A stretch of DNA of 64,000 nt, from positions 455,937-519,936 of the forward strand of contig OZ242029.1 in assembly GCA_965205015.1 (NCBI GenBank). The letters are read 5' to 3'. The position numbers were made by a program, and so were the translations under genes. Source of the DNA: Candidatus Poribacteria bacterium. GTDB lineage: Bacteria; Poribacteria; WGA-4E; WGA-3G. A model generated the notes under the pieces. The model saw only the letters and a list, made by a program, of their open reading frames with translations. It searched no databases and was not told the DNA's origin. The first letter of the stretch is position 1; each line of letters begins with the position of its first letter. Below, piece by piece: positions 1-64,000 of the stretch.

Positions 1-249
1 GCTTCTGCTTCAGTCCCATCGGGTAAAAAAGAGACGCAACTCCAAGAAACCATCGCCTTGGCTGAAAAAGCCGTCCGTTTAGCACCCATCCCACAATACC
101 TACAGACCCTCGCCTTAGCCTACTTTCAGGCAGGCGCGCATCAAAAAGCGTTGAAAGCGATTCGGACCGCCATTGAAATGGAACCCGAAAACGATGCATT
201 TCGACAGACACTGAGAAAAATAAAAAAGGCAGATGAAAAGACGAAGTAG
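1..249 (+). CDS. C-terminal fragment of a TPR-repeat protein; the ORF runs off the 5' edge of the window
   Basis: Frame 1 is open from position 1 to the stop at 249. TPR-like residues are present (LALAYFQAGAHQKALKAIRTAIEMEPEND). Confidence 0.5.
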   Translation, partial: ASASVPSGKKETQLQETIALAEKAVRLAPIPQYLQTLALAYFQAGAHQKALKAIRTAIEMEPENDAFRQTLRKIKKADEKTK

Positions 250-1915
250 CATTATAGATCTCTTAATCCTGTTCCTAATCGCAATTGCTGCACAAAGCAT
301 CCTTATCCGTCTTGTGAGTGCGGATACCAACATCCAATTCGTCGATGTGACGCAGGAAGCGGGTATTCATTGGCAACACGTCGACGGACGGAGCGGACAA
401 AAGTATTTTATGGAGACGCTCGGCGCCGGTGCCGCTTTTTTCGACTACGACACGGACGGCGATCCCGATTTGTACTTCGTTAACGGTGCGCCGCTCCCCG
501 GTTACGTCTCGCCAGAAATTCCAACCAATTGCCTCTACCGAAACAATGGTGACGGCACGTTCACAGATGTCACCGAAAAAGCCGACGTCGGGGACACCGG
601 TTACGGACACGGATGCGCCGTGGGCGACTACAATAACGATGGTAAACTGGACCTTTACGTCACAAACTACGGGGTCAATCGGCTCTATCGCAATAATGGC
701 GATGGTACGTTTACAGAAGTCGCCGAATCCGCGGGTGTAACGGAACCTCGTTGGAGCACGAGCTGCGCCTTCGCTGACTACGATCGAGACGGCCACCTCG
801 ACCTCTACGTCGTCAACTACATCGTCTTTGATATTGATGAAAATCCGTGGTGCGGCTTCAAGGAAAAAGGGATTCGTGCCTACTGTGAACCCGATAACTT
901 CACCGCCCAATCCGACACGCTCTATCGCAATAACGGTGACGGCACGTTTACCGACGTTACAAAAACGGCGGGTATCCACAACACCACCGGCAAGGGTTTA
1001 GGCGTTGTTTGGGGGGACTATAATAACGACGGCACCCCTGATATATACGTCGCTAACGATTCCACAGAAAACCTCTTTTATCACAATAACGGGAACGGTA
1101 CTTTTGAGGAGGTCGGTTTCATGGTTGGCGTCGCACTCAGCGAAGATGGTGTCGCTGAGAACGGTATGGGCACAGCCTTCGGCGATTGGAACAACGACGG
1201 TTGGATCGACCTCACCGTCACCAACTATGCCCAACAGACGAACACCCTCTACCATAATGATGCAGACGGCTTCTTTACAGACGCAACAATCACAACAAAG
1301 ACCGCACAACTCACCTATCCCTATCTCGGTTGGGCAACCGCCTTTATCGATTACGATAACGATGGATACCAAGACCTCTTTGTTGCCAACGGGCATCTGC
1401 ATGAGAATCTCGCTGAACTTGGACAGGAAGGCACATACGGGCAACGCAACCTGCTGTTCCGAAACAACGCTAACGGCACGTTTACTGAAGTCTCTGAAAC
1501 CCTCGGTGCTGGTATGAAATTGGAGGACGTCAGCCGCGGCGCCACCTTTGCAGACTACGATTTAGATGGCGACATCGATATCGTGGTAACCAATTCCAAT
1601 ACCGCACCACGCCTTTTACGCAACGATGGTGGGAATCGAAGAAACTATTTGCAGATCCGATTGACCGCGACAAACGGCTCCACGGATGCGATCGGGGCGC
1701 GCGTCAAGATTACGACGGGAAAACTCACACAGACGCGTGAGGTCCGGAGCGGGGACGGCTACCTTTCACAACAAGATCTCATACTCCATTTCGGAATTGG
1801 GAACTACGAACAGGTGGACAGTATTGAAGTGTTGTGGCAGAGTGGAACAAAGCAATTGCTCGAAAGCGTCCGAGCAAATCAGGTACTATCGCTTGAGGAA
1901 AATCGCAATGAATAA
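233..1915 (+). CDS. Secreted FG-GAP repeat / ASPIC-UnbV domain protein (CRTAC1-like)
   Basis: The N-terminus is a hydrophobic signal sequence. There are repeated DxDGDxD / [13 protein letters not shown] FG-GAP motifs. The C-terminus ([36 protein letters not shown]...VEVLWQSG) is a typical ASPIC/UnbV module. Confidence 0.8.
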
Positions 1916-2306
1916 CATATCGGATGCCGTTGAACGTCATTATTGGAAAGCGGTCACTTTTCTCGTGATACTGATTTTAGTCGGTAGCGGTTTTTGGGGT
2001 GTGAGACGCTTTGCACCTGCGGTGTTCCTTGGCAAACCCGATTTAATTGCCATTCCAAACGAGGAACGTCCACAAAACCAAACAACACAACCACTAACAC
2101 CGAACAAGCCCGAACTTCTCAACATCAACACCGCCTCTGCCGAAGAACTCCAGACCCTCCCGAACATCGGCGTGCAAATGGCACAAAGGATCCTCGATTA
2201 TCGCGAGCGGCACGGCAAGTTTACCAGTGTAGAGGCTCTCCAGAACGTCAAAGGTATTGGTGCAAAGACTTTGGAGAAACTAAGACCTTTCGTCGATGCC
2301 AAATAG
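1908..2306 (+). CDS. comEA: ComEA-like helix-hairpin-helix DNA-binding protein
   Basis: The internal ATG at 1908 overlaps the upstream stop. A TM segment is followed by [55 protein letters not shown], the classic ComEA HhH signature. The longer ORF beginning at 1686 is frame-shadow. Confidence 0.8.
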
Positions 2307-2882
2307 TTAAATTCCTATGCTACCGGCCTCTGTGAAAATGTGCTGAACCGGCACATCCCACGCCTGTGGGAACGTATCTTCTACAAGCTGTATCTCATAC
2401 GCCAATCCGATCGCCACAGCGTGTGGGCACTTCACGAGAAATCGGTCGTAGAAACCTTTGCCGTATCCGAGACGATACCCATTACGATCAAAAGCGACGC
2501 CGGGAACCACAATGAGTTGAAGGTGTCCGGTCGGAAAGATTGGGCATGCCTCGCTCGGTTCCAACATACCGTAGGAATGACGGACTAACTCTGTTTTCAG
2601 ATTTTGAATCCGTCGCGGTATAAGTGCCAGCTGTTCTGTATCTACAACAGGAGCGCAAACCTGTTTGCCTGAATCGAGTAACGCCTCAAGCAAACTGAGG
2701 GTTTCAACCTCGCTTCTCATATTCAGGTAGAGCATCACGGCGTCGAAACCCTCACGCCGTATCCAATCCGCAGCGGAATCAACGATACGCTGGCTGAGCC
2801 GTGTTCGCGCTTCTGGGGTGAGTGCCTCGCGACGGTGGAGTGTTTCCGCGCGGACGCGTTCCCGTTCGATCGCGGTCTTCAT
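2307..2882 (-). CDS. ygfA: 5-formyltetrahydrofolate cyclo-ligase (MTHFS)
   Basis: 191 aa with a conserved GYGKGFYDR motif near the C-terminus and overall MTHFS length and organisation. Confidence 0.85.
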   Translation of the reverse strand: MKTAIERERVRAETLHRREALTPEARTRLSQRIVDSAADWIRREGFDAVMLYLNMRSEVETLSLLEALLDSGKQVCAPVVDTEQLALIPRRIQNLKTELVRHSYGMLEPSEACPIFPTGHLQLIVVPGVAFDRNGYRLGYGKGFYDRFLVKCPHAVAIGLAYEIQLVEDTFPQAWDVPVQHIFTEAGSIGI

Positions 2883-2887
2883 CGTTT

Positions 2888-3175
2888 CTATTTCTGATAC
2901 CGGACTTTTCCAGCAACTTCCACGGTATCAACAATCGCCATGATCACAGCGTCGACCGGTTTGTTGCCCGTCACTGCGGTTTGACGCGCCGAACTGCCGG
3001 TGGCAACGAGAACAATTTCGCCGATACCTGCCCCGACTGCATCCACAGCAACAGTATATTGCCGATCAACCTCTCCGTTGAGATCCACATCTTGGACAAC
3101 CATCAGTTTGCTCCCGATTAATTTCTCATCTTTCTGCGTCGCGACGATTGTCCCGGTAACTTTTCCCAGGGTCAT
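2888..3175 (-). CDS. EutN/CcmL/PduN-family bacterial microcompartment vertex protein
   Basis: 95-aa protein (MTLGKVTGTIVATQKDEKLIGSKLMVVQ...GAGIGEIVLVATGSSAR) matching the EutN/CcmL pentamer fold. It lies 6 bp upstream of MTHFS on the same strand. Confidence 0.75.
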   Translation of the reverse strand: MTLGKVTGTIVATQKDEKLIGSKLMVVQDVDLNGEVDRQYTVAVDAVGAGIGEIVLVATGSSARQTAVTGNKPVDAVIMAIVDTVEVAGKVRYQK

Positions 3176-3403
3176 TTAATAAATACCTTTCGTTTCAGTA
3201 TAAGAATCGCGAGTGAAACTCGCTCCTACAAGAAGAATTTCTTTCAGCATCACCGGATTTGAGAGCGTCTACTTTACAAGAGTCGTAGTAATTATACACG
3301 GAATCTGCTGAAATTTCAAGCCTCAATCTATATTACCCAAAAAGTGCATCCGAAAATGTGTATAAGCGGTAGAACTGAAATGCCCATAGACCTCGGCAGG
3401 TGA

Positions 3404-3432
3404 AATTGACAAACGATCGACAATGTGCTAAA
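3404..3432 (+). promoter_or_regulatory. Putative sigma70-type promoter (TTGACA - 17 bp - TAAACT) upstream of the FAD oxidoreductase gene
   Basis: TTGACA is followed after a 17-nt spacer by TAAACT in the divergent intergenic region. A GGAGG SD sits at 3470-3474. Confidence 0.35.
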
Positions 3433-3443
3433 CTATCTTTATA

Positions 3444-4598
3444 GTGTTGTTTCGATTCTCTGGTAAAGTGGAGGATAACTTGAGCCGAAATCATGCCGAT
3501 GTCATCATTATCGGTGCGGGCATTATCGGATGCAACATCGCCTACGATCTCGCCAAACGGAACGTGAAATCGTTAGTGATTGATAAAGCATCCGCCGTTG
3601 GAACAGAAGCCTCATGGGCAGGTGCAGGAATTTTAACCTCACACGCCTCAACAGATGCGCCGTACCCAACCTTGTGTCGAGCGAGCCTTGCACGCTATCC
3701 GGCGTTAGCCGAAGAACTCCGAGCAGAAACCCTGATAGATATTGAGTTGATCCAATCCGGAACGCTGTCAGTATTCTTCAATCCAGCGGAAGCGGCAGGA
3801 TTAATCGGTCTCGCAGATCGGCGTGTGAAACGCGGCTTCTCAACCGAAGTTCTGACGGCGGAACAGGCATGGCAGTTGGAACCTGCGCTCTCAAAATCTA
3901 TTGCCGGTGCTGTTCTGTTCCCCGAAGACGCGCAAGTCCGTAATCCGAAGATGGTGACCGCACTCGCCAAGGGTGCAGCAAAACTCGGGGCGCAATTTCA
4001 AGTGGGCAATCCTGTTGCCGATTTTATCCGAGTGAGTGAGGGCGATAGAGAGCACGTTGTCGGTGTCGTCGTTAACAGTGAAACCTATTACGCCGACACG
4101 TTCGTGATCGCAGCAGGCTGCTGGACAGGGACGCTTACGGCTCAACTGGATGTCCCAATTCAGGTTGAACCCGCGAAAGGCCAGATCGTCCTCGTTGAAG
4201 CGATGCCACCGCCGTTCGAGCGAACGATTGATGGACTTGGCATCTACATCGTACCGAGAGCCGACGGTAAGATTCTACTCGGAGCGACGGTCGAATTTGT
4301 CGGTTATGACAAGACCGCCACTGTGGAGGGTGCTAAGCAGATGATCGACGCAGGAATTGCCATCGCGCCGCAACTCGCGCACAGTACTTTCGTGCAAACA
4401 TGGGCAGGTTTACGGCCCCATGCCAAAAAAGGACCGCTTCTCGGTTACCTACCGGGGTATGACAACGTCGTTTTGGCATCAGGGCATTTCAAAAATGGTA
4501 TTCTCCTCGCGCCGATTACAGGACACCTTATCGCTGAACTGATCACCACAGGACAGACATCGTTGCCCTTGGAACCTTTTCAGCCAACGACGGTGTAA
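3444..4598 (+). CDS. FAD-dependent oxidoreductase, DAO family (glycine / D-amino-acid oxidase-like)
   Basis: A DVIIIGAGIIGCNIAYDL Rossmann dinucleotide-binding motif lies close to the N-terminus, and length is about 370 aa. The true start may be TTG at about 3480, preceded by GGAGG. Confidence 0.8.
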   Translation: MLFRFSGKVEDNLSRNHADVIIIGAGIIGCNIAYDLAKRNVKSLVIDKASAVGTEASWAGAGILTSHASTDAPYPTLCRASLARYPALAEELRAETLIDIELIQSGTLSVFFNPAEAAGLIGLADRRVKRGFSTEVLTAEQAWQLEPALSKSIAGAVLFPEDAQVRNPKMVTALAKGAAKLGAQFQVGNPVADFIRVSEGDREHVVGVVVNSETYYADTFVIAAGCWTGTLTAQLDVPIQVEPAKGQIVLVEAMPPPFERTIDGLGIYIVPRADGKILLGATVEFVGYDKTATVEGAKQMIDAGIAIAPQLAHSTFVQTWAGLRPHAKKGPLLGYLPGYDNVVLASGHFKNGILLAPITGHLIAELITTGQTSLPLEPFQPTTV

Positions 4599-4689
4599 CG
4601 GACTATCTTTGCCTGTTTTGGAAACCCAATTTAAAGGTGTGAAATATTTTTTTAATTTTAAATGAATTGTTTCAAAATATATGGGTTAA

Positions 4690-4915
4690 ACTTTAAGTCA
4701 GTGACCTCGCCCTAAAGGGCGAGGCTTGTGCGAAGCGTATACCAAACGTTCACTCCACAAGTTAAACCATTGACTACAGTAAACTATCGCAGTATCTTAG
4801 CGTGGTAGCCAGTGCTATGTTTCAGATGCTCCCCAAGTCTGATTCCTCTCCGATACTGTGATCTGGATGGGGCAATATACAACCCGTAAGGGAGATTACA
4901 AACTCTGTTTGTGCC
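4690..4915 (+). ncRNA. Putative omega-RNA (OMEGA guide RNA scaffold) for the downstream IsrB
   Basis: This is about 220 nt of non-coding, structured sequence between the left hairpin of the element (CCTCGCCC-TAAA-GGGCGAGG, 4705-4724) and the isrB start. In IscB/IsrB systems the omega-RNA is encoded in exactly this position. It is not verified by covariance. Confidence 0.3.
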
Positions 4916-5957
4916 AGTCGTTGATCAAAACCAAAATCCACTGATGCCAACAACACCACAGCGTGCGGGAAAGTGGATAAAATCAGGAAAAGCCACACCC
5001 TTTTGGCGGAACGGTGTGTTTTGTGTCCGTCTGAATATAGAGCCTTCGGATAGATATAAGCAAGATATTGCTGTCGGCGTAGACCCCGGCAGTAAGAAAG
5101 AGGGCTTTACTGTGAAGTCTGAGGCACACACGTATTTGAATGTGCAAGCGGACGCACACCATAAAGTCGGTCAGAAAATAAAAAAGCGTCATGAGTTGCG
5201 GAGAGGTCGACGTTCCCGTAAGTGTCCGAATCGGAAAAACCGAACCAATCGTCTTGCAAACAGAGAGCGTATCCCCGCAGGCACACGCGCAAGATGGGAT
5301 TGGAAGTTGCGTATTCTTGACTATTTATCGAAACTCTATCCAATCACGCATGTGTGTGTTGAGGATATAAAGGCACGGACGATACAGCGTGCGAAGAAGT
5401 GGAATCAGTCGTTTAGTCCTTTGGAAGTCGGTAAGCAGTGGTTTTACACTGAAGTCAAAAAGCGGTGGGAGCTCCTAACACTTCAAGGATGGGAAACAAA
5501 GGAGATACGCGATAGATTGGGTCTGAAGAAATCGTCTGATAAACTATCAGAAACATTCGATGCACATTGTATTGATAGTTGGTGCTTAGCATATCAGACC
5601 ATCGGCGGTAAATCCATTGTAGACAATACTTCAATCTTCTGTATATCGCCTATCCCTATACGCAGGCGGGAACTCCACCGTCAGAACCCACAGAAAGGTG
5701 GCAAGCGTCCCCGTTATGGGGGCACAAGGTGTCTTGGTATTCCGAAGAATACATTAGTGAAGCATATCACAAAAGGACTCCTACGCGTTAGTGAATACCA
5801 AAAAGGTTGCTTGACCCTAAGTGAAATCCACAGTAGTAAACAAGTTATACTTAGGGCGAAACCAGACAGCTATAAGATTTTGAAAAAACTTAACTTTAGA
5901 TATTCATAAAACAGCGTCTACATCTCCGCCCTAAAGGACGGAGTTTTGACGCTGAAG
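4700..5957 (+). mobile_element. IS200/IS605-family-like non-autonomous element carrying isrB (no tnpA)
   Basis: The element is bounded by related subterminal hairpins sharing CGCCCTAAAGG: left 4705-4724, right 5912-5954 (CAGCGTC...CTCCGCCCTAAAGGACGGAG...GACGCTG). Boundaries are approximate. Confidence 0.45.
4911..5909 (+). CDS. isrB: IsrB (HNH-less IscB homologue; OMEGA RNA-guided nickase)
   Basis: 332 aa. It has an N-terminal PLMP domain (NPLMPTTPQRAGKWIKSGKA), RuvC-I (VGVDPGSKKEGFTV), an arginine-rich bridge helix (RRGRRSRKCPNRKNRTNR), RuvC-II (ITHVCVEDIKA) and RuvC-III (FDAHCIDSWCLA). There is no CxxC...HNH insert, so this is IsrB rather than IscB. Confidence 0.75.
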   Translation: MPVVDQNQNPLMPTTPQRAGKWIKSGKATPFWRNGVFCVRLNIEPSDRYKQDIAVGVDPGSKKEGFTVKSEAHTYLNVQADAHHKVGQKIKKRHELRRGRRSRKCPNRKNRTNRLANRERIPAGTRARWDWKLRILDYLSKLYPITHVCVEDIKARTIQRAKKWNQSFSPLEVGKQWFYTEVKKRWELLTLQGWETKEIRDRLGLKKSSDKLSETFDAHCIDSWCLAYQTIGGKSIVDNTSIFCISPIPIRRRELHRQNPQKGGKRPRYGGTRCLGIPKNTLVKHITKGLLRVSEYQKGCLTLSEIHSSKQVILRAKPDSYKILKKLNFRYS

Positions 5958-6291
5958 AATTGATAATCTTTTTAATGATCGAAAAAGGGTATAAAACACT
6001 ACCCTTATCTGACGAATAAACTTAGAAAGGAGTTTTCAAAATGCGTCAGTACGTTTTGTGTTTAACGGAGGCAATGCCTCACGCTGGAGATGAACGTGAC
6101 AATTCTTTGGGGGATTGGATCTCCCTGAAGGCACGGGCATCTAAAATTGCCAATGCATGTCGTTATTGGACGAAGACCCGATTATGGAGAAGGCACAGAC
6201 CGAGGAGTGAACAAGCAGGCATCCTCCGTTACGGAACGGAAGGAGGGGTGCGCGCCTTCGCTTGAGAAACTCCTCTCTTGAGGAGACAAGC

Positions 6292-6882
6292 ATGTTACAC
6301 ACTGACGAACAGTTGATGCTCTCTGTGAAGGATGGAAACAGAGATGCATTCCGAATTTTAACCGAGCGGCATTATACAAACACTTTAAATTTTATCTATC
6401 GATTTGTCAAAAACCGGACGCTTGCGGAAGACCTCTGTCAAGAGACGTTCCTACGGGTGTGGCGCTGTGTGCCAACCTATCGCCCAATTGCGAAATTTAG
6501 AACGTTCCTCTATCACATCGCCAAAAACGTTTGTTTGAAACAGTTAGCGAAGGACCAGAGAACACCGCAGATCGAATCTTTAGATGCACCCTATAGCGAT
6601 GAAGATGAAAACTCTCACCCCGTTGCGGTTGCTGTCGCAGACACCAACTACTCTCCAGAGGCGCTGTTGATCGCCAAGGAGACTTACGAGGCAATTCAGG
6701 CAGCAATCAACAAACTGTCGCAAGAACATCAAGTCGTGTTTCGGCTGACAGAAGTTCAAGGATTGTCTTACCAAGAAGTTGCCGAGATCGTTCAATGTCC
6801 GATTGGCACTGTTGCCTCACGTAAAAACGCTGCGATTCGACAACTCCGGAAATTTTTGGCACCCTACAGGACCAGTTTATAA
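6292..6882 (+). CDS. ECF (sigma-70 family) RNA polymerase sigma factor
   Basis: Region 2 (FRILTERHYTNTLNFIYRFVKNRTLAEDLCQETFLRVW) and region 4 (LTEVQGLSYQEVAEIVQCPIGTVASRKNAAIRQLRK) are both present. The start is taken at the ATG encoding MLHTDEQ. No anti-sigma gene is adjacent. Confidence 0.85.
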   Translation: MLHTDEQLMLSVKDGNRDAFRILTERHYTNTLNFIYRFVKNRTLAEDLCQETFLRVWRCVPTYRPIAKFRTFLYHIAKNVCLKQLAKDQRTPQIESLDAPYSDEDENSHPVAVAVADTNYSPEALLIAKETYEAIQAAINKLSQEHQVVFRLTEVQGLSYQEVAEIVQCPIGTVASRKNAAIRQLRKFLAPYRTSL

Positions 6883-6919
6883 TATATAGGTCCTTAGGCT
6901 TAAACATACAAACCCCCTT

Positions 6920-6961
6920 AGCACTCTGGCGTCCGGCTTCACGTCAGAGTGCTTTTTTTAG
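6920..6961 (+). terminator. Rho-independent terminator after the sigma factor gene
   Basis: A 9-bp stem (AGCACTCTG ... CAGAGTGCT) is followed by TTTTTTT. Confidence 0.5.
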
Positions 6962-7021
6962 AGCGATACCCACGGAAGCGTTAACAATTAATTACATCTG
7001 TACATTATTCGCAACGGTGTA

Positions 7022-7050
7022 TTGATATTTAATGCTGCGCATTGTATAAT
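7022..7050 (+). promoter_or_regulatory. Putative sigma70 promoter (TTGATA - 17 bp - TATAAT) for the HAD gene
   Basis: TTGATA at 7022-7027 and TATAAT at 7045-7050 with a 17-nt spacer. The HAD start codon at 7111 is preceded by GGGGGTAAGACA. Confidence 0.4.
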
Positions 7051-7110
7051 GAGGGAATCAGAATAGGTTGGTACTCCATCAGCGAAAAGACGGAATCTGG
7101 GGGTAAGACA

Positions 7111-7830
7111 ATGCAAAATAGACATGCCGAAGTGAAGGCACTCACATTTGATGTCTTCGGCACGGTTGTAGATTGGTACAGTTCCATTGTTGCTGAAGGC
7201 GAAAGGTTCGGGGACACCCACGGCATTGACATTGACTGGGCACAATTCGCCTTGAAATGGCGTGCTGGTTACGGTCCCGCGATGAACAGGGTTCGGCAAG
7301 GTGAATTGCCGTGGCAGAACATTGACGCACTGCATCGACGCATCTTGGACAGCCTCCTTGAGGCGTTTAACATTACAGGCTTGAGCGAAGCGGATAAAGA
7401 CCACCTGAATCGAGTCTGGCATCGACTCAAACCGTGGCCCGATGCGGTCAGCGGCTTGGCACGGCTCCGCACGCGATATATCGTCGCGACCCTCTCCAAC
7501 GGCAACGTTGCCTTGCTCACCAATATGGCAAAATTTGCGGGGCTACCGTGGGATTGTATCCTGTCTGCCGAGTTAACGGGGCATTACAAGCCGGATCCCG
7601 AAGTTTATCAAACCGCCGCCGCACTGCTCGGTTTGTCTCCCAATGAGGTCATGATGGTCGCCGCACATCCGGGGGATCTCCGCGCCTCGCAAGCCGTCGG
7701 TTTCCAAACAGCGTTGGTGCCGCGACCTCTGGAGTACGGACCCGGCAGAGTTCAAGGCGTAAATGCGCATCCCTCGGACCTCGTCGCCAGCGATTTTAAT
7801 GAGTTGGCAGATTTGTTAGATATCGAATAA
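7111..7830 (+). CDS. Haloacid dehalogenase type II (HAD superfamily)
   Basis: An N-terminal LTFDVFGTVVDW nucleophile motif characteristic of L-2-haloacid dehalogenases, with an HAD core. An internal start is chosen over the ORF start at 7042. Confidence 0.8.
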   Translation: MQNRHAEVKALTFDVFGTVVDWYSSIVAEGERFGDTHGIDIDWAQFALKWRAGYGPAMNRVRQGELPWQNIDALHRRILDSLLEAFNITGLSEADKDHLNRVWHRLKPWPDAVSGLARLRTRYIVATLSNGNVALLTNMAKFAGLPWDCILSAELTGHYKPDPEVYQTAAALLGLSPNEVMMVAAHPGDLRASQAVGFQTALVPRPLEYGPGRVQGVNAHPSDLVASDFNELADLLDIE

Positions 7831-7872
7831 GCGGCAGGAACGATCCCCTGAACTTAAATTGGAGAACACATT

Positions 7873-8892
7873 ATGGATAAAATCCGAATTGCTTTTATTG
7901 GCTGTGGTGGCATGTCATCGCAATTGCAACAGTGCATACCGATGGTGCCAGAATTTGAATTTGTCGCGACCTGTGATCTCGTGGAAGAGAAGGCAGCATC
8001 GAACGCCCGAAGGTTCGGTGCCCTTCGCCATTATACCGATTACAATGAGATGTTCAAAAACGAAGACCTCTACGCAGTGGCTGTCGTCGGTAGACCGGAG
8101 GACAAACTGCACCGCGACATCGGTATCGAGTGTCTCCAGCGCGGTTACCACATCTACACCGAAAAACCGCCTGCGACCACCGCTGAAGGCGCGAAGATGC
8201 TCGTCGATGCATCGGTTGAGAGCGGCAAAACGGGGATGGTCGGTACGATGTGGCGACACGCCCCTGCCCATCAGATTGCCAAACAGTTGATGGACGCAGC
8301 AGAATTCGGTGAAGCCTGCCAATATCATACCCGATATCTCGCCCCAAGTCCGCGTCTACAAGAGGCAGGGTCGCCGTTTGCTTGGCCCTTCATGCTCGAT
8401 CAGGTGATTCATCCGACCGATTGTATGCGCTTCTTTATGGGACAGGTCAGTGAAGTCTTTGCCCTGGGAACAATTGATGCAACATCGAGCACGGTTTCAA
8501 TGTCCGTGAACCTGCGTTATGAGAATGGCGGTATCGGTACAATGACGCTCGGCACTGGCCCGGTTTTAGAAGCCATGGTTTTCGCTAAAGGCACCGGTAA
8601 TCAGGCGATCCAAGTGTTGGAGACACGCAGACTGCGCCGTTACCGTATGCCGACATGGCTCGACGCGGGGGGTGGCTATGCCGACACACCTACCGAGGAA
8701 TGGGACCTCAACACCGCATTCCATAGCATCGGTAGACCGGGTTATCTCGAAGAGATGCAGCATTGGGCAGCATCGCTGCAGGCGGGGACCCAACCCCACG
8801 CAAGCCTCGAAGATTCCTATCAGAACATGCGCGTTTTAGAGGCAATTAGCCACAGCATTGAAACCCGTGAGGTCGTTCAAATTCCAGTGTAA
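7873..8892 (+). CDS. Gfo/Idh/MocA-family NAD(P)-dependent oxidoreductase
   Basis: An N-terminal IRIAFIGCGGMS Rossmann motif, an EKP motif (IYTEKPPATT) and a MocA-type C-terminal domain. Confidence 0.85.
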   Translation: MDKIRIAFIGCGGMSSQLQQCIPMVPEFEFVATCDLVEEKAASNARRFGALRHYTDYNEMFKNEDLYAVAVVGRPEDKLHRDIGIECLQRGYHIYTEKPPATTAEGAKMLVDASVESGKTGMVGTMWRHAPAHQIAKQLMDAAEFGEACQYHTRYLAPSPRLQEAGSPFAWPFMLDQVIHPTDCMRFFMGQVSEVFALGTIDATSSTVSMSVNLRYENGGIGTMTLGTGPVLEAMVFAKGTGNQAIQVLETRRLRRYRMPTWLDAGGGYADTPTEEWDLNTAFHSIGRPGYLEEMQHWAASLQAGTQPHASLEDSYQNMRVLEAISHSIETREVVQIPV

Positions 8893-8967
8893 CGTATAGC
8901 ATAGACAGAGATTTAGTTCTTTCGTAACCTTGGTCCTTGAGCAAACTCTTTGTATTGGAGATAAACA

Positions 8968-9174
8968 ATGAGACAAGTAGTTATTTACCCGGGCGAAGAT
9001 GGCTATTGGATCGCCGAATGTCCCAGTTTGCCCGGTTGCATCAGTCAAGCTGAAACTAAACAAGAGGTGGTCAGCAGTATTAGAGAAGCAATTGAGGGTT
9101 ATATTGTTGTGCTTAAAGAAGATGGACTGCCGGTTCCTGAAGAAAATTTTGAGGCATTGGTATTAGCCATATGA
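8968..9174 (+). CDS. HicB-like / UPF0150-family antitoxin-like protein
   Basis: 68 aa (YPGEDGYWIAECPSLPGCISQAETKQEVVSSIREAIEGYI) matching the HicB/UPF0150 fold. No HicA partner is adjacent. Confidence 0.6.
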   Translation: MRQVVIYPGEDGYWIAECPSLPGCISQAETKQEVVSSIREAIEGYIVVLKEDGLPVPEENFEALVLAI

Positions 9175-9186
9175 GTGGAGGCAGAC

Positions 9187-9417
9187 ATGAAAAAATTAGA
9201 CCGAATCCAGATTAATCCCAAAATTTGTCTTGGGCAACCTGTAGTTCGTGGGACCCGAATCACGGTAAGCGTAATTCTCAAATTATTAGCCAGTGGTCGG
9301 TCGGTTGAGGATGTTATTGAACTATATCCAGAACTGGAAGTTGCTGATATTCAGGAGGCAATGAAATACGCTGCTTGGATAGTTTCAGATCAACTTTTAG
9401 ATACGCAAGGGCTGTAG
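9187..9417 (+). CDS. DUF433-domain protein (antitoxin-like partner of DUF5615)
   Basis: INPKICLGQPVVRGTRITVSVILKLLASGRSVEDVIELYPELEVADIQEAMKYAAW is the DUF433 signature. GGAGG precedes the ATG at 9187. Confidence 0.7.
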   Translation: MKKLDRIQINPKICLGQPVVRGTRITVSVILKLLASGRSVEDVIELYPELEVADIQEAMKYAAWIVSDQLLDTQGL

Positions 9418-9428
9418 TAGGGATTTGA

Positions 9429-9803
9429 ATGACCTCGATTCGCTTTCTCGTCGATATGAATCTTTCACCAAGAATAGTTACTGATCTGCGTCAGCAGGGC
9501 TGGGATATTCTTCGAGTTTCGCAAGTTTTACCTATGGATGCTCCAGACTCTGAAATCCTTGAATTTGCTCGCCAACAAAACCGTGTGATCATTACTCAGG
9601 ATTTGGACTTTTCCTCATTACTGGCGTTGGGCGGTTATGAAAAACCCAGTTTAATCACTTTTCGCTTATCTGTCCCTGATCCTGAAACAATTACGTGGAA
9701 ATTATTGGAACTTTTATCTGATATTGAAGAAGAATTATTGGCAGGCTGTGCAGTAGTCATCGATGATCGGAGGGTGCGGGTTCGTCGCCTGCCGATCTTG
9801 TAG
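9429..9803 (+). CDS. DUF5615-family (PIN-like) putative toxin
   Basis: IRFLVDMNLSPRIVTDLRQQGWDILRVSQV...VIITQDLDF is typical of DUF5615 proteins that pair with DUF433. Confidence 0.7.
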   Translation: MTSIRFLVDMNLSPRIVTDLRQQGWDILRVSQVLPMDAPDSEILEFARQQNRVIITQDLDFSSLLALGGYEKPSLITFRLSVPDPETITWKLLELLSDIEEELLAGCAVVIDDRRVRVRRLPIL

Positions 9804-9825
9804 GTTGAAACCCAGCAGAAACATT

Positions 9826-10722
9826 ATGAACTGGTCATCTCGTGTAAAACCTATCAAAATCCGTCAACTCTATCGGTATGCTCGACTTGGCATCTACGAC
9901 GACACTTTACTACACGATGTAGGGTGGGAACTCTACGCTCGCTGTGTTGATATCGCTACAGTCGCCGACGTTTACCGAGGCGGACGTGTGCCGTGTCCGA
10001 AGTGTAGCACAAAGGTAACGCGCCGCATTGATCCACTCTTTAGTAGGGGTGAAGGTGGCACGCACGAACACTGGTTTCGCTGCCCACACTGTACCGAGCG
10101 GCTGCTTTGGCGCGACTGCCGTCAGGCACTCCGAAACATCCCGCGATGTTTCGACTGTCGCACTGTTCTACAGAAAGAGGTTGTGTTGAGCTGCGCTTGT
10201 GGTAAAACATGGACCCAAGACGCTTATAAGCAATCGGTGAGAACCCGTGTCCTCTTACCCTGTCCGCACTGTTTTAATCTCGTCCGCAGACCAGATCCAC
10301 CACCGATGGATCGAACTACCCAAAAACGACGATCCGAACCTGAGTTGCAATGTCCGAAGTGTCAAGGCATTGCAGTCCATCAGCACGGGAATATTGAATG
10401 TACAGTCTGTGGTTACAAACGTCGATGGCGGGATTACCGGAAGAGTTTAAAAAAGAAGGACGAGAAACTCGAATGCCCGAAGTGTCAACATGCCTTTAGA
10501 TGGCAGGCGTGGCGTAAAAGCACCCGTTCACTCCGAACCGGCAATCCGAGACCCGCACGCGAATTCGTTAAAAAGTGGCTCAGGTGCCGCACACCGCAAC
10601 AGTGCATGATACAGATCGATACCCTACTTCAGACGCTGCACGGTAGGGGTCCGTTAGCACCCCTGTTTATTGACAGTGGTGAACACAACATCCGCCAGAT
10701 GCTTGACGATCTGGCTTCATAA
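9826..10722 (+). CDS. Cysteine-rich multi-zinc-ribbon protein of unknown function
   Basis: There are at least seven CxxC pairs (CPKC, CPHC, CFDC, CPHC, CPKC, CTVC, CPKC) in degenerate repeats ending W..(R/K)KS. The protein is basic. The start is moved to the Met after the DUF5615 stop. Confidence 0.5.
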   Translation: MNWSSRVKPIKIRQLYRYARLGIYDDTLLHDVGWELYARCVDIATVADVYRGGRVPCPKCSTKVTRRIDPLFSRGEGGTHEHWFRCPHCTERLLWRDCRQALRNIPRCFDCRTVLQKEVVLSCACGKTWTQDAYKQSVRTRVLLPCPHCFNLVRRPDPPPMDRTTQKRRSEPELQCPKCQGIAVHQHGNIECTVCGYKRRWRDYRKSLKKKDEKLECPKCQHAFRWQAWRKSTRSLRTGNPRPAREFVKKWLRCRTPQQCMIQIDTLLQTLHGRGPLAPLFIDSGEHNIRQMLDDLAS

Positions 10723-10792
10723 AGGTAAACCAAATCCAGAAATAAAATAAGCGATTGCTAATTGATGAAATTAGCAACGCAGGAGGAACACC

Positions 10793-11551
10793 ATGAAAGT
10801 TCTGTTTTTTGTGACCCTCATTATCAGCTTGGTGGTACCCGGCACACTTTGGGCGAAAAATCTGGCACTGGAGTTAGATGGCGCGACGGCTATCGAAGTC
10901 CCAAATAGCGACAGCCTAAATCCTAAAACCGCGATAACGATAGAGGCGTGGATGAACATGAGCAAACCCGTCGGTGAATGCCTTGCAAAGGACTGGGGCG
11001 GTCAAAGGGATTACATCTTTCCAGAAATTGTCCAAAATGGAAACGGATTACGGTTTGTCCTCTGGCCCGGCACAAAAATTCTGGATGTCCCTGGATTGGA
11101 GCCGAACAAATGGCAACATGTCGCTGGGGTCTGGGATGGTAAAGAGATGCGGACATATATTGATGGGGAGGAGAAGGGGGCCGCACCTTTTGGAGCAAAG
11201 GAATTAGCCGCAACCGACGCTTCGCTGTATATCGGTGTCGGTGACAGTAAAAGTTGGTTCTGTACGGGGTCGATTGATGAAATCCGTATCTGGGAAGTCG
11301 CTCGGACCGAAGAAGAGATTAACGAGTTCATGATGAAGGTCCTCAACGGCGATGAAGCGGGATTAAACGCACACTACACTTTCGATGAAGGCAACGCCAA
11401 CGATAATACCAAAAACGGCAACGATGGCGACGGTGGGTTTGGAAAACCGAACTACATTGATGTTACCAACGCCTTGGATCTTGAGCCGCTTTCTGTTGAC
11501 CCAGAAGATAAATTGACGACAACATGGGCGTGGGTGAAACGAACCCGATAA
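10793..11551 (+). CDS. Secreted LamG / concanavalin-A-like lectin domain protein
   Basis: A signal peptide is followed by LALELDGATAIEVPNSDSLN...ITIEAWMN...WQHVAGVWDGKEMRTYIDGEE...IDEIRIWEVART, the Laminin_G_3 pattern. Confidence 0.6.
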   Translation: MKVLFFVTLIISLVVPGTLWAKNLALELDGATAIEVPNSDSLNPKTAITIEAWMNMSKPVGECLAKDWGGQRDYIFPEIVQNGNGLRFVLWPGTKILDVPGLEPNKWQHVAGVWDGKEMRTYIDGEEKGAAPFGAKELAATDASLYIGVGDSKSWFCTGSIDEIRIWEVARTEEEINEFMMKVLNGDEAGLNAHYTFDEGNANDNTKNGNDGDGGFGKPNYIDVTNALDLEPLSVDPEDKLTTTWAWVKRTR

Positions 11552-12396
11552 TCCGTTTTTGGAGGAATCAGAAATTGTATCAACTTTCAGATGAGATTCT
11601 TTCGTTCTATAGACAGACACAAGAATCGAAAAGACTTACAAATAACGTCAAAGGACAGATAGAATTTACGCGGACGCAAGAGATCATCACACGCTATCTA
11701 CCCGTGCCACCAGCAGTCGTTTTGGACATCGGTGGCGGTTCGGGGCCTTATGCCTGTTGGTTAGCAAAGGCAGGCTATGAGGTCCACCTCGTGGATCCAG
11801 TGGACCTACATATCGATCAGGCGAAAGAAGCTTCAAACCAACAGCCGGAACACCCGATTGCCAGTGTGTCGCTCGGTGACGCGCGGGACCTACGTTTTTC
11901 ATCCATGTCCGCGGATGCCGTTCTGTTGTTGGGTCCCCTCTATCATCTGATTGATAAAAACGAACGGCTACTTGTCCTCAGCGAGGCGCATCGTGTCCTG
12001 CGAAACGGTGGCGTTACGGTTGCCGCCGGTATCTCACGCTTTGCGTCTATGCTCGACAGTTTTTTTGAGGATCGATTCAGGATTCCTGTTCACATGGACA
12101 TCGTTCAAAACGATCTTGAAACGGGGTACCATCGTAACCTGACTGAGGACCTTAATTATTTTACGGATGCCTATCTTCACTGCCCGGAAGAACTCAGTTC
12201 CGAAGTGGTCGAAGCAGGTTTTCAGCATCAAGCAACACTTGCTGTGGAAGGACCCGCATGGCTTTTCAGGTCGGTTGAAAATTATTGGGCAGATTCCGAC
12301 CAGCGTGCTATGGTCTTAAATATGATTCGCAAGATCGAAGCAGAGCCTTCAATACTCGGTATGAGCGCGCATATCCTCGCGATAGGCACGAAATAG
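11524..12396 (+). CDS. Class I SAM-dependent methyltransferase
   Basis: Motif I is VLDIGGGSGPYACWLAKAGYEVHLVDPV and post-I is AVLLLGPLYHL. The true start may be TTG at 11575 after GGAGG at 11561. Confidence 0.8.
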   Translation: MGVGETNPIIRFWRNQKLYQLSDEILSFYRQTQESKRLTNNVKGQIEFTRTQEIITRYLPVPPAVVLDIGGGSGPYACWLAKAGYEVHLVDPVDLHIDQAKEASNQQPEHPIASVSLGDARDLRFSSMSADAVLLLGPLYHLIDKNERLLVLSEAHRVLRNGGVTVAAGISRFASMLDSFFEDRFRIPVHMDIVQNDLETGYHRNLTEDLNYFTDAYLHCPEELSSEVVEAGFQHQATLAVEGPAWLFRSVENYWADSDQRAMVLNMIRKIEAEPSILGMSAHILAIGTK

Positions 12397-12409
12397 AGGA
12401 TGACTGATA

Positions 12410-13231
12410 ATGCCTGAAAATCAAGTGGTTCACAAGACGGAAATACCTGTCACAGTCGAGTCGCTGCAGGCGGATTTTGAAGATCTCGGCATTGAAAAGG
12501 GGATGACTTTACTCGTTCATTCGTCCTTGAGCGCGATCGGATGGGTCTGCGGCGGTCCCGTTGCCGTCATCATTGCACTTCAGGAAGTCTTAGGGGAAAC
12601 TGGCACACTCGTGATGCCAACCCACTCGACCGACCTCAGTGATCCAAGCCAATGGGGGAATCCACCCGTGCCGGAGTCGTGGTGGCAAACCATACGGGAG
12701 ACGATGCCTGCCTACGCTCCCGATTTGACCCCGACCCGTTCCATGGGCACAATTGTCGAAACGTTCCGAAAGCAAAAAGGGGTTCTCCGCAGTGCACATC
12801 CACAGCATTCCTTTTGTGCAAAGGGTCCTCAAACATCCTATATCATCAATAACCATCCTTTGGCTTATGGCATGGGTGAAGACTCACCCCTTGCCAGAAT
12901 CTATGATTTGTATGGTTCTGTCCTACTCCTCGGTGTTGGACATTCAAACAACACGTCCCTACATCTCTCAGAATATCGAGCAGACTTTCCGGCCAAACGT
13001 ATCGTCCGAGAAGGCGCTCCAGTCTCACAGGCGGGTTCAAGGGTATGGACAACCTTTGAAAATATCGATGTAGACGCTTCGGATTTTGATCGGATCGGTG
13101 AAGACTTCCTGCGATCTGATGCCGGAAAAGTGGTTCGACACGGCAAGGTCGGCAACGCAAATTGCCAACTGATGCCACAACGTGTCGTAGTTGACTTTGC
13201 CGTCGATTGGCTTGAAAAAAATAGAACGTAG
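12410..13231 (+). CDS. Aminoglycoside N(3)-acetyltransferase family protein (AAC(3); Antibiotic_NAT fold)
   Basis: Colinear with AAC(3) enzymes (LLVHSSLSAIGWVCGGP...LVMPTHS...SAHPQHSFCAKG...LLLGVGHSNNTSLHLSEYRA...QLMPQ). Confidence 0.8.
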   Translation: MPENQVVHKTEIPVTVESLQADFEDLGIEKGMTLLVHSSLSAIGWVCGGPVAVIIALQEVLGETGTLVMPTHSTDLSDPSQWGNPPVPESWWQTIRETMPAYAPDLTPTRSMGTIVETFRKQKGVLRSAHPQHSFCAKGPQTSYIINNHPLAYGMGEDSPLARIYDLYGSVLLLGVGHSNNTSLHLSEYRADFPAKRIVREGAPVSQAGSRVWTTFENIDVDASDFDRIGEDFLRSDAGKVVRHGKVGNANCQLMPQRVVVDFAVDWLEKNRT

Positions 13232-13257
13232 AAACAATTTGCTGAATCTAAAAAAAT

Positions 13258-13287
13258 TGATTTTTCGTTACGTATGTGTTATACTGT
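13258..13287 (+). promoter_or_regulatory. Putative sigma70 promoter (TTGATT - 17 bp - TATACT)
   Basis: TTGATTTTTCGTTACGTATGTGTTATACT lies immediately upstream of the small membrane protein gene. Confidence 0.3.
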
Positions 13288-13332
13288 AAATATCTGAACC
13301 TTAAGCGGAAAGGAAAATTAAAGAAGCGGTCT

Positions 13333-13788
13333 ATGGAAGAGAAACGGGGATCCTTATTTACCGTCCGAGACGCAGAAAGTGCCATCATTACCTATACGGT
13401 ATTAGGACTCCTCTACATTATCGGGATATGTCTCTACGAACTTGTTGCCGGATGGAACGGCGTGCTGCAGCTGTTAGCGATGTTAGACGCAACGTTCCCG
13501 GTATTCAATCGGACTGCAATTGCGTTCATTGTCTTTAAAGAAGGAGTGGATATCATGCTAAGGCGTTTTAACGAATGGCGTGCTGAACATGCACAAAGCC
13601 TTGCAAAAGCGAAAGAACAAGGGATCGAACAAGGGATCGAACAAGGGATCGAACAAGGAATTGAGCAGGGGCGCGCAGAAGCATACCAAGCCATTGCGGC
13701 TTGGAATAGACGCAGACTCGCAGCCGAGGCGAAAGGTATTCCTTTCAATGAACCTCCCCCGTCACAGAACGGAAGCGAACACGGATAG
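13333..13788 (+). CDS. Small membrane protein with a (GIEQ)n tandem repeat
   Basis: A hydrophobic helix (AIITYTVLGLLYIIGICLYELVAGW) is followed by EQGIEQGIEQGIEQGIEQG. No recognisable family. The start is taken at MEEKRGS. Confidence 0.45.
   Translation: MEEKRGSLFTVRDAESAIITYTVLGLLYIIGICLYELVAGWNGVLQLLAMLDATFPVFNRTAIAFIVFKEGVDIMLRRFNEWRAEHAQSLAKAKEQGIEQGIEQGIEQGIEQGRAEAYQAIAAWNRRRLAAEAKGIPFNEPPPSQNGSEHG
13611..13673 (+). repeat. 12-bp coding minisatellite (GAACAAGGGATC)x~5
   Basis: aaagaacaagggatcgaacaagggatcgaacaagggatcgaacaaggaattgagcagggg is read directly from the sequence. Confidence 0.85.
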
Positions 13789-13806
13789 GCACAAGGAGGA
13801 ACACGG

Positions 13807-14850
13807 ATGACAGCATTAAAAGAACTTCGCGTATCCAACGATGCGATGAACGATCCGGAAGAATTGCGTCACCGGATCTCGGAAGAAGGATATGTTTTCT
13901 TCAAGAAGCTGCAAGATCCCGACAAACTCTGGGCGTTGCGGCGAGAAATGCTAACAACGATGCAGGAAGGCGGTTGGCTCATCGCAGGGACCGACCCCCT
14001 GGACGGTATCGCCGATATATCCACCCAGTGTACCGAAGGCGACCCGGAATACACGGATGTGTACCATGAGGTGTATAAGTTAGAGGCGTTTCACCGTTCC
14101 GGGCATTGGCACGAAGTCGTCGATATGGTCGAGAAGATTGTCGGTAGAGAGGTGCTACCGCATCCACAGAAGATTGCGCGCCTCTGGTTTCCTCAGTACA
14201 CGGCGCACACCACACCGATACACCAAGACTTCGTTCACTTCCAAGGGAATTTCCAGACCTATACCTGCTGGGCACCCATCGGGGATTGTCCCATAGAATT
14301 GGGAGGCTTGGCAGTCCTACCCGGTTCCCATAAAGTCAATAAGGTCATGGAACACCACTTCTCACTCGGGGCTGGGAGTTTGTGCGTTAATGAGGACGAG
14401 TTGTCGGGTGAATGGCACTCCACGAACTATGAGGTTGGCGATACGCTCATTTTTCCTGCTTTGACGATTCACAAAGCATTGCCAAATCTAACCGAGGATC
14501 GGCTCCGCGTCTCGCTCGACAACCGCTATCAGGCTGCCGATGACCCGATCGCTGAGCACATGCTTGAACCGCACCTGAACATTTTCAACTCCCTCACGTG
14601 GGAACATGTCTACCGCAATTGGGAGTCCGATGAACTGAAGTATTATTGGAAAGACCGGGATCTGACGGTTCTCCCAAGGGATTTCAGTTACGGAAACAAA
14701 GGGTTTGAGGAAGCGTTGGAGTTGGCAAGCAACGGAGATGAACGCGCCATCCTACACTTAAACCGAGCGGTCAAGCGCGATGCCACGACCGAATTGGCAC
14801 AGCGAGCGGCGGCAATCCTGCAAGAAATCAACGCCGGGACTGTTCAATAA
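13807..14850 (+). CDS. Phytanoyl-CoA dioxygenase (PhyH) family Fe(II)/2-oxoglutarate oxygenase
   Basis: An HxD...H facial triad (IHQDFVH ... TIHKALPN) within the double-stranded beta-helix PhyH arrangement. Confidence 0.75.
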   Translation: MTALKELRVSNDAMNDPEELRHRISEEGYVFFKKLQDPDKLWALRREMLTTMQEGGWLIAGTDPLDGIADISTQCTEGDPEYTDVYHEVYKLEAFHRSGHWHEVVDMVEKIVGREVLPHPQKIARLWFPQYTAHTTPIHQDFVHFQGNFQTYTCWAPIGDCPIELGGLAVLPGSHKVNKVMEHHFSLGAGSLCVNEDELSGEWHSTNYEVGDTLIFPALTIHKALPNLTEDRLRVSLDNRYQAADDPIAEHMLEPHLNIFNSLTWEHVYRNWESDELKYYWKDRDLTVLPRDFSYGNKGFEEALELASNGDERAILHLNRAVKRDATTELAQRAAAILQEINAGTVQ

Positions 14851-15158
14851 TGGAGTTCCATTACCAAGACATCGTGCCGTGGGGGAGATCGTTTGACGAA
14901 TATTTGGGTATGTTTAATCTCTCCGAGGACGACTTGGCGCGGGACCTTGTTGATGTAGGCGGCGGTCCCGCGTCGTTCAATTCCTTGATGCACCAGCGCG
15001 GCACGCCGATCGTCTCCGTGGATCCGATTTATCGGTATTCTGAGGCAGAATTGCGCCAGCGAATTCAGGACACCTACGACGATGTCATCGCCCAAGCCCA
15101 ACAGAATCAAGGTGATAGCACCCACTGCCTAAAGGAGACCGGGGCTTCGGTTTCGTAG
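14850..15158 (+). pseudogene. 5' fragment of a class I SAM-methyltransferase gene interrupted by IS insertions
   Basis: Motif I (LVDVGGGPASF) is present but the ORF stops after 102 aa. The matching 3' part (motif II PFPDGHFDLVLSAHLL) resumes at 17914 beyond two inserted elements. The last ~13 codons are probably IS-derived. Confidence 0.5.
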
Positions 15159-15330
15159 CAACTGCGGTTTTCTCTAAGAGTCCACCGTCTAACTGTTGCT
15201 CCACCCGCGGGCATTTCCCTGATACTCTGAAATAGGTGAGTATCAGGCATATCGTCAAGTGACGGCTATCCCTGCCCGCAAAATGTTTATTGCAGCGTTG
15301 ATGTCTCGGTCATGGTGAGAACCACAATCG
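15117..15330 (-). ncRNA. Putative TnpB right-end RNA (reRNA / omega-RNA)
   Basis: By analogy with characterised TnpB systems, the guide RNA derives from the 3' end of tnpB plus the element's right end. Nothing is verified structurally. Confidence 0.25.
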
Positions 15331-16367
15331 GGACACGTCCACTGCCTATCTGAAAGGGTTAGGGTTTCGTTGTGAAAACCACAATCACTGCACGGCTTTG
15401 TCGTAGCAGTCCATTGTCCGACTTGTTTCAAAAGACGCTTATGCTTGCTACATTTATACTTCAATATCTCAACAAACTGGTAGAAAGCAAGATCAGAGAC
15501 TTTACGTCCCCAAAGCCGTTTCATGCCCTCAAGATTCAAGGTTTCAATGGCGATGGTATCGAACCTTTTACAAAGTTCAGTGGCAAGCTGCCAATGAAAA
15601 TCTTTGCGTTGATTCGTGATTTTCCGATAGAGGCGTGCGAGTTGTCGAACACAGCGCCACCAGCCATTAGAACCTTTTACTTTACGAGAAAGCGATTTGT
15701 TGAGGGTTCGCAATTTGTTCAAGGAGTGTTTCAAAGGTTGTGGGTGTTGTTTCTTTTCACCCGTGCTCAGCGTCAAAAATGCGTCTTTCATACCGAAGTC
15801 CGCCCCAACGCTTTCACCTGTTGTCGGCAGACGTTTCATATCCGTGTAGTCCGTGGTTATACAAAGCCAATAATCACCGCAGTTATCACGCTTTACCGTG
15901 ATATATCTAATAAACCCGTGCCACTGGCGGTGTTTGTGAAAAGTGTAAGGCATGCGGTCAAATCGCCATTTACCGTTTTCCCATTTACAGAAGGTCAGTG
16001 TAATCCGATTATTTTTCAGTTTCCAACCTGCCTGACCGGGAAAGGTAACAGACTTAAACTTATGCCGTTTCTTAATTTTCGGTCTGCCACCCAGTTTCTT
16101 GAAAAAACGAACGTATGCTTTGTCAATACGTCTCAATTCCTGCTGAACCGCTTGACTCGGCAAGGACCTCCAATGTGGGTGTGTTGTCCGCTTGAGTTCT
16201 TTAAAGTGGCTATCCATAGCGTTATAGTTCGCATACGGCAGCCCGTCTTTATACCTTTGACGGTGCCACCTATGGAAGTATTCATGCACTTGCCACATAT
16301 CGTCAAGCATGTTGCCAATGCGGATACAATTCGATTGATCGCCAAACTTATATTTATACGTTTTCAT
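15255..16367 (-). CDS. tnpB: TnpB (IS200/IS605 OrfB; RuvC-like RNA-guided endonuclease)
   Basis: 370 aa with RuvC-I GADFGMKD, RuvC-II IAIETLNLEGM, a zinc finger CSDCG...CPDCG and RuvC-III HDRDINAAINI. The antisense 355-aa ORF is shadow. Confidence 0.9.
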   Translation of the reverse strand: MKTYKYKFGDQSNCIRIGNMLDDMWQVHEYFHRWHRQRYKDGLPYANYNAMDSHFKELKRTTHPHWRSLPSQAVQQELRRIDKAYVRFFKKLGGRPKIKKRHKFKSVTFPGQAGWKLKNNRITLTFCKWENGKWRFDRMPYTFHKHRQWHGFIRYITVKRDNCGDYWLCITTDYTDMKRLPTTGESVGADFGMKDAFLTLSTGEKKQHPQPLKHSLNKLRTLNKSLSRKVKGSNGWWRCVRQLARLYRKITNQRKDFHWQLATELCKRFDTIAIETLNLEGMKRLWGRKVSDLAFYQFVEILKYKCSKHKRLLKQVGQWTATTKPCSDCGFHNETLTLSDRQWTCPDCGSHHDRDINAAINILRAGIAVT

Positions 16368-16549
16368 GGACTATCAAGTATCAAGTCTTTAACCCCTGTT
16401 CAGTGGGTAGGCAGACACACAATCAAGCGATTGTGCTGAACACGTCTGCCAACTTGATGCTTTAATTATACTACATTTTTGACTAAATGTCAAATCTTTT
16501 TCGACAACAAAACCTAATGCCCGTCTACATCCCGCAAGCTAAAGCATGG

Positions 16550-17913
16550 GGTCACTTACCCCCATTTTTTTTCGAGAGTAGATTGTAGTTGATGTAGTCA
16601 GGTTTTTCTGTGAGAAAGTCAGTCAGTGAGTGGGTCCGAAAAGTGGATCCCCTCTGGCACCTATCTCGGTGAAAAAGGAGATAAGAAAGTGTTGGTTCCA
16701 TAAGTCGGTGAGCACGCGTTTGATAATAGTAATAACAGAAAAAGTTTTTCTGTTATTACTATTATATGCCCTCTGCCAATGCGTAGAGGCGACCTTCTCG
16801 TAACTGATAAACAGCAATCCATAAGCGAGGCAGGCACATAACCAAAGGACCTCCAGACGCGCTTGTGTCGGTTTTTTCAAGACGAGTTTACCAAATCCGA
16901 AGCACGACTTTATATCTCGAAACCCGTGTTCAATCTGCATGCGGCGTTTGTAGCAGTGATGTATCTGATGTCCACTGAGGCGATTGGAGATAAGATACAT
17001 CGGGTCTTTGAAGGTCTCATCTCTGAGGATATAGAGTTGAAGCGGTATCTGCTCCTGCGCCTGATAAAGGATATGCCGATACCAGCCCGCTTCGAGGTCA
17101 TCAAGTTTCTTCAGACTCCCATCATGCCGGATACCGACATTTCTCGCAACACGCATCACGAACGGGATATCCCGTGCCTTGAGAAACTTGATGACGTATC
17201 GCGCACGCCCAAAACCACGGTCAAACACCAGAACAGGTCGTTGTTGATGCCGCGACACCACCCCTAAAGCCTCTTGATAAACATGGACACAGAAGTATTG
17301 GATAATCTCATTATGACTCTTATAGATACCCTCGTGAAGCTGGTGATCGCTATAGATGAACCAAAAGACAGGGATCGCACGATGCCGAAACGGGATCGAA
17401 ACAACAAGGGCTTTCCACCCGGCAATCAGAGACGTCTCATCAACGAGCAAATACAGATGAGCACCCGCATCCTTGAAAAACCAACCCACAACCGACACGA
17501 ACCACGCTTCTTTGAGCGCATCAATCGGCAGTGGGGTGTCAAGGAAACGCAGAAACCTTTTCTGTTTCGACTTCTCCCGCTTGACGACGAGCGACAAACG
17601 CGACGCAACTTCATTGATCCGAAACGTCGGGGCAACACTGATCGCTATCAAGACCAATACCAGATTCCGAAAAACCGGTTTTTTCATACCAACAGACTTG
17701 AAGATTTCTCCAAAACGTGTTATCATCGTTTCTGGATTTACCCGTTTTGGGTATCTCTTTTTCATAAAATACCTCCTTACATGTTTTGTAAAATGCGTTT
17801 ACAAACAGTTGCTGTAAGGAGGTATTTTATCATAAACCCACTGAGTTTCTCACACTTTTTACAACTAAAACCTTTCACCACAAACCTTCAGAAAAAAATG
17901 GGGGTAAGTGACA
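16550..17913 (-). mobile_element. IS4-family insertion sequence with 21-bp terminal inverted repeats and a 10-bp target-site duplication
   Basis: IR-L is GTCACTTACCCCCATTTTTTT (16550-16570) and its reverse complement is at 17893-17913. The direct repeat AAAGCATGGG occurs at 16540-16549 and 17914-17923. Confidence 0.75.
16623..17765 (-). CDS. IS4-family DDE transposase
   Basis: A DDE triad is spread across LLVDETSL, VFDRGF and RMQIEHGFRDIKS (a YREK-like motif), and length is 380 aa. Confidence 0.85.
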   Translation of the reverse strand: MKKRYPKRVNPETMITRFGEIFKSVGMKKPVFRNLVLVLIAISVAPTFRINEVASRLSLVVKREKSKQKRFLRFLDTPLPIDALKEAWFVSVVGWFFKDAGAHLYLLVDETSLIAGWKALVVSIPFRHRAIPVFWFIYSDHQLHEGIYKSHNEIIQYFCVHVYQEALGVVSRHQQRPVLVFDRGFGRARYVIKFLKARDIPFVMRVARNVGIRHDGSLKKLDDLEAGWYRHILYQAQEQIPLQLYILRDETFKDPMYLISNRLSGHQIHHCYKRRMQIEHGFRDIKSCFGFGKLVLKKPTQARLEVLWLCACLAYGLLFISYEKVASTHWQRAYNSNNRKTFSVITIIKRVLTDLWNQHFLISFFTEIGARGDPLFGPTH

Positions 17914-18362
17914 AAGCATGGGGTCTTGACGGGAAGATTGATAAATTCGTCTGGACGCACATCTTATCTGTCGATGAATTGGCGGAAATCAGGATGCAGG
18001 CGATGGAGGCGTTCTGCCGAGACTTTGAAAACGGTAAGCAACACGGACGCTATATAGACGCATCACTCCCCAATTTACCCTTCCCCGACGGTCATTTCGA
18101 CCTCGTGCTCTCCGCACATCTGCTTTTCTTTTACTCCGCCAACAGAGATTTAGCGTTCCATCTCAATGCGATTCGGGAACTCCTTCGTATCGGAACTGAG
18201 GTGAGAATCTTCCCGATTGTTGATGTCAACAGCAACCCTTCGCCCTTTTTGTCACCTGTTATTGATGAACTGGAAAAAGACCGGATTGCTTGCTCAGTGG
18301 AGCGTGTTCCCTACCATTTTCAGAAAACCGGGAATGAGATGCTACGGTTAAAGTCGTGCTGA
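17914..18362 (+). pseudogene. 3' fragment of the IS-interrupted SAM-methyltransferase gene
   Basis: KAWGLDGK...PFPDGHFDLVLSAHLLFFYS...LRIGTEVRIFP (motifs II and III). Reading frame resumes directly after IR-R of the IS4 element. The upstream part of the 17274 ORF is antisense to the transposase. Confidence 0.5.
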
Positions 18363-18378
18363 TTGTCTGACTCACAGA

Positions 18379-19305
18379 CTACCACTTCTGTGTCGGTGTT
18401 TCGGAGAGGTCTTTGACGAATTCGTAGGTCCAATCCACGGTCCGATACCCGCAGTTGCTATAAAAGAGGAACGCTCGGTGGTTATCCCAAGCAGTGCTAA
18501 TCGCCGCATGCCGGTATCCGACTTTGTGCATCTCTTGCAGCGCGTATTGGAGCAGGTAACGCCCCAAACCCTGTCCCTGAAAATCGTCCTCAATACCGAG
18601 CCAAACGGTATGCAGCCAGGCTTGTGCATCGGTATCGTTTGAGAACTCACCCCCACAGAGGGATTCACAGATGCCAACCTGCTCCCCGTTTTGGTGGGCG
18701 AGCACAGTGCAGTTCGGGAATTGCCCACGTCCATCCTGCCACTCGACAGAAAGCGTTACCGGTAGACTCGAAGGGACTGGCGTAACGGAATAATCCTTCC
18801 AATCCAAAAAGACCTCGCCAGCAGAACGATGGTATCCGTTATATCCGAGGAGACCCTGAACGTGATCAAGTGCGTCCGATAGATAAGCGTGTTCAAAGTG
18901 ATAAAAGCGGTATCGGCAATCTTGTGGGAAAGCGAAAATTCGGGAAACGTTAAATGTTTTCAGATAGGCTTCGGCTTTTTCAAGCACGGCTTGTCCAATA
19001 CGCCGCGCCCCGCGTGCGTAGGCGAAGAACCGAATAACACCTATGTCCTCTTCTCTATTATCCCCGATCTGACCGATACCGACGTGGATAAACGCCTGCA
19101 CTGCACCGTTCGCCATTGCAACAAAGGCAGCTTCGGAGTCGAGCCCACCCTCCTTCTTATCGGCTTTACCGGTGGCAACCCCGCGTATCGCAGTAGCCAA
19201 TTCTTCCGCTTTCACCGGATAGCACTTCGGCACATTGGCGGTCATACGGTTGTAAAATTGGGTTAAGGGCGCTTGCATGTCGGGTGTATATTGAAGAATA
19301 TCCAT
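18379..19305 (-). CDS. GNAT-family N-acetyltransferase (two GNAT-like halves)
   Basis: The C-terminal half carries acetyl-CoA motif A (QGQGLGRYLLQYALQEMHKVG). Confidence 0.7.
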   Translation of the reverse strand: MDILQYTPDMQAPLTQFYNRMTANVPKCYPVKAEELATAIRGVATGKADKKEGGLDSEAAFVAMANGAVQAFIHVGIGQIGDNREEDIGVIRFFAYARGARRIGQAVLEKAEAYLKTFNVSRIFAFPQDCRYRFYHFEHAYLSDALDHVQGLLGYNGYHRSAGEVFLDWKDYSVTPVPSSLPVTLSVEWQDGRGQFPNCTVLAHQNGEQVGICESLCGGEFSNDTDAQAWLHTVWLGIEDDFQGQGLGRYLLQYALQEMHKVGYRHAAISTAWDNHRAFLFYSNCGYRTVDWTYEFVKDLSETPTQKW

Positions 19306-19314
19306 CCATTTCTC

Positions 19315-21942
19315 CTAACGTTTCTCGACCCGGAAACTGGCATCCAACGCCTTTTCAACTCGGACTTGCGATTCTTCAAGGTGCGCAAAACTGTAATCGT
19401 CAAGGTTACCTCTGGCATTTTGAAGTACGCGCTGTATCTTACCCCTGATTTGTCCGAGATGGAGACGTGCAAGCGATCGCGCATCTTCAGGCGTGCCACT
19501 GTCGGCTTCCAACACCAGTTTGATGAGTTGCTTCAAGTGCTCACGCTGCAAACCGCGACGGAAACTGGAGATGAACGCATCTGAATTCGACCACTGCTTC
19601 GCACCCGCATCCCTCCCGAGTTCGACCCAGACTGCATCCGTAATGCCTGAAAAGAGTTCTGGCAGTGTGAACGCCTCCTCACCCTTAGGGAACTTAAGTT
19701 CAGCGTCCTGAACGCGGGACAGAACCGAGGGATAAAGCATGCGTTCCAAGATGAGGGTTTGATTGCGCAGAATAACATCATGCACCGGATAATCGAAACG
19801 TGTAGAGGTCCAACTATCTCCGCCCCAATCACTCCAACGGGTAATTGCCAGACTATTGAGGAGTTCGGGCGAGAAACTGAAGGCTTTATCTGAAAGGGCA
19901 TATTCCTTGATGAATTGGAGTGCCTCGCGTTGTTTCGCTGCTGGCACAGGCACAAACGGTAGACGCCCATTCTCATCACCCCGATGATCGCGATGGTGAT
20001 ACTGCCCACCGATGTATCGGCTTGCGAGATACATTGTGAAACCGTGTTCATACAGCAGACTCCCAAAAGCACGCCTGACCCGCTGATAGCCCATCCCTTC
20101 CTTCGCAACTTTGTCGGCAATCTTATCCCAGAGTCCCACAACGACCTCGCGTCGTTGCTTAGCAAACGCAAGCGGATCATCACCGAGGTCCCACCGATTT
20201 ACCAGTGGATCGAGGTCTCTGAAGCGGTACCCATAAGCGTCTTCATCTGTACCATAAGTGAGTTCTGATGATGCAACACGGGAAGCGATCTCACCTAACG
20301 CTTTCAATTCACCTTCGGGTTTGCTGGCATCAATGGGTTTATAGGCGTACTCGACCACCCAGTAATCCCAAGGTCCGATCGTCTTTGTATAGTAATCCCC
20401 CTGTTCCTGACCTTCCGGTGCGATATTCACGGCATCGTATTCCATAACGGAGCCGATAAGTGCTTCGCCCTTCTTTTTGTTCAAGTCGTCAAGAGAGAAG
20501 ATCGTACTCGCTTTAAAGTTGTGGCGGAATCCCAACGTATGTCCGACTTCGTGCATCGTTAACGTCTTGAGTGCCTCCCCAATGAACTCCTCCGGGAGCT
20601 CACCGTCTTCGTCAGCCAAACCCCGTGCCTGCAAGACACTTGCCATAAAGCCCATCTGCCGTGCTAATCCGGATGCGATCTGACATTGGAAGTGTGAAGA
20701 GTGGTCCATCGGGTGGTCGCGTTCATGTGCTACCTCATCAAAGAACGTCGTATACTCGCGCTGCCAGTACCGGATCCAACTTTCACCGATAAGGATATCG
20801 GCATCCAAGATCTGTCCCGTCAACGGGTTCACGCGAGAGGGACCGATCGCGAACCCCGCGCCAACCATCCAACGAATCGTATTGTACCGCGCATCTTCGG
20901 GGTCCCAGTCCTCATGGTCTTGCTGAATCCGCGCTTCAATCGCATCGGCAAAGCCTATTTTTTCAAACGCCTTGTTCCATTCCAGAATCCCCTGTCGGAC
21001 ATAGGGACGGTAGCGATGCGGTACGGTTTTCTCAATGTAGAAGATGATCGGTGCTTTTGGGGGTGAAAGTTTCGCATCTTTGTCGGCTTTCTCCAAATGC
21101 CAGCGGTTGACATACCGGATAAAAGGGGCATCACTGGTTTTAGACGAATAGTCTTTGACCGCCGTCATAAAATGTCCGAGGCGATCATCAGCCAATCGGG
21201 GACGATAATTGTTCTCTGGAAGTCCAGCGAGACTGTAGTGCAGCGTCAACTGGATCCCACGACTGTCCGGAATGGTACTCATATTCCTTTGGGAACTGTA
21301 GACAGCATTGACTTTTAACTCAACGTTCTTCGGGAACGCCTTGACTGCTCCCCACGTACTCCGCGTTTTGTCGAAGCGGGCATCAGATGCAATACGGCGT
21401 GCCAAAGGCGGTAGGTCGGATATGAAAACCGGAGAGATGTTCACCAGCACGCTCTTCCGTTGCGGGTGGATGCTTTCAATCTTGAGGGAGAACAGCACGG
21501 AGTCGTTGTGCCCTAAGTCAACCGCTTCTGCAATCGGTGTCCCTTTGTCCGCACGGAAACGCACATTTTTTCGCACCAGATGCACCTTGTCCCCGACACG
21601 CCGCCAGACGAGCATCCACTCCTCCAGCGTCATCCCTGAAAGGAGGAATCCTTGCCCCAGACCGCGCGCAACGCTAATCATGCACAGAAAGGGCTTGTCC
21701 AACTGGGAGGGTTGAATTTCGCAATAGAGGTTCTCTTTTTTCTGGTACAGTTTGAAAAAGCCCTCGTAACTTTTACTGTCCTCGGTCACCTTTGAAAAAT
21801 CTTCAAACTCTTTCTTCTTTTTTGCGGGTGCTTCCTGTGTCGTCGGTTTTGCGGGTTGTGTCGCTTCCTGAGCAGATACCGAAAAGCAAAAAACCCCTAT
21901 TAGAATTAGACAGATCCAGAAAGTCAATTGATATCGCATCAT
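19315..21942 (-). CDS. Secreted zinc-dependent metalloprotease (DUF5117/DUF4953-type)
   Basis: A signal peptide, an HEXXH motif (MHEVGHTLGFRHNF), length 875 aa and overall organisation matching the Bacteroidetes-type zinc metalloprotease family. Confidence 0.8.
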   Translation of the reverse strand: MMRYQLTFWICLILIGVFCFSVSAQEATQPAKPTTQEAPAKKKKEFEDFSKVTEDSKSYEGFFKLYQKKENLYCEIQPSQLDKPFLCMISVARGLGQGFLLSGMTLEEWMLVWRRVGDKVHLVRKNVRFRADKGTPIAEAVDLGHNDSVLFSLKIESIHPQRKSVLVNISPVFISDLPPLARRIASDARFDKTRSTWGAVKAFPKNVELKVNAVYSSQRNMSTIPDSRGIQLTLHYSLAGLPENNYRPRLADDRLGHFMTAVKDYSSKTSDAPFIRYVNRWHLEKADKDAKLSPPKAPIIFYIEKTVPHRYRPYVRQGILEWNKAFEKIGFADAIEARIQQDHEDWDPEDARYNTIRWMVGAGFAIGPSRVNPLTGQILDADILIGESWIRYWQREYTTFFDEVAHERDHPMDHSSHFQCQIASGLARQMGFMASVLQARGLADEDGELPEEFIGEALKTLTMHEVGHTLGFRHNFKASTIFSLDDLNKKKGEALIGSVMEYDAVNIAPEGQEQGDYYTKTIGPWDYWVVEYAYKPIDASKPEGELKALGEIASRVASSELTYGTDEDAYGYRFRDLDPLVNRWDLGDDPLAFAKQRREVVVGLWDKIADKVAKEGMGYQRVRRAFGSLLYEHGFTMYLASRYIGGQYHHRDHRGDENGRLPFVPVPAAKQREALQFIKEYALSDKAFSFSPELLNSLAITRWSDWGGDSWTSTRFDYPVHDVILRNQTLILERMLYPSVLSRVQDAELKFPKGEEAFTLPELFSGITDAVWVELGRDAGAKQWSNSDAFISSFRRGLQREHLKQLIKLVLEADSGTPEDARSLARLHLGQIRGKIQRVLQNARGNLDDYSFAHLEESQVRVEKALDASFRVEKR

Positions 21943-22209
21943 CTCTCCTCCTTATTTCATTACCGATAGACAAATACGCGTGAGTGCTACCAGTGTGAGA
22001 GGTTTAGGTGTCTTTTTCCGCGCCAATCCGTTTCTGCCGTAGGTTTACCGTCCGAAGAGGGATAGAAGGGTGTTGGCACAGACATGATTTTTTTCCGCAG
22101 GGTGCTACCTCCTCAAAGGATTATCAAACTGCCAAGACTTTCGTCATTAAGGATAACACACAAGGTGCGAAATGTCAATTTGCATCAAGGTCTTCTTGTT
22201 ATCCCCACT

Positions 22210-22965
22210 TTACTGATAATGAATCCGCCGATTGCCATCGAATGAAAACCTGGGCCAATCACGTTCCCAGTTTTCGGAGGCGTAAGGGATATAATGGCAC
22301 GCCAAGGCGTGTCTACGCGTTCCCGACTTCAAAATTTCCGCGCCCCCGTGGATTAACTTTCCATCAAATAGAATCACGTCCCCAGCATTCACCATCACCT
22401 GAACTGCGTCGGTTCCGTTTTCGTCGAAAACCTGTTTGACGGCTGGAAAATAACGGTTGTGCTGTTGCAACTCGTACGTCTCTCCGGGCAACAATGTCAT
22501 CGGCACATCATTTTTCGTAATCAATCGACCCCGGTTCGACCCCGGCTGGACTATCAGGGGTCCATTATCTTCATCAACACGAACCATCGCAAGCCAAGCG
22601 GATATGCAATCGGGTAGATAATACTGGTCTTGATGCAGCGGATGCTCCGATCCTTCATAAAAATGCATCGTTTGGATGCCTTCCGGTTCCCCACCGAAAC
22701 AATCCGCGAGCGGCTTATGTAAGCGCGGATCAATAAGCATATCCAGCACGACGGGATCGTAAAGATGCTGATTAAAGGTTCGAGACCCGTATTTATCCTG
22801 TTGAAAGAACCCCTCAAGTTGCTTGTGACCTGTGTGCAGGTCTTCCATGTGCTTAACAAAACGCTGACATTCCTCTTGCGAGAAAACACCTTCAAGAACG
22901 AGATACCCATTCTCTTGATAAAATGTTTTTTGTGCAGGTGTCAAACCTGTCTTTTCGGATGCCAT
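22210..22965 (-). CDS. Phytanoyl-CoA dioxygenase (PhyH) family oxygenase
   Basis: HQDQYY ... LIHGG facial triad spacing within a PhyH-like fold. Confidence 0.75.
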   Translation of the reverse strand: MASEKTGLTPAQKTFYQENGYLVLEGVFSQEECQRFVKHMEDLHTGHKQLEGFFQQDKYGSRTFNQHLYDPVVLDMLIDPRLHKPLADCFGGEPEGIQTMHFYEGSEHPLHQDQYYLPDCISAWLAMVRVDEDNGPLIVQPGSNRGRLITKNDVPMTLLPGETYELQQHNRYFPAVKQVFDENGTDAVQVMVNAGDVILFDGKLIHGGAEILKSGTRRHALACHYIPYASENWERDWPRFSFDGNRRIHYQ

Positions 22966-23140
22966 TTTCCCTCCTCAAGAAGTTGCAGACTCTTTTTAGC
23001 GGCTTCTCTTTTTATTTTATCACAATCTTTGGTGACACTGTAGTTAAATTCTTAGATTCTGAAGGGTTTGACAGCCTTTACCAAAACTGTTATCATATTT
23101 GCAAGTATTTTCGCCAAAGAGGGTTGAAAGGAGACGATTA

Positions 23141-23890
23141 ATGGAAAGGGTTCCGAAGATTGTCGCAATTGGTGGGGGAGAAATTAGTGAACAGGAAACC
23201 GAGGCGATTGATAGACGTATCATTGAATTAACCGGCAAAACACAGCCGAAGGCACTCTTTATTCCAACCGCCAGTAGCGATGCTCATGGATATATTGAGA
23301 CGTTTGAGACATATTACGGCGGACATCTCGGGTGTCAAACGCGGAGTCTCAAACTCACACAAGAGCCACCAGCATTTGATGAGATGTCAGCACTCGTGTT
23401 GGACTCGGACCTTATTTATGTTGGGGGCGGAAACACGCTCCGAATGATGAAACTCTGGCGACGGCTGGGATTAGATACCGTGCTGGCGGAAGCCGCATCC
23501 CGCGGCATCGTCCTATCAGGTCTCAGTGCCGGGGCGATCTGCTGGTTTAAATACGGACATAGCGATTCCCAGTCTTTCACCAGCAATCCGAAATGGGACT
23601 ATATCCGTGTGAGGGGACTCGGATTCATCAACGCTATATACTGCCCGCACTATCACTTCGAGAAGCGAGAACATAGTTTTTCACAGACAATTGCAAAGCG
23701 AAGCGGGATCGGCATCGCCTGTGATAACAACGCCGCAATTGAGATCGTAGGTGATCACTATCGCATTATCACTTCTGCCCCTACCGGGAAGGCATACAAA
23801 CTCTTTAAGCGTAAAGGAGAAGTTGTTCGTACGGAATTATCCGAAAATAGTGACTACACATCTTTAGCCGACCTTTTAAGGCGGAGATAA
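23141..23890 (+). CDS. pepE: Peptidase S51 family (dipeptidase E / cyanophycinase-like)
   Basis: KIVAIGGG...ALFIPTASSD...VGGGNT...GLSAGAICWF carries the GxSAG nucleophile elbow. AAAGGAG precedes the ATG at 23141. Confidence 0.8.
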   Translation: MERVPKIVAIGGGEISEQETEAIDRRIIELTGKTQPKALFIPTASSDAHGYIETFETYYGGHLGCQTRSLKLTQEPPAFDEMSALVLDSDLIYVGGGNTLRMMKLWRRLGLDTVLAEAASRGIVLSGLSAGAICWFKYGHSDSQSFTSNPKWDYIRVRGLGFINAIYCPHYHFEKREHSFSQTIAKRSGIGIACDNNAAIEIVGDHYRIITSAPTGKAYKLFKRKGEVVRTELSENSDYTSLADLLRRR

Positions 23891-24193
23891 CGCCAAAACA
23901 CGGAAACCGAAATATGTCTTGACGGATTGCCCGCGCCGTACCATTCTATCCCAATCAACACTTTTTAAAGAATTGAAAGCACTTCCCGGTGTTGTCGATG
24001 CGCAACGGAACATCCTGTACGACATATTTCAGACGCTTTCAGGAAATGTGTCAATTCCCACGCCTCCCCCTATAAACTTCTGAGTATCCAAATTATGTCT
24101 TGACCGATTACACACCCTATGCTATCCTATCCACATCAATACTTTTAAGAAGGAGGAGGACCTTTTCTCTTCGCGATGGAAGCCTCGTAAACC

Positions 24194-25249
24194 TTGGTCG
24201 GGGATGTGGAGAGTTTCGGTTACCATATTTTTATGCAAGTTGCAGCAATGTTTGGTGAGGGTAAGGGAGGCGTGGTAGATAAACCCGATCCTCAGGCAGC
24301 AGGAGATATCGTCGTTGTTAAAATTCATGCCGTCCCAATGTGTACAGAATATAAAGGATTCATATCTGGCGGCACCGGCGATAATTTTGGTCACGAAGCC
24401 GCTGGAGAAGTCGTCGAAGTCGCACAACCCGGTCGTGTCAAGGTAGGCGACCGTGTGGTGGTGCAGCCACAGAACTCCTGTGGGAAGTGCGAGATGTGTG
24501 CGATTGGTGAGCATATCCACTGCCTCAAAGGACGGAACATCCAGGAGATTCTCGGGACGGAACCGGCTTCAGCGACTTACGCGCAGTATATGCACAAAAT
24601 GGAAGATCTGTTGTCTCCAATTCCAGATGGTGTAAGCTACGCACACGCCGGGATGGCGTGTTGTGGATTGGGACCGACATTCGGTGCCATGGAGCAGATG
24701 CAGGTCAATTCATTAGATACCGTCATGGTTACCGGATTGGGTCCCGTTGGACTTGGCGGGATTGTGAATGCCCGGTACCGCGGTGCGCGTGTCATCGGTG
24801 TTGAAAGCCACCCGTATCGCGCCGCACTCGCGAAAAAATTAGGCGCAGACATTGTCTTCAATCCGATGGATGAAGATATCCTCGATCAGATCCAAGACTT
24901 TACGGACGGAGTCGGCGTTGACAAAGCATTGGACTGCTCAGGCGCGTCTGCGGCACACCGGTTGATGGTCGATGCTGCCCGCAGGAAAGGACAGGTCACG
25001 TTCGTTGGAGAAGGTGGGGAATTTCCGCTTGGCGCAAGCCGAGATATGATTCGGAAAGGTCTCGTGCTACGCGGGAATTGGCACTATAACCTCGGTGTCT
25101 ATCCAAAATTGATGCAGGTGATTCAGAGTGTGCCTGAACAAATAGATACCTTCATCACTCACACGTTCCCGATGCATGACGTTCAGACAGCGTGGGAATT
25201 GCAAGCAACAGGTGAGTGTGGTAAGGTTGTGCTGGATCCGTGGGCATAG
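24194..25249 (+). CDS. Zinc-dependent alcohol dehydrogenase (MDR family; threonine/sorbitol dehydrogenase-like)
   Basis: A catalytic GHEAAGEVVEV motif, a structural-zinc motif CGKCEMCAIGEHIHC and a Rossmann motif VTGLGPVGLG. The start is uncertain, with candidates TTG 24194, ATG 24233 or ATG 24248. Confidence 0.85.
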   Translation: MVGDVESFGYHIFMQVAAMFGEGKGGVVDKPDPQAAGDIVVVKIHAVPMCTEYKGFISGGTGDNFGHEAAGEVVEVAQPGRVKVGDRVVVQPQNSCGKCEMCAIGEHIHCLKGRNIQEILGTEPASATYAQYMHKMEDLLSPIPDGVSYAHAGMACCGLGPTFGAMEQMQVNSLDTVMVTGLGPVGLGGIVNARYRGARVIGVESHPYRAALAKKLGADIVFNPMDEDILDQIQDFTDGVGVDKALDCSGASAAHRLMVDAARRKGQVTFVGEGGEFPLGASRDMIRKGLVLRGNWHYNLGVYPKLMQVIQSVPEQIDTFITHTFPMHDVQTAWELQATGECGKVVLDPWA

Positions 25250-25307
25250 CCTCTTTTTAAATGTTCCCTACGGGTCAAGATCAGGGATTCATCCTTCAAC
25301 ACGTCTT

Positions 25308-26657
25308 TCAGACGGTTGCGTCTTGGAGACGACGGAGTTTGAGGACGAAAGACGCTTCGTTGAGCTCTACCATATCATAAGAGATCGCTTCCCCTTGAGA
25401 AACATCGCTTTTGAGTTTGACATCATACGCCAAACCGAGGGGAAGTAGATTCTCAGCGCGTGCAACTTCCGCCTTTTCAATGAGTCCGTTGACGGTATAC
25501 CCACCACTTCCATCAAGGGCTTCTCCGGCTTTCAAATTGCGTTTAGCAACCGTAATCACATCCGCAACGGGTGTCGGCAGCGGCGTGCCTGTTGGTTGTC
25601 CATAGAGCGCAGCTTTTGCAATCGAAATAGGTGCTTCAACAGCCACTAAGTGATACGGACGGTAAAGAAGATAGTTCTTTCCGTTCCCACCGGGATAGAG
25701 ATTGTAGCCAGCAAGATCTTCTTGCGTGAACGGGTGATCCGTCCGAATGACAACGAACACTCCCATCCGAAGCGGATTCTCCAGCATCGTCCTCCCATCG
25801 GTCGCAACACTGTTTGCGAGCTCTACGACCCCGTGTCGGTTTAGAATACCCCCCTCCTCTTGAAGGCTGAAGACCTTGGCAATGTCTTCAATGTTCACTG
25901 AAGGTTCGTGCATACCGCGGATATCCGGTGGCAGTCCTGCCATATTTGCCAACGAGGTCATTTCAATTTGCGCTTTCGATCCATCTCGAAATGAATTGAA
26001 CATCTTGAAGTTAATCGTGCGACGCTCAATATGTTCTTGGCTAAATCCGAATCTCTGAGGAACGGTATCTGGTATCCCGACACGATCATCGTCATAGAAC
26101 ACGGTGCCGCGTCCGGCAGCGACGATTTCAAAACCGAGCGTTTTTGACCACTCAACGATGTTCATCGTCACACCGGGCTGATCCCCGTCGACGAGCGTAT
26201 AAACAACCCCCGCGGTGTCTGCCAAGCGTCTCAGAAACGGACCGATAGTCACATCGGTCTCGACGTTAACCATCACCAGATGCTTCTTGTGCATCAGGGT
26301 ATGGTACGCCATTCGCGCGCCGACTTCAGGGATACCGGTGGCTTCAACAACCACATCAATTAAATCCGATTGGATAATGTGTAGTCCATCTTCAGTGATT
26401 GCGCGTTTACCGCTGCGGATCGCATCGTTCATTGCGTCAACGTTTCCCACCCGCTGAATCGCGTCGGAGAGGACATCGCTGACTTTATACGCGCCTTTAG
26501 CATGTCCCAAGTCAATGTCGGCAATTGCGCTTGCCACCATACCTTGCATCTGCGAGATTTGCGCCACCAGCCCGGCACCAAATTTCCCCGCACCGATGAT
26601 ACCGACCCGGATCGGATTATTCTCCGCTGCGCGCTTGGCAAGTTGTGTACTGAACAT
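25308..26657 (-). CDS. NAD(P)-binding oxidoreductase with C-terminal SAF domain (COG4091, homoserine-dehydrogenase-like)
   Basis: An N-terminal Rossmann motif IRVGIIGAGKFGAG and a C-terminal SAF-like segment (VAKRNLKAGEALDGSGGYTV). Confidence 0.55.
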   Translation of the reverse strand: MFSTQLAKRAAENNPIRVGIIGAGKFGAGLVAQISQMQGMVASAIADIDLGHAKGAYKVSDVLSDAIQRVGNVDAMNDAIRSGKRAITEDGLHIIQSDLIDVVVEATGIPEVGARMAYHTLMHKKHLVMVNVETDVTIGPFLRRLADTAGVVYTLVDGDQPGVTMNIVEWSKTLGFEIVAAGRGTVFYDDDRVGIPDTVPQRFGFSQEHIERRTINFKMFNSFRDGSKAQIEMTSLANMAGLPPDIRGMHEPSVNIEDIAKVFSLQEEGGILNRHGVVELANSVATDGRTMLENPLRMGVFVVIRTDHPFTQEDLAGYNLYPGGNGKNYLLYRPYHLVAVEAPISIAKAALYGQPTGTPLPTPVADVITVAKRNLKAGEALDGSGGYTVNGLIEKAEVARAENLLPLGLAYDVKLKSDVSQGEAISYDMVELNEASFVLKLRRLQDATV

Positions 26658-26710
26658 CAGGACTCCTCTTCGGAGGTCCCGCGATGGCGTGCCTCCGCTG
26701 ATTTGAAACG

Positions 26711-27280
26711 CTATTGAACACGTTTCTCATATGCTGCGCGTGTCATCTCAAAGTCCACCGTTTTTCCGTCGTCCACTTCTCGTGAAACGGTGAATCCGAG
26801 TGACTCCCACAACGTTTTTGAACGGGCATTGTCTACCCGGACATCCATCGGACAGAACCGATCAATCCCCAATTTCTCAAACGCGTGCGCGACTAAACAC
26901 CGCACGACCTCTTTTCCGTAGCCTTTACCCCACAAGGTTTTGTCCCAAATTCCGATGGGTAGGCGCATTATCTTTTCACCCTCGATTTTTCCTCGCTCCA
27001 AGTTCATCCACTGCAAACAGACCTCGCCGATGGTGCGTCCGCTTGCTTTTTCTACAATCGCGAACAAAAAACCGTCTTTTGCCATCGCCTTGCCAGCGGC
27101 TTTGAGATAGTCTTTCGTTATGGGTTCATCCGGTGGCTCCCCCTCCATCGCCAGTAGGAAATCAGGGTCATTGTAAAAGGGGACCGCAATATCAAAATCA
27201 GCATCTTTAAAGGGGCGAAGTCTGAGCCGTTTAGTTTCCAAGTGAATACTGTGGCCTGCAAAATTACCGGGTTGTAGCAT
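26711..27280 (-). CDS. GNAT-family N-acetyltransferase (RimJ/RimL-like)
   Basis: LRLRPFKDADFD...GEVCLQW...WGKGYGKEVVRCLVAHAFEKLG is the Acetyltransf_3 pattern. Confidence 0.85.
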   Translation of the reverse strand: MLQPGNFAGHSIHLETKRLRLRPFKDADFDIAVPFYNDPDFLLAMEGEPPDEPITKDYLKAAGKAMAKDGFLFAIVEKASGRTIGEVCLQWMNLERGKIEGEKIMRLPIGIWDKTLWGKGYGKEVVRCLVAHAFEKLGIDRFCPMDVRVDNARSKTLWESLGFTVSREVDDGKTVDFEMTRAAYEKRVQ

Positions 27281-27304
27281 ACCTAAAACGCTCCTTACCC
27301 ATTA

Positions 27305-27718
27305 TTAGAGGATTTCTGTAATCCATTCACCATCATGTGCCGGATTATAGATGAGTCCCTCTTTTATATCAAGACAGAGATCGAGATGTTCCAATACCAT
27401 GTGTCCGACGAGAACAGGTGATCCGTCGGGCAGATCGGTAACCTGTATTGACCTTGTTCGTCCCAATATCGTAAATTGGACTTCTGAATAGAGAATGCGC
27501 TCAGCAATACCAGTGGCAGTGCGGACTCTTGTCGACTCGACCGGCGTGAGTCCGAGTCGTTCAATGAGGGGAGTCGGCAAACAAAGCCCTGTTGCCCCCG
27601 TATCAACGAGGGCATCCGTAATGGTAAGCCGCCGCACGTCTTCCGGATCCATAACGCCTAATTTCACGGCTACCAAGTCGTATAGATTTTCGAGTTCAAT
27701 GTGTGTTGTGTGTCTCAT
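27305..27718 (-). CDS. Retropepsin-like aspartic protease domain protein (clan AA)
   Basis: 137 aa with a DALVDTGATGLCLP active-site motif (DTGA). Confidence 0.75.
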   Translation of the reverse strand: MRHTTHIELENLYDLVAVKLGVMDPEDVRRLTITDALVDTGATGLCLPTPLIERLGLTPVESTRVRTATGIAERILYSEVQFTILGRTRSIQVTDLPDGSPVLVGHMVLEHLDLCLDIKEGLIYNPAHDGEWITEIL

Positions 27719-27848
27719 TTTTATCCTCCTCCCTTAGCGTTGAATTCTGAAATTGCGTATTGTATTGACACGGACAATTATAGCAGATTTGAATCAGAAA
27801 TATCAAGAGGAAGGTGTCTGATTTCGCGTAGAGATCACGACTATAACA

Positions 27849-30002
27849 TTATAGACTAAATAGATAAGTAAACTTGCTCAATACTGTCCATTCGTGCTCT
27901 TGGAGGTTTCCGTCCGAAGCATTCCACGCCTGATCAAACACGAAGTAAAAATCGCTACCGGACCGGTAGATGTAATTGAGCAGAAAGTTCGCACTTGCCC
28001 GCTCTGCACTGTCGTTCCATTGCGCGTATAATTTGGTAAAGAAACGCGTATTCAACGCATAACTGATACGTGTGCCGACAACGTTTGTCGTAAACAGATC
28101 GCTTTCGGGCAGGTTAATCCAGTTGCGTTGGTATCGCATTTCAATCGCGAACTGATACGTCATCCGCCACTGGCTATCAATGCTGATACTCACACGATCG
28201 CCATGAAAGTAATCCCCGTAATCCATCTGTCCGAAGAGCGCGAGCGGACGACTGGTCTCGGTGAAAGTAGTTAGTGAAACCTGATTCATTTCGTAATCGC
28301 CAGCGGGAATCTCAACATCACCGACGCTGAAAGGTTCCTCAACACGGTCAAAAAACCGCCGGAAATCGAGGTTGAGTCCATCGTCGGATTCCGAAATCAT
28401 GTCTCCACCAACGCCTACGTCCCAACCGATGAGCCTATTATCGTGGTCTAACAGATAACTACCAGTGAACATTGCACCGACATTTCGGACACTATATCGT
28501 CTCACTTGGACTTCGTAATCGGCATTCAACATCAACGAACGGATGTCTCGTCGATGCATGAACCCCATTTTACTGGTAAATTGGGGACCGATGTCGAGAT
28601 AAGACGCATTGACGTGAAAAGAGTCGTTGCGCCAGTCGTTCGAGAGATACCATGCGATATCGCGCTCGTCCGGATCTGGAGACCAGCTGCCAACGGTCAT
28701 TGCCCGCATCCGCCACTGATCGTGAGGTCGAAAAAAGAGGTCTACCCCGCCGTTGCGATGATACTCGCCGATGTCGCTCTGCCGATTGGTGAGAATGAAA
28801 CCGACGCTCGAATCACTGAGAATATCGCGCTGCATCCTTAGCACAGAGAAGTTCGTCAGCGGCGCTTCTTCTGAGGCGGCGGTTGTCATGTTGAGCGCGC
28901 CCACACTGTAAGACCCGACCTTTCCCGTCAGCTTCCCACCTCCGAGAAGCCGAACCTGTTTGCCGTCTTCAATGCCGATGCGCCGACTGTAGAAGACCGA
29001 CAGCGGTGGGGGCCCGAAATCTCCGATGCCTGCCCCAAAGGCGAAGAGTCCACTCCCTTCAAGGAAGAACTCGCGCCGCTCCGGAAAAAAGAGACTGAAG
29101 CGTGTGAGGTTCACCTCCTCTTGATCGGCTTCTACCTGTGCGAAATCGGTGTTCACCGTCAAATCCAAGGTCAGGTTCGAGGTCACCCCGTATTTCATGT
29201 CTAAGCCGAGATCGCGTTCGGCAGTCCGTTGCCACTTTGTGTCGTCGAGATGCCTCGCCAAGCCACCGAGGAGATACGGCTTGACATCAAAATAGGATGG
29301 GGAAGCGATCCCTTCTAACCCAATAAGTTTGCCTTGATACGTCGGGTGATAGGTGCCGGGCCAACTCTCACTTCGAGGGACCTGTATCCATTGTGTCGTT
29401 TCATTCTTTCGCGCGATATTGCGTCCAAAATTCACACCCCACACCATCGAATCGCCTTTTTTAAACCGTAACTGATTGAACGGGATCGCGATCTCAACTG
29501 TCCACCCTTTATCGTGCCGTCGTCCCGCAGCCTCCCAGATACAGTCCCAACTCCCGTTCAGATTTTCACCGCCGTCCGTGACCGCGGTGTCTGACTGCGC
29601 ACCGAGCGCATTCATCCGAAAAAAGACGCACTGTCTTTTATCACCATAGGTGTCAAGCATCACATAAACATTGTCATTTTGCCACAGCTGGCCGTCGCGC
29701 CGCATTTCGTTCGCAACAACCTTTTCCGGTTGGGAGTCGAAACACGCAAACCCGATATAAAGTTTCCCCGTACTATACAACATGCGAACCTCTGTACGCT
29801 CACTACTCGGTTGCCCTTCATCGGGGGATTGTTGGATAAAGTCATCAATGACCTGCGCCCGCGTCCAATCTTCTTCGTTGAGATGCCCATCAATTTCGAT
29901 TGTGTCTTGGGTGAACAGGGGTCTAATTTCTTTGCTGGCTTCGACATGTATGCTCGTTGCTGCGATCACAGCAAATATTACAAGCCCGATTCTGTGGCGC
30001 AT
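27849..30002 (-). CDS. Secreted CBM9-like/DOMON-like + DUF5916 beta-barrel protein
   Basis: A signal peptide and an N-terminal CBM9-like region (IDGHLNEEDWTRAQVID...LYIGFACFD...GWTVEIAIPF) precede a long beta-rich C-terminus. It is paralogous to 52130-54118. Confidence 0.6.
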   Translation of the reverse strand: MRHRIGLVIFAVIAATSIHVEASKEIRPLFTQDTIEIDGHLNEEDWTRAQVIDDFIQQSPDEGQPSSERTEVRMLYSTGKLYIGFACFDSQPEKVVANEMRRDGQLWQNDNVYVMLDTYGDKRQCVFFRMNALGAQSDTAVTDGGENLNGSWDCIWEAAGRRHDKGWTVEIAIPFNQLRFKKGDSMVWGVNFGRNIARKNETTQWIQVPRSESWPGTYHPTYQGKLIGLEGIASPSYFDVKPYLLGGLARHLDDTKWQRTAERDLGLDMKYGVTSNLTLDLTVNTDFAQVEADQEEVNLTRFSLFFPERREFFLEGSGLFAFGAGIGDFGPPPLSVFYSRRIGIEDGKQVRLLGGGKLTGKVGSYSVGALNMTTAASEEAPLTNFSVLRMQRDILSDSSVGFILTNRQSDIGEYHRNGGVDLFFRPHDQWRMRAMTVGSWSPDPDERDIAWYLSNDWRNDSFHVNASYLDIGPQFTSKMGFMHRRDIRSLMLNADYEVQVRRYSVRNVGAMFTGSYLLDHDNRLIGWDVGVGGDMISESDDGLNLDFRRFFDRVEEPFSVGDVEIPAGDYEMNQVSLTTFTETSRPLALFGQMDYGDYFHGDRVSISIDSQWRMTYQFAIEMRYQRNWINLPESDLFTTNVVGTRISYALNTRFFTKLYAQWNDSAERASANFLLNYIYRSGSDFYFVFDQAWNASDGNLQEHEWTVLSKFTYLFSL

Positions 30003-30479
30003 CTTTTCTCCTCTTTTAAAGTTTTACCTATAAACGTGATATTTTGTTGTCGTTTAAAAAAGAAAACACCCTCACCGAAACCCTGCTTTTATGACCTTCA
30101 GTGATGGGCGCTATAGTGTGCAACTTAGAAACCGTTTTATCCGCTACTTATAAGCCCATCCCTGCACGACACATGGCAATAGTGCCTCGCATAATACCAA
30201 AACCAGTAAAGGCACAAAGGCAATTCTCATGCACCAATGGGGCAAACGACAGATAAAACATTTGATAATCCTGCTTAGAATCCATATATGTTAAGTGTTA
30301 TAGCACATTCTGCGGTTAGATGTCAAGTCTATTTACGATTCCTATAGAATTCCTTAAAATAATTAACCTTCAATTTTTGGGAAAATTCACATTTTTTTCA
30401 AGAAAAACGAAGCAACTTCCAACTAAAGATAAGAGTAAAGTGAAGTGTCGGGAATCGGAGTTCCCTCCTACAAGAAAAT

Positions 30480-30508
30480 TTGACGGGACGACGGCAGTCG
30501 GTTATAAT
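30480..30508 (+). promoter_or_regulatory. Sigma70-type promoter (TTGACG - 17 bp - TATAAT) for the lamin-tail-domain gene
   Basis: TTGACG at 30480-30485 and TATAAT at 30503-30508 with an exact 17-nt spacer. A GGAAGG SD lies 8 nt before the ATG at 30543. Confidence 0.5.
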
Positions 30509-30542
30509 AACGTGAATTCGATAACTTGGAAGGTATTTTTCC

Positions 30543-31748
30543 ATGAAAAACTTGATGACGCGAAGGCTTGTCCTTCGTATATTTATAACCCTCCTGTTGA
30601 CATTCAGCCTCCAAGGCATTGCAGACGCATTGGTCCCTGAGACTGTCGTTCCACAAGTGTTAAAGCGAACATCGCAATCAGTCCGCGAAGATGATACCGT
30701 TCCGGTAGCTGCAAAGGACGATCTCGCCATTAGCGAAATTATGTACACCACCGATACCAGTGGACTTCCGCAGTGGATTGAACTTCACAACAGAAGCACA
30801 CGAAGGGTCAGCCTTGAAGGGTGGGCAGTTACAATTGAAAATCACCCGGAAGATACATCTGTTCTCGCCACCGAACTCACCTTCACTTTAGGTGCGAAGA
30901 TACTCAATGCTGACCAAGTCTTGCTACTTGTGACCGAGCAAGGTGCTAACTCTGGCGTTGGGGAGAAGCAGGGCGATATCCGAGCAGATGGCGTTCTTAT
31001 CCTAAAAGACCGTATCGGAGGCACGCCAGGCTACCGCCTTTTGAGCCAAACCACCTTCAAAGTTACCCTCACGGCACCGACTACTAAAAAAACCGCTCAC
31101 AAGATACCGAGCGACATCGTGGGCAATCTCGGCGCAATACCTAAATGGGAACTTCCGCTAATTGAGAGAAACCAACGGAGTTCTATCATCCGAGTGTATG
31201 AGGGTAACGACACACCCGATGGGACAGCAGCAGACGGATGGAAACTTGCCACAGAAAAAAATCTTGGGTATCCGCAAGGCATAACCTACTACGGACACCG
31301 CAGCGATCACGGCACGCCGGGATATCGCGAACCTGATCCCTTGCCTGTGGCACTCTCTCACTTCCGTCCTGCGCGTGAAAGATCGAATAGTAGATTCCAT
31401 TTGGCGCGTGAAAGGTTCACCGGCGCGCCCATTATTGCATGGATAACCGAATCCGAAACGAATAACGCTGGATTCCTCATCAAGCGAAGTCAACACCGCG
31501 ATGGCGAGCTCAAGATTATCAACGCGACCTTGATTCCTGGCGCAGGCACAACCCACGAGAAGCAATCCTATACCTATACCGATACGACTGCGAGACCGAA
31601 TGGCGTTTACTACTATCAACTTGAATGTGTCTCCATAGAGGGTACCCGGCGGACATTGACTCGCCCCATACGCCTCAAAGGACATGTTGGTCGTGCTGGT
31701 CGCATTTATGAGGAGGCTCCATTTTGGTGGAAAGATTTAAATCAGTAA
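30543..31748 (+). CDS. Secreted lamin-tail-domain (LTD) protein
   Basis: A signal peptide is followed by LAISEIMYTTDTSGLPQWIELHNRSTRRVSLEGWAV, the LTD signature. Confidence 0.7.
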   Translation: MKNLMTRRLVLRIFITLLLTFSLQGIADALVPETVVPQVLKRTSQSVREDDTVPVAAKDDLAISEIMYTTDTSGLPQWIELHNRSTRRVSLEGWAVTIENHPEDTSVLATELTFTLGAKILNADQVLLLVTEQGANSGVGEKQGDIRADGVLILKDRIGGTPGYRLLSQTTFKVTLTAPTTKKTAHKIPSDIVGNLGAIPKWELPLIERNQRSSIIRVYEGNDTPDGTAADGWKLATEKNLGYPQGITYYGHRSDHGTPGYREPDPLPVALSHFRPARERSNSRFHLARERFTGAPIIAWITESETNNAGFLIKRSQHRDGELKIINATLIPGAGTTHEKQSYTYTDTTARPNGVYYYQLECVSIEGTRRTLTRPIRLKGHVGRAGRIYEEAPFWWKDLNQ

Positions 31749-31762
31749 GAACAGACTTCCAC

Positions 31763-33313
31763 ATGAAAACAAACAGAAAATTTGCCTTGGGCTTGCTGGC
31801 TTTAATAATTTTGTGTGCTTGTGCGCGGGCGCCTCAAGAGATTGAAGAAAAAAGCTTAGCACCTGCAGAACCTTCAAAATCGGAAGATGTGCGGAATTCT
31901 ATCGTTCGTGTAGGAGGGAGAGATATCCATGCCACCGGCTTTTTTGTGACACGGAACAAGGTCGCAACGAACATTCACGTTATTGCACACCGCGAATTCG
32001 TTCTCGTACGATCGGTTGATGATGAGAAAAACTGGACTGTTGAAGGTGTTACTGCGTTTGATGCCAAAAATGACCTTGCTATCCTAAAAGTTGCGGAGGA
32101 GGGAACGCCGTTTCCACTTGGGGACAGCGATACGCTTCAGAGAGGTGAGACTGTATCCGCCGTTGGATACCCCAAAGGAAAATATACAGTCGCAGAGGGG
32201 ACTTTGCATAGCGTCCGGGATAGCGATAAATGGCTTCAGATGAACGTTAAAATTTCTCCCGGCAACAGCGGTTCACCTGTAATAAACAGGAAAGGGCAGG
32301 TCATAGGTATCGTCTCCGCATCAGAAGATCCCTACAGTTACGCCGTCCCTTCAAACGCACTGAAAGCACTCCTCACACAATCGGGTTCCGCTGAACCATT
32401 GGCACTCTGGCGAAAACGAGTACCTATCCACCCCTATGTATACGCCTCCCGAGGGACAAGGAACTACTTTGAGGGTCGCTACGATGAAGCGATAGCTGAC
32501 TTCAATAAAGTCATCGAACTAAACCCTGAGAATACCCATGCTTATTACAATCGAGGCCTTGCAAAATTCAGGCTCGGTGATATTGAATCTGAAAAAGGAA
32601 ATACGGAGAAAGCCAGACAGTTATATGAGGCAGGAATTGCAGATAGCACACAAGCTATCAAACGAACCCCAGAGGATGCCAACGCCTACCACAATCGCGC
32701 AGGTGGAAAGTTCCGTCTTGCGCAATCGGAAACAGATACTGTAAAGGAACAACAGTACTATCGAGACGCTATTGATGATTGGACACGGGTTATTACCCTG
32801 AATCCAGAACTTGCCGATCCGTATAGCAATCGCGGTGCTGCGAAGGCTCTTCTTGGTGAATCTAAAGCAGATCAGGGAGATATCGCGGAGGTACAGGCAT
32901 TATATGCGTCGGCGATTCAGGATTGCACGCAAGCGATACAACTCAACCCAGAGAACCCGGATCCATATATTAATCGGGGGTATGCCCAGTTCCGCCTCGG
33001 TAAAACTAAGACGGATAAGGAAGCTACAGCGGGGGCAGAAGTGTTATACAGAGCCGCAGTCCGAGACTGCACACAAGCCATACAACTGAACCCAGAAAAA
33101 GATGCTGCCTACAGTAATCGGGGTGTTGCTAAAGCCGCCCTCGGTAACGCTGAAGACGCGATAGAGGATTTTGATGCCGCTATCCGACTTAACCCGGAGG
33201 AGGCAGAATACTTCCATGAGCGTGGGCTTGCAAAGGAGGCACTCGGGCAAACGGAAGAAGCCAAAGCAGATTTTCAAAAGGCTAAAGAACTGGATCCGGA
33301 TGTAGGAAAATAA
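31763..33313 (+). CDS. Lipoprotein: trypsin-like (S1) serine protease domain fused to TPR repeats
   Basis: A lipobox-like signal (LIILCAC) and a catalytic triad in context (ATNIHVI, KNDLAILK, GNSGSPVIN) are followed by about six TPR repeats (AYYNRGLAKF...). An alternative upstream start at 31724 overlaps the LTD gene. Confidence 0.75.
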   Translation: MKTNRKFALGLLALIILCACARAPQEIEEKSLAPAEPSKSEDVRNSIVRVGGRDIHATGFFVTRNKVATNIHVIAHREFVLVRSVDDEKNWTVEGVTAFDAKNDLAILKVAEEGTPFPLGDSDTLQRGETVSAVGYPKGKYTVAEGTLHSVRDSDKWLQMNVKISPGNSGSPVINRKGQVIGIVSASEDPYSYAVPSNALKALLTQSGSAEPLALWRKRVPIHPYVYASRGTRNYFEGRYDEAIADFNKVIELNPENTHAYYNRGLAKFRLGDIESEKGNTEKARQLYEAGIADSTQAIKRTPEDANAYHNRAGGKFRLAQSETDTVKEQQYYRDAIDDWTRVITLNPELADPYSNRGAAKALLGESKADQGDIAEVQALYASAIQDCTQAIQLNPENPDPYINRGYAQFRLGKTKTDKEATAGAEVLYRAAVRDCTQAIQLNPEKDAAYSNRGVAKAALGNAEDAIEDFDAAIRLNPEEAEYFHERGLAKEALGQTEEAKADFQKAKELDPDVGK

Positions 33314-33343
33314 CCACAGATAATAAGGTTAAGGTATCCATTT

Positions 33344-34912
33344 ATGAACACGAACAAAAAATCGTTATTGAGTTTACTGGCTTTAGTGATGCTCTTTTCC
33401 TGCACGCGGGAACCACGGCAATTGGTGTCCGAAAAAAAGTCGGTCCCGACAGAGTCCTCAGAATCCCAAAGGATAAAAAAAGCTACATTATGTTTGATGA
33501 AAGAGGGAAGGCTTGTTGGTAGATGCTTCCTTGTGGCCCGTGACAAGATAGCGACGAACATTCACATTATGGACAGTGTAGATCCTGTGTCTACACACGT
33601 AAGGAGCAGATACGCAACTTGGTCTATTCGGGGTGTGACAGCGTATGATCTGAAAAATGATCTTGTGATCCTAAAAATCTCGGATGGAGACACACCGCTT
33701 CCGCTGGGTGACAGCAATACCGTTCAGGATGGCGAGCCCATTTCTGTTGTTGAATACTCTGGTGTAATGGAACACAAAATCACAGAAGGAGTTATACACA
33801 GCGTCCGGAATACCGACAAATGGCTTAGGATGAAAATCGATGCCCCTCGTGGGACAAGTGGCAGTGCAGTGGTGAACAGCGAAGGAAAAGTCATTGGGGT
33901 CGTTGCTAGAGGGGATTCCTTTTATGTCTACGCGGCTCCATCGAATGCGTTGAAGACATTGCTTGCCCGTTCGGAATCAACAGAATCTTTGGCACAATGG
34001 CAACAGAGAGCACAAATATCCGCCCATCGCTACTGGACGCAGGCAAACCAGAAATACGGTGAAAAACGCTATGAAGAGGCGATCACTGACTTAGATAAAG
34101 CTCTTGCGTTAAATCCTGAATTTGTTGACGCGTACCACGGACGTGCCACTGTAAAACTTAGCCTCACTGCCTCTGAAATCAAGTCGGGAAATGCGAAAAA
34201 AGCACGCGATCTCTCCCAAGCAGCGATTGAAGATTTTGATGAGGCTATCAAATTAGACCCCGAATACAGCATTGCTTACAGCGCACGTGGTGCTGCGAAA
34301 ATCGAGGCTGCTAAGCTCGAATCCAGTACAGGAAATGAAAAGAAAGCACATGCTTTATATGCAGCAGCAATTGGCGACTTGACCCAAACCATCAGACTGG
34401 AACCGAAGGAGGTCGCAGCATACAGCTACCGTGGCATTGCGAAGGACTATTTTGCTAAATTTAAAGCAAATCATGGACATACGACCGAAGCACAGCAACT
34501 GTATGAAGAGTCAATCAGAGATCATACACAAGCAATACAATTAGATCCAGAGAATGCCTATGCCTACAACAATCGGGGATGTGCGAAATATTCCCTCGGG
34601 AAATTTGAAGCAGCGAAAGGAAATATGGAAAAAGCACGAAATCTATATGAAGCGGCGATAACAGATAGTGACACCGCTGTAAAACTGTATCCGAATCGTT
34701 CTGAGCTCTACCATACCCGCGGTGCTGCAAAGGCAGCGCTTGGTAACTTTAAGGGAGCAATAGCCGACTTCGATAAAGCCATCGAGATGAATCCTGAAGA
34801 CGCCGAGGCCTACTACGAGCGTGCCCAAGCAAAAGAAGCACTTGGGCAGAAGGAAGGCGCAAAAGCGGATTTTGAGAAAGCTAAGGAATTGGACCCAGAT
34901 GTGGGAAAGTAA
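33344..34912 (+). CDS. Lipoprotein: trypsin-like serine protease-TPR fusion (paralogue of 31763-33313)
   Basis: Same architecture as the upstream gene: signal LVMLFSC, triad ATNIHIM, KNDLVILK, GTSGSAVVN, then TPR repeats. The C-terminus is near-identical (AKADFEKAKELDPDVGK). Confidence 0.75.
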   Translation: MNTNKKSLLSLLALVMLFSCTREPRQLVSEKKSVPTESSESQRIKKATLCLMKEGRLVGRCFLVARDKIATNIHIMDSVDPVSTHVRSRYATWSIRGVTAYDLKNDLVILKISDGDTPLPLGDSNTVQDGEPISVVEYSGVMEHKITEGVIHSVRNTDKWLRMKIDAPRGTSGSAVVNSEGKVIGVVARGDSFYVYAAPSNALKTLLARSESTESLAQWQQRAQISAHRYWTQANQKYGEKRYEEAITDLDKALALNPEFVDAYHGRATVKLSLTASEIKSGNAKKARDLSQAAIEDFDEAIKLDPEYSIAYSARGAAKIEAAKLESSTGNEKKAHALYAAAIGDLTQTIRLEPKEVAAYSYRGIAKDYFAKFKANHGHTTEAQQLYEESIRDHTQAIQLDPENAYAYNNRGCAKYSLGKFEAAKGNMEKARNLYEAAITDSDTAVKLYPNRSELYHTRGAAKAALGNFKGAIADFDKAIEMNPEDAEAYYERAQAKEALGQKEGAKADFEKAKELDPDVGK

Positions 34913-34932
34913 ATAAGACGAGATTCAAGAAA

Positions 34933-34951
34933 GGGCGGAGTAACTCCGCCC
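34933..34951. terminator. Perfect 8-bp hairpin between convergent genes (possible bidirectional terminator)
   Basis: GGGCGGAG-TAA-CTCCGCCC. There is no strong U-tract. Confidence 0.3.
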
Positions 34952-34965
34952 GATACTATCGGTAA

Positions 34966-36582
34966 TTACTGAACACGGAAGGCATACAGTTTGGCTCGGT
35001 TCAAGACAAAACGGAACCGTAAGGGTTGCTCAGCACTCGCCAACCTCGCCGATTTCCATTGCACCGACTGCCGTATATTATCTTCTGTCATTGGAACACA
35101 CGCATCAGCTGAAAATCCGGGTTGAACCCGTCCATCGGCTGTCAGCACTTCGACAGCAATCTGCCCACCGCTTGCATCCGCGTTAATCTCAAGCCCGCCG
35201 TCCGGAATTTGCAACGGAACGGTTTCAATGACACCACCCTCCGCATCAGCATCGAGCGAGACGAAACCGTCTAACCGCCACTTCGCGAGCCCAATCTCCT
35301 TGTGCCTGTCCTTCATCTGGGCACCGTGGGTATGGACGGTCCCTGTATAGTACCAGTGAATTTCATCATCGGTGATGATCGGCTCTATCGCCGTTCCCAT
35401 AATCATACCGGTGTCGAATGTGCCGCTTTCGCCGCGTGGAATAATCGGCGTCCGAATCGAATCCGGATACTCCCAATTAAACCCGTCTCGGCTACTAACG
35501 AGTTGCGCGTCAATCGGTCCGTCAATAGGAATCTCGTGCTCCGCTGCCCCGGGTCCCGTCACATACAATACCCCAACAAGCCCGATGTAGATATTGTGAT
35601 AAAGGAAACCCGACATGTTGTGAATCTCAGCGCGATCCGCACCATATCGCTGCACACCGATTTCATCGTCCTCAGCAGTTGCCCCGAACATCGGTTCGAG
35701 AGGTTTCCACGGTCCCTCCAAGCGCGGACTCTCGGTATACGCGATCATACGTCGCGCGTCTTTATCGTCCCCGCGTATCAGCGCATAAGCCCGGAACATC
35801 TCTTTTTTGTTATCGTAGATTACGTTGAACGCACCCTCGTTGTCCCGATCTGCAACCGGTTCCAAGTAGTCTGAATCGTCCCATCGGATACCGTCGGGTG
35901 ACGTGAGCAGAAAGATATTGCGATACCGTCTGCAAAAGCCGATCATCTTATACCGTCTCTGCGGATCCGACGCCTCGTCATCACGGAAGACACACGCGCC
36001 GTGCAGATCCCACACGATATTGTTATTTGGGTTCCCGTTGAATTCAAAGAGTCCAAGATTCGGTTTCGCCCACGTCAGTCCATCCTCACTTTCTGCGTAG
36101 CAGGTGAGATCGCCGCGATCGTTTTCGACAAACTTCCGTCCGTAGGCATCATGGGTCTGTCCCCTATATGTTGAAGGGTTTCGGTCTGGACGTGGGACAT
36201 AGAGTCCCGGAACCTCATTCGCCTCAAACCGCCAATGCGGTCCCATGCGACACATGTACCACATCCGATACTTCCCGAATGCGGCATCGTACATCGTAGT
36301 GCCATAGAGATGCACACGTCTGGACTGATCTGGTCCGCCGTGTTCCCACGGATTGTCAGGATCAGGTTTAAGGACAGATACGTCATGTTTTACGCATTGA
36401 TGCAGGGTGCGCGTCACGTTATGTTTAGCAGAGATCCGTGCGTCATCAACGAACAGTTCTGGGGTTCCGGTGTTAAGCGCGTGAACGGTATTTGAATTCA
36501 CGTCATTTCCTCGATGTGTCAGTAGATTCTTCTGGTAGCGTGTGTCTGGGCAGATCAATCCGTGATACCAGACGATTAACAA
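34966..36582 (-). CDS. Predicted beta-propeller glycoside-hydrolase-like protein (GH43/GH32/GH130 superfamily-like); function uncertain
   Basis: Repeated DG(L/I/F)xW motifs (DGLTWAKP, DGIRWDD, DGFNWEYP) and a C-terminal beta-sandwich-like tail. Confidence 0.35.
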   Translation of the reverse strand: MLIVWYHGLICPDTRYQKNLLTHRGNDVNSNTVHALNTGTPELFVDDARISAKHNVTRTLHQCVKHDVSVLKPDPDNPWEHGGPDQSRRVHLYGTTMYDAAFGKYRMWYMCRMGPHWRFEANEVPGLYVPRPDRNPSTYRGQTHDAYGRKFVENDRGDLTCYAESEDGLTWAKPNLGLFEFNGNPNNNIVWDLHGACVFRDDEASDPQRRYKMIGFCRRYRNIFLLTSPDGIRWDDSDYLEPVADRDNEGAFNVIYDNKKEMFRAYALIRGDDKDARRMIAYTESPRLEGPWKPLEPMFGATAEDDEIGVQRYGADRAEIHNMSGFLYHNIYIGLVGVLYVTGPGAAEHEIPIDGPIDAQLVSSRDGFNWEYPDSIRTPIIPRGESGTFDTGMIMGTAIEPIITDDEIHWYYTGTVHTHGAQMKDRHKEIGLAKWRLDGFVSLDADAEGGVIETVPLQIPDGGLEINADASGGQIAVEVLTADGRVQPGFSADACVPMTEDNIRQSVQWKSARLASAEQPLRFRFVLNRAKLYAFRVQ

Positions 36583-36650
36583 TCATGAGCTCAATGTAAA
36601 CTATTATTCTGAGTTCCTCCGACTACAATGCCCAGCGTCTTGACAGACAA

Positions 36651-38207
36651 CTAATGAAGAGACGAGTTATCCAACTCGGTGAGCGATTGATTTTCTGCTT
36701 TGAGATAGGCGTTCGGATCATGATACAACGCCCCCTCCGGGAGCCATTCCCATAACGCCCCCAAATCCCTACGTATCCAATCCACATAGAATTGTGGGAG
36801 TTCTCCCGTATCCCCATCAAAGAAGGCAAGGAATTGTTTATCGGCATCAAGTTGCCGGCGCACATTATGGTACAACCGGGTTCGTTCATGCCCCGCCATG
36901 GCACGAATGACGTTCAGCCATCGCGGCATGAAGACCTCAACCGCCTTATAACGTCTAAAAATCGCTCTCGATGAAAAGGTGTAGTTGATCATATCAATGA
37001 CACCATCATAGAACTCATCCCATTTGTAATTTTTCGGTTTCACATTCATCGCATGAACGTTGTTCAGGAAATGGAATGGAAAAGGGAGGACGCGTCCGTC
37101 GCGCTGGTATTCAAGATTGAGGGGTGCTGCTTGTCCATAGGCGGTGAGTAATGAATAGACGGGATAGGCTCCGGGGGTCATCTCTACGAATAACTTTGTG
37201 AGGTCAAAGGGTTCTGGACCCTCATCAATATCAAGTCCAAACACAAAGTTTGTTTGGACGTAGGGAACGTATCTCAGCATCATATTAACCTGATCGGAAA
37301 CCTGTCGGACCTTATTGAATCCGTGGTCCTTCCCCGTTTTCGATTTATTACCGAAGTCTGACCAGGACTCGATGCCAGGCAATATCGCCTTAAATCCATT
37401 TCGCTTGAGCCGCTTCATATGCGGTTCCGAGAGAAGAGACAGACTACTTTCGGCAATGAAGTTGACGCTTCCTGGGGGCGCAGCTTCCTCAATGGCAGAC
37501 ATGTAATCATCAAATCGGATACCGAAGTTTGGGTCATGCCACGCGACGAGCGGTTTCTTAAATTTCTGTATGAGGAAACGCAGGTCTGCCTTGATCTCAC
37601 CGAACTCCAGAGGTTGGTAGGGAACGACTGAATCAATACAAAAACTACACGTATACGGACACCCCATACTCCCGAGCATCGGTACACTCTTCAGCCATGG
37701 TGCTTTACGGAGGGTTAATTCTATGAACTTCCAACGCTCACGCACACCGGGCAGCGTTAAGGGTTGCCCTTGGGCTGAAAGATGAACGCCAATCGGACGA
37801 TGCGCGGATCCGTCTTGTAAGAGATCTCGGATGATTGTTCGGTCAATGAAACCCAGAACGTAATCGAAATACTTCAGGGCATCCTGTGGATAGCAACGCG
37901 CATGAGGTCCCCCAAGCACCGTGACAGCCCCTTTAGATCGGAAGAGATTGCTCAGTGCGTACGCCAATTGGGCAGCCAACGAAAAGGCACTTATGAAAAC
38001 AATGTCAACATCATCAGGTAATTCTTCCTCTAAAGTTTCAATACCGGTATAACATACGTATGTGACAGCGTATCCATCTTCTTCACACCATGCTGCAACA
38101 GCTTGAGGCATAATGCTTGCAAAATTAGCATTTACTGCCCGTTTCCACAAGTTCCGCTTGGAACTATTGGTAACGAGGTCAATAACACCGACTTTAAGTT
38201 TTGGCAT
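36651..38207 (-). CDS. B12-binding-domain radical SAM protein (class B, BchE/HpnJ-like)
   Basis: An N-terminal Rossmann-like cobalamin domain (VLGGPHA), a radical-SAM CxxxCxxC cluster motif (GCPYTCSFC) and a long C-terminal domain. The start is set at the ATG preceded by AGGAAGGAG. Confidence 0.8.
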   Translation of the reverse strand: MPKLKVGVIDLVTNSSKRNLWKRAVNANFASIMPQAVAAWCEEDGYAVTYVCYTGIETLEEELPDDVDIVFISAFSLAAQLAYALSNLFRSKGAVTVLGGPHARCYPQDALKYFDYVLGFIDRTIIRDLLQDGSAHRPIGVHLSAQGQPLTLPGVRERWKFIELTLRKAPWLKSVPMLGSMGCPYTCSFCIDSVVPYQPLEFGEIKADLRFLIQKFKKPLVAWHDPNFGIRFDDYMSAIEEAAPPGSVNFIAESSLSLLSEPHMKRLKRNGFKAILPGIESWSDFGNKSKTGKDHGFNKVRQVSDQVNMMLRYVPYVQTNFVFGLDIDEGPEPFDLTKLFVEMTPGAYPVYSLLTAYGQAAPLNLEYQRDGRVLPFPFHFLNNVHAMNVKPKNYKWDEFYDGVIDMINYTFSSRAIFRRYKAVEVFMPRWLNVIRAMAGHERTRLYHNVRRQLDADKQFLAFFDGDTGELPQFYVDWIRRDLGALWEWLPEGALYHDPNAYLKAENQSLTELDNSSLH

Positions 38208-38229
38208 ATTACTCCTTCCTTCTACGTTT

Positions 38230-39981
38230 TCAATCACCTGCCCATAACTTCTGCATCTCTCTGGAGGAAGCGAGCAGTTCATCCAACGTCCCGACCGCCT
38301 CAACTCGCCCCTCTTTCAGCACAACGATCTGATCTGCGCGACGGAGCGCGGGACGCCGGTGAGAAACAACGAGGCAGGTCGATCGCGTCGTCTCAAAAAG
38401 GCGTTCCCATAGGGTCTGTTCCGTCTCAACATCAAGACCAGACGAAAGATCGTCAAAAACGAGAAGATCCGAGTCTCGCACGAACATCCGTGCCGCCGCA
38501 GTGCGTTGCATTTGCCCACCTGATAATTTTACACCGCGTGGTCCAACGATAGTATCGAGACCGTCTTCAAGTGTTGGCAGATCCTGCTCCATGACCCCGA
38601 GCCGGATCGCACGGTTTAGGGTATCCCAATCCCACGGTAAACCCATGAGGATGTTGGCACTCAGTTTTTCGCTGAAGAGTTTCGGTGTTTGCGGTGTATA
38701 CGCGCAACGCGGTGGAACGAAAAACGACTTCGGGTCCTCAACGATTTCGCCGTTCCAGCGAATCTCGCCCCCCTGTTTCGGCAGAACCCCTAAGAGTGTT
38801 TGTACCAAGGTTGTTTTGCCTGAACCGATCTGCCCTGTAACAACGGTGAACGATCCAGCCGGAATTTTTAAATCAACCGCAGCAATGCCCGCTGCGTCGC
38901 CGTCGTAACGGTAGGTGAGTCCAGAAACGGTCAGCTCATTCAGCCGATCCACCTCTCGCTTTTGAGGGACAATGAGCGGCGGTTGGTTTTCCCGTAAATA
39001 TACCGGTGTGTGTTCGACTAATTTCTCCTCTGGCATCTCCTCAACGGTCTGCCCCATGCGGGAGTACGAAACCTCTGCGCGTTTGTGCTGTGCCATTATA
39101 CTACCAACGAGTGACCCACTCCTGGCAACTTCACCAATATACGTGGTGAAAAGTGCGAAATCTCCAACTGTAAATTCCCCTGTCTGCATCTGTTCTGCAA
39201 TCAGAATCAAAACCACGCCAGTAGCAAGATTGTTAATATTGAAACTAATGGATCGGAGGAGTTGATTGAACACATTATCCACCACCGTTGCCTTGCGGCG
39301 CGCATCGTTCAGCTTCTGAAAATGGTCAATCACATTTTTCTCCGTTCGTGCAACCTTCACTGCTAAGATGGATTGGAACAGTTCGTTGATAAAATTAGTC
39401 GACTGTTCGGTGGTGACACGCTGTGCCGTACGATATCTTTGAATGAATCGCCGTGACACGTTGACCACTGTGATAATCAGAATAAACGGGATAACCGTGA
39501 TGAGTGTCACCGCTACGTCAATCTGAGCCATCCAGATGATCGCCAAGATCGCGAAAATAAGATTCCCCCATAAGTGAATATATTGTTCCAGATAACTTAA
39601 AATCGCCTGAACATCGTCACGGAGTCGATTTGTCGTTTCACCGGAGGCAGTTGACACATTATGCGGTGCCGACATGTTCATAATGGCGGTCATCAGGTTT
39701 TTTCGCAGGAGCGTTGAAACAGCGTAACGCCAACGCGCCCATACGAATGCTGAAGAGATTAGCACACCTCGATCGGCAAGGTGCGCGACAACAAAGAGCG
39801 CAACGAATGTCCAAGCGTTGAATCCTACGCCCGATTCTCCAGTGAGGGCGTCAAAAAATCCCTTCCGAATCAGTCCCTCAAAGAATGGCATGAGGTCGTC
39901 CAATCCTCGGAAAAGGATGGTGCTGAGAAAGAGGACTGGACGGTAACGAATGAGACGAACGGATGCTTGCCCTGTTGTCAC
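38230..39981 (-). CDS. ABC transporter permease/ATP-binding fusion protein (exporter half-transporter)
   Basis: An N-terminal 6-TM domain, Walker [13 protein letters not shown] signature LSGGQMQR and Walker [13 protein letters not shown]. Confidence 0.85.
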
Positions 39982-41720
39982 TATATCATTTCCTCCAATC
40001 CTGTTCTCAGCAATCGCGAGAAAAGCGAATCCGGGTCCTGGACAAGTCGTTTGCGTTCACCGTGTTCCTGAATCTCTCCATTGGCGAGAATCATAATTTC
40101 GTCTACCTGTTGTACCGTTCCGAGTCGGTGCGCAATAATGATACTGGTGCGTCCCTTCAATAACCGCTGTACCGCGCTGTCAATCCGTTGCTCTGTCGCT
40201 GGATCAAGCCGTGAGGAAGGCTCATCAAGGATAACGACTCTTGGATCCTTGAGGAAAACCCTCGCAAATGCCAGCAACTGCGACTCTCCAGCAGAAAGCC
40301 CCGTGCCTTCAAGAAGTGTATCCAGCCCGTTTGGCAGGGATTCATACCACTCCAATAATCCGAGTTCCTCAATCACCGACAAAATCCGGTCGTCGGAAAT
40401 TTCAGTATCAAAGAGCGTCAAATTATCGCGCACCGTCGCATTGAAGAGTTGCACATCCTGTGTAACCATGCCGATTTGGTTCCGCAGATCATCCAGCAGA
40501 ATTTTCTCGATTGGCTTACCTCCGACGCGAATGTGTCCACTATTAATCTCATAGAACCGAAACAGGAGACGGGTGATCGTGCTCTTACCGCTACCCGTCC
40601 GTCCCAACAACCCGAGCGATTTCCCCGGGGTCAGTTGGAACGAAACATCTTTCAGCACAGACTCATCTTCGGTGTAAGCAAATGTGACATGGTCGAATTC
40701 AATGTCAAGCGCGCCGGATGCAGGAAGTGCTTCTGTTCCATCTTCAATACTTGAGGTGACGCGATAGAGTTCTTCAATCCGTTTGAACCCTGCAGTCGCC
40801 CGTTGGAGTTCATTAATCTGACGACCAATCATGATTAATGGACCTCGGAGCATCGCAGTGTAATGAATGACAAGGTAGACCGTCCCGATCGTAAACACCT
40901 CTATCTGATACAGGTAGATACTCATGCCCATCGCCAGCGCCACCCCTAATGCGAAAAGGATACCGCTTATGGTTTGTAGCACTTCTCCCATCACATGTGC
41001 TTTTACGGCTCTACCGTATACATCGCGATTTACATCGTAGAACCGATCCATGGTATACCCGATCCCCCCGTTTGTGCGGAGATCTTCAATACCTGTTAAC
41101 CGTTCTTCAAGAAACCCAAAGAGTCTGGAGTATCCCTCTCGCTCAGCTGTATAGACTGGAACAGCAATGTTTCGAGTCAGATTGTAAACGAAAATGGAAA
41201 CCACCACAAAACCCGTTAATGCGACACCGATCCGCCAGTCTTCGAGGGTGATCACAACCAAGATACCGCCGAGCAGCAATAAACTCCCCATCACCTGAAG
41301 TATGAACTCAGAAAAAAAGTTTGAGAGTGCCGCTGTATCCCCGTCAACGCGCTCCACCATTTCACCGGGGGTTCGCTCGTGGTGGAAGGACATGTCGAGT
41401 TGTAGACAGTGATGCGCGAGGTCACCGCGCATCCAGTTCGTTGCTCGCCAACCGATGTCTTGTCCTAAATAGGTGTTGACTAACATCAACACTTGTCCAA
41501 GAATCCCGATTGCCAAGAACGCAACACCAGCGATAATCAGGTCTTGTCTCTCGCCTCCCGCCTTTGCGGTATCAATGAAATAGCGGAGAATTTGTGGATT
41601 GAGTAGGGCTAGACCGATCCCACCGAACATGAAAAACGCGAGCAACGCCACGCGTATCCATTGCGGTTTCAGGTACTGTGAAAGGAGTGCGGCATATTGC
41701 CTGAAAGGTACTTTTTCCAA
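39981..41720 (-). CDS. ABC transporter permease/ATP-binding fusion protein (exporter half-transporter)
   Basis: Walker [10 protein letters not shown], a slightly degenerate signature LSAGESQ and Walker [13 protein letters not shown]. Its stop overlaps the start of the next ABC gene. Confidence 0.85.
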
Positions 41721-41721
41721 A

Positions 41722-41762
41722 TTTTAATTTTTTCCTTGCGGATTTTTAATTTTCCTTGCGGG
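41722..41762 (-). promoter_or_regulatory. Tandem ~20-bp direct repeat immediately upstream of the ABC/rSAM operon
   Basis: TTTTAATTTTTTCCTTGCGG / TTTTTAATTTTCCTTGCGGG on the plus strand, equivalent to CCGCAAGGAAAAxTTAAAA twice on the coding strand. Confidence 0.35.
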
Positions 41763-41811
41763 AGAACAACGGGGAAACACCCCAGCAAAAATATCGCCTT
41801 TTAACCGACAA

Positions 41812-42570
41812 CTAATTTCGTTTGAGTGATGCCCAAGTGATTGCGAGTTTCCCTTTACTCTCGACAGGCAGTCCAACGGTTGCAAGCCTTTTGAGGTCGT
41901 CGGCATTCAACGTCCGATCATAGATCATCACTTCGTCGATTAATCCTTTGAAGAATCTGGCACCACAGCATTCATCCCATCCGAACTTTAAGTTGACGAC
42001 CGTCTGTTCAATATGGGGAATGTCGTTTACCTCAGCATCAAGTTTGTCACTATCTCTGTGATAAATGTAACTCGTTGCTTTATCAGGTTCAATTGCTATC
42101 GCGACCAACGCCCATTTATTTTCTGGGATTTCTGGTGCGCCTTGCCAGTTCCACGTCAGTGCGGAGTTGTTGTTCCATACATACGTCAGGGTATTGTTCG
42201 CGGCGACCCCCATCCACCACGATGCTGGATCACTTCGACCGACGACAATTCCCGACCAATCTATCGTTTTCCAGCCGTTGATTCGGGCGATCACCGTGAT
42301 TGCTGTCGTTGTCAATTCAAACGTATCATCAACAACGACATGTCCGCCACCACCATCGAACTCAACGGCACCGTTCACCCAACCGTCGTCAGACCATTTC
42401 GCGCCTTTTTCCAAATTGGCATCGTTTCCGTTACCGGATTCGTCGTTTCCATTGCCATCAAGGGGCCAGTAACCGACAAGTCCTTCCGTCAGATCCGCTG
42501 CGAACGCGCCTGTAGACCAAAGACTCACGGCAACGGCTAAAACTATAATACCTTTCACTCTGTGCTTCAA
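41812..42570 (-). CDS. Secreted LamG / concanavalin-A-like lectin domain protein
   Basis: A signal peptide (KHRVKGIIVLAVAVSLWSTGAFA) is followed by LVGYWPLDGNGNDESGNGNDANL...NGAVEFDG...FFKGLIDEVMIYDRTL. The start is set at TTG with an upstream GGAGG. Confidence 0.6.
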   Translation of the reverse strand: MKHRVKGIIVLAVAVSLWSTGAFAADLTEGLVGYWPLDGNGNDESGNGNDANLEKGAKWSDDGWVNGAVEFDGGGGHVVVDDTFELTTTAITVIARINGWKTIDWSGIVVGRSDPASWWMGVAANNTLTYVWNNNSALTWNWQGAPEIPENKWALVAIAIEPDKATSYIYHRDSDKLDAEVNDIPHIEQTVVNLKFGWDECCGARFFKGLIDEVMIYDRTLNADDLKRLATVGLPVESKGKLAITWASLKRN

Positions 42571-42802
42571 TTCTTGCCTCCTTATGTTACATCCCACGCT
42601 TCCAGTGGTGGGAATTAAGAACGCTATTTTTGATAGAGAAAAACAGCCAAAGATGCTATACTTTAAACGAACAGAATCCCAAAAAATAACAGCACCTTCA
42701 TAAGCCCTTATCATACAGTAAAAAACGGTTTCATGCAAGAAAAATCGTGTAACTCACGTTAGGCATAAGGCACCATTGACGAAACACATGAGGACATTTT
42801 GA

Positions 42803-43696
42803 ATGATTGATCCGGAAAGTCAACCCATTATTGTGCTTGGTGTTGAGCGCAGCGGGACATCTGTCGTTGCAGAGATGGTGCACAGATGGGGTGCGTATGC
42901 GGGTCCTCCGGATAAGTTACATAAAGCCGATGCACATGCTCCCAGAGGATATTGGGAGTTTCTGCCTTTATGGGATCTGCTTGCTGAGCTAGGGGACTTT
43001 GATGCTGGAGCGACTTGGTGGGACCACGATTTCCAACAGCGAATGAAGAAAAAAGCCGATGATCCTGCCTCCAGAAAGAAAGCCACTGAACTCATGGCTG
43101 AAATGTACAAAGGAGGTCCCTGGTTTTGGAAAGACCCAGCACTGAGCCATTTTTTGCTGTTTTGGAAACAGATATGGGGCAATGCGATTTATATAATCAC
43201 GGTTCGCCATCCTTTTGACACCGCAGTATCCTGGCAGAAATTCATTATGCCATCTAACGTGAAAGCCCGTATCTCCTTCGTCGCGATGAATTTGCTACGC
43301 TGGCAGCATATAATGACGCAAATCTTGCAGCACACAGAGGATGCACAACACCGACTCTTTCTTGGCTACGAAGATATTATGCGTCAGCCACGCGCCCAAG
43401 CTGAGCAGTTGGCTTATTTTCTGAATTCAAAGTTTGGAAATCCAGTTTCATCCATTCAGGCAATGGTTGATGCAGTTGAACCTGAACTCTGGCGAAATGA
43501 TTGTGATATTCCGTTTGAACAGGTAACTGAAGCGACAGTGGAGCAGAAAGCCCTTTATACCTTTGCAAGGCGGAAGATTGATAACCCATTTGAGCCCTTT
43601 GACGTTGCAGAATATCCATTACCACCGGGATACCTTGAGTTCCTAAACATTCAAGAGGCATTACTGAAAGCCTATCGCGAACTTGGACACCGATGA
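42803..43696 (+). CDS. Sulfotransferase-family protein
   Basis: An N-terminal PAPS 5'-phosphosulfate-binding loop (IIVLGVERSGTS) and a later RHPFDTAVSW segment. Confidence 0.7.
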   Translation: MIDPESQPIIVLGVERSGTSVVAEMVHRWGAYAGPPDKLHKADAHAPRGYWEFLPLWDLLAELGDFDAGATWWDHDFQQRMKKKADDPASRKKATELMAEMYKGGPWFWKDPALSHFLLFWKQIWGNAIYIITVRHPFDTAVSWQKFIMPSNVKARISFVAMNLLRWQHIMTQILQHTEDAQHRLFLGYEDIMRQPRAQAEQLAYFLNSKFGNPVSSIQAMVDAVEPELWRNDCDIPFEQVTEATVEQKALYTFARRKIDNPFEPFDVAEYPLPPGYLEFLNIQEALLKAYRELGHR

Positions 43697-43744
43697 ATGT
43701 CTACAGCTAACACAACAGTTTTTGTCAGAGTATGAGGTTAGACT

Positions 43745-44119
43745 TTGTATATTGATATTGTCCCAGCACAAAATCATATACCTGATCATTACAGCGATTA
43801 CCTGCAAGGCTATCGCGCCGTCCGTTTGTTGGCAGAAGACAGCACAATTCTGGGTGAACTCGTTTGGCGTGTTGCATCAGGACATAATATTGAGATCACG
43901 GAATTCGGTATATTTGAGGAAGAGAATAAACGAAAGGGTTGGGGGACGCAGGCAGTATCTTTGGGAACTGACCCTGAACTAACAGGGAACCAAGTTCTTG
44001 TGGACGTTGCATGGATATGCCTAAACGAACTCACAGAACGAGATAGAGTGTTTCTATGGACTGCTGGCTTGTTGACAATTCCCGAATTTTCTGAGGAAAT
44101 TTGGCACTTACCGACTTGA
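43745..44119 (+). CDS. Small hypothetical protein, possibly a truncated GNAT-like fold
   Basis: An RKGWGTQAV segment resembles GNAT motif A. There is no other similarity. Confidence 0.3.
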   Translation: MYIDIVPAQNHIPDHYSDYLQGYRAVRLLAEDSTILGELVWRVASGHNIEITEFGIFEEENKRKGWGTQAVSLGTDPELTGNQVLVDVAWICLNELTERDRVFLWTAGLLTIPEFSEEIWHLPT

Positions 44120-44132
44120 GTGAGGAAGCTTC

Positions 44133-45056
44133 ATGGACGGAGCGATTCGTGTGGTGGAACAGTTGAAAGGTCCCGTCGTACCGGTGAATGTCTGCTTTGG
44201 TGACGATGACTCACTGGATATCAGTGCAATGCGGAAATACGTCAACTGGTTGTGTGAGCAGAACGTTCCAGTGATTCTCCTCACGTATGGTAGTAGCGAA
44301 TTCTGTAGCCTGACAGACGAAGAAATCTGGCAGTTGACTGCGGAGCTCGCAGAAGAAATATCAGGTCGCTCGCTTTTCATCGCTTCAACGGGTTGGTGGC
44401 ATCCCGGACAGTGCAGAGAGTTTTTGAAACACTGCGATGACGTGGGTGTAGACGCTGTCAAGATACAGATTCATCCGGGTTTAGGGGTGAAGCGCGAGGT
44501 CATCGTTGGCTACTTTGATAGCATTCAGGAGGCCGCGCCGATGCCCTTGTTGGTTTGGGGAGCATGGCAAGACCCCTATCCTGTGGACATCGTTGCTGAG
44601 TTAGCCAAACGTCCGGAAGTGGTCGGTATCAAGAATGACGGTCATCCGTTCTATGCTTACTATGACATCATTCGTGCAACCACCGACGAGAATTTTGTGG
44701 TGATCAGCGGTGGGCAGATGCGTAATTTCATGTTCGGCTACCCGATCGGTTCAACCGCATATCTCTGTACCATTGCTCCCTTCCGACCCGACATTGCGTT
44801 GGAATTCTACGATGCTTTAACCGCAGGGCGCAACGATGATGCACATGAGATTATCTTTCGCTATGAAGAACCTTGGCTCAAGGTAGCAACAAGATTGGAA
44901 TGGTTACCAAGCATCAAATCAGCACTGCATCTTCACGGACTCTATCCCAACCATCGCCTTCGAACGCCTGCTGTTTCGCACACAGACGAGAAACATCACG
45001 AAGTACAAACGGTGTTGGAGCAGGTCTTTGGGAACATCAAACTTGTGCGACTCTAA
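44133..45056 (+). CDS. Dihydrodipicolinate synthase / N-acetylneuraminate lyase family class I aldolase-like protein
   Basis: The N-terminal pattern VPVNVCFGDDDSLDISAMRKYVNWLCEQNVPVILLTYGSSEFCSLTDEE and a length of about 300 aa fit the DapA/NAL fold. Confidence 0.55.
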   Translation: MDGAIRVVEQLKGPVVPVNVCFGDDDSLDISAMRKYVNWLCEQNVPVILLTYGSSEFCSLTDEEIWQLTAELAEEISGRSLFIASTGWWHPGQCREFLKHCDDVGVDAVKIQIHPGLGVKREVIVGYFDSIQEAAPMPLLVWGAWQDPYPVDIVAELAKRPEVVGIKNDGHPFYAYYDIIRATTDENFVVISGGQMRNFMFGYPIGSTAYLCTIAPFRPDIALEFYDALTAGRNDDAHEIIFRYEEPWLKVATRLEWLPSIKSALHLHGLYPNHRLRTPAVSHTDEKHHEVQTVLEQVFGNIKLVRL

Positions 45057-45137
45057 TTGATGGACGCAAATGGTTAAACCCTATTCAGCCGTGATATCAA
45101 CGATCGTTCTCAATCTACTCGATGTACGCATACGCCA

Positions 45138-46025
45138 ATGAACCAAACAACTGAGATTACAGCAGAGAATGTGTGCGATTTTCTTAAAAAATTCGCTACA
45201 GATATATCTGTTGAAGATCTAAAACCTATATCCAATCGCCACCGCGGGGGTGATAACCTTACTTTCTACTACCGCGACGATGCTATCCTCAAGATTGCGC
45301 GTAATGCCTATCGAGCCAGGCTTCTAAAAGAAGCTAAACTCACAGAATACCTACACACATTATCCATGCCTTTCACTGTCGCAAAACCGATCATGGTACA
45401 CGACAAGGGATTCTATGCGGTGTTTTCAAGAATCAAGGGTTCTTCACTACCCATAGAAGCACTTGAGAAATTTACCACCAGAGAATTAGAATCCTTTGGC
45501 AAATCTCTCGGAACCTCTCTCACCTTTCTACACAGGCACAAATTTCCAGATGAGGTCTTAGACTATATCCCACACGCTGATGACCCTTTCGCAATGGCAA
45601 TTCGTGACACAAGGCAACAACTTGCCTTTATTGCGGAAAATACTACAGAAGTCGATACAAATCGATGGCGTGAAAAACTGGAAAACCTGCAGGAATCCTT
45701 AGATCAGAGGTGGGCTGTCGTTCACACCGATCTCCAAATAAACCATCTGTTTTTTGTACAGGAAGATCTTGAACAGCTCGTCATTATTGATTGGGCTGAT
45801 GCTTTGCTGCACGATCCAGCGATAGATCTATCTGAGTTCGCTATAGAGATGTATTCAGATTTACCGCCTGATGGTATTGTTGCCAAAAAGGTTATTGACG
45901 TGGTCCTGAAGTATTATCAGACAGATGATGCTGCGATTACAGAGAAGATTGAATTTGGACTTCTGGTTTTTGAAATTGGACGCGCCTACCAACGGGTCAG
46001 GAATTCGGTCGGACAGCCTAAATAA
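45138..46025 (+). CDS. Aminoglycoside phosphotransferase (APH)-family small-molecule kinase
   Basis: A catalytic loop HTDLQINHLFF and a metal-binding IIDWADA (DFG-equivalent). Confidence 0.7.
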   Translation: MNQTTEITAENVCDFLKKFATDISVEDLKPISNRHRGGDNLTFYYRDDAILKIARNAYRARLLKEAKLTEYLHTLSMPFTVAKPIMVHDKGFYAVFSRIKGSSLPIEALEKFTTRELESFGKSLGTSLTFLHRHKFPDEVLDYIPHADDPFAMAIRDTRQQLAFIAENTTEVDTNRWREKLENLQESLDQRWAVVHTDLQINHLFFVQEDLEQLVIIDWADALLHDPAIDLSEFAIEMYSDLPPDGIVAKKVIDVVLKYYQTDDAAITEKIEFGLLVFEIGRAYQRVRNSVGQPK

Positions 46026-46238
46026 TGTCTGATTTGTATACACACCCCAAGCTTGACCCTCTCCTAACTTATTTGGCGAAACCTGCCCTCTCCCGAATTT
46101 CGCCGTTGCTGTTTTTCTGAAGATGGTGTATATTACACCTAACTGTTTTTAAGGTTATAGCCGTTTTGGATCGTCAAGCTACCGTAATCAATAGGTTTTC
46201 TGTGTCTACAAACTCATCTGATGCAGGAAGGAGATTTT

Positions 46239-47405
46239 ATGAAAATTAAAGAAATTCGCGTCGTAGAAATCGAACTAAACCCAAAACCGACAACAACGCC
46301 GCGCACACCGAGTCGATCCGGAACATATCAATTGAATCGACCCATCACACGTTATCCCTCATTCAACAGAAAAGAAGGACACGTTTCCTATTCGGAATGG
46401 AAACGTCCCGCCTGCATTATAACGGCGGAAGATGGGACATGGGGTTTCGGTATCTCGCTTTATGGCGGTCCCGTAACCCGAATCATCTCAGATCACTTTG
46501 TCCCCTTCCTCGTTGGCGAAAATTGCATGGCAACTGAAAAAATATGGGACATGATGGTGCGATTGTCAGCTGCCTTCGGCGCAACCGGCTTGACGAGTTA
46601 CGCCATCAGCGCGGTGGATTGTGCGTTGTGGGACCTCAAAGGCAAAATTTTGGGACGACCGGTTTATGAACTCCTCGGCGGACCGCAAAAAGAAAAGATT
46701 TTCTGCTACGCCTCTGGGTTCGATCAGGAATGGTACATGGAACTCGGATTCAAAGCCACAAAACTCTTCACACCGTGGGGTCCAGAGCAAGGAAAAGAAG
46801 GCTTAGGCAAGTTGGAAGAATTGGTAGCAACGACACGGGAAGCGATTGGCGATAACGTTGACTTGATGTTGGACGCTTGGACCGGTTTTGACATAGAACA
46901 TACCGTCCGCGTCTGTGAAACGATGAAGCCTTACGGGTTGAAGTGGATGGAGGACTATATCCGTGCCGATGATTTTGTCGGCTACGAGACGGTGCGTCAA
47001 CGCCTCCCTTGGCAAACGCTCGCTACTGGCGAACATTGGTATCTGCCGACTGTCTTTGCGGAGGCGGCAGGACGACGGCTGGTTGACATCTTCCAACCGG
47101 ACGTTTTGTGGTGCGGCGGCATTACATCGGCAGCAAAGATTTGTCACATTGCTGAGGCGAATGGAATTTCCGTGATTACACACGGTGGCATGAACTATCC
47201 CTATGGTCAACATCTCGCCTTTGCGATGCCTGCCATCACGTGGGGTGAACGCTCCGAGGGTGTATCTGCCCCCGGTGTCCCTCTGGAGGAGATGGTCAAG
47301 TTGCCTGGCACTTCTGTTATCAAAGACGGCTATGTCGCTCCATCAGATGCCCCCGGCTTCGGTCTCGAAATTGATGAGGCATGGATAGAGAGTGTAATGG
47401 CATGA
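46239..47405 (+). CDS. Enolase-superfamily mandelate racemase/muconate lactonizing enzyme family (sugar-acid dehydratase-like)
   Basis: MKIKEIRVVEIEL..., metal-ligand context DLMLDAWTGFD ... WMEDYI, and length about 390 aa. Confidence 0.8.
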   Translation: MKIKEIRVVEIELNPKPTTTPRTPSRSGTYQLNRPITRYPSFNRKEGHVSYSEWKRPACIITAEDGTWGFGISLYGGPVTRIISDHFVPFLVGENCMATEKIWDMMVRLSAAFGATGLTSYAISAVDCALWDLKGKILGRPVYELLGGPQKEKIFCYASGFDQEWYMELGFKATKLFTPWGPEQGKEGLGKLEELVATTREAIGDNVDLMLDAWTGFDIEHTVRVCETMKPYGLKWMEDYIRADDFVGYETVRQRLPWQTLATGEHWYLPTVFAEAAGRRLVDIFQPDVLWCGGITSAAKICHIAEANGISVITHGGMNYPYGQHLAFAMPAITWGERSEGVSAPGVPLEEMVKLPGTSVIKDGYVAPSDAPGFGLEIDEAWIESVMA

Positions 47406-48175
47406 ATGACGAAATTACGATTGCCAATCGAGCGCGGTGGGAAGCCGAAGTCTTGAAAAAGAACGGCTTTACTGTGCCGTGGCTTGACCTCGATAGAGAT
47501 GATATTCTGCAATATGCTGAAGGGCAGCTTGACCCGATTCCGTATCATCTCTATCAAATCTATCCCGCGTATCTACTCAGAGATGTTGCGCGCAAAGATG
47601 TGTTGTGCCTTGCCGCAGGTGGAGGACAGCAATCAGCGGTATTCGGTCTGCTTGATGCCCGTGTGACGGTGATTGATTTCACGCGGGGGCAGCTTGACGG
47701 AGATATAACGGCTGCGAAGCATTACGGCTATTACGTAGAAACGCGACGCCTCAATATGCGAGATCTGTCCGCAATTGAGGACGCATCGTTTGATTTTGTC
47801 TATCAGGGTCCCTCCATGAGTTGGGTGCCATCCGTTCATGAAATCTATAGAGGCGTAGCGAGGATCATCCGTCCGGGAGGTCAGTATCGCGTGGATTTCG
47901 GCAATCCCGCCAATCATTTTTGGGAGTGGGATGGTGAATTCTATCGTGTTACCGAACCGTATTCTGAGCGCGTTTTCAGGTATCCAGACGGCGCATTCGA
48001 TTTCCGGCACTACCTGAGTGATATATTCAATGGACTCGTGGACAACGGTTTTCGGATTGAGCGGGTTGAGGAACGTTCTTGGATCCAGCCAGATATTAAT
48101 GCTACACCGGGAAGTTGGACGCACGAGATGGCTTACAACGTGAGTTTTGCTATCGTCGCGAAGAAAGACGGATAG
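47402..48175 (+). CDS. Class I SAM-dependent methyltransferase
   Basis: Motif I is VLCLAAGGGQQSAVFGLLDARVTVIDF. The ATG overlaps the enolase stop (ATGA). Confidence 0.75.
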   Translation: MNDEITIANRARWEAEVLKKNGFTVPWLDLDRDDILQYAEGQLDPIPYHLYQIYPAYLLRDVARKDVLCLAAGGGQQSAVFGLLDARVTVIDFTRGQLDGDITAAKHYGYYVETRRLNMRDLSAIEDASFDFVYQGPSMSWVPSVHEIYRGVARIIRPGGQYRVDFGNPANHFWEWDGEFYRVTEPYSERVFRYPDGAFDFRHYLSDIFNGLVDNGFRIERVEERSWIQPDINATPGSWTHEMAYNVSFAIVAKKDG

Positions 48176-48318
48176 ATCTGAAAGACAGAGGTTTACTGTG
48201 GAGGAACTAAGTCTTCGCAAGGCGCACGCAAGCGAGCGTGAAAGTTTTACCCATTTCCAGATGGAGAAAAGGTAATAGGCACACGCCGTGTGCCGTCGCT
48301 GGAGCATATAGATCCATA

Positions 48319-49272
48319 ATGGCTATTGATTTCGTTGAAGCACTCTCCACAGATAACTTGACTGCCATAAGAGCAGCCCCTAAAACCGATGTTCACTCCC
48401 ATTCTTTTTTAAGTGCACGTCGAGAGAATGCAGAGCGTTGGCTCGGACGTCCGCTCACCAAACCGCCTCTCAAAATGAAAGGACTTGGCGGGATGATGGA
48501 ATACATAGATGCTGCTTTAGCACCGCACTTAGAACACCGCCAAGGTTTTGAGTTCATTGTGGTGTCAGCGATAGATGACGCAGTCCAAGATGGTGTCGTT
48601 ATACTTGAAATGAGTTTCGACATCCGGTTGCTTAAGTTTTATCCGGGGGGGTTGACCGAACTTCGCGCATTTATTGAACTGTTAGTTGAGCGGTATCGGG
48701 AGCACATTGATTTGCGTCCTGAACTCGGCGTTGCGCGCGAGTGTGCCGCCGATCCAAAATGGATGAAATTGGCACATCAAGCAATAGAATTGGCGTTTTT
48801 TCAATCAATCGATCTGTATAGCCATCAAGAGGCGTGTGCACCTGAAGCCGTGCAGTCCTTATATGCCAAGGCACGCGAAGTAGGGATGAAACTCAAAGCA
48901 CACGTTGGCGAGTTTGGCGGTGCAGAAGAAGTCCGACGAACCGTCGAAGTCTTGGATTTGGATGAGGTTCAACACGGCATTGGTGCTGCGGAATCGGTTG
49001 AAGTTATGCGGTGGCTTTCGGAGAATCAGATACAATTGAACGTGTGTCCAACGAGCAATGTGATGTTAGACGCAGTGCGGGATCTCGCCTCACATCCGAT
49101 CCGCATCTTATTTGACAACGGTGTGTCGGTGACCATTAACACAGATGATCTGATGATATTCGGTCAGAGCGTCTCCGAAGAGTATCGGAATCTTTACCGC
49201 GCAGGCGTCTTCAGCGCGCAAGAATTGGACGATATTCGGTGCGCCTCTCTCTCACCTTCGCCAATTGCGTAA
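48319..49272 (+). CDS. Adenosine/AMP deaminase-family metallo-dependent hydrolase
   Basis: A metal-binding DVHSH, a mid-region HVGEF and a C-terminal TINTDD, matching ADA family positions. Confidence 0.75.
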   Translation: MAIDFVEALSTDNLTAIRAAPKTDVHSHSFLSARRENAERWLGRPLTKPPLKMKGLGGMMEYIDAALAPHLEHRQGFEFIVVSAIDDAVQDGVVILEMSFDIRLLKFYPGGLTELRAFIELLVERYREHIDLRPELGVARECAADPKWMKLAHQAIELAFFQSIDLYSHQEACAPEAVQSLYAKAREVGMKLKAHVGEFGGAEEVRRTVEVLDLDEVQHGIGAAESVEVMRWLSENQIQLNVCPTSNVMLDAVRDLASHPIRILFDNGVSVTINTDDLMIFGQSVSEEYRNLYRAGVFSAQELDDIRCASLSPSPIA

Positions 49273-49286
49273 AGGAGAAATCAACT

Positions 49287-49775
49287 GTGTCCAATACACA
49301 GACATGGCACATTCGACACGCTCTACCGAGTGAAGTTGAGTATTTGAGTGGACTCGCATTCCGTTCCAAGTCGTATTGGGGCTATTCCGACCGATTTATG
49401 CAGGCATGCCTTGAGGAACTCACGGTTGACGAGTGCTACATTGAGAACAACCCTACTTTTGTGATTGAAGCTGCAGGAAACCTCGTAGGATTCTATGCGT
49501 TAGAACACATCTCTGCTGTCGAAGCAGAATTGAGTTTTCTATTTGTTGACCCAACCTTTATTGGAAAAGGTTACGGTCGAAAGTTAATGATGCACGCGCA
49601 AGAAAAAGCACGGCACCTCGGATACAGTAAAATGATTATTCAAGGAGACCCGAACGCCGAACGATTCTATCGCTCAGCGGGAGGTTCGGTAGTCGGCACA
49701 AGGAAGTCTGCGAGTATTCCCAATCGTGAACTTCCTATATTCTGTATCAATTTGAAAGAATCAGACAAATCCTAA
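49287..49775 (+). CDS. GNAT-family N-acetyltransferase
   Basis: VGFYALEH...LFVDPTFIGKGYGRKLMMHAQEKARHLG is motif A. A GTG start at 49287 is preceded by AAAGGAG. Confidence 0.75.
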   Translation: MSNTQTWHIRHALPSEVEYLSGLAFRSKSYWGYSDRFMQACLEELTVDECYIENNPTFVIEAAGNLVGFYALEHISAVEAELSFLFVDPTFIGKGYGRKLMMHAQEKARHLGYSKMIIQGDPNAERFYRSAGGSVVGTRKSASIPNRELPIFCINLKESDKS

Positions 49776-49845
49776 GGAGTGTGCACAAAGCGATAACCGA
49801 AATATAGACTGAAGATTGTCGTTTCCATTTTTAAATCTCGTTGAA

Positions 49846-49884
49846 GCCTTATGCACACCGATCCCGGCAGCATAAGGTTTTTTT
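49846..49884 (+). terminator. Rho-independent terminator ending the 9-gene plus-strand block
   Basis: CCTTATGC ... GCATAAGG (8-bp stem) followed by TTTTTTT. Confidence 0.6.
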
Positions 49885-50148
49885 GTCAGTTCACAGATTT
49901 CCAAAATTTACGACTATATCGCAAAACGCAATTCCCACGCGCCGTTTTGTTTCTCCGAAATATAGGCAATCGGCAATTTATTCTGTTTCAAGCACTTACC
50001 TCACGAAACAATTCCAAAAAATCCATTTTTTTTTATAAGATGCACGTTTTCTATCCCAAAATTTTGTCTTTAATAATTAAGTGCACAGTGATACAAACGT
50101 GTTGGATTTTTGAATTTTAGAAAACCGACATTCAAGGAGTCGTAAAAA

Positions 50149-51918
50149 ATGTCAACAGAGAATCCAAAGGCTGTTGGAAAGCGATTTTTAAAAGGTGTTT
50201 TCCGATACTGGCCCCAGATTGTTAAAACCACGTTGTGCATGACTGTAATGGTGGGTTTCTCGCTGCTGATACCTCTTTTTACAAAATTGGTAATAGACAG
50301 AGCGATCACACAACAGGACCAAAAATTGCTCTGGATCGTCTGCCTTGGCGGTGTTGGTTCCATCTGCGTGTATGTTTTACTTTCTCTTATACGTGACCGA
50401 TTCTATATCTATACGACAAGGCGGATCCTGCTCGATTTCCGGAATCGGTTTTTCCAACACCTCCTGCGGCTTCCGATGCCGAGTCTCACCAAAAGGCAAA
50501 CGGGGGAGTATGGTTCGATGGTCATTAACGATGTAGATGCGATTCTGACGAGTGCAACGTATAATGTCCTTCATTTCTTTACAGACACGCTGTCAGCGGC
50601 CGCCATTATCACGATAATGTTTTACTTCAATTGGAGGTTGGCACTGATCGCACTGATTGTTGTTCCGCTTAATGGACTCACTTACGTCTACTTTCGACCG
50701 CATTTTCATAAGGCGACCCTAAAGAGACAAGAAGCGACAGCGGCGACGTTCTCATACGTGCAGCAAACTTTATCAGCGATTCGACTGGTAAAGTCCTTTT
50801 CGGCAGAGAAACATCATAACCGCTCCTTCTTTCGAGAATCCAAATTGTTGCTTTTTGCCCAAGCAAAGGTCTCGGTTTTAGAATCGATTGCTGGTAACAT
50901 TAGTCAGTTCGTGGTAAGAACGCAACCCATCGTGATTATCTGCTTTGGCGGTCTGGAAGTCTTAGAAAACCGATTGACGATCGGTGAGTTGGTTGCCTTC
51001 TCGGCATATCTTGAATACCTGTCTGCTCCCGTATATCGTATCCTCCACTTCCACCTTGGACTCGCCGCGACGAAAGCGGTCCTCCAGCGTCTTTTCCAAG
51101 TTCTTGATTTACCGGATGAACACAATGGAAACGAAGATCTGGAAAAGAAAAAACTTGACGACGTCGTCGGGCAGATTCAGTTTCAGTCTGTACGTTTTGC
51201 ATATCAAGAGGTTGAAGTTCTTAAAGACATCAATTTGGAGGTCCGTCCAGGTAGCATTGTCGCGCTTGTTGGACCTTCGGGTTCCGGCAAAACCACACTG
51301 ACGAATCTAATTCCTCGCCTGTATGAACCGAATGCCGGTCGTCTTCTGCTTGATGGACATGATTTGCAAACTTTAGACCTGAAATTCCTAAGACAGCAGA
51401 TCGGCATTGTGCCACAAGAACCGGTTCTCTTTGATGTGAGTATCAAAGATAATATCCGATATGGGTGTCCCTCCGCAACAGACGAGGCCGTCTACGCCGC
51501 AGCGCAAGCTGCGAATATACACGAGTTCATTGTGTCTCTGCCGGACGGATACGAGACGCAGATCGGTGAACGCGGTTTCAAGTTGTCTGGTGGTCAAAAA
51601 CAGCGCGTCGCGATTGCCATGGCAATCTTGAAAAATCCAAAAATTTTAATCTTGGATGAGGCAACGAGCGCGCTGGATTCACAATCCGAGACACTCATCC
51701 AAGAGGCACTCCAAAATGTCATGAAACAGCGGACGACCTTTGTGATCGCTCACCGCCTCTCTACAATCCAGAATGCAGACCAGATTGTGGTTATGGATCA
51801 GGGAGAGATCGTCGAAGTTGGAAGTCATTCTGAACTGTTAGCGTCCGGCAAACTCTATAGTCAATTATATCGTGAGCAGTTCAAATCGCTCTTAGATTCA
51901 CCAGAAAGGAACGTCTAA
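50149..51918 (+). CDS. ABC transporter permease/ATP-binding fusion protein (MsbA-like exporter)
   Basis: 6 TM, Walker A GPSGSGKTT, signature LSGGQKQR and Walker B ILILDEATSALD. AAGGAG precedes the ATG. Confidence 0.85.
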   Translation: MSTENPKAVGKRFLKGVFRYWPQIVKTTLCMTVMVGFSLLIPLFTKLVIDRAITQQDQKLLWIVCLGGVGSICVYVLLSLIRDRFYIYTTRRILLDFRNRFFQHLLRLPMPSLTKRQTGEYGSMVINDVDAILTSATYNVLHFFTDTLSAAAIITIMFYFNWRLALIALIVVPLNGLTYVYFRPHFHKATLKRQEATAATFSYVQQTLSAIRLVKSFSAEKHHNRSFFRESKLLLFAQAKVSVLESIAGNISQFVVRTQPIVIICFGGLEVLENRLTIGELVAFSAYLEYLSAPVYRILHFHLGLAATKAVLQRLFQVLDLPDEHNGNEDLEKKKLDDVVGQIQFQSVRFAYQEVEVLKDINLEVRPGSIVALVGPSGSGKTTLTNLIPRLYEPNAGRLLLDGHDLQTLDLKFLRQQIGIVPQEPVLFDVSIKDNIRYGCPSATDEAVYAAAQAANIHEFIVSLPDGYETQIGERGFKLSGGQKQRVAIAMAILKNPKILILDEATSALDSQSETLIQEALQNVMKQRTTFVIAHRLSTIQNADQIVVMDQGEIVEVGSHSELLASGKLYSQLYREQFKSLLDSPERNV

Positions 51919-52129
51919 GCGGAAACATTCTGATGTACCAATTATTGTTAAGAATTTTTACCAACTTTGGGAGTTAAGATATACAGAAATCTCAGAAGAC
52001 TATCTGGCAATGCGCAAGGAATTCGCTGAAATGTATGGGCAGGACGAGGTTTTTCTGAGTCGTTTTCCGCGCCCGGTGCCGGAGTCGCTTAGAATATCAG
52101 ACACTCCGAATTAATTTAGGATAAAAGAA

Positions 52130-54118
52130 TTGATGATTTACTTCACGTCCTATTGGAAAATTTTACTGAGTGCTATGGCTTTTTTCATAGCGACACACCT
52201 CGTTGCCGAGTCTCAGACGATAGAAGCGATTAAACTTCACACGCCTCCGACGATTGATGGTAAACTTGATGATGCGTGTTGGCAACGCGTGACAGCGGTC
52301 GACGCATTTAAAGTTGCGGAGTTGGAGACCACAGTGCCAGACAAAACGGAAGTCTATCTCGGATTCGATGACGAAGCCCTCTATGTCGGTTTTCGTTGTG
52401 TTCAAGAAGCAGCATCCATCATTGCGAACCAGACGCGAAGGGACGGGAGCTTTCAATATGAGGACCATGTTGCCATATATCTCGATACACATCATGACCG
52501 CCGGCGTTCCTATTGCTTTGCTGTGAGTCCCCTTGGCATACAACGCGACGAAAAACAGGGTGACTTGGGGTGGGATGGCGAATGGAGTGCCGCTGCAATC
52601 ATAGAACCGTCCGTGTGGACGGTCGAGATGAAAATCCCTTACGACATACTTGATATGCCGCAGGCTGCGAAACAGACATGGGGACTTAACCTCGTGCGCC
52701 GTCATCAAAACCTCGATCGGACCAGTATCTGGGCGGACACGGGTGTTAACGTTTCTGACGCGAATCAATTCGGGACGTTGACGAATCTTGAATTCAATCC
52801 CCAAGATACTGGAAAGAAGTTCCAGATCGGTGGGTACTTCTCCGGTAAAGCTGAGGATTTCTCAACAACAGAAGATCTCTCAAGGCGATTAACAGCGACG
52901 GTCGGTGGGGATGTCTCCTATAAACTAACACCCAGTACCGCTTTCATTGGCACAGTGAACCCCGACTTTAGCCATATTGAGTCGGAGGTTCAGGGAATCG
53001 TTTTGTCCGATCTGGAGCAACGCTTAACCGACCGACGTCCCTTCTTTCAGGAAGACGGACGAATTTTCAGAGCACCTATTGCCCTTTTTTACAGTCGACG
53101 CATCGGTGAGATGGCATACGGGGCGAAACTCATCGGTAAAACTGGAAAAGCAACGTACGGATTGATGAATGTCAAAGAGACAGCGGATGAGAGTCACAAC
53201 GTTTTGCTACGCGGACTTTGGGACGCAGGCAATGCATCCTCACTGGGACTCTTTTTCGCCTCGAAAGAGATACCGGGGTCGTATAACAGGTCCGTCGCTC
53301 TTGATGGCTCCGTTCGTTTACCGAAGGCACTGAACTTTGTTACATCCTATGCAGGAAATTGGGAACCGCATCAGGAAAACACACGTGCCTTCATCGCGGA
53401 AGTCAAGCGGAAAGGCAACCCCATTTTGAGTCTCGTCTATCGCGACTTCTCGGGAGGCTTCAATCCTGTCAATGGCTACGTTCGGCTCACGGACATTCGG
53501 CAACCAAGTTTCTGGGGGGTGTATCGTTGGCCCGTCGAGAAAGGCTTTTTGCGAAGCGTTAACTTCGAGTCTGTCCAATCTGTGACGTGGAATCAAGACG
53601 GCGAAAAAACACGAGGCAACCACTTTCAACTGATCGGTTTCGATCTGGGAGAAAAGATAGAGACGGGATTCTTTTACAGAAACTGGTCTTATGATGTTCA
53701 CTCGAACTGGATAGTGGCAGCACAGACAACATATAACCGTCAGAGACCTGACCGCATTTTTGTCGTCTATCAACACGGCGAGTTTGAGGGTGCCACGGCA
53801 ACATTTGTTACGACAGCGATGAACTTAATCCCGTTCCGCTTTTTGTCGGTAGGTATTGAAGGCGAAAATCTCTGGCAGACGTTTCCAGACGGACGCAAGA
53901 CTCGCAATTTTTCTGTTCGTGCAAGCATGAATCTTGAGATAGGAACCGAAAGGTGGGTAACGGTTCGGCTGCGTTCAGCACGTGAACATAAACCGAATTT
54001 CAATGCGGTCTTTAAATATACTTTTATTGAAAATCTTGTGTTATACATTGTCTACGGGGACCAGCACGCCCCTGAGACAATCAACCAACTCTTTACAAAA
54101 ATTGCCTTCAATTGGTAA
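52130..54118 (+). CDS. Secreted CBM9-like/DOMON-like + DUF5916 beta-barrel protein (paralogue of 27849-30002)
   Basis: A signal peptide and N-terminal IDGKLDDACWQRVTAVDAF...LYVGFRC...WTVEMKIPY. Confidence 0.6.
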   Translation: MMIYFTSYWKILLSAMAFFIATHLVAESQTIEAIKLHTPPTIDGKLDDACWQRVTAVDAFKVAELETTVPDKTEVYLGFDDEALYVGFRCVQEAASIIANQTRRDGSFQYEDHVAIYLDTHHDRRRSYCFAVSPLGIQRDEKQGDLGWDGEWSAAAIIEPSVWTVEMKIPYDILDMPQAAKQTWGLNLVRRHQNLDRTSIWADTGVNVSDANQFGTLTNLEFNPQDTGKKFQIGGYFSGKAEDFSTTEDLSRRLTATVGGDVSYKLTPSTAFIGTVNPDFSHIESEVQGIVLSDLEQRLTDRRPFFQEDGRIFRAPIALFYSRRIGEMAYGAKLIGKTGKATYGLMNVKETADESHNVLLRGLWDAGNASSLGLFFASKEIPGSYNRSVALDGSVRLPKALNFVTSYAGNWEPHQENTRAFIAEVKRKGNPILSLVYRDFSGGFNPVNGYVRLTDIRQPSFWGVYRWPVEKGFLRSVNFESVQSVTWNQDGEKTRGNHFQLIGFDLGEKIETGFFYRNWSYDVHSNWIVAAQTTYNRQRPDRIFVVYQHGEFEGATATFVTTAMNLIPFRFLSVGIEGENLWQTFPDGRKTRNFSVRASMNLEIGTERWVTVRLRSAREHKPNFNAVFKYTFIENLVLYIVYGDQHAPETINQLFTKIAFNW

Positions 54119-54206
54119 TTCACCTTATAATCAGATTGTATAAACCGTTCTAATTAAATCTATTGTCGAGTGCGGACACTCGAACCTACAGTTTAGGGGG
54201 TTTCTG

Positions 54207-57185
54207 GTGGAAAGAGAAAATGATGCGCAACTCATTCAAGATACGTTGGCCGGTAATGATGAAGCCTTTAATGCCTTGGTGCGAAAGTACCAAAAGAGCG
54301 TTCACGCCCTTGCCTGGCGAAAAATCGGTGATTTTCAGGACGCTGAGGAGGTAACCCAAGACACTTTCCTTCGCGCATACAAAAACCTCTCAACGCTCAA
54401 GAATCCTCATCAATTCGCTGGATGGCTGTATGTCATTGCAAACCGGCTTTGTCTCAATTGGATTCAAAAACAGAAATCTGCCATACAATCCTTAGAGGAC
54501 ACGCCTATGAAAGAAATCGAGAATGCGTCGTATACACATTATGAATCCGAGCGACGTGAAACAGCAGCCGGCGAGTATCGCCTTGAACGCGCCAAAAAAC
54601 TGCTCGCAAAACTGCCGGAGAGTGAACGCACTGTCGTCACCCTCTACTATCTTGGTGAGATGACCACTCGGGAGATTAGCAGATTCTTGGGAGTGTCCGT
54701 AAACACCATCACCAGTCGCCTCCAGCGCGGACGAAAGCGTTTACAAGACAATCAAGAACATCTCATCAAAGAAGTCCTCGGCGGCAGACAGATACCGGCG
54801 CGTTTAAGCGAGGGCATCAAGCGGCAAATCGCCGATATGAAACCCACACCTTCGCCCGCTGGAAAACCGCTGTTACCCTGGAGTGCTTTCGGCACGGCTG
54901 TGGTCGTAATTATATTGATGCTCGGGGTTAGCAGCCGATATCTTGTCCGCTTTCAGAGACCCTACAACTTCGAGGCACAATCTGAACCGACCATTGAAAT
55001 CATTGAGGCACCTATCGTTTTTGATGTCAAATCGAAACCCGATGTGCGAAAGCAGGTCGGACGCACAACATCCTCAGACAAAAGCATGGGAGCCAGCCTG
55101 CAGCCTTTTGAGGACGTTTCAACATCTAATGTACAAGACGATTCCGCTAAATTTTCCAGAGCACAGTGGATACAGGGAAATACACCACCAGGGGGGCATG
55201 TCCGCAACATCTTCGCTGGACCTGAAGGCACGCTGTATGCTGTTTCACCAACAGGGTTGTACAGATTTACAGTCGGTGCGACCGCATGGACACGCATGAA
55301 CGCAAATGTCCCGATTGATAAATCTTTCATGCCGATGGCAGCATCTAAAGGTACCCTTTATATCGTCTCTGTCGATGAAATATTTACCTCGGGTGACAGA
55401 GGTGAGACGTGGAATCCGATAGGTTCTCGACCCAAGGGATATGCTGTTGGGCTTATCATCAGGGATTCACTACATACGCCGATTACGATGTATCTTGCAC
55501 TCCAAGATAAAGGAGTTTTCCGTTCTACAGACGAGGGCATAAAATGGGATACCCTCAATGACGGACTGAGAAACGAAAGGATTTCTGCCATAGCGGCCGT
55601 TGGAGAAATAGTGTTTGTTGGTACGAACCGCGGCCTCTACCGCCTCGATTCAGATATTTGGAAAAAGTTGCCGGTCGGTGCGTCACAAACCGTCTATTCC
55701 TTGGCAGTCTTTAATAATAATCTCTATGTTGCCACGGGACCTGATCTACCCCATCACGACTCAGATATTTGGAAAAAGTTGCCGGTAGATGCGTCACAAA
55801 CCGTCTATTCCTTGGCAGTCTTTAACAATAATCTTCATGCTGAAACAGGTCCCTATCGACTCGGATTCACGCCAATAAAGGTAGGGAAACCAGAGGCCCC
55901 GAAAAGCGAGTCACATTCAGTTAGAATCTTCCACTCGGCTGACTTGGGAGCGTCATGGACCGAAATAACGCATATAGATAAAACTGACTCGCAGGCGGAA
56001 GCATCCGGTATAACCATTTTAGCTGCCGGTAAAACGATCTTAGCCCTGGGAGCCACACAATCTCGTTCGACAGATGGTGGACATACATGGACAGAGTTTG
56101 AAATTGACACGGATAGGCACATGACCCACAGTCTTCCGGTATCCGTAGCGGCGAACGAGACGACATTTTACAAAGCGGGTGCATCCGGTATTCATCGCAC
56201 CACTGATAGCGGTAAATCGTGGCATCTATTTATGGATGGAATAGCAGGAACACGGGCAAACAACCTGATTGTTTTCAACAACAGATTATATGCCCATACC
56301 GGCTACGAAGTTTATCAATCAACAGATGAAGGTGGGACTTGGAAAAAACTTTCGATCGCCAGGGAGCCTGCTACGAAGGAGACGCCGTCTGACCCCTTAA
56401 AACAGGACAGGTTAGGCGTCTATACCTCTTTCGATTCACAGTTAATGGTTGACGGTAACACACTTTATTTTGTTTCACCTGAAAGGCACCTCTTGCGAAT
56501 TTACCGTTTATCTGCAGACGGCAATACGCTCATCCCAGTTCAAGACTTTTCGACTTCTGATCATGAATCCGTATCTTCTCTGCCTGAAAAAGAGATGAAA
56601 GTCAAAGCGATTGTCGTCAGTAACAGTGTGTTCTACGCGGAATACAGACAAAGACTTTTCAAACGGAAACTCGGAGATCCGAAATGGACAGATACCGGAC
56701 TGATAAACACTGATAAACCGCCGAATGCGAATACTGGTTTCAAGGTAGCAATTTCAGAAGAAACCGTCTACGTCGGTAAGCGAGATGGTCGACTGTTTCA
56801 ATCGCTGGATAACGGAAAAAACTGGAAAGACATTACGCTGAGTCTGCCCCTTCGCTTTACGCACTTCAACGAGATCCTCTTTGTCGGTTCAACGGTTTAT
56901 GTCGCAACAGACGCAGGTGTTTTGGCTTCACAAACCGGCGAACACTGGCATGTAATCACTGATAACTTCGGAGAGCGTCCCATTATAGACAAATTTGCTA
57001 TAGAGGGTATCACCGTTTACAGTGCTGGCGATGCGGGCGTCTACCGTCTGGATAAACTCGGTAAATGGAAGCAGATTTCCTCAGAAGTTTTAGGTGAAGT
57101 TATTTCGCTCGCCGTCATTAACAATCGACTCTATACCGCCATTAATGCGCGCGGGATTTTTCATATCTCACTCGGTGAAGAATAG
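54207..57185 (+). CDS. ECF sigma factor fused via a single TM helix to a large extracytoplasmic BNR/Asp-box beta-propeller domain
   Basis: The first ~190 aa carry sigma region 2 (DTFLRAYKNL...WLYVIANRLCLNW) and region 4 (LGEMTTREISRFLGVSVNTITSRLQRGRKRL). A TM helix (LLPWSAFGTAVVVIILMLGV) follows at about residue 230. Downstream there are at least six S/TxDxGxxW repeats (GDRGETW, TDEGIKW, TDGGHTW, TDSGKSW, TDEGGTW, LDNGKNW). Confidence 0.75.
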   Translation: MERENDAQLIQDTLAGNDEAFNALVRKYQKSVHALAWRKIGDFQDAEEVTQDTFLRAYKNLSTLKNPHQFAGWLYVIANRLCLNWIQKQKSAIQSLEDTPMKEIENASYTHYESERRETAAGEYRLERAKKLLAKLPESERTVVTLYYLGEMTTREISRFLGVSVNTITSRLQRGRKRLQDNQEHLIKEVLGGRQIPARLSEGIKRQIADMKPTPSPAGKPLLPWSAFGTAVVVIILMLGVSSRYLVRFQRPYNFEAQSEPTIEIIEAPIVFDVKSKPDVRKQVGRTTSSDKSMGASLQPFEDVSTSNVQDDSAKFSRAQWIQGNTPPGGHVRNIFAGPEGTLYAVSPTGLYRFTVGATAWTRMNANVPIDKSFMPMAASKGTLYIVSVDEIFTSGDRGETWNPIGSRPKGYAVGLIIRDSLHTPITMYLALQDKGVFRSTDEGIKWDTLNDGLRNERISAIAAVGEIVFVGTNRGLYRLDSDIWKKLPVGASQTVYSLAVFNNNLYVATGPDLPHHDSDIWKKLPVDASQTVYSLAVFNNNLHAETGPYRLGFTPIKVGKPEAPKSESHSVRIFHSADLGASWTEITHIDKTDSQAEASGITILAAGKTILALGATQSRSTDGGHTWTEFEIDTDRHMTHSLPVSVAANETTFYKAGASGIHRTTDSGKSWHLFMDGIAGTRANNLIVFNNRLYAHTGYEVYQSTDEGGTWKKLSIAREPATKETPSDPLKQDRLGVYTSFDSQLMVDGNTLYFVSPERHLLRIYRLSADGNTLIPVQDFSTSDHESVSSLPEKEMKVKAIVVSNSVFYAEYRQRLFKRKLGDPKWTDTGLINTDKPPNANTGFKVAISEETVYVGKRDGRLFQSLDNGKNWKDITLSLPLRFTHFNEILFVGSTVYVATDAGVLASQTGEHWHVITDNFGERPIIDKFAIEGITVYSAGDAGVYRLDKLGKWKQISSEVLGEVISLAVINNRLYTAINARGIFHISLGEE
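55647..55840 (+). repeat. In-frame 111-bp tandem duplication inside the sigma-BNR gene
   Basis: Two consecutive copies start at 55647 and 55758 with about 93% identity, encoding DSDIWKKLPV(G/D)ASQTVYSLAVFNNNL... twice. Confidence 0.85.
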
Positions 57186-57209
57186 TTCACTTAATTTGGT
57201 ATTACAGAT

Positions 57210-58151
57210 ATGGATTTCATTAAAGCACTCTCCACAGATAACTTGACCGCTATCAGAGCAGCCCCTAAAACCGACGTTCATTGCCACGCATTCTTCAGTA
57301 CACGATTAGAGAATGTCGAACGTTGGATAGGGCATTCCCTAACGAAGCCACCTCCCAAGATGAAAGGGGTTGAGGGAATGATGGCGTATGCGGACGCGGT
57401 CTTAGCAGCACCCATAAAACACCGTGAAGGTTTCGAGTTTGTCGCGGTGTCAGCGATGGAGGATGCCGTCCAAGATGGTGTTATCATGCTTGAAATGAGC
57501 TTCGACATCCGTCTGGTAGGGTTCTATCCTGACGGGGTGGCTGGGCTTTGCGCGTTTATTGAGACATTGGTTGAGCGATATCGGGGACAGACAGATTTAC
57601 GTCCAGAACTCGGCTTTTCTCGTGGAGATGCTGACGATCCGAAACTGATGACATTGGCGCACGAAGCAGTAGAATTAGGTTTTTTTCGCTCAATTGATCT
57701 CTATAGCCGTCAAGAGATCTGTCCACCTGCGGTTATGAAGCCGTTGTTTACACAAGCACGCGTAGCAGGAATGAAACTTAAAGCACACGTTGGTGAATTT
57801 GAAGACGCGGAGGAAATCCGACGAACTGTTGAAGTTCTCAATTTAGACGAGGTCCAGCACGGTATCGCTGCCGCAGCATCGACAGAAGTTATGCGCTGGC
57901 TCTCGGAGAATCAGATACAATTAAACGTCTGTCCAACGAGCAACGTAATGTTGGACGGTGTGTCGGATCTCGCCTCACACCCGATTCGCGTTTTATATGA
58001 TAACGGCGTGCCGGTGACAATCAACACGGACGATCTGATGATATTCGGTCAGAGTGTCTCCGAAGAGTATCGGAACCTCTACCGTGCAGGCGTCTTCAGC
58101 GCGCAGGAGTTAGACGATATTCGACGCGTGTCCCTTGAAGTCCTTGATTGA
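57210..58151 (+). CDS. Adenosine/AMP deaminase-family metallo-dependent hydrolase (paralogue of 48319-49272)
   Basis: DVHCH, HVGEF and TINTDD motifs. The 3' 230 nt are about 90% identical at DNA level to the other copy. Confidence 0.75.
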   Translation: MDFIKALSTDNLTAIRAAPKTDVHCHAFFSTRLENVERWIGHSLTKPPPKMKGVEGMMAYADAVLAAPIKHREGFEFVAVSAMEDAVQDGVIMLEMSFDIRLVGFYPDGVAGLCAFIETLVERYRGQTDLRPELGFSRGDADDPKLMTLAHEAVELGFFRSIDLYSRQEICPPAVMKPLFTQARVAGMKLKAHVGEFEDAEEIRRTVEVLNLDEVQHGIAAAASTEVMRWLSENQIQLNVCPTSNVMLDGVSDLASHPIRVLYDNGVPVTINTDDLMIFGQSVSEEYRNLYRAGVFSAQELDDIRRVSLEVLD

Positions 58152-58190
58152 TACCCCAAAATTGGGAGGATACTTCTAAACTTGCTATGG

Positions 58191-59270
58191 TTACTCAACC
58201 CTGGGTTGTCTTGCAGTTGGGTTTCTTTGTAAACGGACTTTTGAGTCTTTCAACGGAAGTTCAATACGTGCACCGTTGTGTAGATGTGATTCAATGATGC
58301 CAAAAATCAGTTCCGTGCTGGCATACGCGCACCGGACCCCGCCTCGGGTCGGTTCACCTGTATCTAATGCGTGAACAAGGTCTTTAACCAAGTTGGCTGT
58401 GCTACTGGTACGTTCAAATTCAGGAAAAGTTTCAGGTACCTGACATGCCCGCCACCCCGGTACATCTTGCTGTTTACGGAGATGCCACTGCCAACCGTTG
58501 TTCCAGCACGTAACGGTTCCACTATCACAAATTGCTTCCCATTCACTACTGCGTGGGGTTAGCAGCGCATGTGCCGTCACACCATTTTCAAACTGGATCG
58601 TTCCCCCGCCAGACGGATCAACTCGCAGTTCATCGCCATCAAAAACCGAATCGCCTTGTGGTAGATAGCCTGTGATCCAACTCGCAGACGCATCACTATT
58701 CAAACGTAAAATTAGGTCGAAGTGATGGCTGGCTGAGTTGAAAAGTGTGCCGTTTGAATAGATAATCAAGGTGCGTAGATTACCGATTTCACCACTGTCA
58801 ATGACCTCTTTCATCTTGTCGAAACCTGTATGCCACCGGCGATTCGTGCCGAGGTTAAAGGCAACGTTGTTTTCTTCTACCGCCGATACCATTGCGGCTG
58901 CCTCGTCCATAGAAGCCGCCATCGCCTTTTCTGCATAGATGGCTTTCACACCGTGTTCCGCTGCGTAAATAACAATTTCGGCGCGATGCTCGGGTTGTGT
59001 GGCAACGCTGACGATATCAGGCTGTTCTTTTTCCAGCATGTCACGATAATCGGTGTATTGATTCGCTTTTGGAACATTATATCGGTTCCCAAAATGTTCC
59101 ATAACTTCTGGACGCAGATCCGCACATGCGACAAGGTCGGTTCGCTCTTCGGCAAAAAAGCCTGCAGCATGGGAATACGGTAACATAATCGCTTCGTAAT
59201 CGGGGACTTCGTTATCAATAAATGCCCCCATCCGGCTACAACCGATAACAGCAGCACGATACGTTTTCAT
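58191..59270 (-). CDS. Gfo/Idh/MocA-family oxidoreductase
   Basis: An N-terminal YRAAVIGCSRMGAF Rossmann motif, an EKA/EKP motif (IYAEKAMAAS) and a MocA C-terminal domain. The start is at the internal ATG encoding MKTYRAA. Confidence 0.8.
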   Translation of the reverse strand: MKTYRAAVIGCSRMGAFIDNEVPDYEAIMLPYSHAAGFFAEERTDLVACADLRPEVMEHFGNRYNVPKANQYTDYRDMLEKEQPDIVSVATQPEHRAEIVIYAAEHGVKAIYAEKAMAASMDEAAAMVSAVEENNVAFNLGTNRRWHTGFDKMKEVIDSGEIGNLRTLIIYSNGTLFNSASHHFDLILRLNSDASASWITGYLPQGDSVFDGDELRVDPSGGGTIQFENGVTAHALLTPRSSEWEAICDSGTVTCWNNGWQWHLRKQQDVPGWRACQVPETFPEFERTSSTANLVKDLVHALDTGEPTRGGVRCAYASTELIFGIIESHLHNGARIELPLKDSKVRLQRNPTARQPRVE

Positions 59271-59531
59271 CGGTATTCTCCTCATCCTGAATAAAATAAT
59301 TTGATAGGTCCTTCCACCGCGTTCGATCAATCGCTCACTCATCAGAAGAATAACCAATTTCCGAAAACACGTCAAGAAAAATCAGCACATCGTTCACATG
59401 ATGCCTCCTAAAGTGCATCCAAAATTGTATGTAGATGAAACATTATCACGTTTTAGCAGAGCCTTAACAAACGTTTCTTTGAATCATTCGCAAAAATTTG
59501 AAGCGATTCGGGGTAGACAACACAAAGGGAA

Positions 59532-60743
59532 TTGAAGCCTATGGCAATGTCTGTTTACGCTGGCACAACTTTAAGTGAAGCAGAAAAGATTATCGCAGGC
59601 GATTACTCGGCTTTTGATTGGCGGGAGCACGTCACCTATAGCAGGGTTTACCTCGATATGAATCCAGCGATTCGGGATGCCGAAAACGCCGTTGACACCG
59701 ACCAAGACAAACCCGTTGTTGTCGCACTGCTGCTCAAATCAGAGAAGATGCTCGTCAAAGACCGAGTCAGACGTCTCAGTGCGATCAAAGCCGCACGCAT
59801 TATACCGGACGAGGAACTCCTCAAACGGACAGGCTATCTCTTCGATAACGAAAAATTGATCGGACTTCCCGAAGGTATCGTGATGCGTGCCAGCAACGGT
59901 GTTTACATCGTGCAGTGCGATGCGGATCAATATCAATGTTCGCTACGCGGAAAACGAGATGCCTTTAGCACAAATCAGCAGGTTTATGTTGGGGACCGCG
60001 TCAAAATTCAGGTGATTGATGAAACGCATGGCACGATTGCAGCCGTTATGCGCCGCAAGAGCCAATATAAACGAAAGGGAACGCAGTCCAAACGGGTTAT
60101 TCTTATTCCAAATCTCGATGGGCTTGTCATCGTTTCTTCTGTAAAAGAACCGCCCATCTGGCAACGCATGCTGGACGGATTCCTTGTTATCGCCGAGGCA
60201 TCCGGAATTGAACCGCTTATCTGTTTCAATAAAATTGATATGCTCGAAAATCGATTGGAAGTGGAGTCGATAGCAACAGTTTACCAAAAAATCGGTTATC
60301 GGACACTCCTCACGAGTGCGACGACCGGCGAGGGAATCGAGGACTTGAAAGCGTGGATGAAAGGGAAAATTTCGGCATTCACAGGATTATCGGGAGTCGG
60401 AAAATCTTCGCTCCTGAATGCCATTCAGCCCAATTTGAAACTGAAAACGAACACAGTGAATCCGAGACGAGGCGGAAGACACACGACGGTTGCAACCCAA
60501 CTTTACAATTTGGATTTCGGCGGTTTTATCGCCGATACACCGGGGCTGCGAGAATTAAACTTTTGGGACATCGAGCCGCGCTTGATGGACCGCTATTTTC
60601 CAGAGATGAACTCACTCCGAGAGCATTGCACTAACAGCTCCTGCGGGCATATTGATGAGAAAGGCTGTCGCGTGGAAGATGCCCTGAAAAAAGGGGACAT
60701 CTCACAGTCTCGGTATGAAAGTTACCGTGAATTTCGAAAATAG
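59532..60743 (+). CDS. rsgA: Ribosome small-subunit-dependent GTPase A (RsgA/YjeQ) with an N-terminal ~115-aa extension
   Basis: An OB-fold (GIVMRASNGVYIVQCD...CSLRGK), a circularly permuted GTPase (G4 FNKID, G1 GLSGVGKSSLLN, G3 DTPG) and a C-terminal zinc knuckle (CTNSSCGHIDEKGC). Confidence 0.85.
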   Translation: MKPMAMSVYAGTTLSEAEKIIAGDYSAFDWREHVTYSRVYLDMNPAIRDAENAVDTDQDKPVVVALLLKSEKMLVKDRVRRLSAIKAARIIPDEELLKRTGYLFDNEKLIGLPEGIVMRASNGVYIVQCDADQYQCSLRGKRDAFSTNQQVYVGDRVKIQVIDETHGTIAAVMRRKSQYKRKGTQSKRVILIPNLDGLVIVSSVKEPPIWQRMLDGFLVIAEASGIEPLICFNKIDMLENRLEVESIATVYQKIGYRTLLTSATTGEGIEDLKAWMKGKISAFTGLSGVGKSSLLNAIQPNLKLKTNTVNPRRGGRHTTVATQLYNLDFGGFIADTPGLRELNFWDIEPRLMDRYFPEMNSLREHCTNSSCGHIDEKGCRVEDALKKGDISQSRYESYREFRK

Positions 60744-60830
60744 AGCGATTAGTATAAACACAAGAGGTTTGGACTTCCCTCCGCGCTGGCGAGGTTTCCT
60801 AACCTCGCAACTATCATTGGTGATTACGGA

Positions 60831-61544
60831 GTGAAATCTGTGAGTGAAAAATTATGTATCATGACGGCTTACGCCGACGAAACACATACACTCCTGAACG
60901 TCTTGGGTCAGGAGGTTGGGGATTCGGTTGACTGGAACAGTAGACTCCAGTTTGAAGGGTCGGATGGAGACAAAAAATGGGTCGTCATGCAGTCAGGGAT
61001 GGGCAAAGTCCGCGCGGCATCGATGTGCCAAATGATAATAGACACATATCAGGTAGACACCTTCTTTGAGTTCGGATTTGCCGGTGGATTGGTCGATACC
61101 CTGGATATCGGAGACATCGTCGTGATTACGGGTGTCTCTGAACACGACGTGCCGAATCGATCAGAAATTCAGCGCGAGCAAGATGAATGGAGAGCGCGTC
61201 TTTTTCAGGCTTCTGCACCTTCAATAAGCACATTCGCAACTACCTTATCAACGGATCCCAATGTTACAATTACAAAAGCCCCTGTAATCTGCGGAGATAT
61301 GGACGTATATAACCGTGCAGTGAGGGACAAAATCGCAGTAGAGAGTGGAGCCGTCGCAGTGAATTGGGAATCGTCGGCGATTGTGGATGTCTGCGCGCTT
61401 AACAACGTCAAATACGTCGGCATCCGCGTCATATCCGATCTGTGTATCGAAGAGGATAGCGGACCTATCCCAAAGGAACGGATTGAACGCTTGCATGAAT
61501 CAACCAAAACTTACGTAAATGCTTTAGTGGATTTCAATAATTGA
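60831..61544 (+). CDS. PNP/UDP phosphorylase-fold nucleosidase (MTA/SAH nucleosidase-like)
   Basis: FGFAGGL, VGIRVISD and overall length about 235 aa fit the Pfs/MTAN-family fold. Confidence 0.55.
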   Translation: MKSVSEKLCIMTAYADETHTLLNVLGQEVGDSVDWNSRLQFEGSDGDKKWVVMQSGMGKVRAASMCQMIIDTYQVDTFFEFGFAGGLVDTLDIGDIVVITGVSEHDVPNRSEIQREQDEWRARLFQASAPSISTFATTLSTDPNVTITKAPVICGDMDVYNRAVRDKIAVESGAVAVNWESSAIVDVCALNNVKYVGIRVISDLCIEEDSGPIPKERIERLHESTKTYVNALVDFNN

Positions 61545-61663
61545 TTTGGTACAAGTCGCTTTAGAATTTCGATTTAGACAACTGTGAATTTGACATCCAT
61601 CTCACATTATGATAGGATACGGCATTAGCGATAGAACCAACCAGCGATTAGGAGGAATACCAC

Positions 61664-64000
61664 ATGCGATGCCCAACAAATCGAGACAACACTCTTGCCA
61701 AAAAAGGAGTTCGCAGTCCACTTTACTTGATACTTATCAGTTGGATGCTGTTTTCAGTTGTTATTTCCGTAGGTTTCACCGATGAATTGAGCCTCGTTAC
61801 TGAAGTGGAGTTTCAACCCTTTGCATCAGCGACCCAACGACTCATTGAGGCGTTGGATTATCTCGGTTCACCCCTCTCTGAAGAAGACCTTTCAATAATC
61901 AAGGAAGCCTTGATCTCCGATGATCACACACAGGCGATTGTTGATATCCAAAAAACGCTTGACGCATACTGTTTAGCAGGTGTCAATATCAATCCTGAAA
62001 GCCGCGTGAAGGTGAAGGAAGGTCCGGTAGACAAGGAACTGATGCAGCGGGGTTGGCGCACCTTTTTAGTAAAAGTCCACAACGAGGCCGGCGTGACAGC
62101 CCCCTTAGCCGCAGAGAGTGGGAACGCGGCGCCCCTATATAAGCGTTCCACTGGAAGGCCTGACCCAGAGATGACTGTACCAAAAAGCGATATTCCGCAC
62201 CGGTTTCTCGATATTGTGGTCTATTCTAACCCGCCCTTGAAGGCGAGCCTTTCCGGACTGGAATTGGAATATCGTATTGTTCAACTCTATAGCCGCGATG
62301 CCGGCAAACGGGAAGCGATGCTCGGTTTCAACGTCGGTCAAGGGACCCAAGACATCGGCTTCCGCAGCGAAGTTCCTATCCTATTCGACTGTGTACCGGC
62401 GGTAAACGTAACGCTTGAAGTCTTGGACTTCGACGGAAAACCGACAACCGCGGGTTTTATCATTCGAGACGAATTGAACCGCGTGTATCCATCGCGCGGG
62501 CGACGCTTGGCACCCGATTTCTTTTTTCATAACCAAATCTATCGGCACAACGGCGAATCGGTGCTTCTACCACCCGGAAAATATAAGGTCGAGTACACAC
62601 GAGGACCGGAATACCGAGTCAAGACCCAAACCATTACCGTCCCGAATACCGAAACACATCAAGAGACATTTCATTTGGAAAGATGGATCCATATCGCAGC
62701 GGAAGGCTGGCGTTCCGGGGATCATCACGTCCATGCCGCGGGTTGCGCCCACTACGAAAGCCCTACCGAGGGTGTCACACCGGAAGACATGATGCGACAC
62801 ATTCTCGGAGAGGATCTCAACGTCGGGTGCGTCCTCTCGTGGGGACCCTGTTGGTATTACCAGAAGCAGTTTTTCGAGGGCAAAATCCACGAACTCTCGA
62901 CCGATGACTACGTGATCCGCTACGATGTGGAGGTTTCCGGCTTCCCTTCCTCACACGCAGGACATCTCTCGTTGCTTGCCTTGACTGAAGACGACTACAA
63001 CGGTACCGAGCGCATTGAAGAATGGCCGAGTTGGGACCTCCCCATCCTCCAATGGGCGAAAGAACAGGGCGCGGTAACGGGCTTCAGTCACAGCGGTTGG
63101 GGTTTGAAAGTGGATGGAGACGAGCTCCCCAATTACAACATGCCCCCTTTCGATGGCATCGGTGCTAACGAGTATATCGTGGATGTCGTTCACGACGTTG
63201 TTGATTTCATCTCTACTGTAGACACACCCGCTATTTGGGAATTGAGTATCTGGTATCATACCCTGAACTGTGGTTTCCGCACTCGAATCAGTGGCGAGAC
63301 GGATTTCCCTTGCATCTACGGTGAACGCGTCGGATTAGGTCGCATATACGTAAAAATGCCTGCGGGTTCCCTTGATTTCGATGCGTGGGCAGCAGGATTG
63401 CGAGACGGGCGTTCCTACGTCGGCGACGGTAAAAGCCATCTGCTGGACTTCACTGTCGGTGGTGTGCCAGTTGGCGAAAAGTCACCGACCGGACAACTCA
63501 GTCAGTTGGATCTGGAAGCACCCAACACAGTAACCATCACCGCTCGCGTCGCCGCACGGCTCAATGAAGCACCTAAGCCTGAGATACAGAACCGTCCGTT
63601 GGATCAAAAACCGTACTGGGATATCGAACGGGCACGCATTGCGGAAGAACGGAAAGTGCCTGTTGAACTCATCGTCAACGGTGAATCCGTCGAGACGCAA
63701 GAAATTGTGGCTAACGGTGAAATCATTCCTATTCAATTTGAGGCACCCATTGATAGGTCGAGTTGGGTGGCGTTACGGATTTTCCCCTCGTCTCATACGA
63801 ATCCGGTTTTCGTTATTGTCGATGGAAAGCCGATCCGAGCCAGTCGTAGAAGCGCGCAGTGGTGTTTGGAGGCAGTCGAAGTCTGCTGGAACGCAAAGGT
63901 TGATCGCATTCGAGAGGAGGAACGCGAAGCCGCCCGTACGGCATACAACGTAGCATCGCAGACATATCAAAAGATTCTCGAAGAATCCGATGTAGACTGA
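61664..64000 (+). CDS. Secreted PHP-like (CehA/McbA-family) metallohydrolase domain protein
   Basis: A signal/TM segment at the N-terminus, a GDHHVHAAGCAHY PHP-type His cluster mid-protein and length 778 aa. The stop coincides with the window end. Confidence 0.45.
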   Translation: MRCPTNRDNTLAKKGVRSPLYLILISWMLFSVVISVGFTDELSLVTEVEFQPFASATQRLIEALDYLGSPLSEEDLSIIKEALISDDHTQAIVDIQKTLDAYCLAGVNINPESRVKVKEGPVDKELMQRGWRTFLVKVHNEAGVTAPLAAESGNAAPLYKRSTGRPDPEMTVPKSDIPHRFLDIVVYSNPPLKASLSGLELEYRIVQLYSRDAGKREAMLGFNVGQGTQDIGFRSEVPILFDCVPAVNVTLEVLDFDGKPTTAGFIIRDELNRVYPSRGRRLAPDFFFHNQIYRHNGESVLLPPGKYKVEYTRGPEYRVKTQTITVPNTETHQETFHLERWIHIAAEGWRSGDHHVHAAGCAHYESPTEGVTPEDMMRHILGEDLNVGCVLSWGPCWYYQKQFFEGKIHELSTDDYVIRYDVEVSGFPSSHAGHLSLLALTEDDYNGTERIEEWPSWDLPILQWAKEQGAVTGFSHSGWGLKVDGDELPNYNMPPFDGIGANEYIVDVVHDVVDFISTVDTPAIWELSIWYHTLNCGFRTRISGETDFPCIYGERVGLGRIYVKMPAGSLDFDAWAAGLRDGRSYVGDGKSHLLDFTVGGVPVGEKSPTGQLSQLDLEAPNTVTITARVAARLNEAPKPEIQNRPLDQKPYWDIERARIAEERKVPVELIVNGESVETQEIVANGEIIPIQFEAPIDRSSWVALRIFPSSHTNPVFVIVDGKPIRASRRSAQWCLEAVEVCWNAKVDRIREEEREAARTAYNVASQTYQKILEESDVD

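Follow-up and report, generated by a model that had tools for sequence, protein, structure and literature searches.

A membrane-tethered ECF sigma factor with a predicted double beta-propeller ectodomain in Poribacteria, and the large cassette family to which it belongs

Introduction

SigW of Bacillus subtilis is controlled by regulated intramembrane proteolysis and recognizes promoters of the form TGAAAC-N16-CGTA. Some ECF sigma factors carry membrane-associated parts within their own polypeptide; in ECF01-Gob, for example, a TM helix is followed by WD40 repeats. A published list of ECF groups that have an additional C-terminal domain includes ECF01-Gob (PMC5766207). The ECF243 member IutY, from Pseudomonas putida, is a sigma/anti-sigma hybrid that is released by Prc and RseP, and its truncation leads to constitutive activity (PMC8999054). 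Proteolytic activation has been predicted for ECF48, ECF52, and ECF53 of the Actinobacteria (e.g., SCO4117) (PMC8999054; PMC5826349). In Planctomycetes, a duplicated and closely similar sigma2/sigma4 core is joined to unrelated C-terminal extensions of very varied size, for which chance capture of downstream sequence has been proposed (PMC7671368). The RsgI/SigI systems of Bacillus and Clostridium are activated by release of an ectodomain and then by site-2 cleavage (PMC10556640). The main text of the ECF classification paper does not mention Poribacteria.

Here we analyze a gene within a 64-kb stretch of Candidatus Poribacteria DNA (64,000 nucleotides; the window). An earlier note, made by reading the sequence, had described it as a one-polypeptide sigma/anti-sigma-like system in which an ECF sigma factor is tethered through a TM helix to a ~750-aa BNR beta-propeller. 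We find that it belongs to a large and undescribed family, although membrane-tethered ECF sigma factors as a kind are already known.

Results

The Fusion Is a Single Intact Gene

The gene occupies 54207..57185 on the forward strand and encodes 992 aa from a GTG start, 8 nt upstream of which lies a Shine-Dalgarno-like AGGGGG run. An ORF and translation check found a single ORF with no in-frame stops. We identified at least 120 full-length homologues: the fusion is full-length in all 120 of the best database matches (51%–100% identity), and the named homologues among them are all from Candidatus Poribacteria. The sigma-TM-ectodomain arrangement is also intact in 61 complete ORFs that were extracted from genomes. 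The agreement of these two sets excludes a frameshift or hidden-stop artefact, and together with the intact ORF it rules out the possibility that sigma and propeller are separate genes. The union of an ECF sigma factor, a single TM helix, and a large Asp-box ectodomain in one polypeptide is thus borne out by the 992-aa ORF and its conservation across homologues, and we conclude that this architecture is real and under selection.

The Sigma Domain Is a Complete ECF Sigma Factor

The sigma core (54276..54746, forward strand) consists of region 2 (aa 24–90), an inter-domain linker, and region 4 (aa 128–180). Sigma70_r2 matched aa 24–90 with 55.0 bits (Pfam cut-off 24), Sigma70_r4_2 matched aa 128–179 with 57.9 bits (cut-off 25.7), and the ECF superfamily model TIGR02937 scored 96.9 bits (cut-off 42.9). 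Both regions are intact, as had been claimed, and Pfam and NCBIfam profile searches of the 992-aa protein gave no matches to sigma region 1 or region 3. With regions 2 and 4 only, each above its curated threshold, the domain is an ECF (group 4) sigma-70 factor. The core was modelled by AF2 with a pLDDT of 88–95. Its nearest solved relative in a PDB profile search was SigW (5wuq, E 1.2e-27), but the scores against the SigW equivalog models PRK09641 (105.2 bits versus 209) and TIGR02948 (91.7 versus 243.1) were well below the cut-offs.

The Segment between Region 4 and the Membrane Contains No Recognizable Anti-Sigma Domain

Only ~35–40 aa separate region 4 from the TM helix. They include a post-sigma-4 segment (aa 181–211; 54747..54839, forward strand) that AF2, run with a paralogue alignment, models as two short conserved helices (aa 181–192 and 198–211; pLDDT 81–89), and ~10 unstructured residues lie between the last of these and the TM helix. 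The segment is a candidate tether or in-cis inhibitory element. Residues 181–221 contain no Cys and no zinc-finger (HxxxCxxC) or Cys/His motif. Pfam searches of the fusion protein gave no matches to anti-sigma domains or to zf-HC2, and none to FecR, DUF4880, or DUF4974 at E up to 1; the post-sigma-4 segment showed no similarity to solved anti-sigma chains in the PDB. A class I anti-sigma domain (four helices, ~80–90 aa) was rejected on the grounds of the available length and the lack of Pfam or PDB similarity. The neighbouring genes likewise contain no anti-sigma gene or domain that Pfam detects, in agreement with the earlier note. The label "sigma/anti-sigma-like" is therefore an overstatement: between region 4 and the TM helix there is only a ~35-aa linker, which has no Cys or zinc finger and no Pfam or PDB similarity to anti-sigma factors.

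The cytosolic part of CnrY, a class II anti-sigma factor, is about as long as the aa 181–211 segment, and this raises the alternative that the post-sigma-4 helices are a minimal in-cis anti-sigma element of the two-helix CnrY type, which would clamp regions 2 and 4 until relieved by a signal through the TM helix or by proteolysis; the protein would then be a true sigma/anti-sigma fusion. The confidently modelled helices are consistent with this, as is the modelled sigma2/sigma4 arrangement, which is nearest to anti-sigma-bound closed states (CnrH-CnrY, 4cxf, TM-score 0.71; SigW-RsiW, 5wur, TM-score 0.65) and fits holoenzyme states poorly (~27 Å rmsd). However, the segment has no sequence similarity to CnrY or to any other anti-sigma factor in Pfam or the PDB, and AF2 often gives compact models of ECF sigma factors regardless of how they are regulated. 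We regard this alternative as decidedly unlikely.

A Single TM Helix Is Followed by a Highly Conserved Stalk

Hydropathy and conservation predict a single TM helix at aa ~221–243 (54867..54935, forward strand). The Kyte-Doolittle profile has one peak (2.14 at aa 223–241), the next-highest value in the protein being 1.5, which upholds the original prediction. Residues P224, W225, G229, G240, and S242 are conserved, and P224 and W225 are invariant across paralogues. A single-pass helix with helix-destabilizing residues (P224, G229, G240, and S242) fits the substrates of regulated intramembrane proteolysis. The net charge is the same, +2, before and after the helix, and so the N-in (type II) topology rests on the cytoplasmic role required of the sigma domain.

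The juxtamembrane stalk (aa 244–290, ~45 aa; 54936..55076, forward strand) has the consensus RYLxRFQ[KR]PY[SN]FEAQSEPTIEI..P..LD...KP..RNQ.GR. In the homologue alignment, mean column conservation was highest in the stalk (0.92 at aa 245–270), compared with 0.86 and 0.89 in sigma regions 2 and 4, 0.84 in the TM helix, and 0.72–0.78 in the propeller. The stalk is common to paralogues whose ectodomains are unrelated. Of the 99 stalk-containing representatives with a length of 400 aa or more, 96 have a sigma domain in front of it, and in 90 of the 99 the start of the segment used in the stalk search maps to residues ~180–199, directly after a sigma-sized domain. AF2 predicts that the stalk is disordered (pLDDT <40), and searches of Pfam and the PDB found no matches to known autoproteolytic or protease-site families, including SEA-like domains. 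As the most conserved element of the protein, it would fit the role of a recognition site for a protease or partner.

The Ectodomain Is Predicted to Be a GH74-like Double Beta-Propeller

The ectodomain that follows the TM helix is ~750 aa long and contains six strict SxDxGxxW Asp-boxes (aa 395, 440, 577, 621, 705, and 866) and one relaxed Asp-box (aa 665). Sortilin-Vps10 (56.7 bits), PSII_BNR, and DUF6242 all exceeded their Pfam cut-offs. The structural model, which is of moderate quality (mean pLDDT 61), has ~14–15 four-stranded blades arranged as a tandem double propeller. The earlier description was thus right about an Asp-box ectodomain of ~750 aa, but ~670 aa of this is propeller (aa 321–992; 55167..57182, forward strand), and the propeller is a double one. 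The best Foldseek matches were all GH74 xyloglucanases (E 4e-19 to 1e-16; TM-scores normalized to the target 0.48–0.54), including 2cn2 (E 4e-19; 0.52), and a PDB profile search likewise matched GH74; Foldseek also matched the sensor propellers of Bacteroides HTCS proteins and PorZ. The predicted fold is therefore GH74-like and has the two propellers expected of GH74. Within the first propeller there is an in-frame 111-nt (37-aa) tandem duplication (55646..55860, forward strand; 55646–55749 and 55757–55860 are 87% identical). It occurs only in close orthologues, and the confidence of the model is low there.

These matches could also mean that the ectodomain is mainly an enzyme, a membrane-anchored GH74-type glycanase whose sigma domain is a degenerate remnant or a cytoplasmic anchor without a signalling role, and the NCBIfam glycosylhydrolase model F510_1955 does score 97.6 bits. 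That score is under the cut-off of 175, however, identity to GH74 is only 12%–15%, and the sigma regions are conserved as much as or more than the propeller. As described below, the same cassette also bears non-enzymatic Kelch, LRR, and WD40 ectodomains, and variation in the sigma sequence is matched by variation in a promoter motif that looks cognate to it. We consider a mainly enzymatic role very improbable.

The Sigma-Linker-TM-Stalk Cassette Is Expanded in Poribacteria

At least 584 copies of the sigma-linker-TM-stalk cassette are present in species-representative genomes, with several per chromosome, and the best 79 cassette loci are all from Poribacteria. The ectodomains are interchangeable, and complete ORFs carry BNR, WD40, Kelch, LRR, LRR+GHL15, or LamG domains. 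Exchange occurs at one fixed junction (~aa 320), and the duplicated unit comprises the sigma domain, the linker, the TM helix, and ~100 aa of stalk and spacer. For Poribacteria, the view that such fusions are rare does not survive these counts. Fused membrane-bound ECF sigma factors have also been described outside the Planctomycetes, in IutY/ECF243 and ECF48/52/53 (PMC8999054). We conclude that the cassette is a conserved module that has been duplicated many times in this sponge-associated phylum.

A Family-Specific Candidate Promoter Motif Heads the Putative Operon

The earlier note had suggested a search for target promoters. We built a PWM from 18 motif instances located 5' of paralogues. 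Over both strands of the 64-kb window it had a single match, at 50030..50085 on the forward strand (score 59.1; next-best 4.3); a pattern search of the window for the family motif also gave one match. This putative ECF-type promoter motif consists of a T-tract, a -35-like ATGCAC (50040–50045), a 17-nt spacer, a -10-like TTTGTC (50063–50068), and TTTAAT (50069–50074); TTTGTC aligns to CGTATC in the family motif, ATGCAC-N17-CGTATC-TTTAAT. The search yielded a motif 4.1 kb upstream of the sigma fusion, at the head of its putative operon, which the fused sigma factor may recognize. The 88-bp gap directly upstream of the fusion gene contains no family motif.

The motif is present 5' of ~38 of the 84 cassette genes, across all ectodomain classes. 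All 70 PWM matches in 784 kb are on the gene strand (p about 2e-21), and the class of sigma region 4 is perfectly associated with the -35 flank (12/0 versus 0/15, counts that ignore shared ancestry). The motif is also found 5' of the orthologous operon in locus L080 (score 61.6). In L082, an orthologous locus with a permuted gene order, it precedes the sigma gene, and so it tracks the operon head. ECF sigma factors generally have a cognate promoter in two parts with a CGT-type -10 element, through which they usually control their own expression. The bipartite geometry of the motif, its strand bias, and its co-variation with sigma subtypes suggest that it is a candidate ECF promoter for the sigma factors of the family. 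In the paralogue cluster L071, a gene for a Trypsin_2+TPR protease lies under the same motif.

The first gene after the motif in the window (50149..51918, forward strand) encodes a 589-aa ABC exporter with fused membrane and ATPase domains (ABC_membrane, 143.7 bits; ABC_tran, 125.5 bits). It is followed by a gene (52130..54118, forward strand) for a 662-aa protein with Pfam CBM9_1 and DUF5916 domains and then by the sigma fusion. The CBM9/DUF5916 protein has a signal-peptide-like N terminus, no internal TM helix, and a C terminus ending in KIAFNW; it is predicted to be exported and is possibly an outer-membrane barrel. The three genes are also linked in L080, and they remain together in the rearranged locus L082, where their order differs. 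We treat the exporter and CBM9/DUF5916 genes as putative operon or regulon members, assuming that they are co-transcribed with the sigma fusion. The earlier note mentioned neither these partners and the motif nor the stalk and the wider family.

Discussion

We think it somewhat probable that this single polypeptide signals across the membrane, with a sigma factor that is kept inactive by its tether and freed by proteolysis. While tethered, sigma would be unavailable for transcription; the post-sigma-4 helices, between which and the sigma core the model shows regions 2 and 4 held closed, may contribute to this. The stalk would become accessible to site-1 cleavage when the propeller binds its ligand, for which a glycan is the likeliest candidate, or when it is pulled, and a site-2 protease would then cut inside the TM helix, which contains Gly and Pro. 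Once free, sigma would bind RNA polymerase and direct transcription from promoters of the ATGCAC-N17-CGT type. Its own operon would thereby be expressed more strongly, a positive feedback that would also increase the exporter and the CBM9 envelope protein. A glycan ligand is suggested by the likeness of the fold to GH74 and HTCS sensors and by the CBM9 domain of the putatively co-transcribed protein. Activation by regulated proteolysis is suggested by SigW as the nearest characterized sigma factor, the precedent of IutY, the similar mode predicted for ECF48/52/53, the conservation of the stalk, and the Trypsin_2+TPR gene in L071. Against release, a tethered sigma factor could still bind RNA polymerase, there is no anti-sigma domain, and the stalk is predicted to be disordered and resembles no known protease-site or autoproteolytic family. 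Intramembrane cleavage is usually followed by clean-up by ClpXP, which would threaten a covalently attached sigma domain. A motif scan limited to 0.8 Mb of poribacterial DNA found no M50 (site-2) protease.

The lack of an anti-sigma domain would also fit a sigma factor that works while anchored, like ToxR, CadC, and TcpP, with the ligand causing the protein to change its oligomeric state or its linker helices to change shape, and RNA polymerase being recruited to membrane-proximal DNA without proteolysis. Conserved and confidently modelled linker helices are what would be expected of a transmission element, and the products of the putative target genes are exported or membrane-bound, so that their insertion during translation would hold the DNA near the membrane. 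We nevertheless judge this unlikely. We know of no membrane-anchored sigma factor that acts unreleased, the ~10 unstructured residues before the TM helix leave little space for holoenzyme, and a periplasmic stalk that is so extremely conserved can hardly be a passive spacer. The characterized fused ECF sigma factor, IutY, needs Prc and RseP (PMC8999054).

If the release reading is extended to the whole family, Poribacteria may have evolved a programmable one-polypeptide platform in which a sigma factor without an anti-sigma domain is restrained by nothing more than membrane anchoring and a short in-cis helix and is released via a new site-1 or force-sensitive stalk. Dozens of eukaryote-like repeat domains (BNR, WD40, Kelch, LRR, and LamG) would have been grafted onto this cassette as sensors, with sigma subtypes matched to promoter variants. 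We offer this tentatively, as a proposal that may well prove wrong. It has long been noted that Poribacteria are rich in eukaryote-like repeat domains, and the family ties this richness to signal transduction. If the platform reading is true, a sizeable share of these repeat proteins in sponge symbionts are receptors wired to transcription rather than secreted host-manipulation factors.

Few membrane-tethered ECF sigma factors have been studied, and, to our knowledge, the groups that have been characterized or well described all contain a recognizable anti-sigma element. The poribacterial family is distinct in three ways: it has no such element, its stalk is distinct and extremely conserved, and each genome has many paralogues whose ectodomains are exchanged at a fixed junction. 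In this family, evolution has thus already carried out an experiment on swapping sensor domains onto a transcriptional output, and, as one gene connects binding outside the cell with an orthogonal promoter, it is a compact candidate scaffold for synthetic biology. The promoter motif can be used for genome-wide regulon prediction; in the window, it and the fusion are the likely promoter and regulator of a conserved ABC exporter and CBM9/DUF5916 envelope-protein module.

Comparison with Known Systems

The fusion resembles IutY in that a single polypeptide begins with an ECF sigma factor, crosses the membrane once, and senses with its periplasmic part. IutY, however, has a FecI-like sigma factor, a FecR-type anti-sigma, and a FecR periplasmic domain that receives its signal from a TonB-dependent receptor, whereas the poribacterial protein joins a SigW-like sigma factor to a double propeller and has neither FecR domain. 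The negative searches for FecR, DUF4880, and DUF4974 place it outside the IutY/FecI-FecR hybrids (ECF243). ECF48/52/53 share with it a C-terminal extension, which in those groups includes TM helices and an extracytoplasmic carbohydrate-binding part (PMC8999054; PMC5826349) and here consists of one TM helix and the ectodomain. They belong to another phylum and carry a ZAS-like zinc finger between sigma and TM helix, whereas aa 181–221 of the fusion lack Cys and match no zf-HC2, which argues against membership. Planctomycetes ECF sigma factors also duplicate a sigma core with diverse extensions, but the poribacterial unit additionally includes the linker, TM helix, stalk, and spacer and has a fixed exchange junction.

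RsgI proteins, of which a genome has several paralogues, combine a cytoplasmic module and a juxtamembrane element, both conserved, with a single TM helix and variable polysaccharide-sensing ectodomains (PMC10556640), a logic shared by the poribacterial family. RsgI is, however, a separate anti-sigma factor with a folded, autoproteolytic SEA-like domain, whereas in the fusion it is sigma that is tethered, and its short stalk is predicted to be disordered and is unrelated in sequence; with a stalk pLDDT of <40 and no related Pfam or PDB matches, assignment to the RsgI/SEAL-domain proteins was rejected. SigW is the closest characterized sigma factor by sequence and structure, and the promoter geometry is similar, but the fusion scores half of the SigW equivalog cut-off (105 versus 209 bits) and RsiW is a separate ZAS protein. 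On the sensory side, the tandem double propeller is shared with GH74 xyloglucanases and the Bacteroides hybrid two-component (HTCS) sensors BT4663 and BT4673, and in both kinds of protein glycans are bound at or close to the region between the propellers. Target-normalized TM-scores are ~0.5 for GH74 and ~0.28 for the HTCS sensors, at the low sequence identity given above, and where the output of an HTCS is a kinase, that of the fusion is a sigma factor.

The Sigma Factor and the Propeller Are Parts of One Polypeptide

The gene at 54207–57185 (+) is an ORF of 992 codons with a GTG start and no internal stops, and a Shine-Dalgarno-like purine-rich sequence, AGGGGG, lies 8 nt 5′ of the start. 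The earlier note had read it as a single polypeptide in which an ECF sigma factor is tethered through a TM helix to a propeller. A frameshift or hidden stop between the sigma and propeller regions, which would make them separate genes, is ruled out by the continuity of the ORF and by the retention of the fusion in at least 120 homologues and 61 genomic ORFs. Pfam domain content was identical to that of the sigma fusion in all of the best 120 database matches, most of which were full length (55–100% identity across 100% of the query), and the named organisms among them were Candidatus Poribacteria without exception.

Sigma regions 2 and 4 are intact, as the note had claimed: the Pfam models Sigma70_r2 (aa 24–90) and Sigma70_r4_2 (aa 128–179) scored 55.0 and 57.9 bits against cut-offs of 24 and 25.7, and the NCBIfam ECF superfamily model TIGR02937 scored 96.9 bits against a cut-off of 42.9. 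A 19-residue hydropathy scan gave a sole peak of 2.14 at aa 223–241, with the next-highest value in the whole protein being 1.5, and the proposed single TM helix is thus borne out. Because the ORF is continuous, the TM peak is single, and the fusion is conserved, neither a frameshift or stop nor a failure of the TM prediction undermines the architecture. We conclude that the sigma fusion is real and conserved. Taken as a single gene, it is one more membrane-tethered ECF sigma factor.

The Ectodomain Is Predicted to Be a Double Propeller

The ectodomain carries six strict and one relaxed Asp-box (SxDxGxxW) between aa 395 and 873, and the Pfam models Sortilin-Vps10, PSII_BNR, and DUF6242 each match above cut-off. 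The Asp-box propeller of the earlier note was thereby recovered, and structure prediction gives a double one: an AF2 model built from the full alignment (moderate mean pLDDT of 61; sigma domain and propeller blades 65–87; residues 193–326 low) contains about 14–15 four-stranded blades. The top 14 matches in a Foldseek search of the PDB were all GH74 xyloglucanases, which are tandem seven-bladed propellers (2cn2, E 4e-19, TM about 0.5). Next came PorZ and the double-propeller sensor domains that Bacteroides hybrid two-component systems place in the periplasm. Searching PDB sequences by profile gave an agreeing picture, with the C terminus matched to GH74 and the N terminus to SigW. Almost all occurrences of this double propeller are within sigma fusions.

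Within the first propeller, an in-frame tandem duplication of 111 nt (55646–55860; copies 87% identical) adds 37 residues; it was undetected by TRF run on the gene and was detected by a separate repeat search. The 37-aa repeat (DSDIWKKLPV.ASQTVYSLAVFNNNL...) is limited to the closest orthologues and is common to P0002 and P0012, two close orthologues. A further homologue, P0033, has an extra, different duplication of a blade segment. Because there is one duplication in close orthologues and a different one in P0033, blade number appears to be evolving in this clade.

The TM Helix and Stalk Belong to a Sigma Cassette

In an alignment of 66 homologues, mean column conservation was 0.86 for sigma region 2, 0.89 for region 4, 0.76 for the linker that follows region 4, 0.84 for the TM helix (within which Pro and Gly residues are conserved), 0.92 for the juxtamembrane stalk (aa 245–270), and 0.72–0.78 for the propeller. 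No other region reaches the value of the start of the stalk, whose ~25 residues, the first on the extracytoplasmic side, read RYLxRFQ[KR]PY[SN]FEAQSEPTIEI, with F249, Q250, P252, Y253, and A257 invariant. The stretch between region 4 and the TM helix is only ~35–40 residues long and lacks cysteine, and searches with the linker, TM helix, and stalk found no similarity to anti-sigma, FecR, ZAS/zinc-finger, or SEAL sequences (Pfam E ≤ 1; PDB phmmer E ≤ 10). With a deeper alignment of paralogues, AF2 predicted helices at 181–192 and 198–211 (pLDDT 81–89) and a disordered stalk. The modelled sigma2/sigma4 arrangement was closest to anti-sigma-bound closed states (CnrH-CnrY, TM 0.71; SigW-RsiW, TM 0.65) and did not match holoenzyme states, a comparison to be read with the preference of AF2 for compact sigma models regardless. 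Helices 181–211 are a possible minimal inhibitory element acting in cis, as judged from these models.

A classical anti-sigma origin of the stalk would be indicated by unfused stalk proteins. Such proteins were essentially missing when 1.84 billion representatives were searched exhaustively by HMMER with the segment that spans linker, TM helix, and stalk (aa 186–330), a search that returned 245 clusters. Of the 99 representatives listed with a length of 400 aa or more (total length 405–1283 aa), 96 contained a sigma domain, and in 90 the segment started at residues ~180–199, directly after a sigma-sized domain; the three without a sigma domain start exactly at the linker and look like truncated gene calls. 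Named members among the representatives were Poribacteria. All of 58 diverse representatives had regions 2 and 4, with BNR/Sortilin-type ectodomains in 21, WD40 ectodomains in 11, and a LamG ectodomain in the one member with a full domain table. Because a sigma domain nearly always precedes it, the stalk is, on the evidence of these sequences, part of the sigma cassette and not of a free-standing anti-sigma lineage.

Poribacterial Paralogues Carry the Cassette with Different Ectodomains

A search with aa 1–276 alone returned 1800 proteins at E ≤ 1e-10. The best 120 of these, 271–481 aa in length, were 63–91% identical over 92–100% of the query, and their C termini were Kelch, LRR, BNR, or unrecognised. 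Similarity continues past the TM helix and stalk and along a spacer rich in Ser and Thr, as far as a conserved junction near aa 320 (...[KR]FSTAQW...), beyond which the sequences are unrelated. With one genome taken per species, tblastn confirmed at least 584 copies of the cassette; the best 79 loci were poribacterial in every case, and up to four of the best 80 listed lay on a single chromosome. Complete ORFs extracted from cassette loci fell into a BNR double propeller class (960–1025 aa), a Kelch class (about 645 aa), an LRR class (about 700 aa), an LRR + GHL15 class (853–897 aa), and a class lacking an ectodomain Pfam match (444 aa). Tandem pairs of paralogues are frequent (loci L013, L030, L060, L061, L065, L067, and L071).

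No further copy of the cassette or the propeller was found within the 64-kb window. The stand-alone ECF sigma factor encoded at 6262–6882 (206 aa) is unrelated to the cassette, being 26% identical to the sigma domain of the fusion; the next gene downstream of it encodes a HAD hydrolase, so an adjacent anti-sigma gene is not recognisable. Nearby, a 332-aa ORF (4911–5909) contains an RRXRR domain (PF14239, 109.5 bits), which usually accompanies HNH-type endonucleases. A long ORF at 61664–64000 (at least 778 aa) continues past the window end and has no Pfam match at E ≤ 0.01.

Family Genes Share an ECF-like Promoter Motif

We counted dyads and k-mers in the 250-nt upstream regions of 84 family genes and compared them with shuffled sequence. 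TCTTTAA occurred upstream of 41 genes and TGCAC-N17-CGTA upstream of 15, against a shuffled maximum of 4. About 38 genes, drawn from every ectodomain class, have in register a T-tract, ATTATGCAC, 17 nt, CGTATC, and TTTAAT. This putative promoter has ECF geometry, with a −35 element, a 16–17-nt spacer, and a CGT-type −10; the sigma-W promoter is TGAAAC-N16-CGTA.

A PWM was derived from 18 instances of the motif (training scores 55–81). Over 784 kb, all 70 matches scoring above 30 shared the orientation of the sigma gene (binomial p about 2e-21). At family loci, 28 of 67 matches immediately preceded a family sigma gene and the others lay before co-directional genes; ten sampled genes of the latter kind encode a Trypsin_2+TPR protease, an ABC-2 permease, LamG proteins, lectin-fold proteins, and proteins of the PD40, Kelch, and WD40 types. 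When both strands of the window were scanned, there was one match, at 50030–50085 (+), with a score of 59.1, inside the training range (runner-up 4.3); a pattern search likewise gave a single match. The motif is neither a housekeeping promoter nor a mobile repeat, given its one match in 64 kb of ordinary genes and its consistently sense orientation.

Variants of the motif pair with subtypes of sigma region 4: NTITSRLQRARKRLQEQ with ATGCACGT...CGTATC, NT[VI]KSRLRRGR with ATGCACCC...CGTATC, and the Kelch-class region 4 with ATGCACAC...TGTGTC. The association of subtype with variant was 12/0 against 0/15 (Fisher p 6e-8, with shared descent not factored in). Cognate sigma–promoter pairs would show such a pattern, with recognition itself putative here.

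In paralogue clusters, the motif also precedes a secreted Trypsin_2+TPR protease (locus L071, 6142–7992), a possible candidate for a site-1 protease, and secreted Kelch genes (L060, 2599–3684; L071, 2852–3922). Each Kelch gene product is homologous to the Kelch ectodomain of the adjacent fusion at only 36–37% identity, which rules out the ectodomain being a recent copy of the neighbouring gene.

The Motif Heads a Conserved Three-Gene Unit

The match in the window lies about 65–75 nt upstream of an ABC exporter gene (50149–51918, +), which is followed after 211 bp by a CBM9/DUF5916 gene (52130–54118, +), after a further 88 bp by the sigma fusion gene, and 24 bp beyond that by an adenosine-deaminase-like gene (57210–58151, +). 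The order ABC, CBM9/DUF5916, sigma recurs at the locus of an 85%-identical orthologue (L080), with the motif before the ABC gene (score 61.6). At the locus of a 65%-identical orthologue (L082), the sigma gene comes first and is followed by ABC and CBM9/DUF5916, with the motif before the sigma gene (39.2) and a second, weaker copy (21.4) before the ABC gene. As both hold in L080 and in the permuted L082, the three-gene association and the motif at the head of the unit outlast rearrangement.

Linkage of the adenosine-deaminase-like gene to this unit is inconsistent. Two such genes, which are paralogues, lie on either side of the unit (48238–49272 and 57210–58151); in each, the match to the A_deaminase profile is confined to its C-terminal half (159–310 of 330), and both are present in L080 and absent from L082. 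L080 differs from the window order by an insertion downstream of its orthologous operon (16617–17168), which brings in a fragment of a DDE transposase and a protein-kinase-like gene. Near the permuted operon in L082 are a 146-aa ORF with sigma region 4 alone (18947–19387) and, on the opposite strand and adjoining a LamG protein, a 536-aa sigma fusion (20768–22378), a further instance that illustrates how cassette copies cluster and decay locally.

The family motif is absent from the 88-bp gap just upstream of the sigma fusion gene. Directly upstream of that gene, overlapping the end of the CBM9/DUF5916 gene, a weak sigma-70-like match (TTGCCT-18-TATAAT, 10/12; 54102–54131) could let the sensor be expressed at a basal level without a signal; the region holds 16 matches of this kind versus 11.4 ± 3.4 in shuffled sequence, not above expectation. 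The gap also contains a hairpin (TCGAGTG-CGGA-CACTCGA; 54166–54183) with a mismatch-free stem of 7 bp, a loop of 4 nt, and no T-tract after it; inside the operon it could serve in RNA processing or RNA stability or act as a partial attenuator.

Discussion

SigW, the closest characterised sigma factor, is under the control of regulated intramembrane proteolysis. Prc and RseP release the fused ECF sigma factor IutY, and the same route is predicted for ECF48/52/53 (PMC8999054). In RsgI anti-sigma factors, variable sensor domains are coupled to a conserved juxtamembrane element, and signalling proceeds through release of the ectodomain and then cleavage by RasP (PMC10556640). By analogy, we infer that the poribacterial fusions would be activated by regulated proteolysis. 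The sigma domain would be cytoplasmic and the propeller periplasmic, a topology assigned from the function of a sigma factor, given the balanced charges on the two sides of the TM helix. The tether, perhaps with helices 181–211, would hold the sigma factor in an unproductive state until ligand binding to, or force on, the ectodomain opened the stalk to a site-1 event. A site-2 protease would then cleave the TM helix, in which Pro and Gly residues are conserved, and the freed sigma factor would drive the ATGCAC-N17-CGT promoter, that of its own operon included. A motif scan of 0.8 Mb of poribacterial DNA detected no site-2 protease gene, a result that carries no weight either way. The weakest link is the ligand; a glycan is suggested by the GH74-/HTCS-sensor-like fold of the propeller and by the CBM9 domain of the putatively co-transcribed protein.

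Our literature search found no description of sigma fusions in Poribacteria and no mention of DUF5916, and public annotation calls family members merely “sigma-70 family RNA polymerase sigma factor” or “hypothetical protein.” Recognised fused membrane-bound ECF sigma factors include IutY/ECF243 and ECF48/52/53 (PMC8999054), the group ECF263 with its 5–7 TM helices, and ECF01-Gob, which has an extra C-terminal domain (PMC5766207). The closest evolutionary parallel is offered by the ECF sigma factors of Planctomycetes, in which sigma cores are duplicated and the C-terminal extensions are unrelated (PMC7671368). Unlike the known fused ECF sigma factors, the poribacterial family is without a recognisable anti-sigma element; it has a distinct, highly conserved TM-stalk cassette that has been duplicated along with the sigma domain, and its ectodomains are swapped at one fixed junction. 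The family is also much expanded, apparently confined to Poribacteria, and shares a promoter motif with subtypes, and it is this family context that gives a membrane-tethered type of ECF sigma factor unusual, testable properties.
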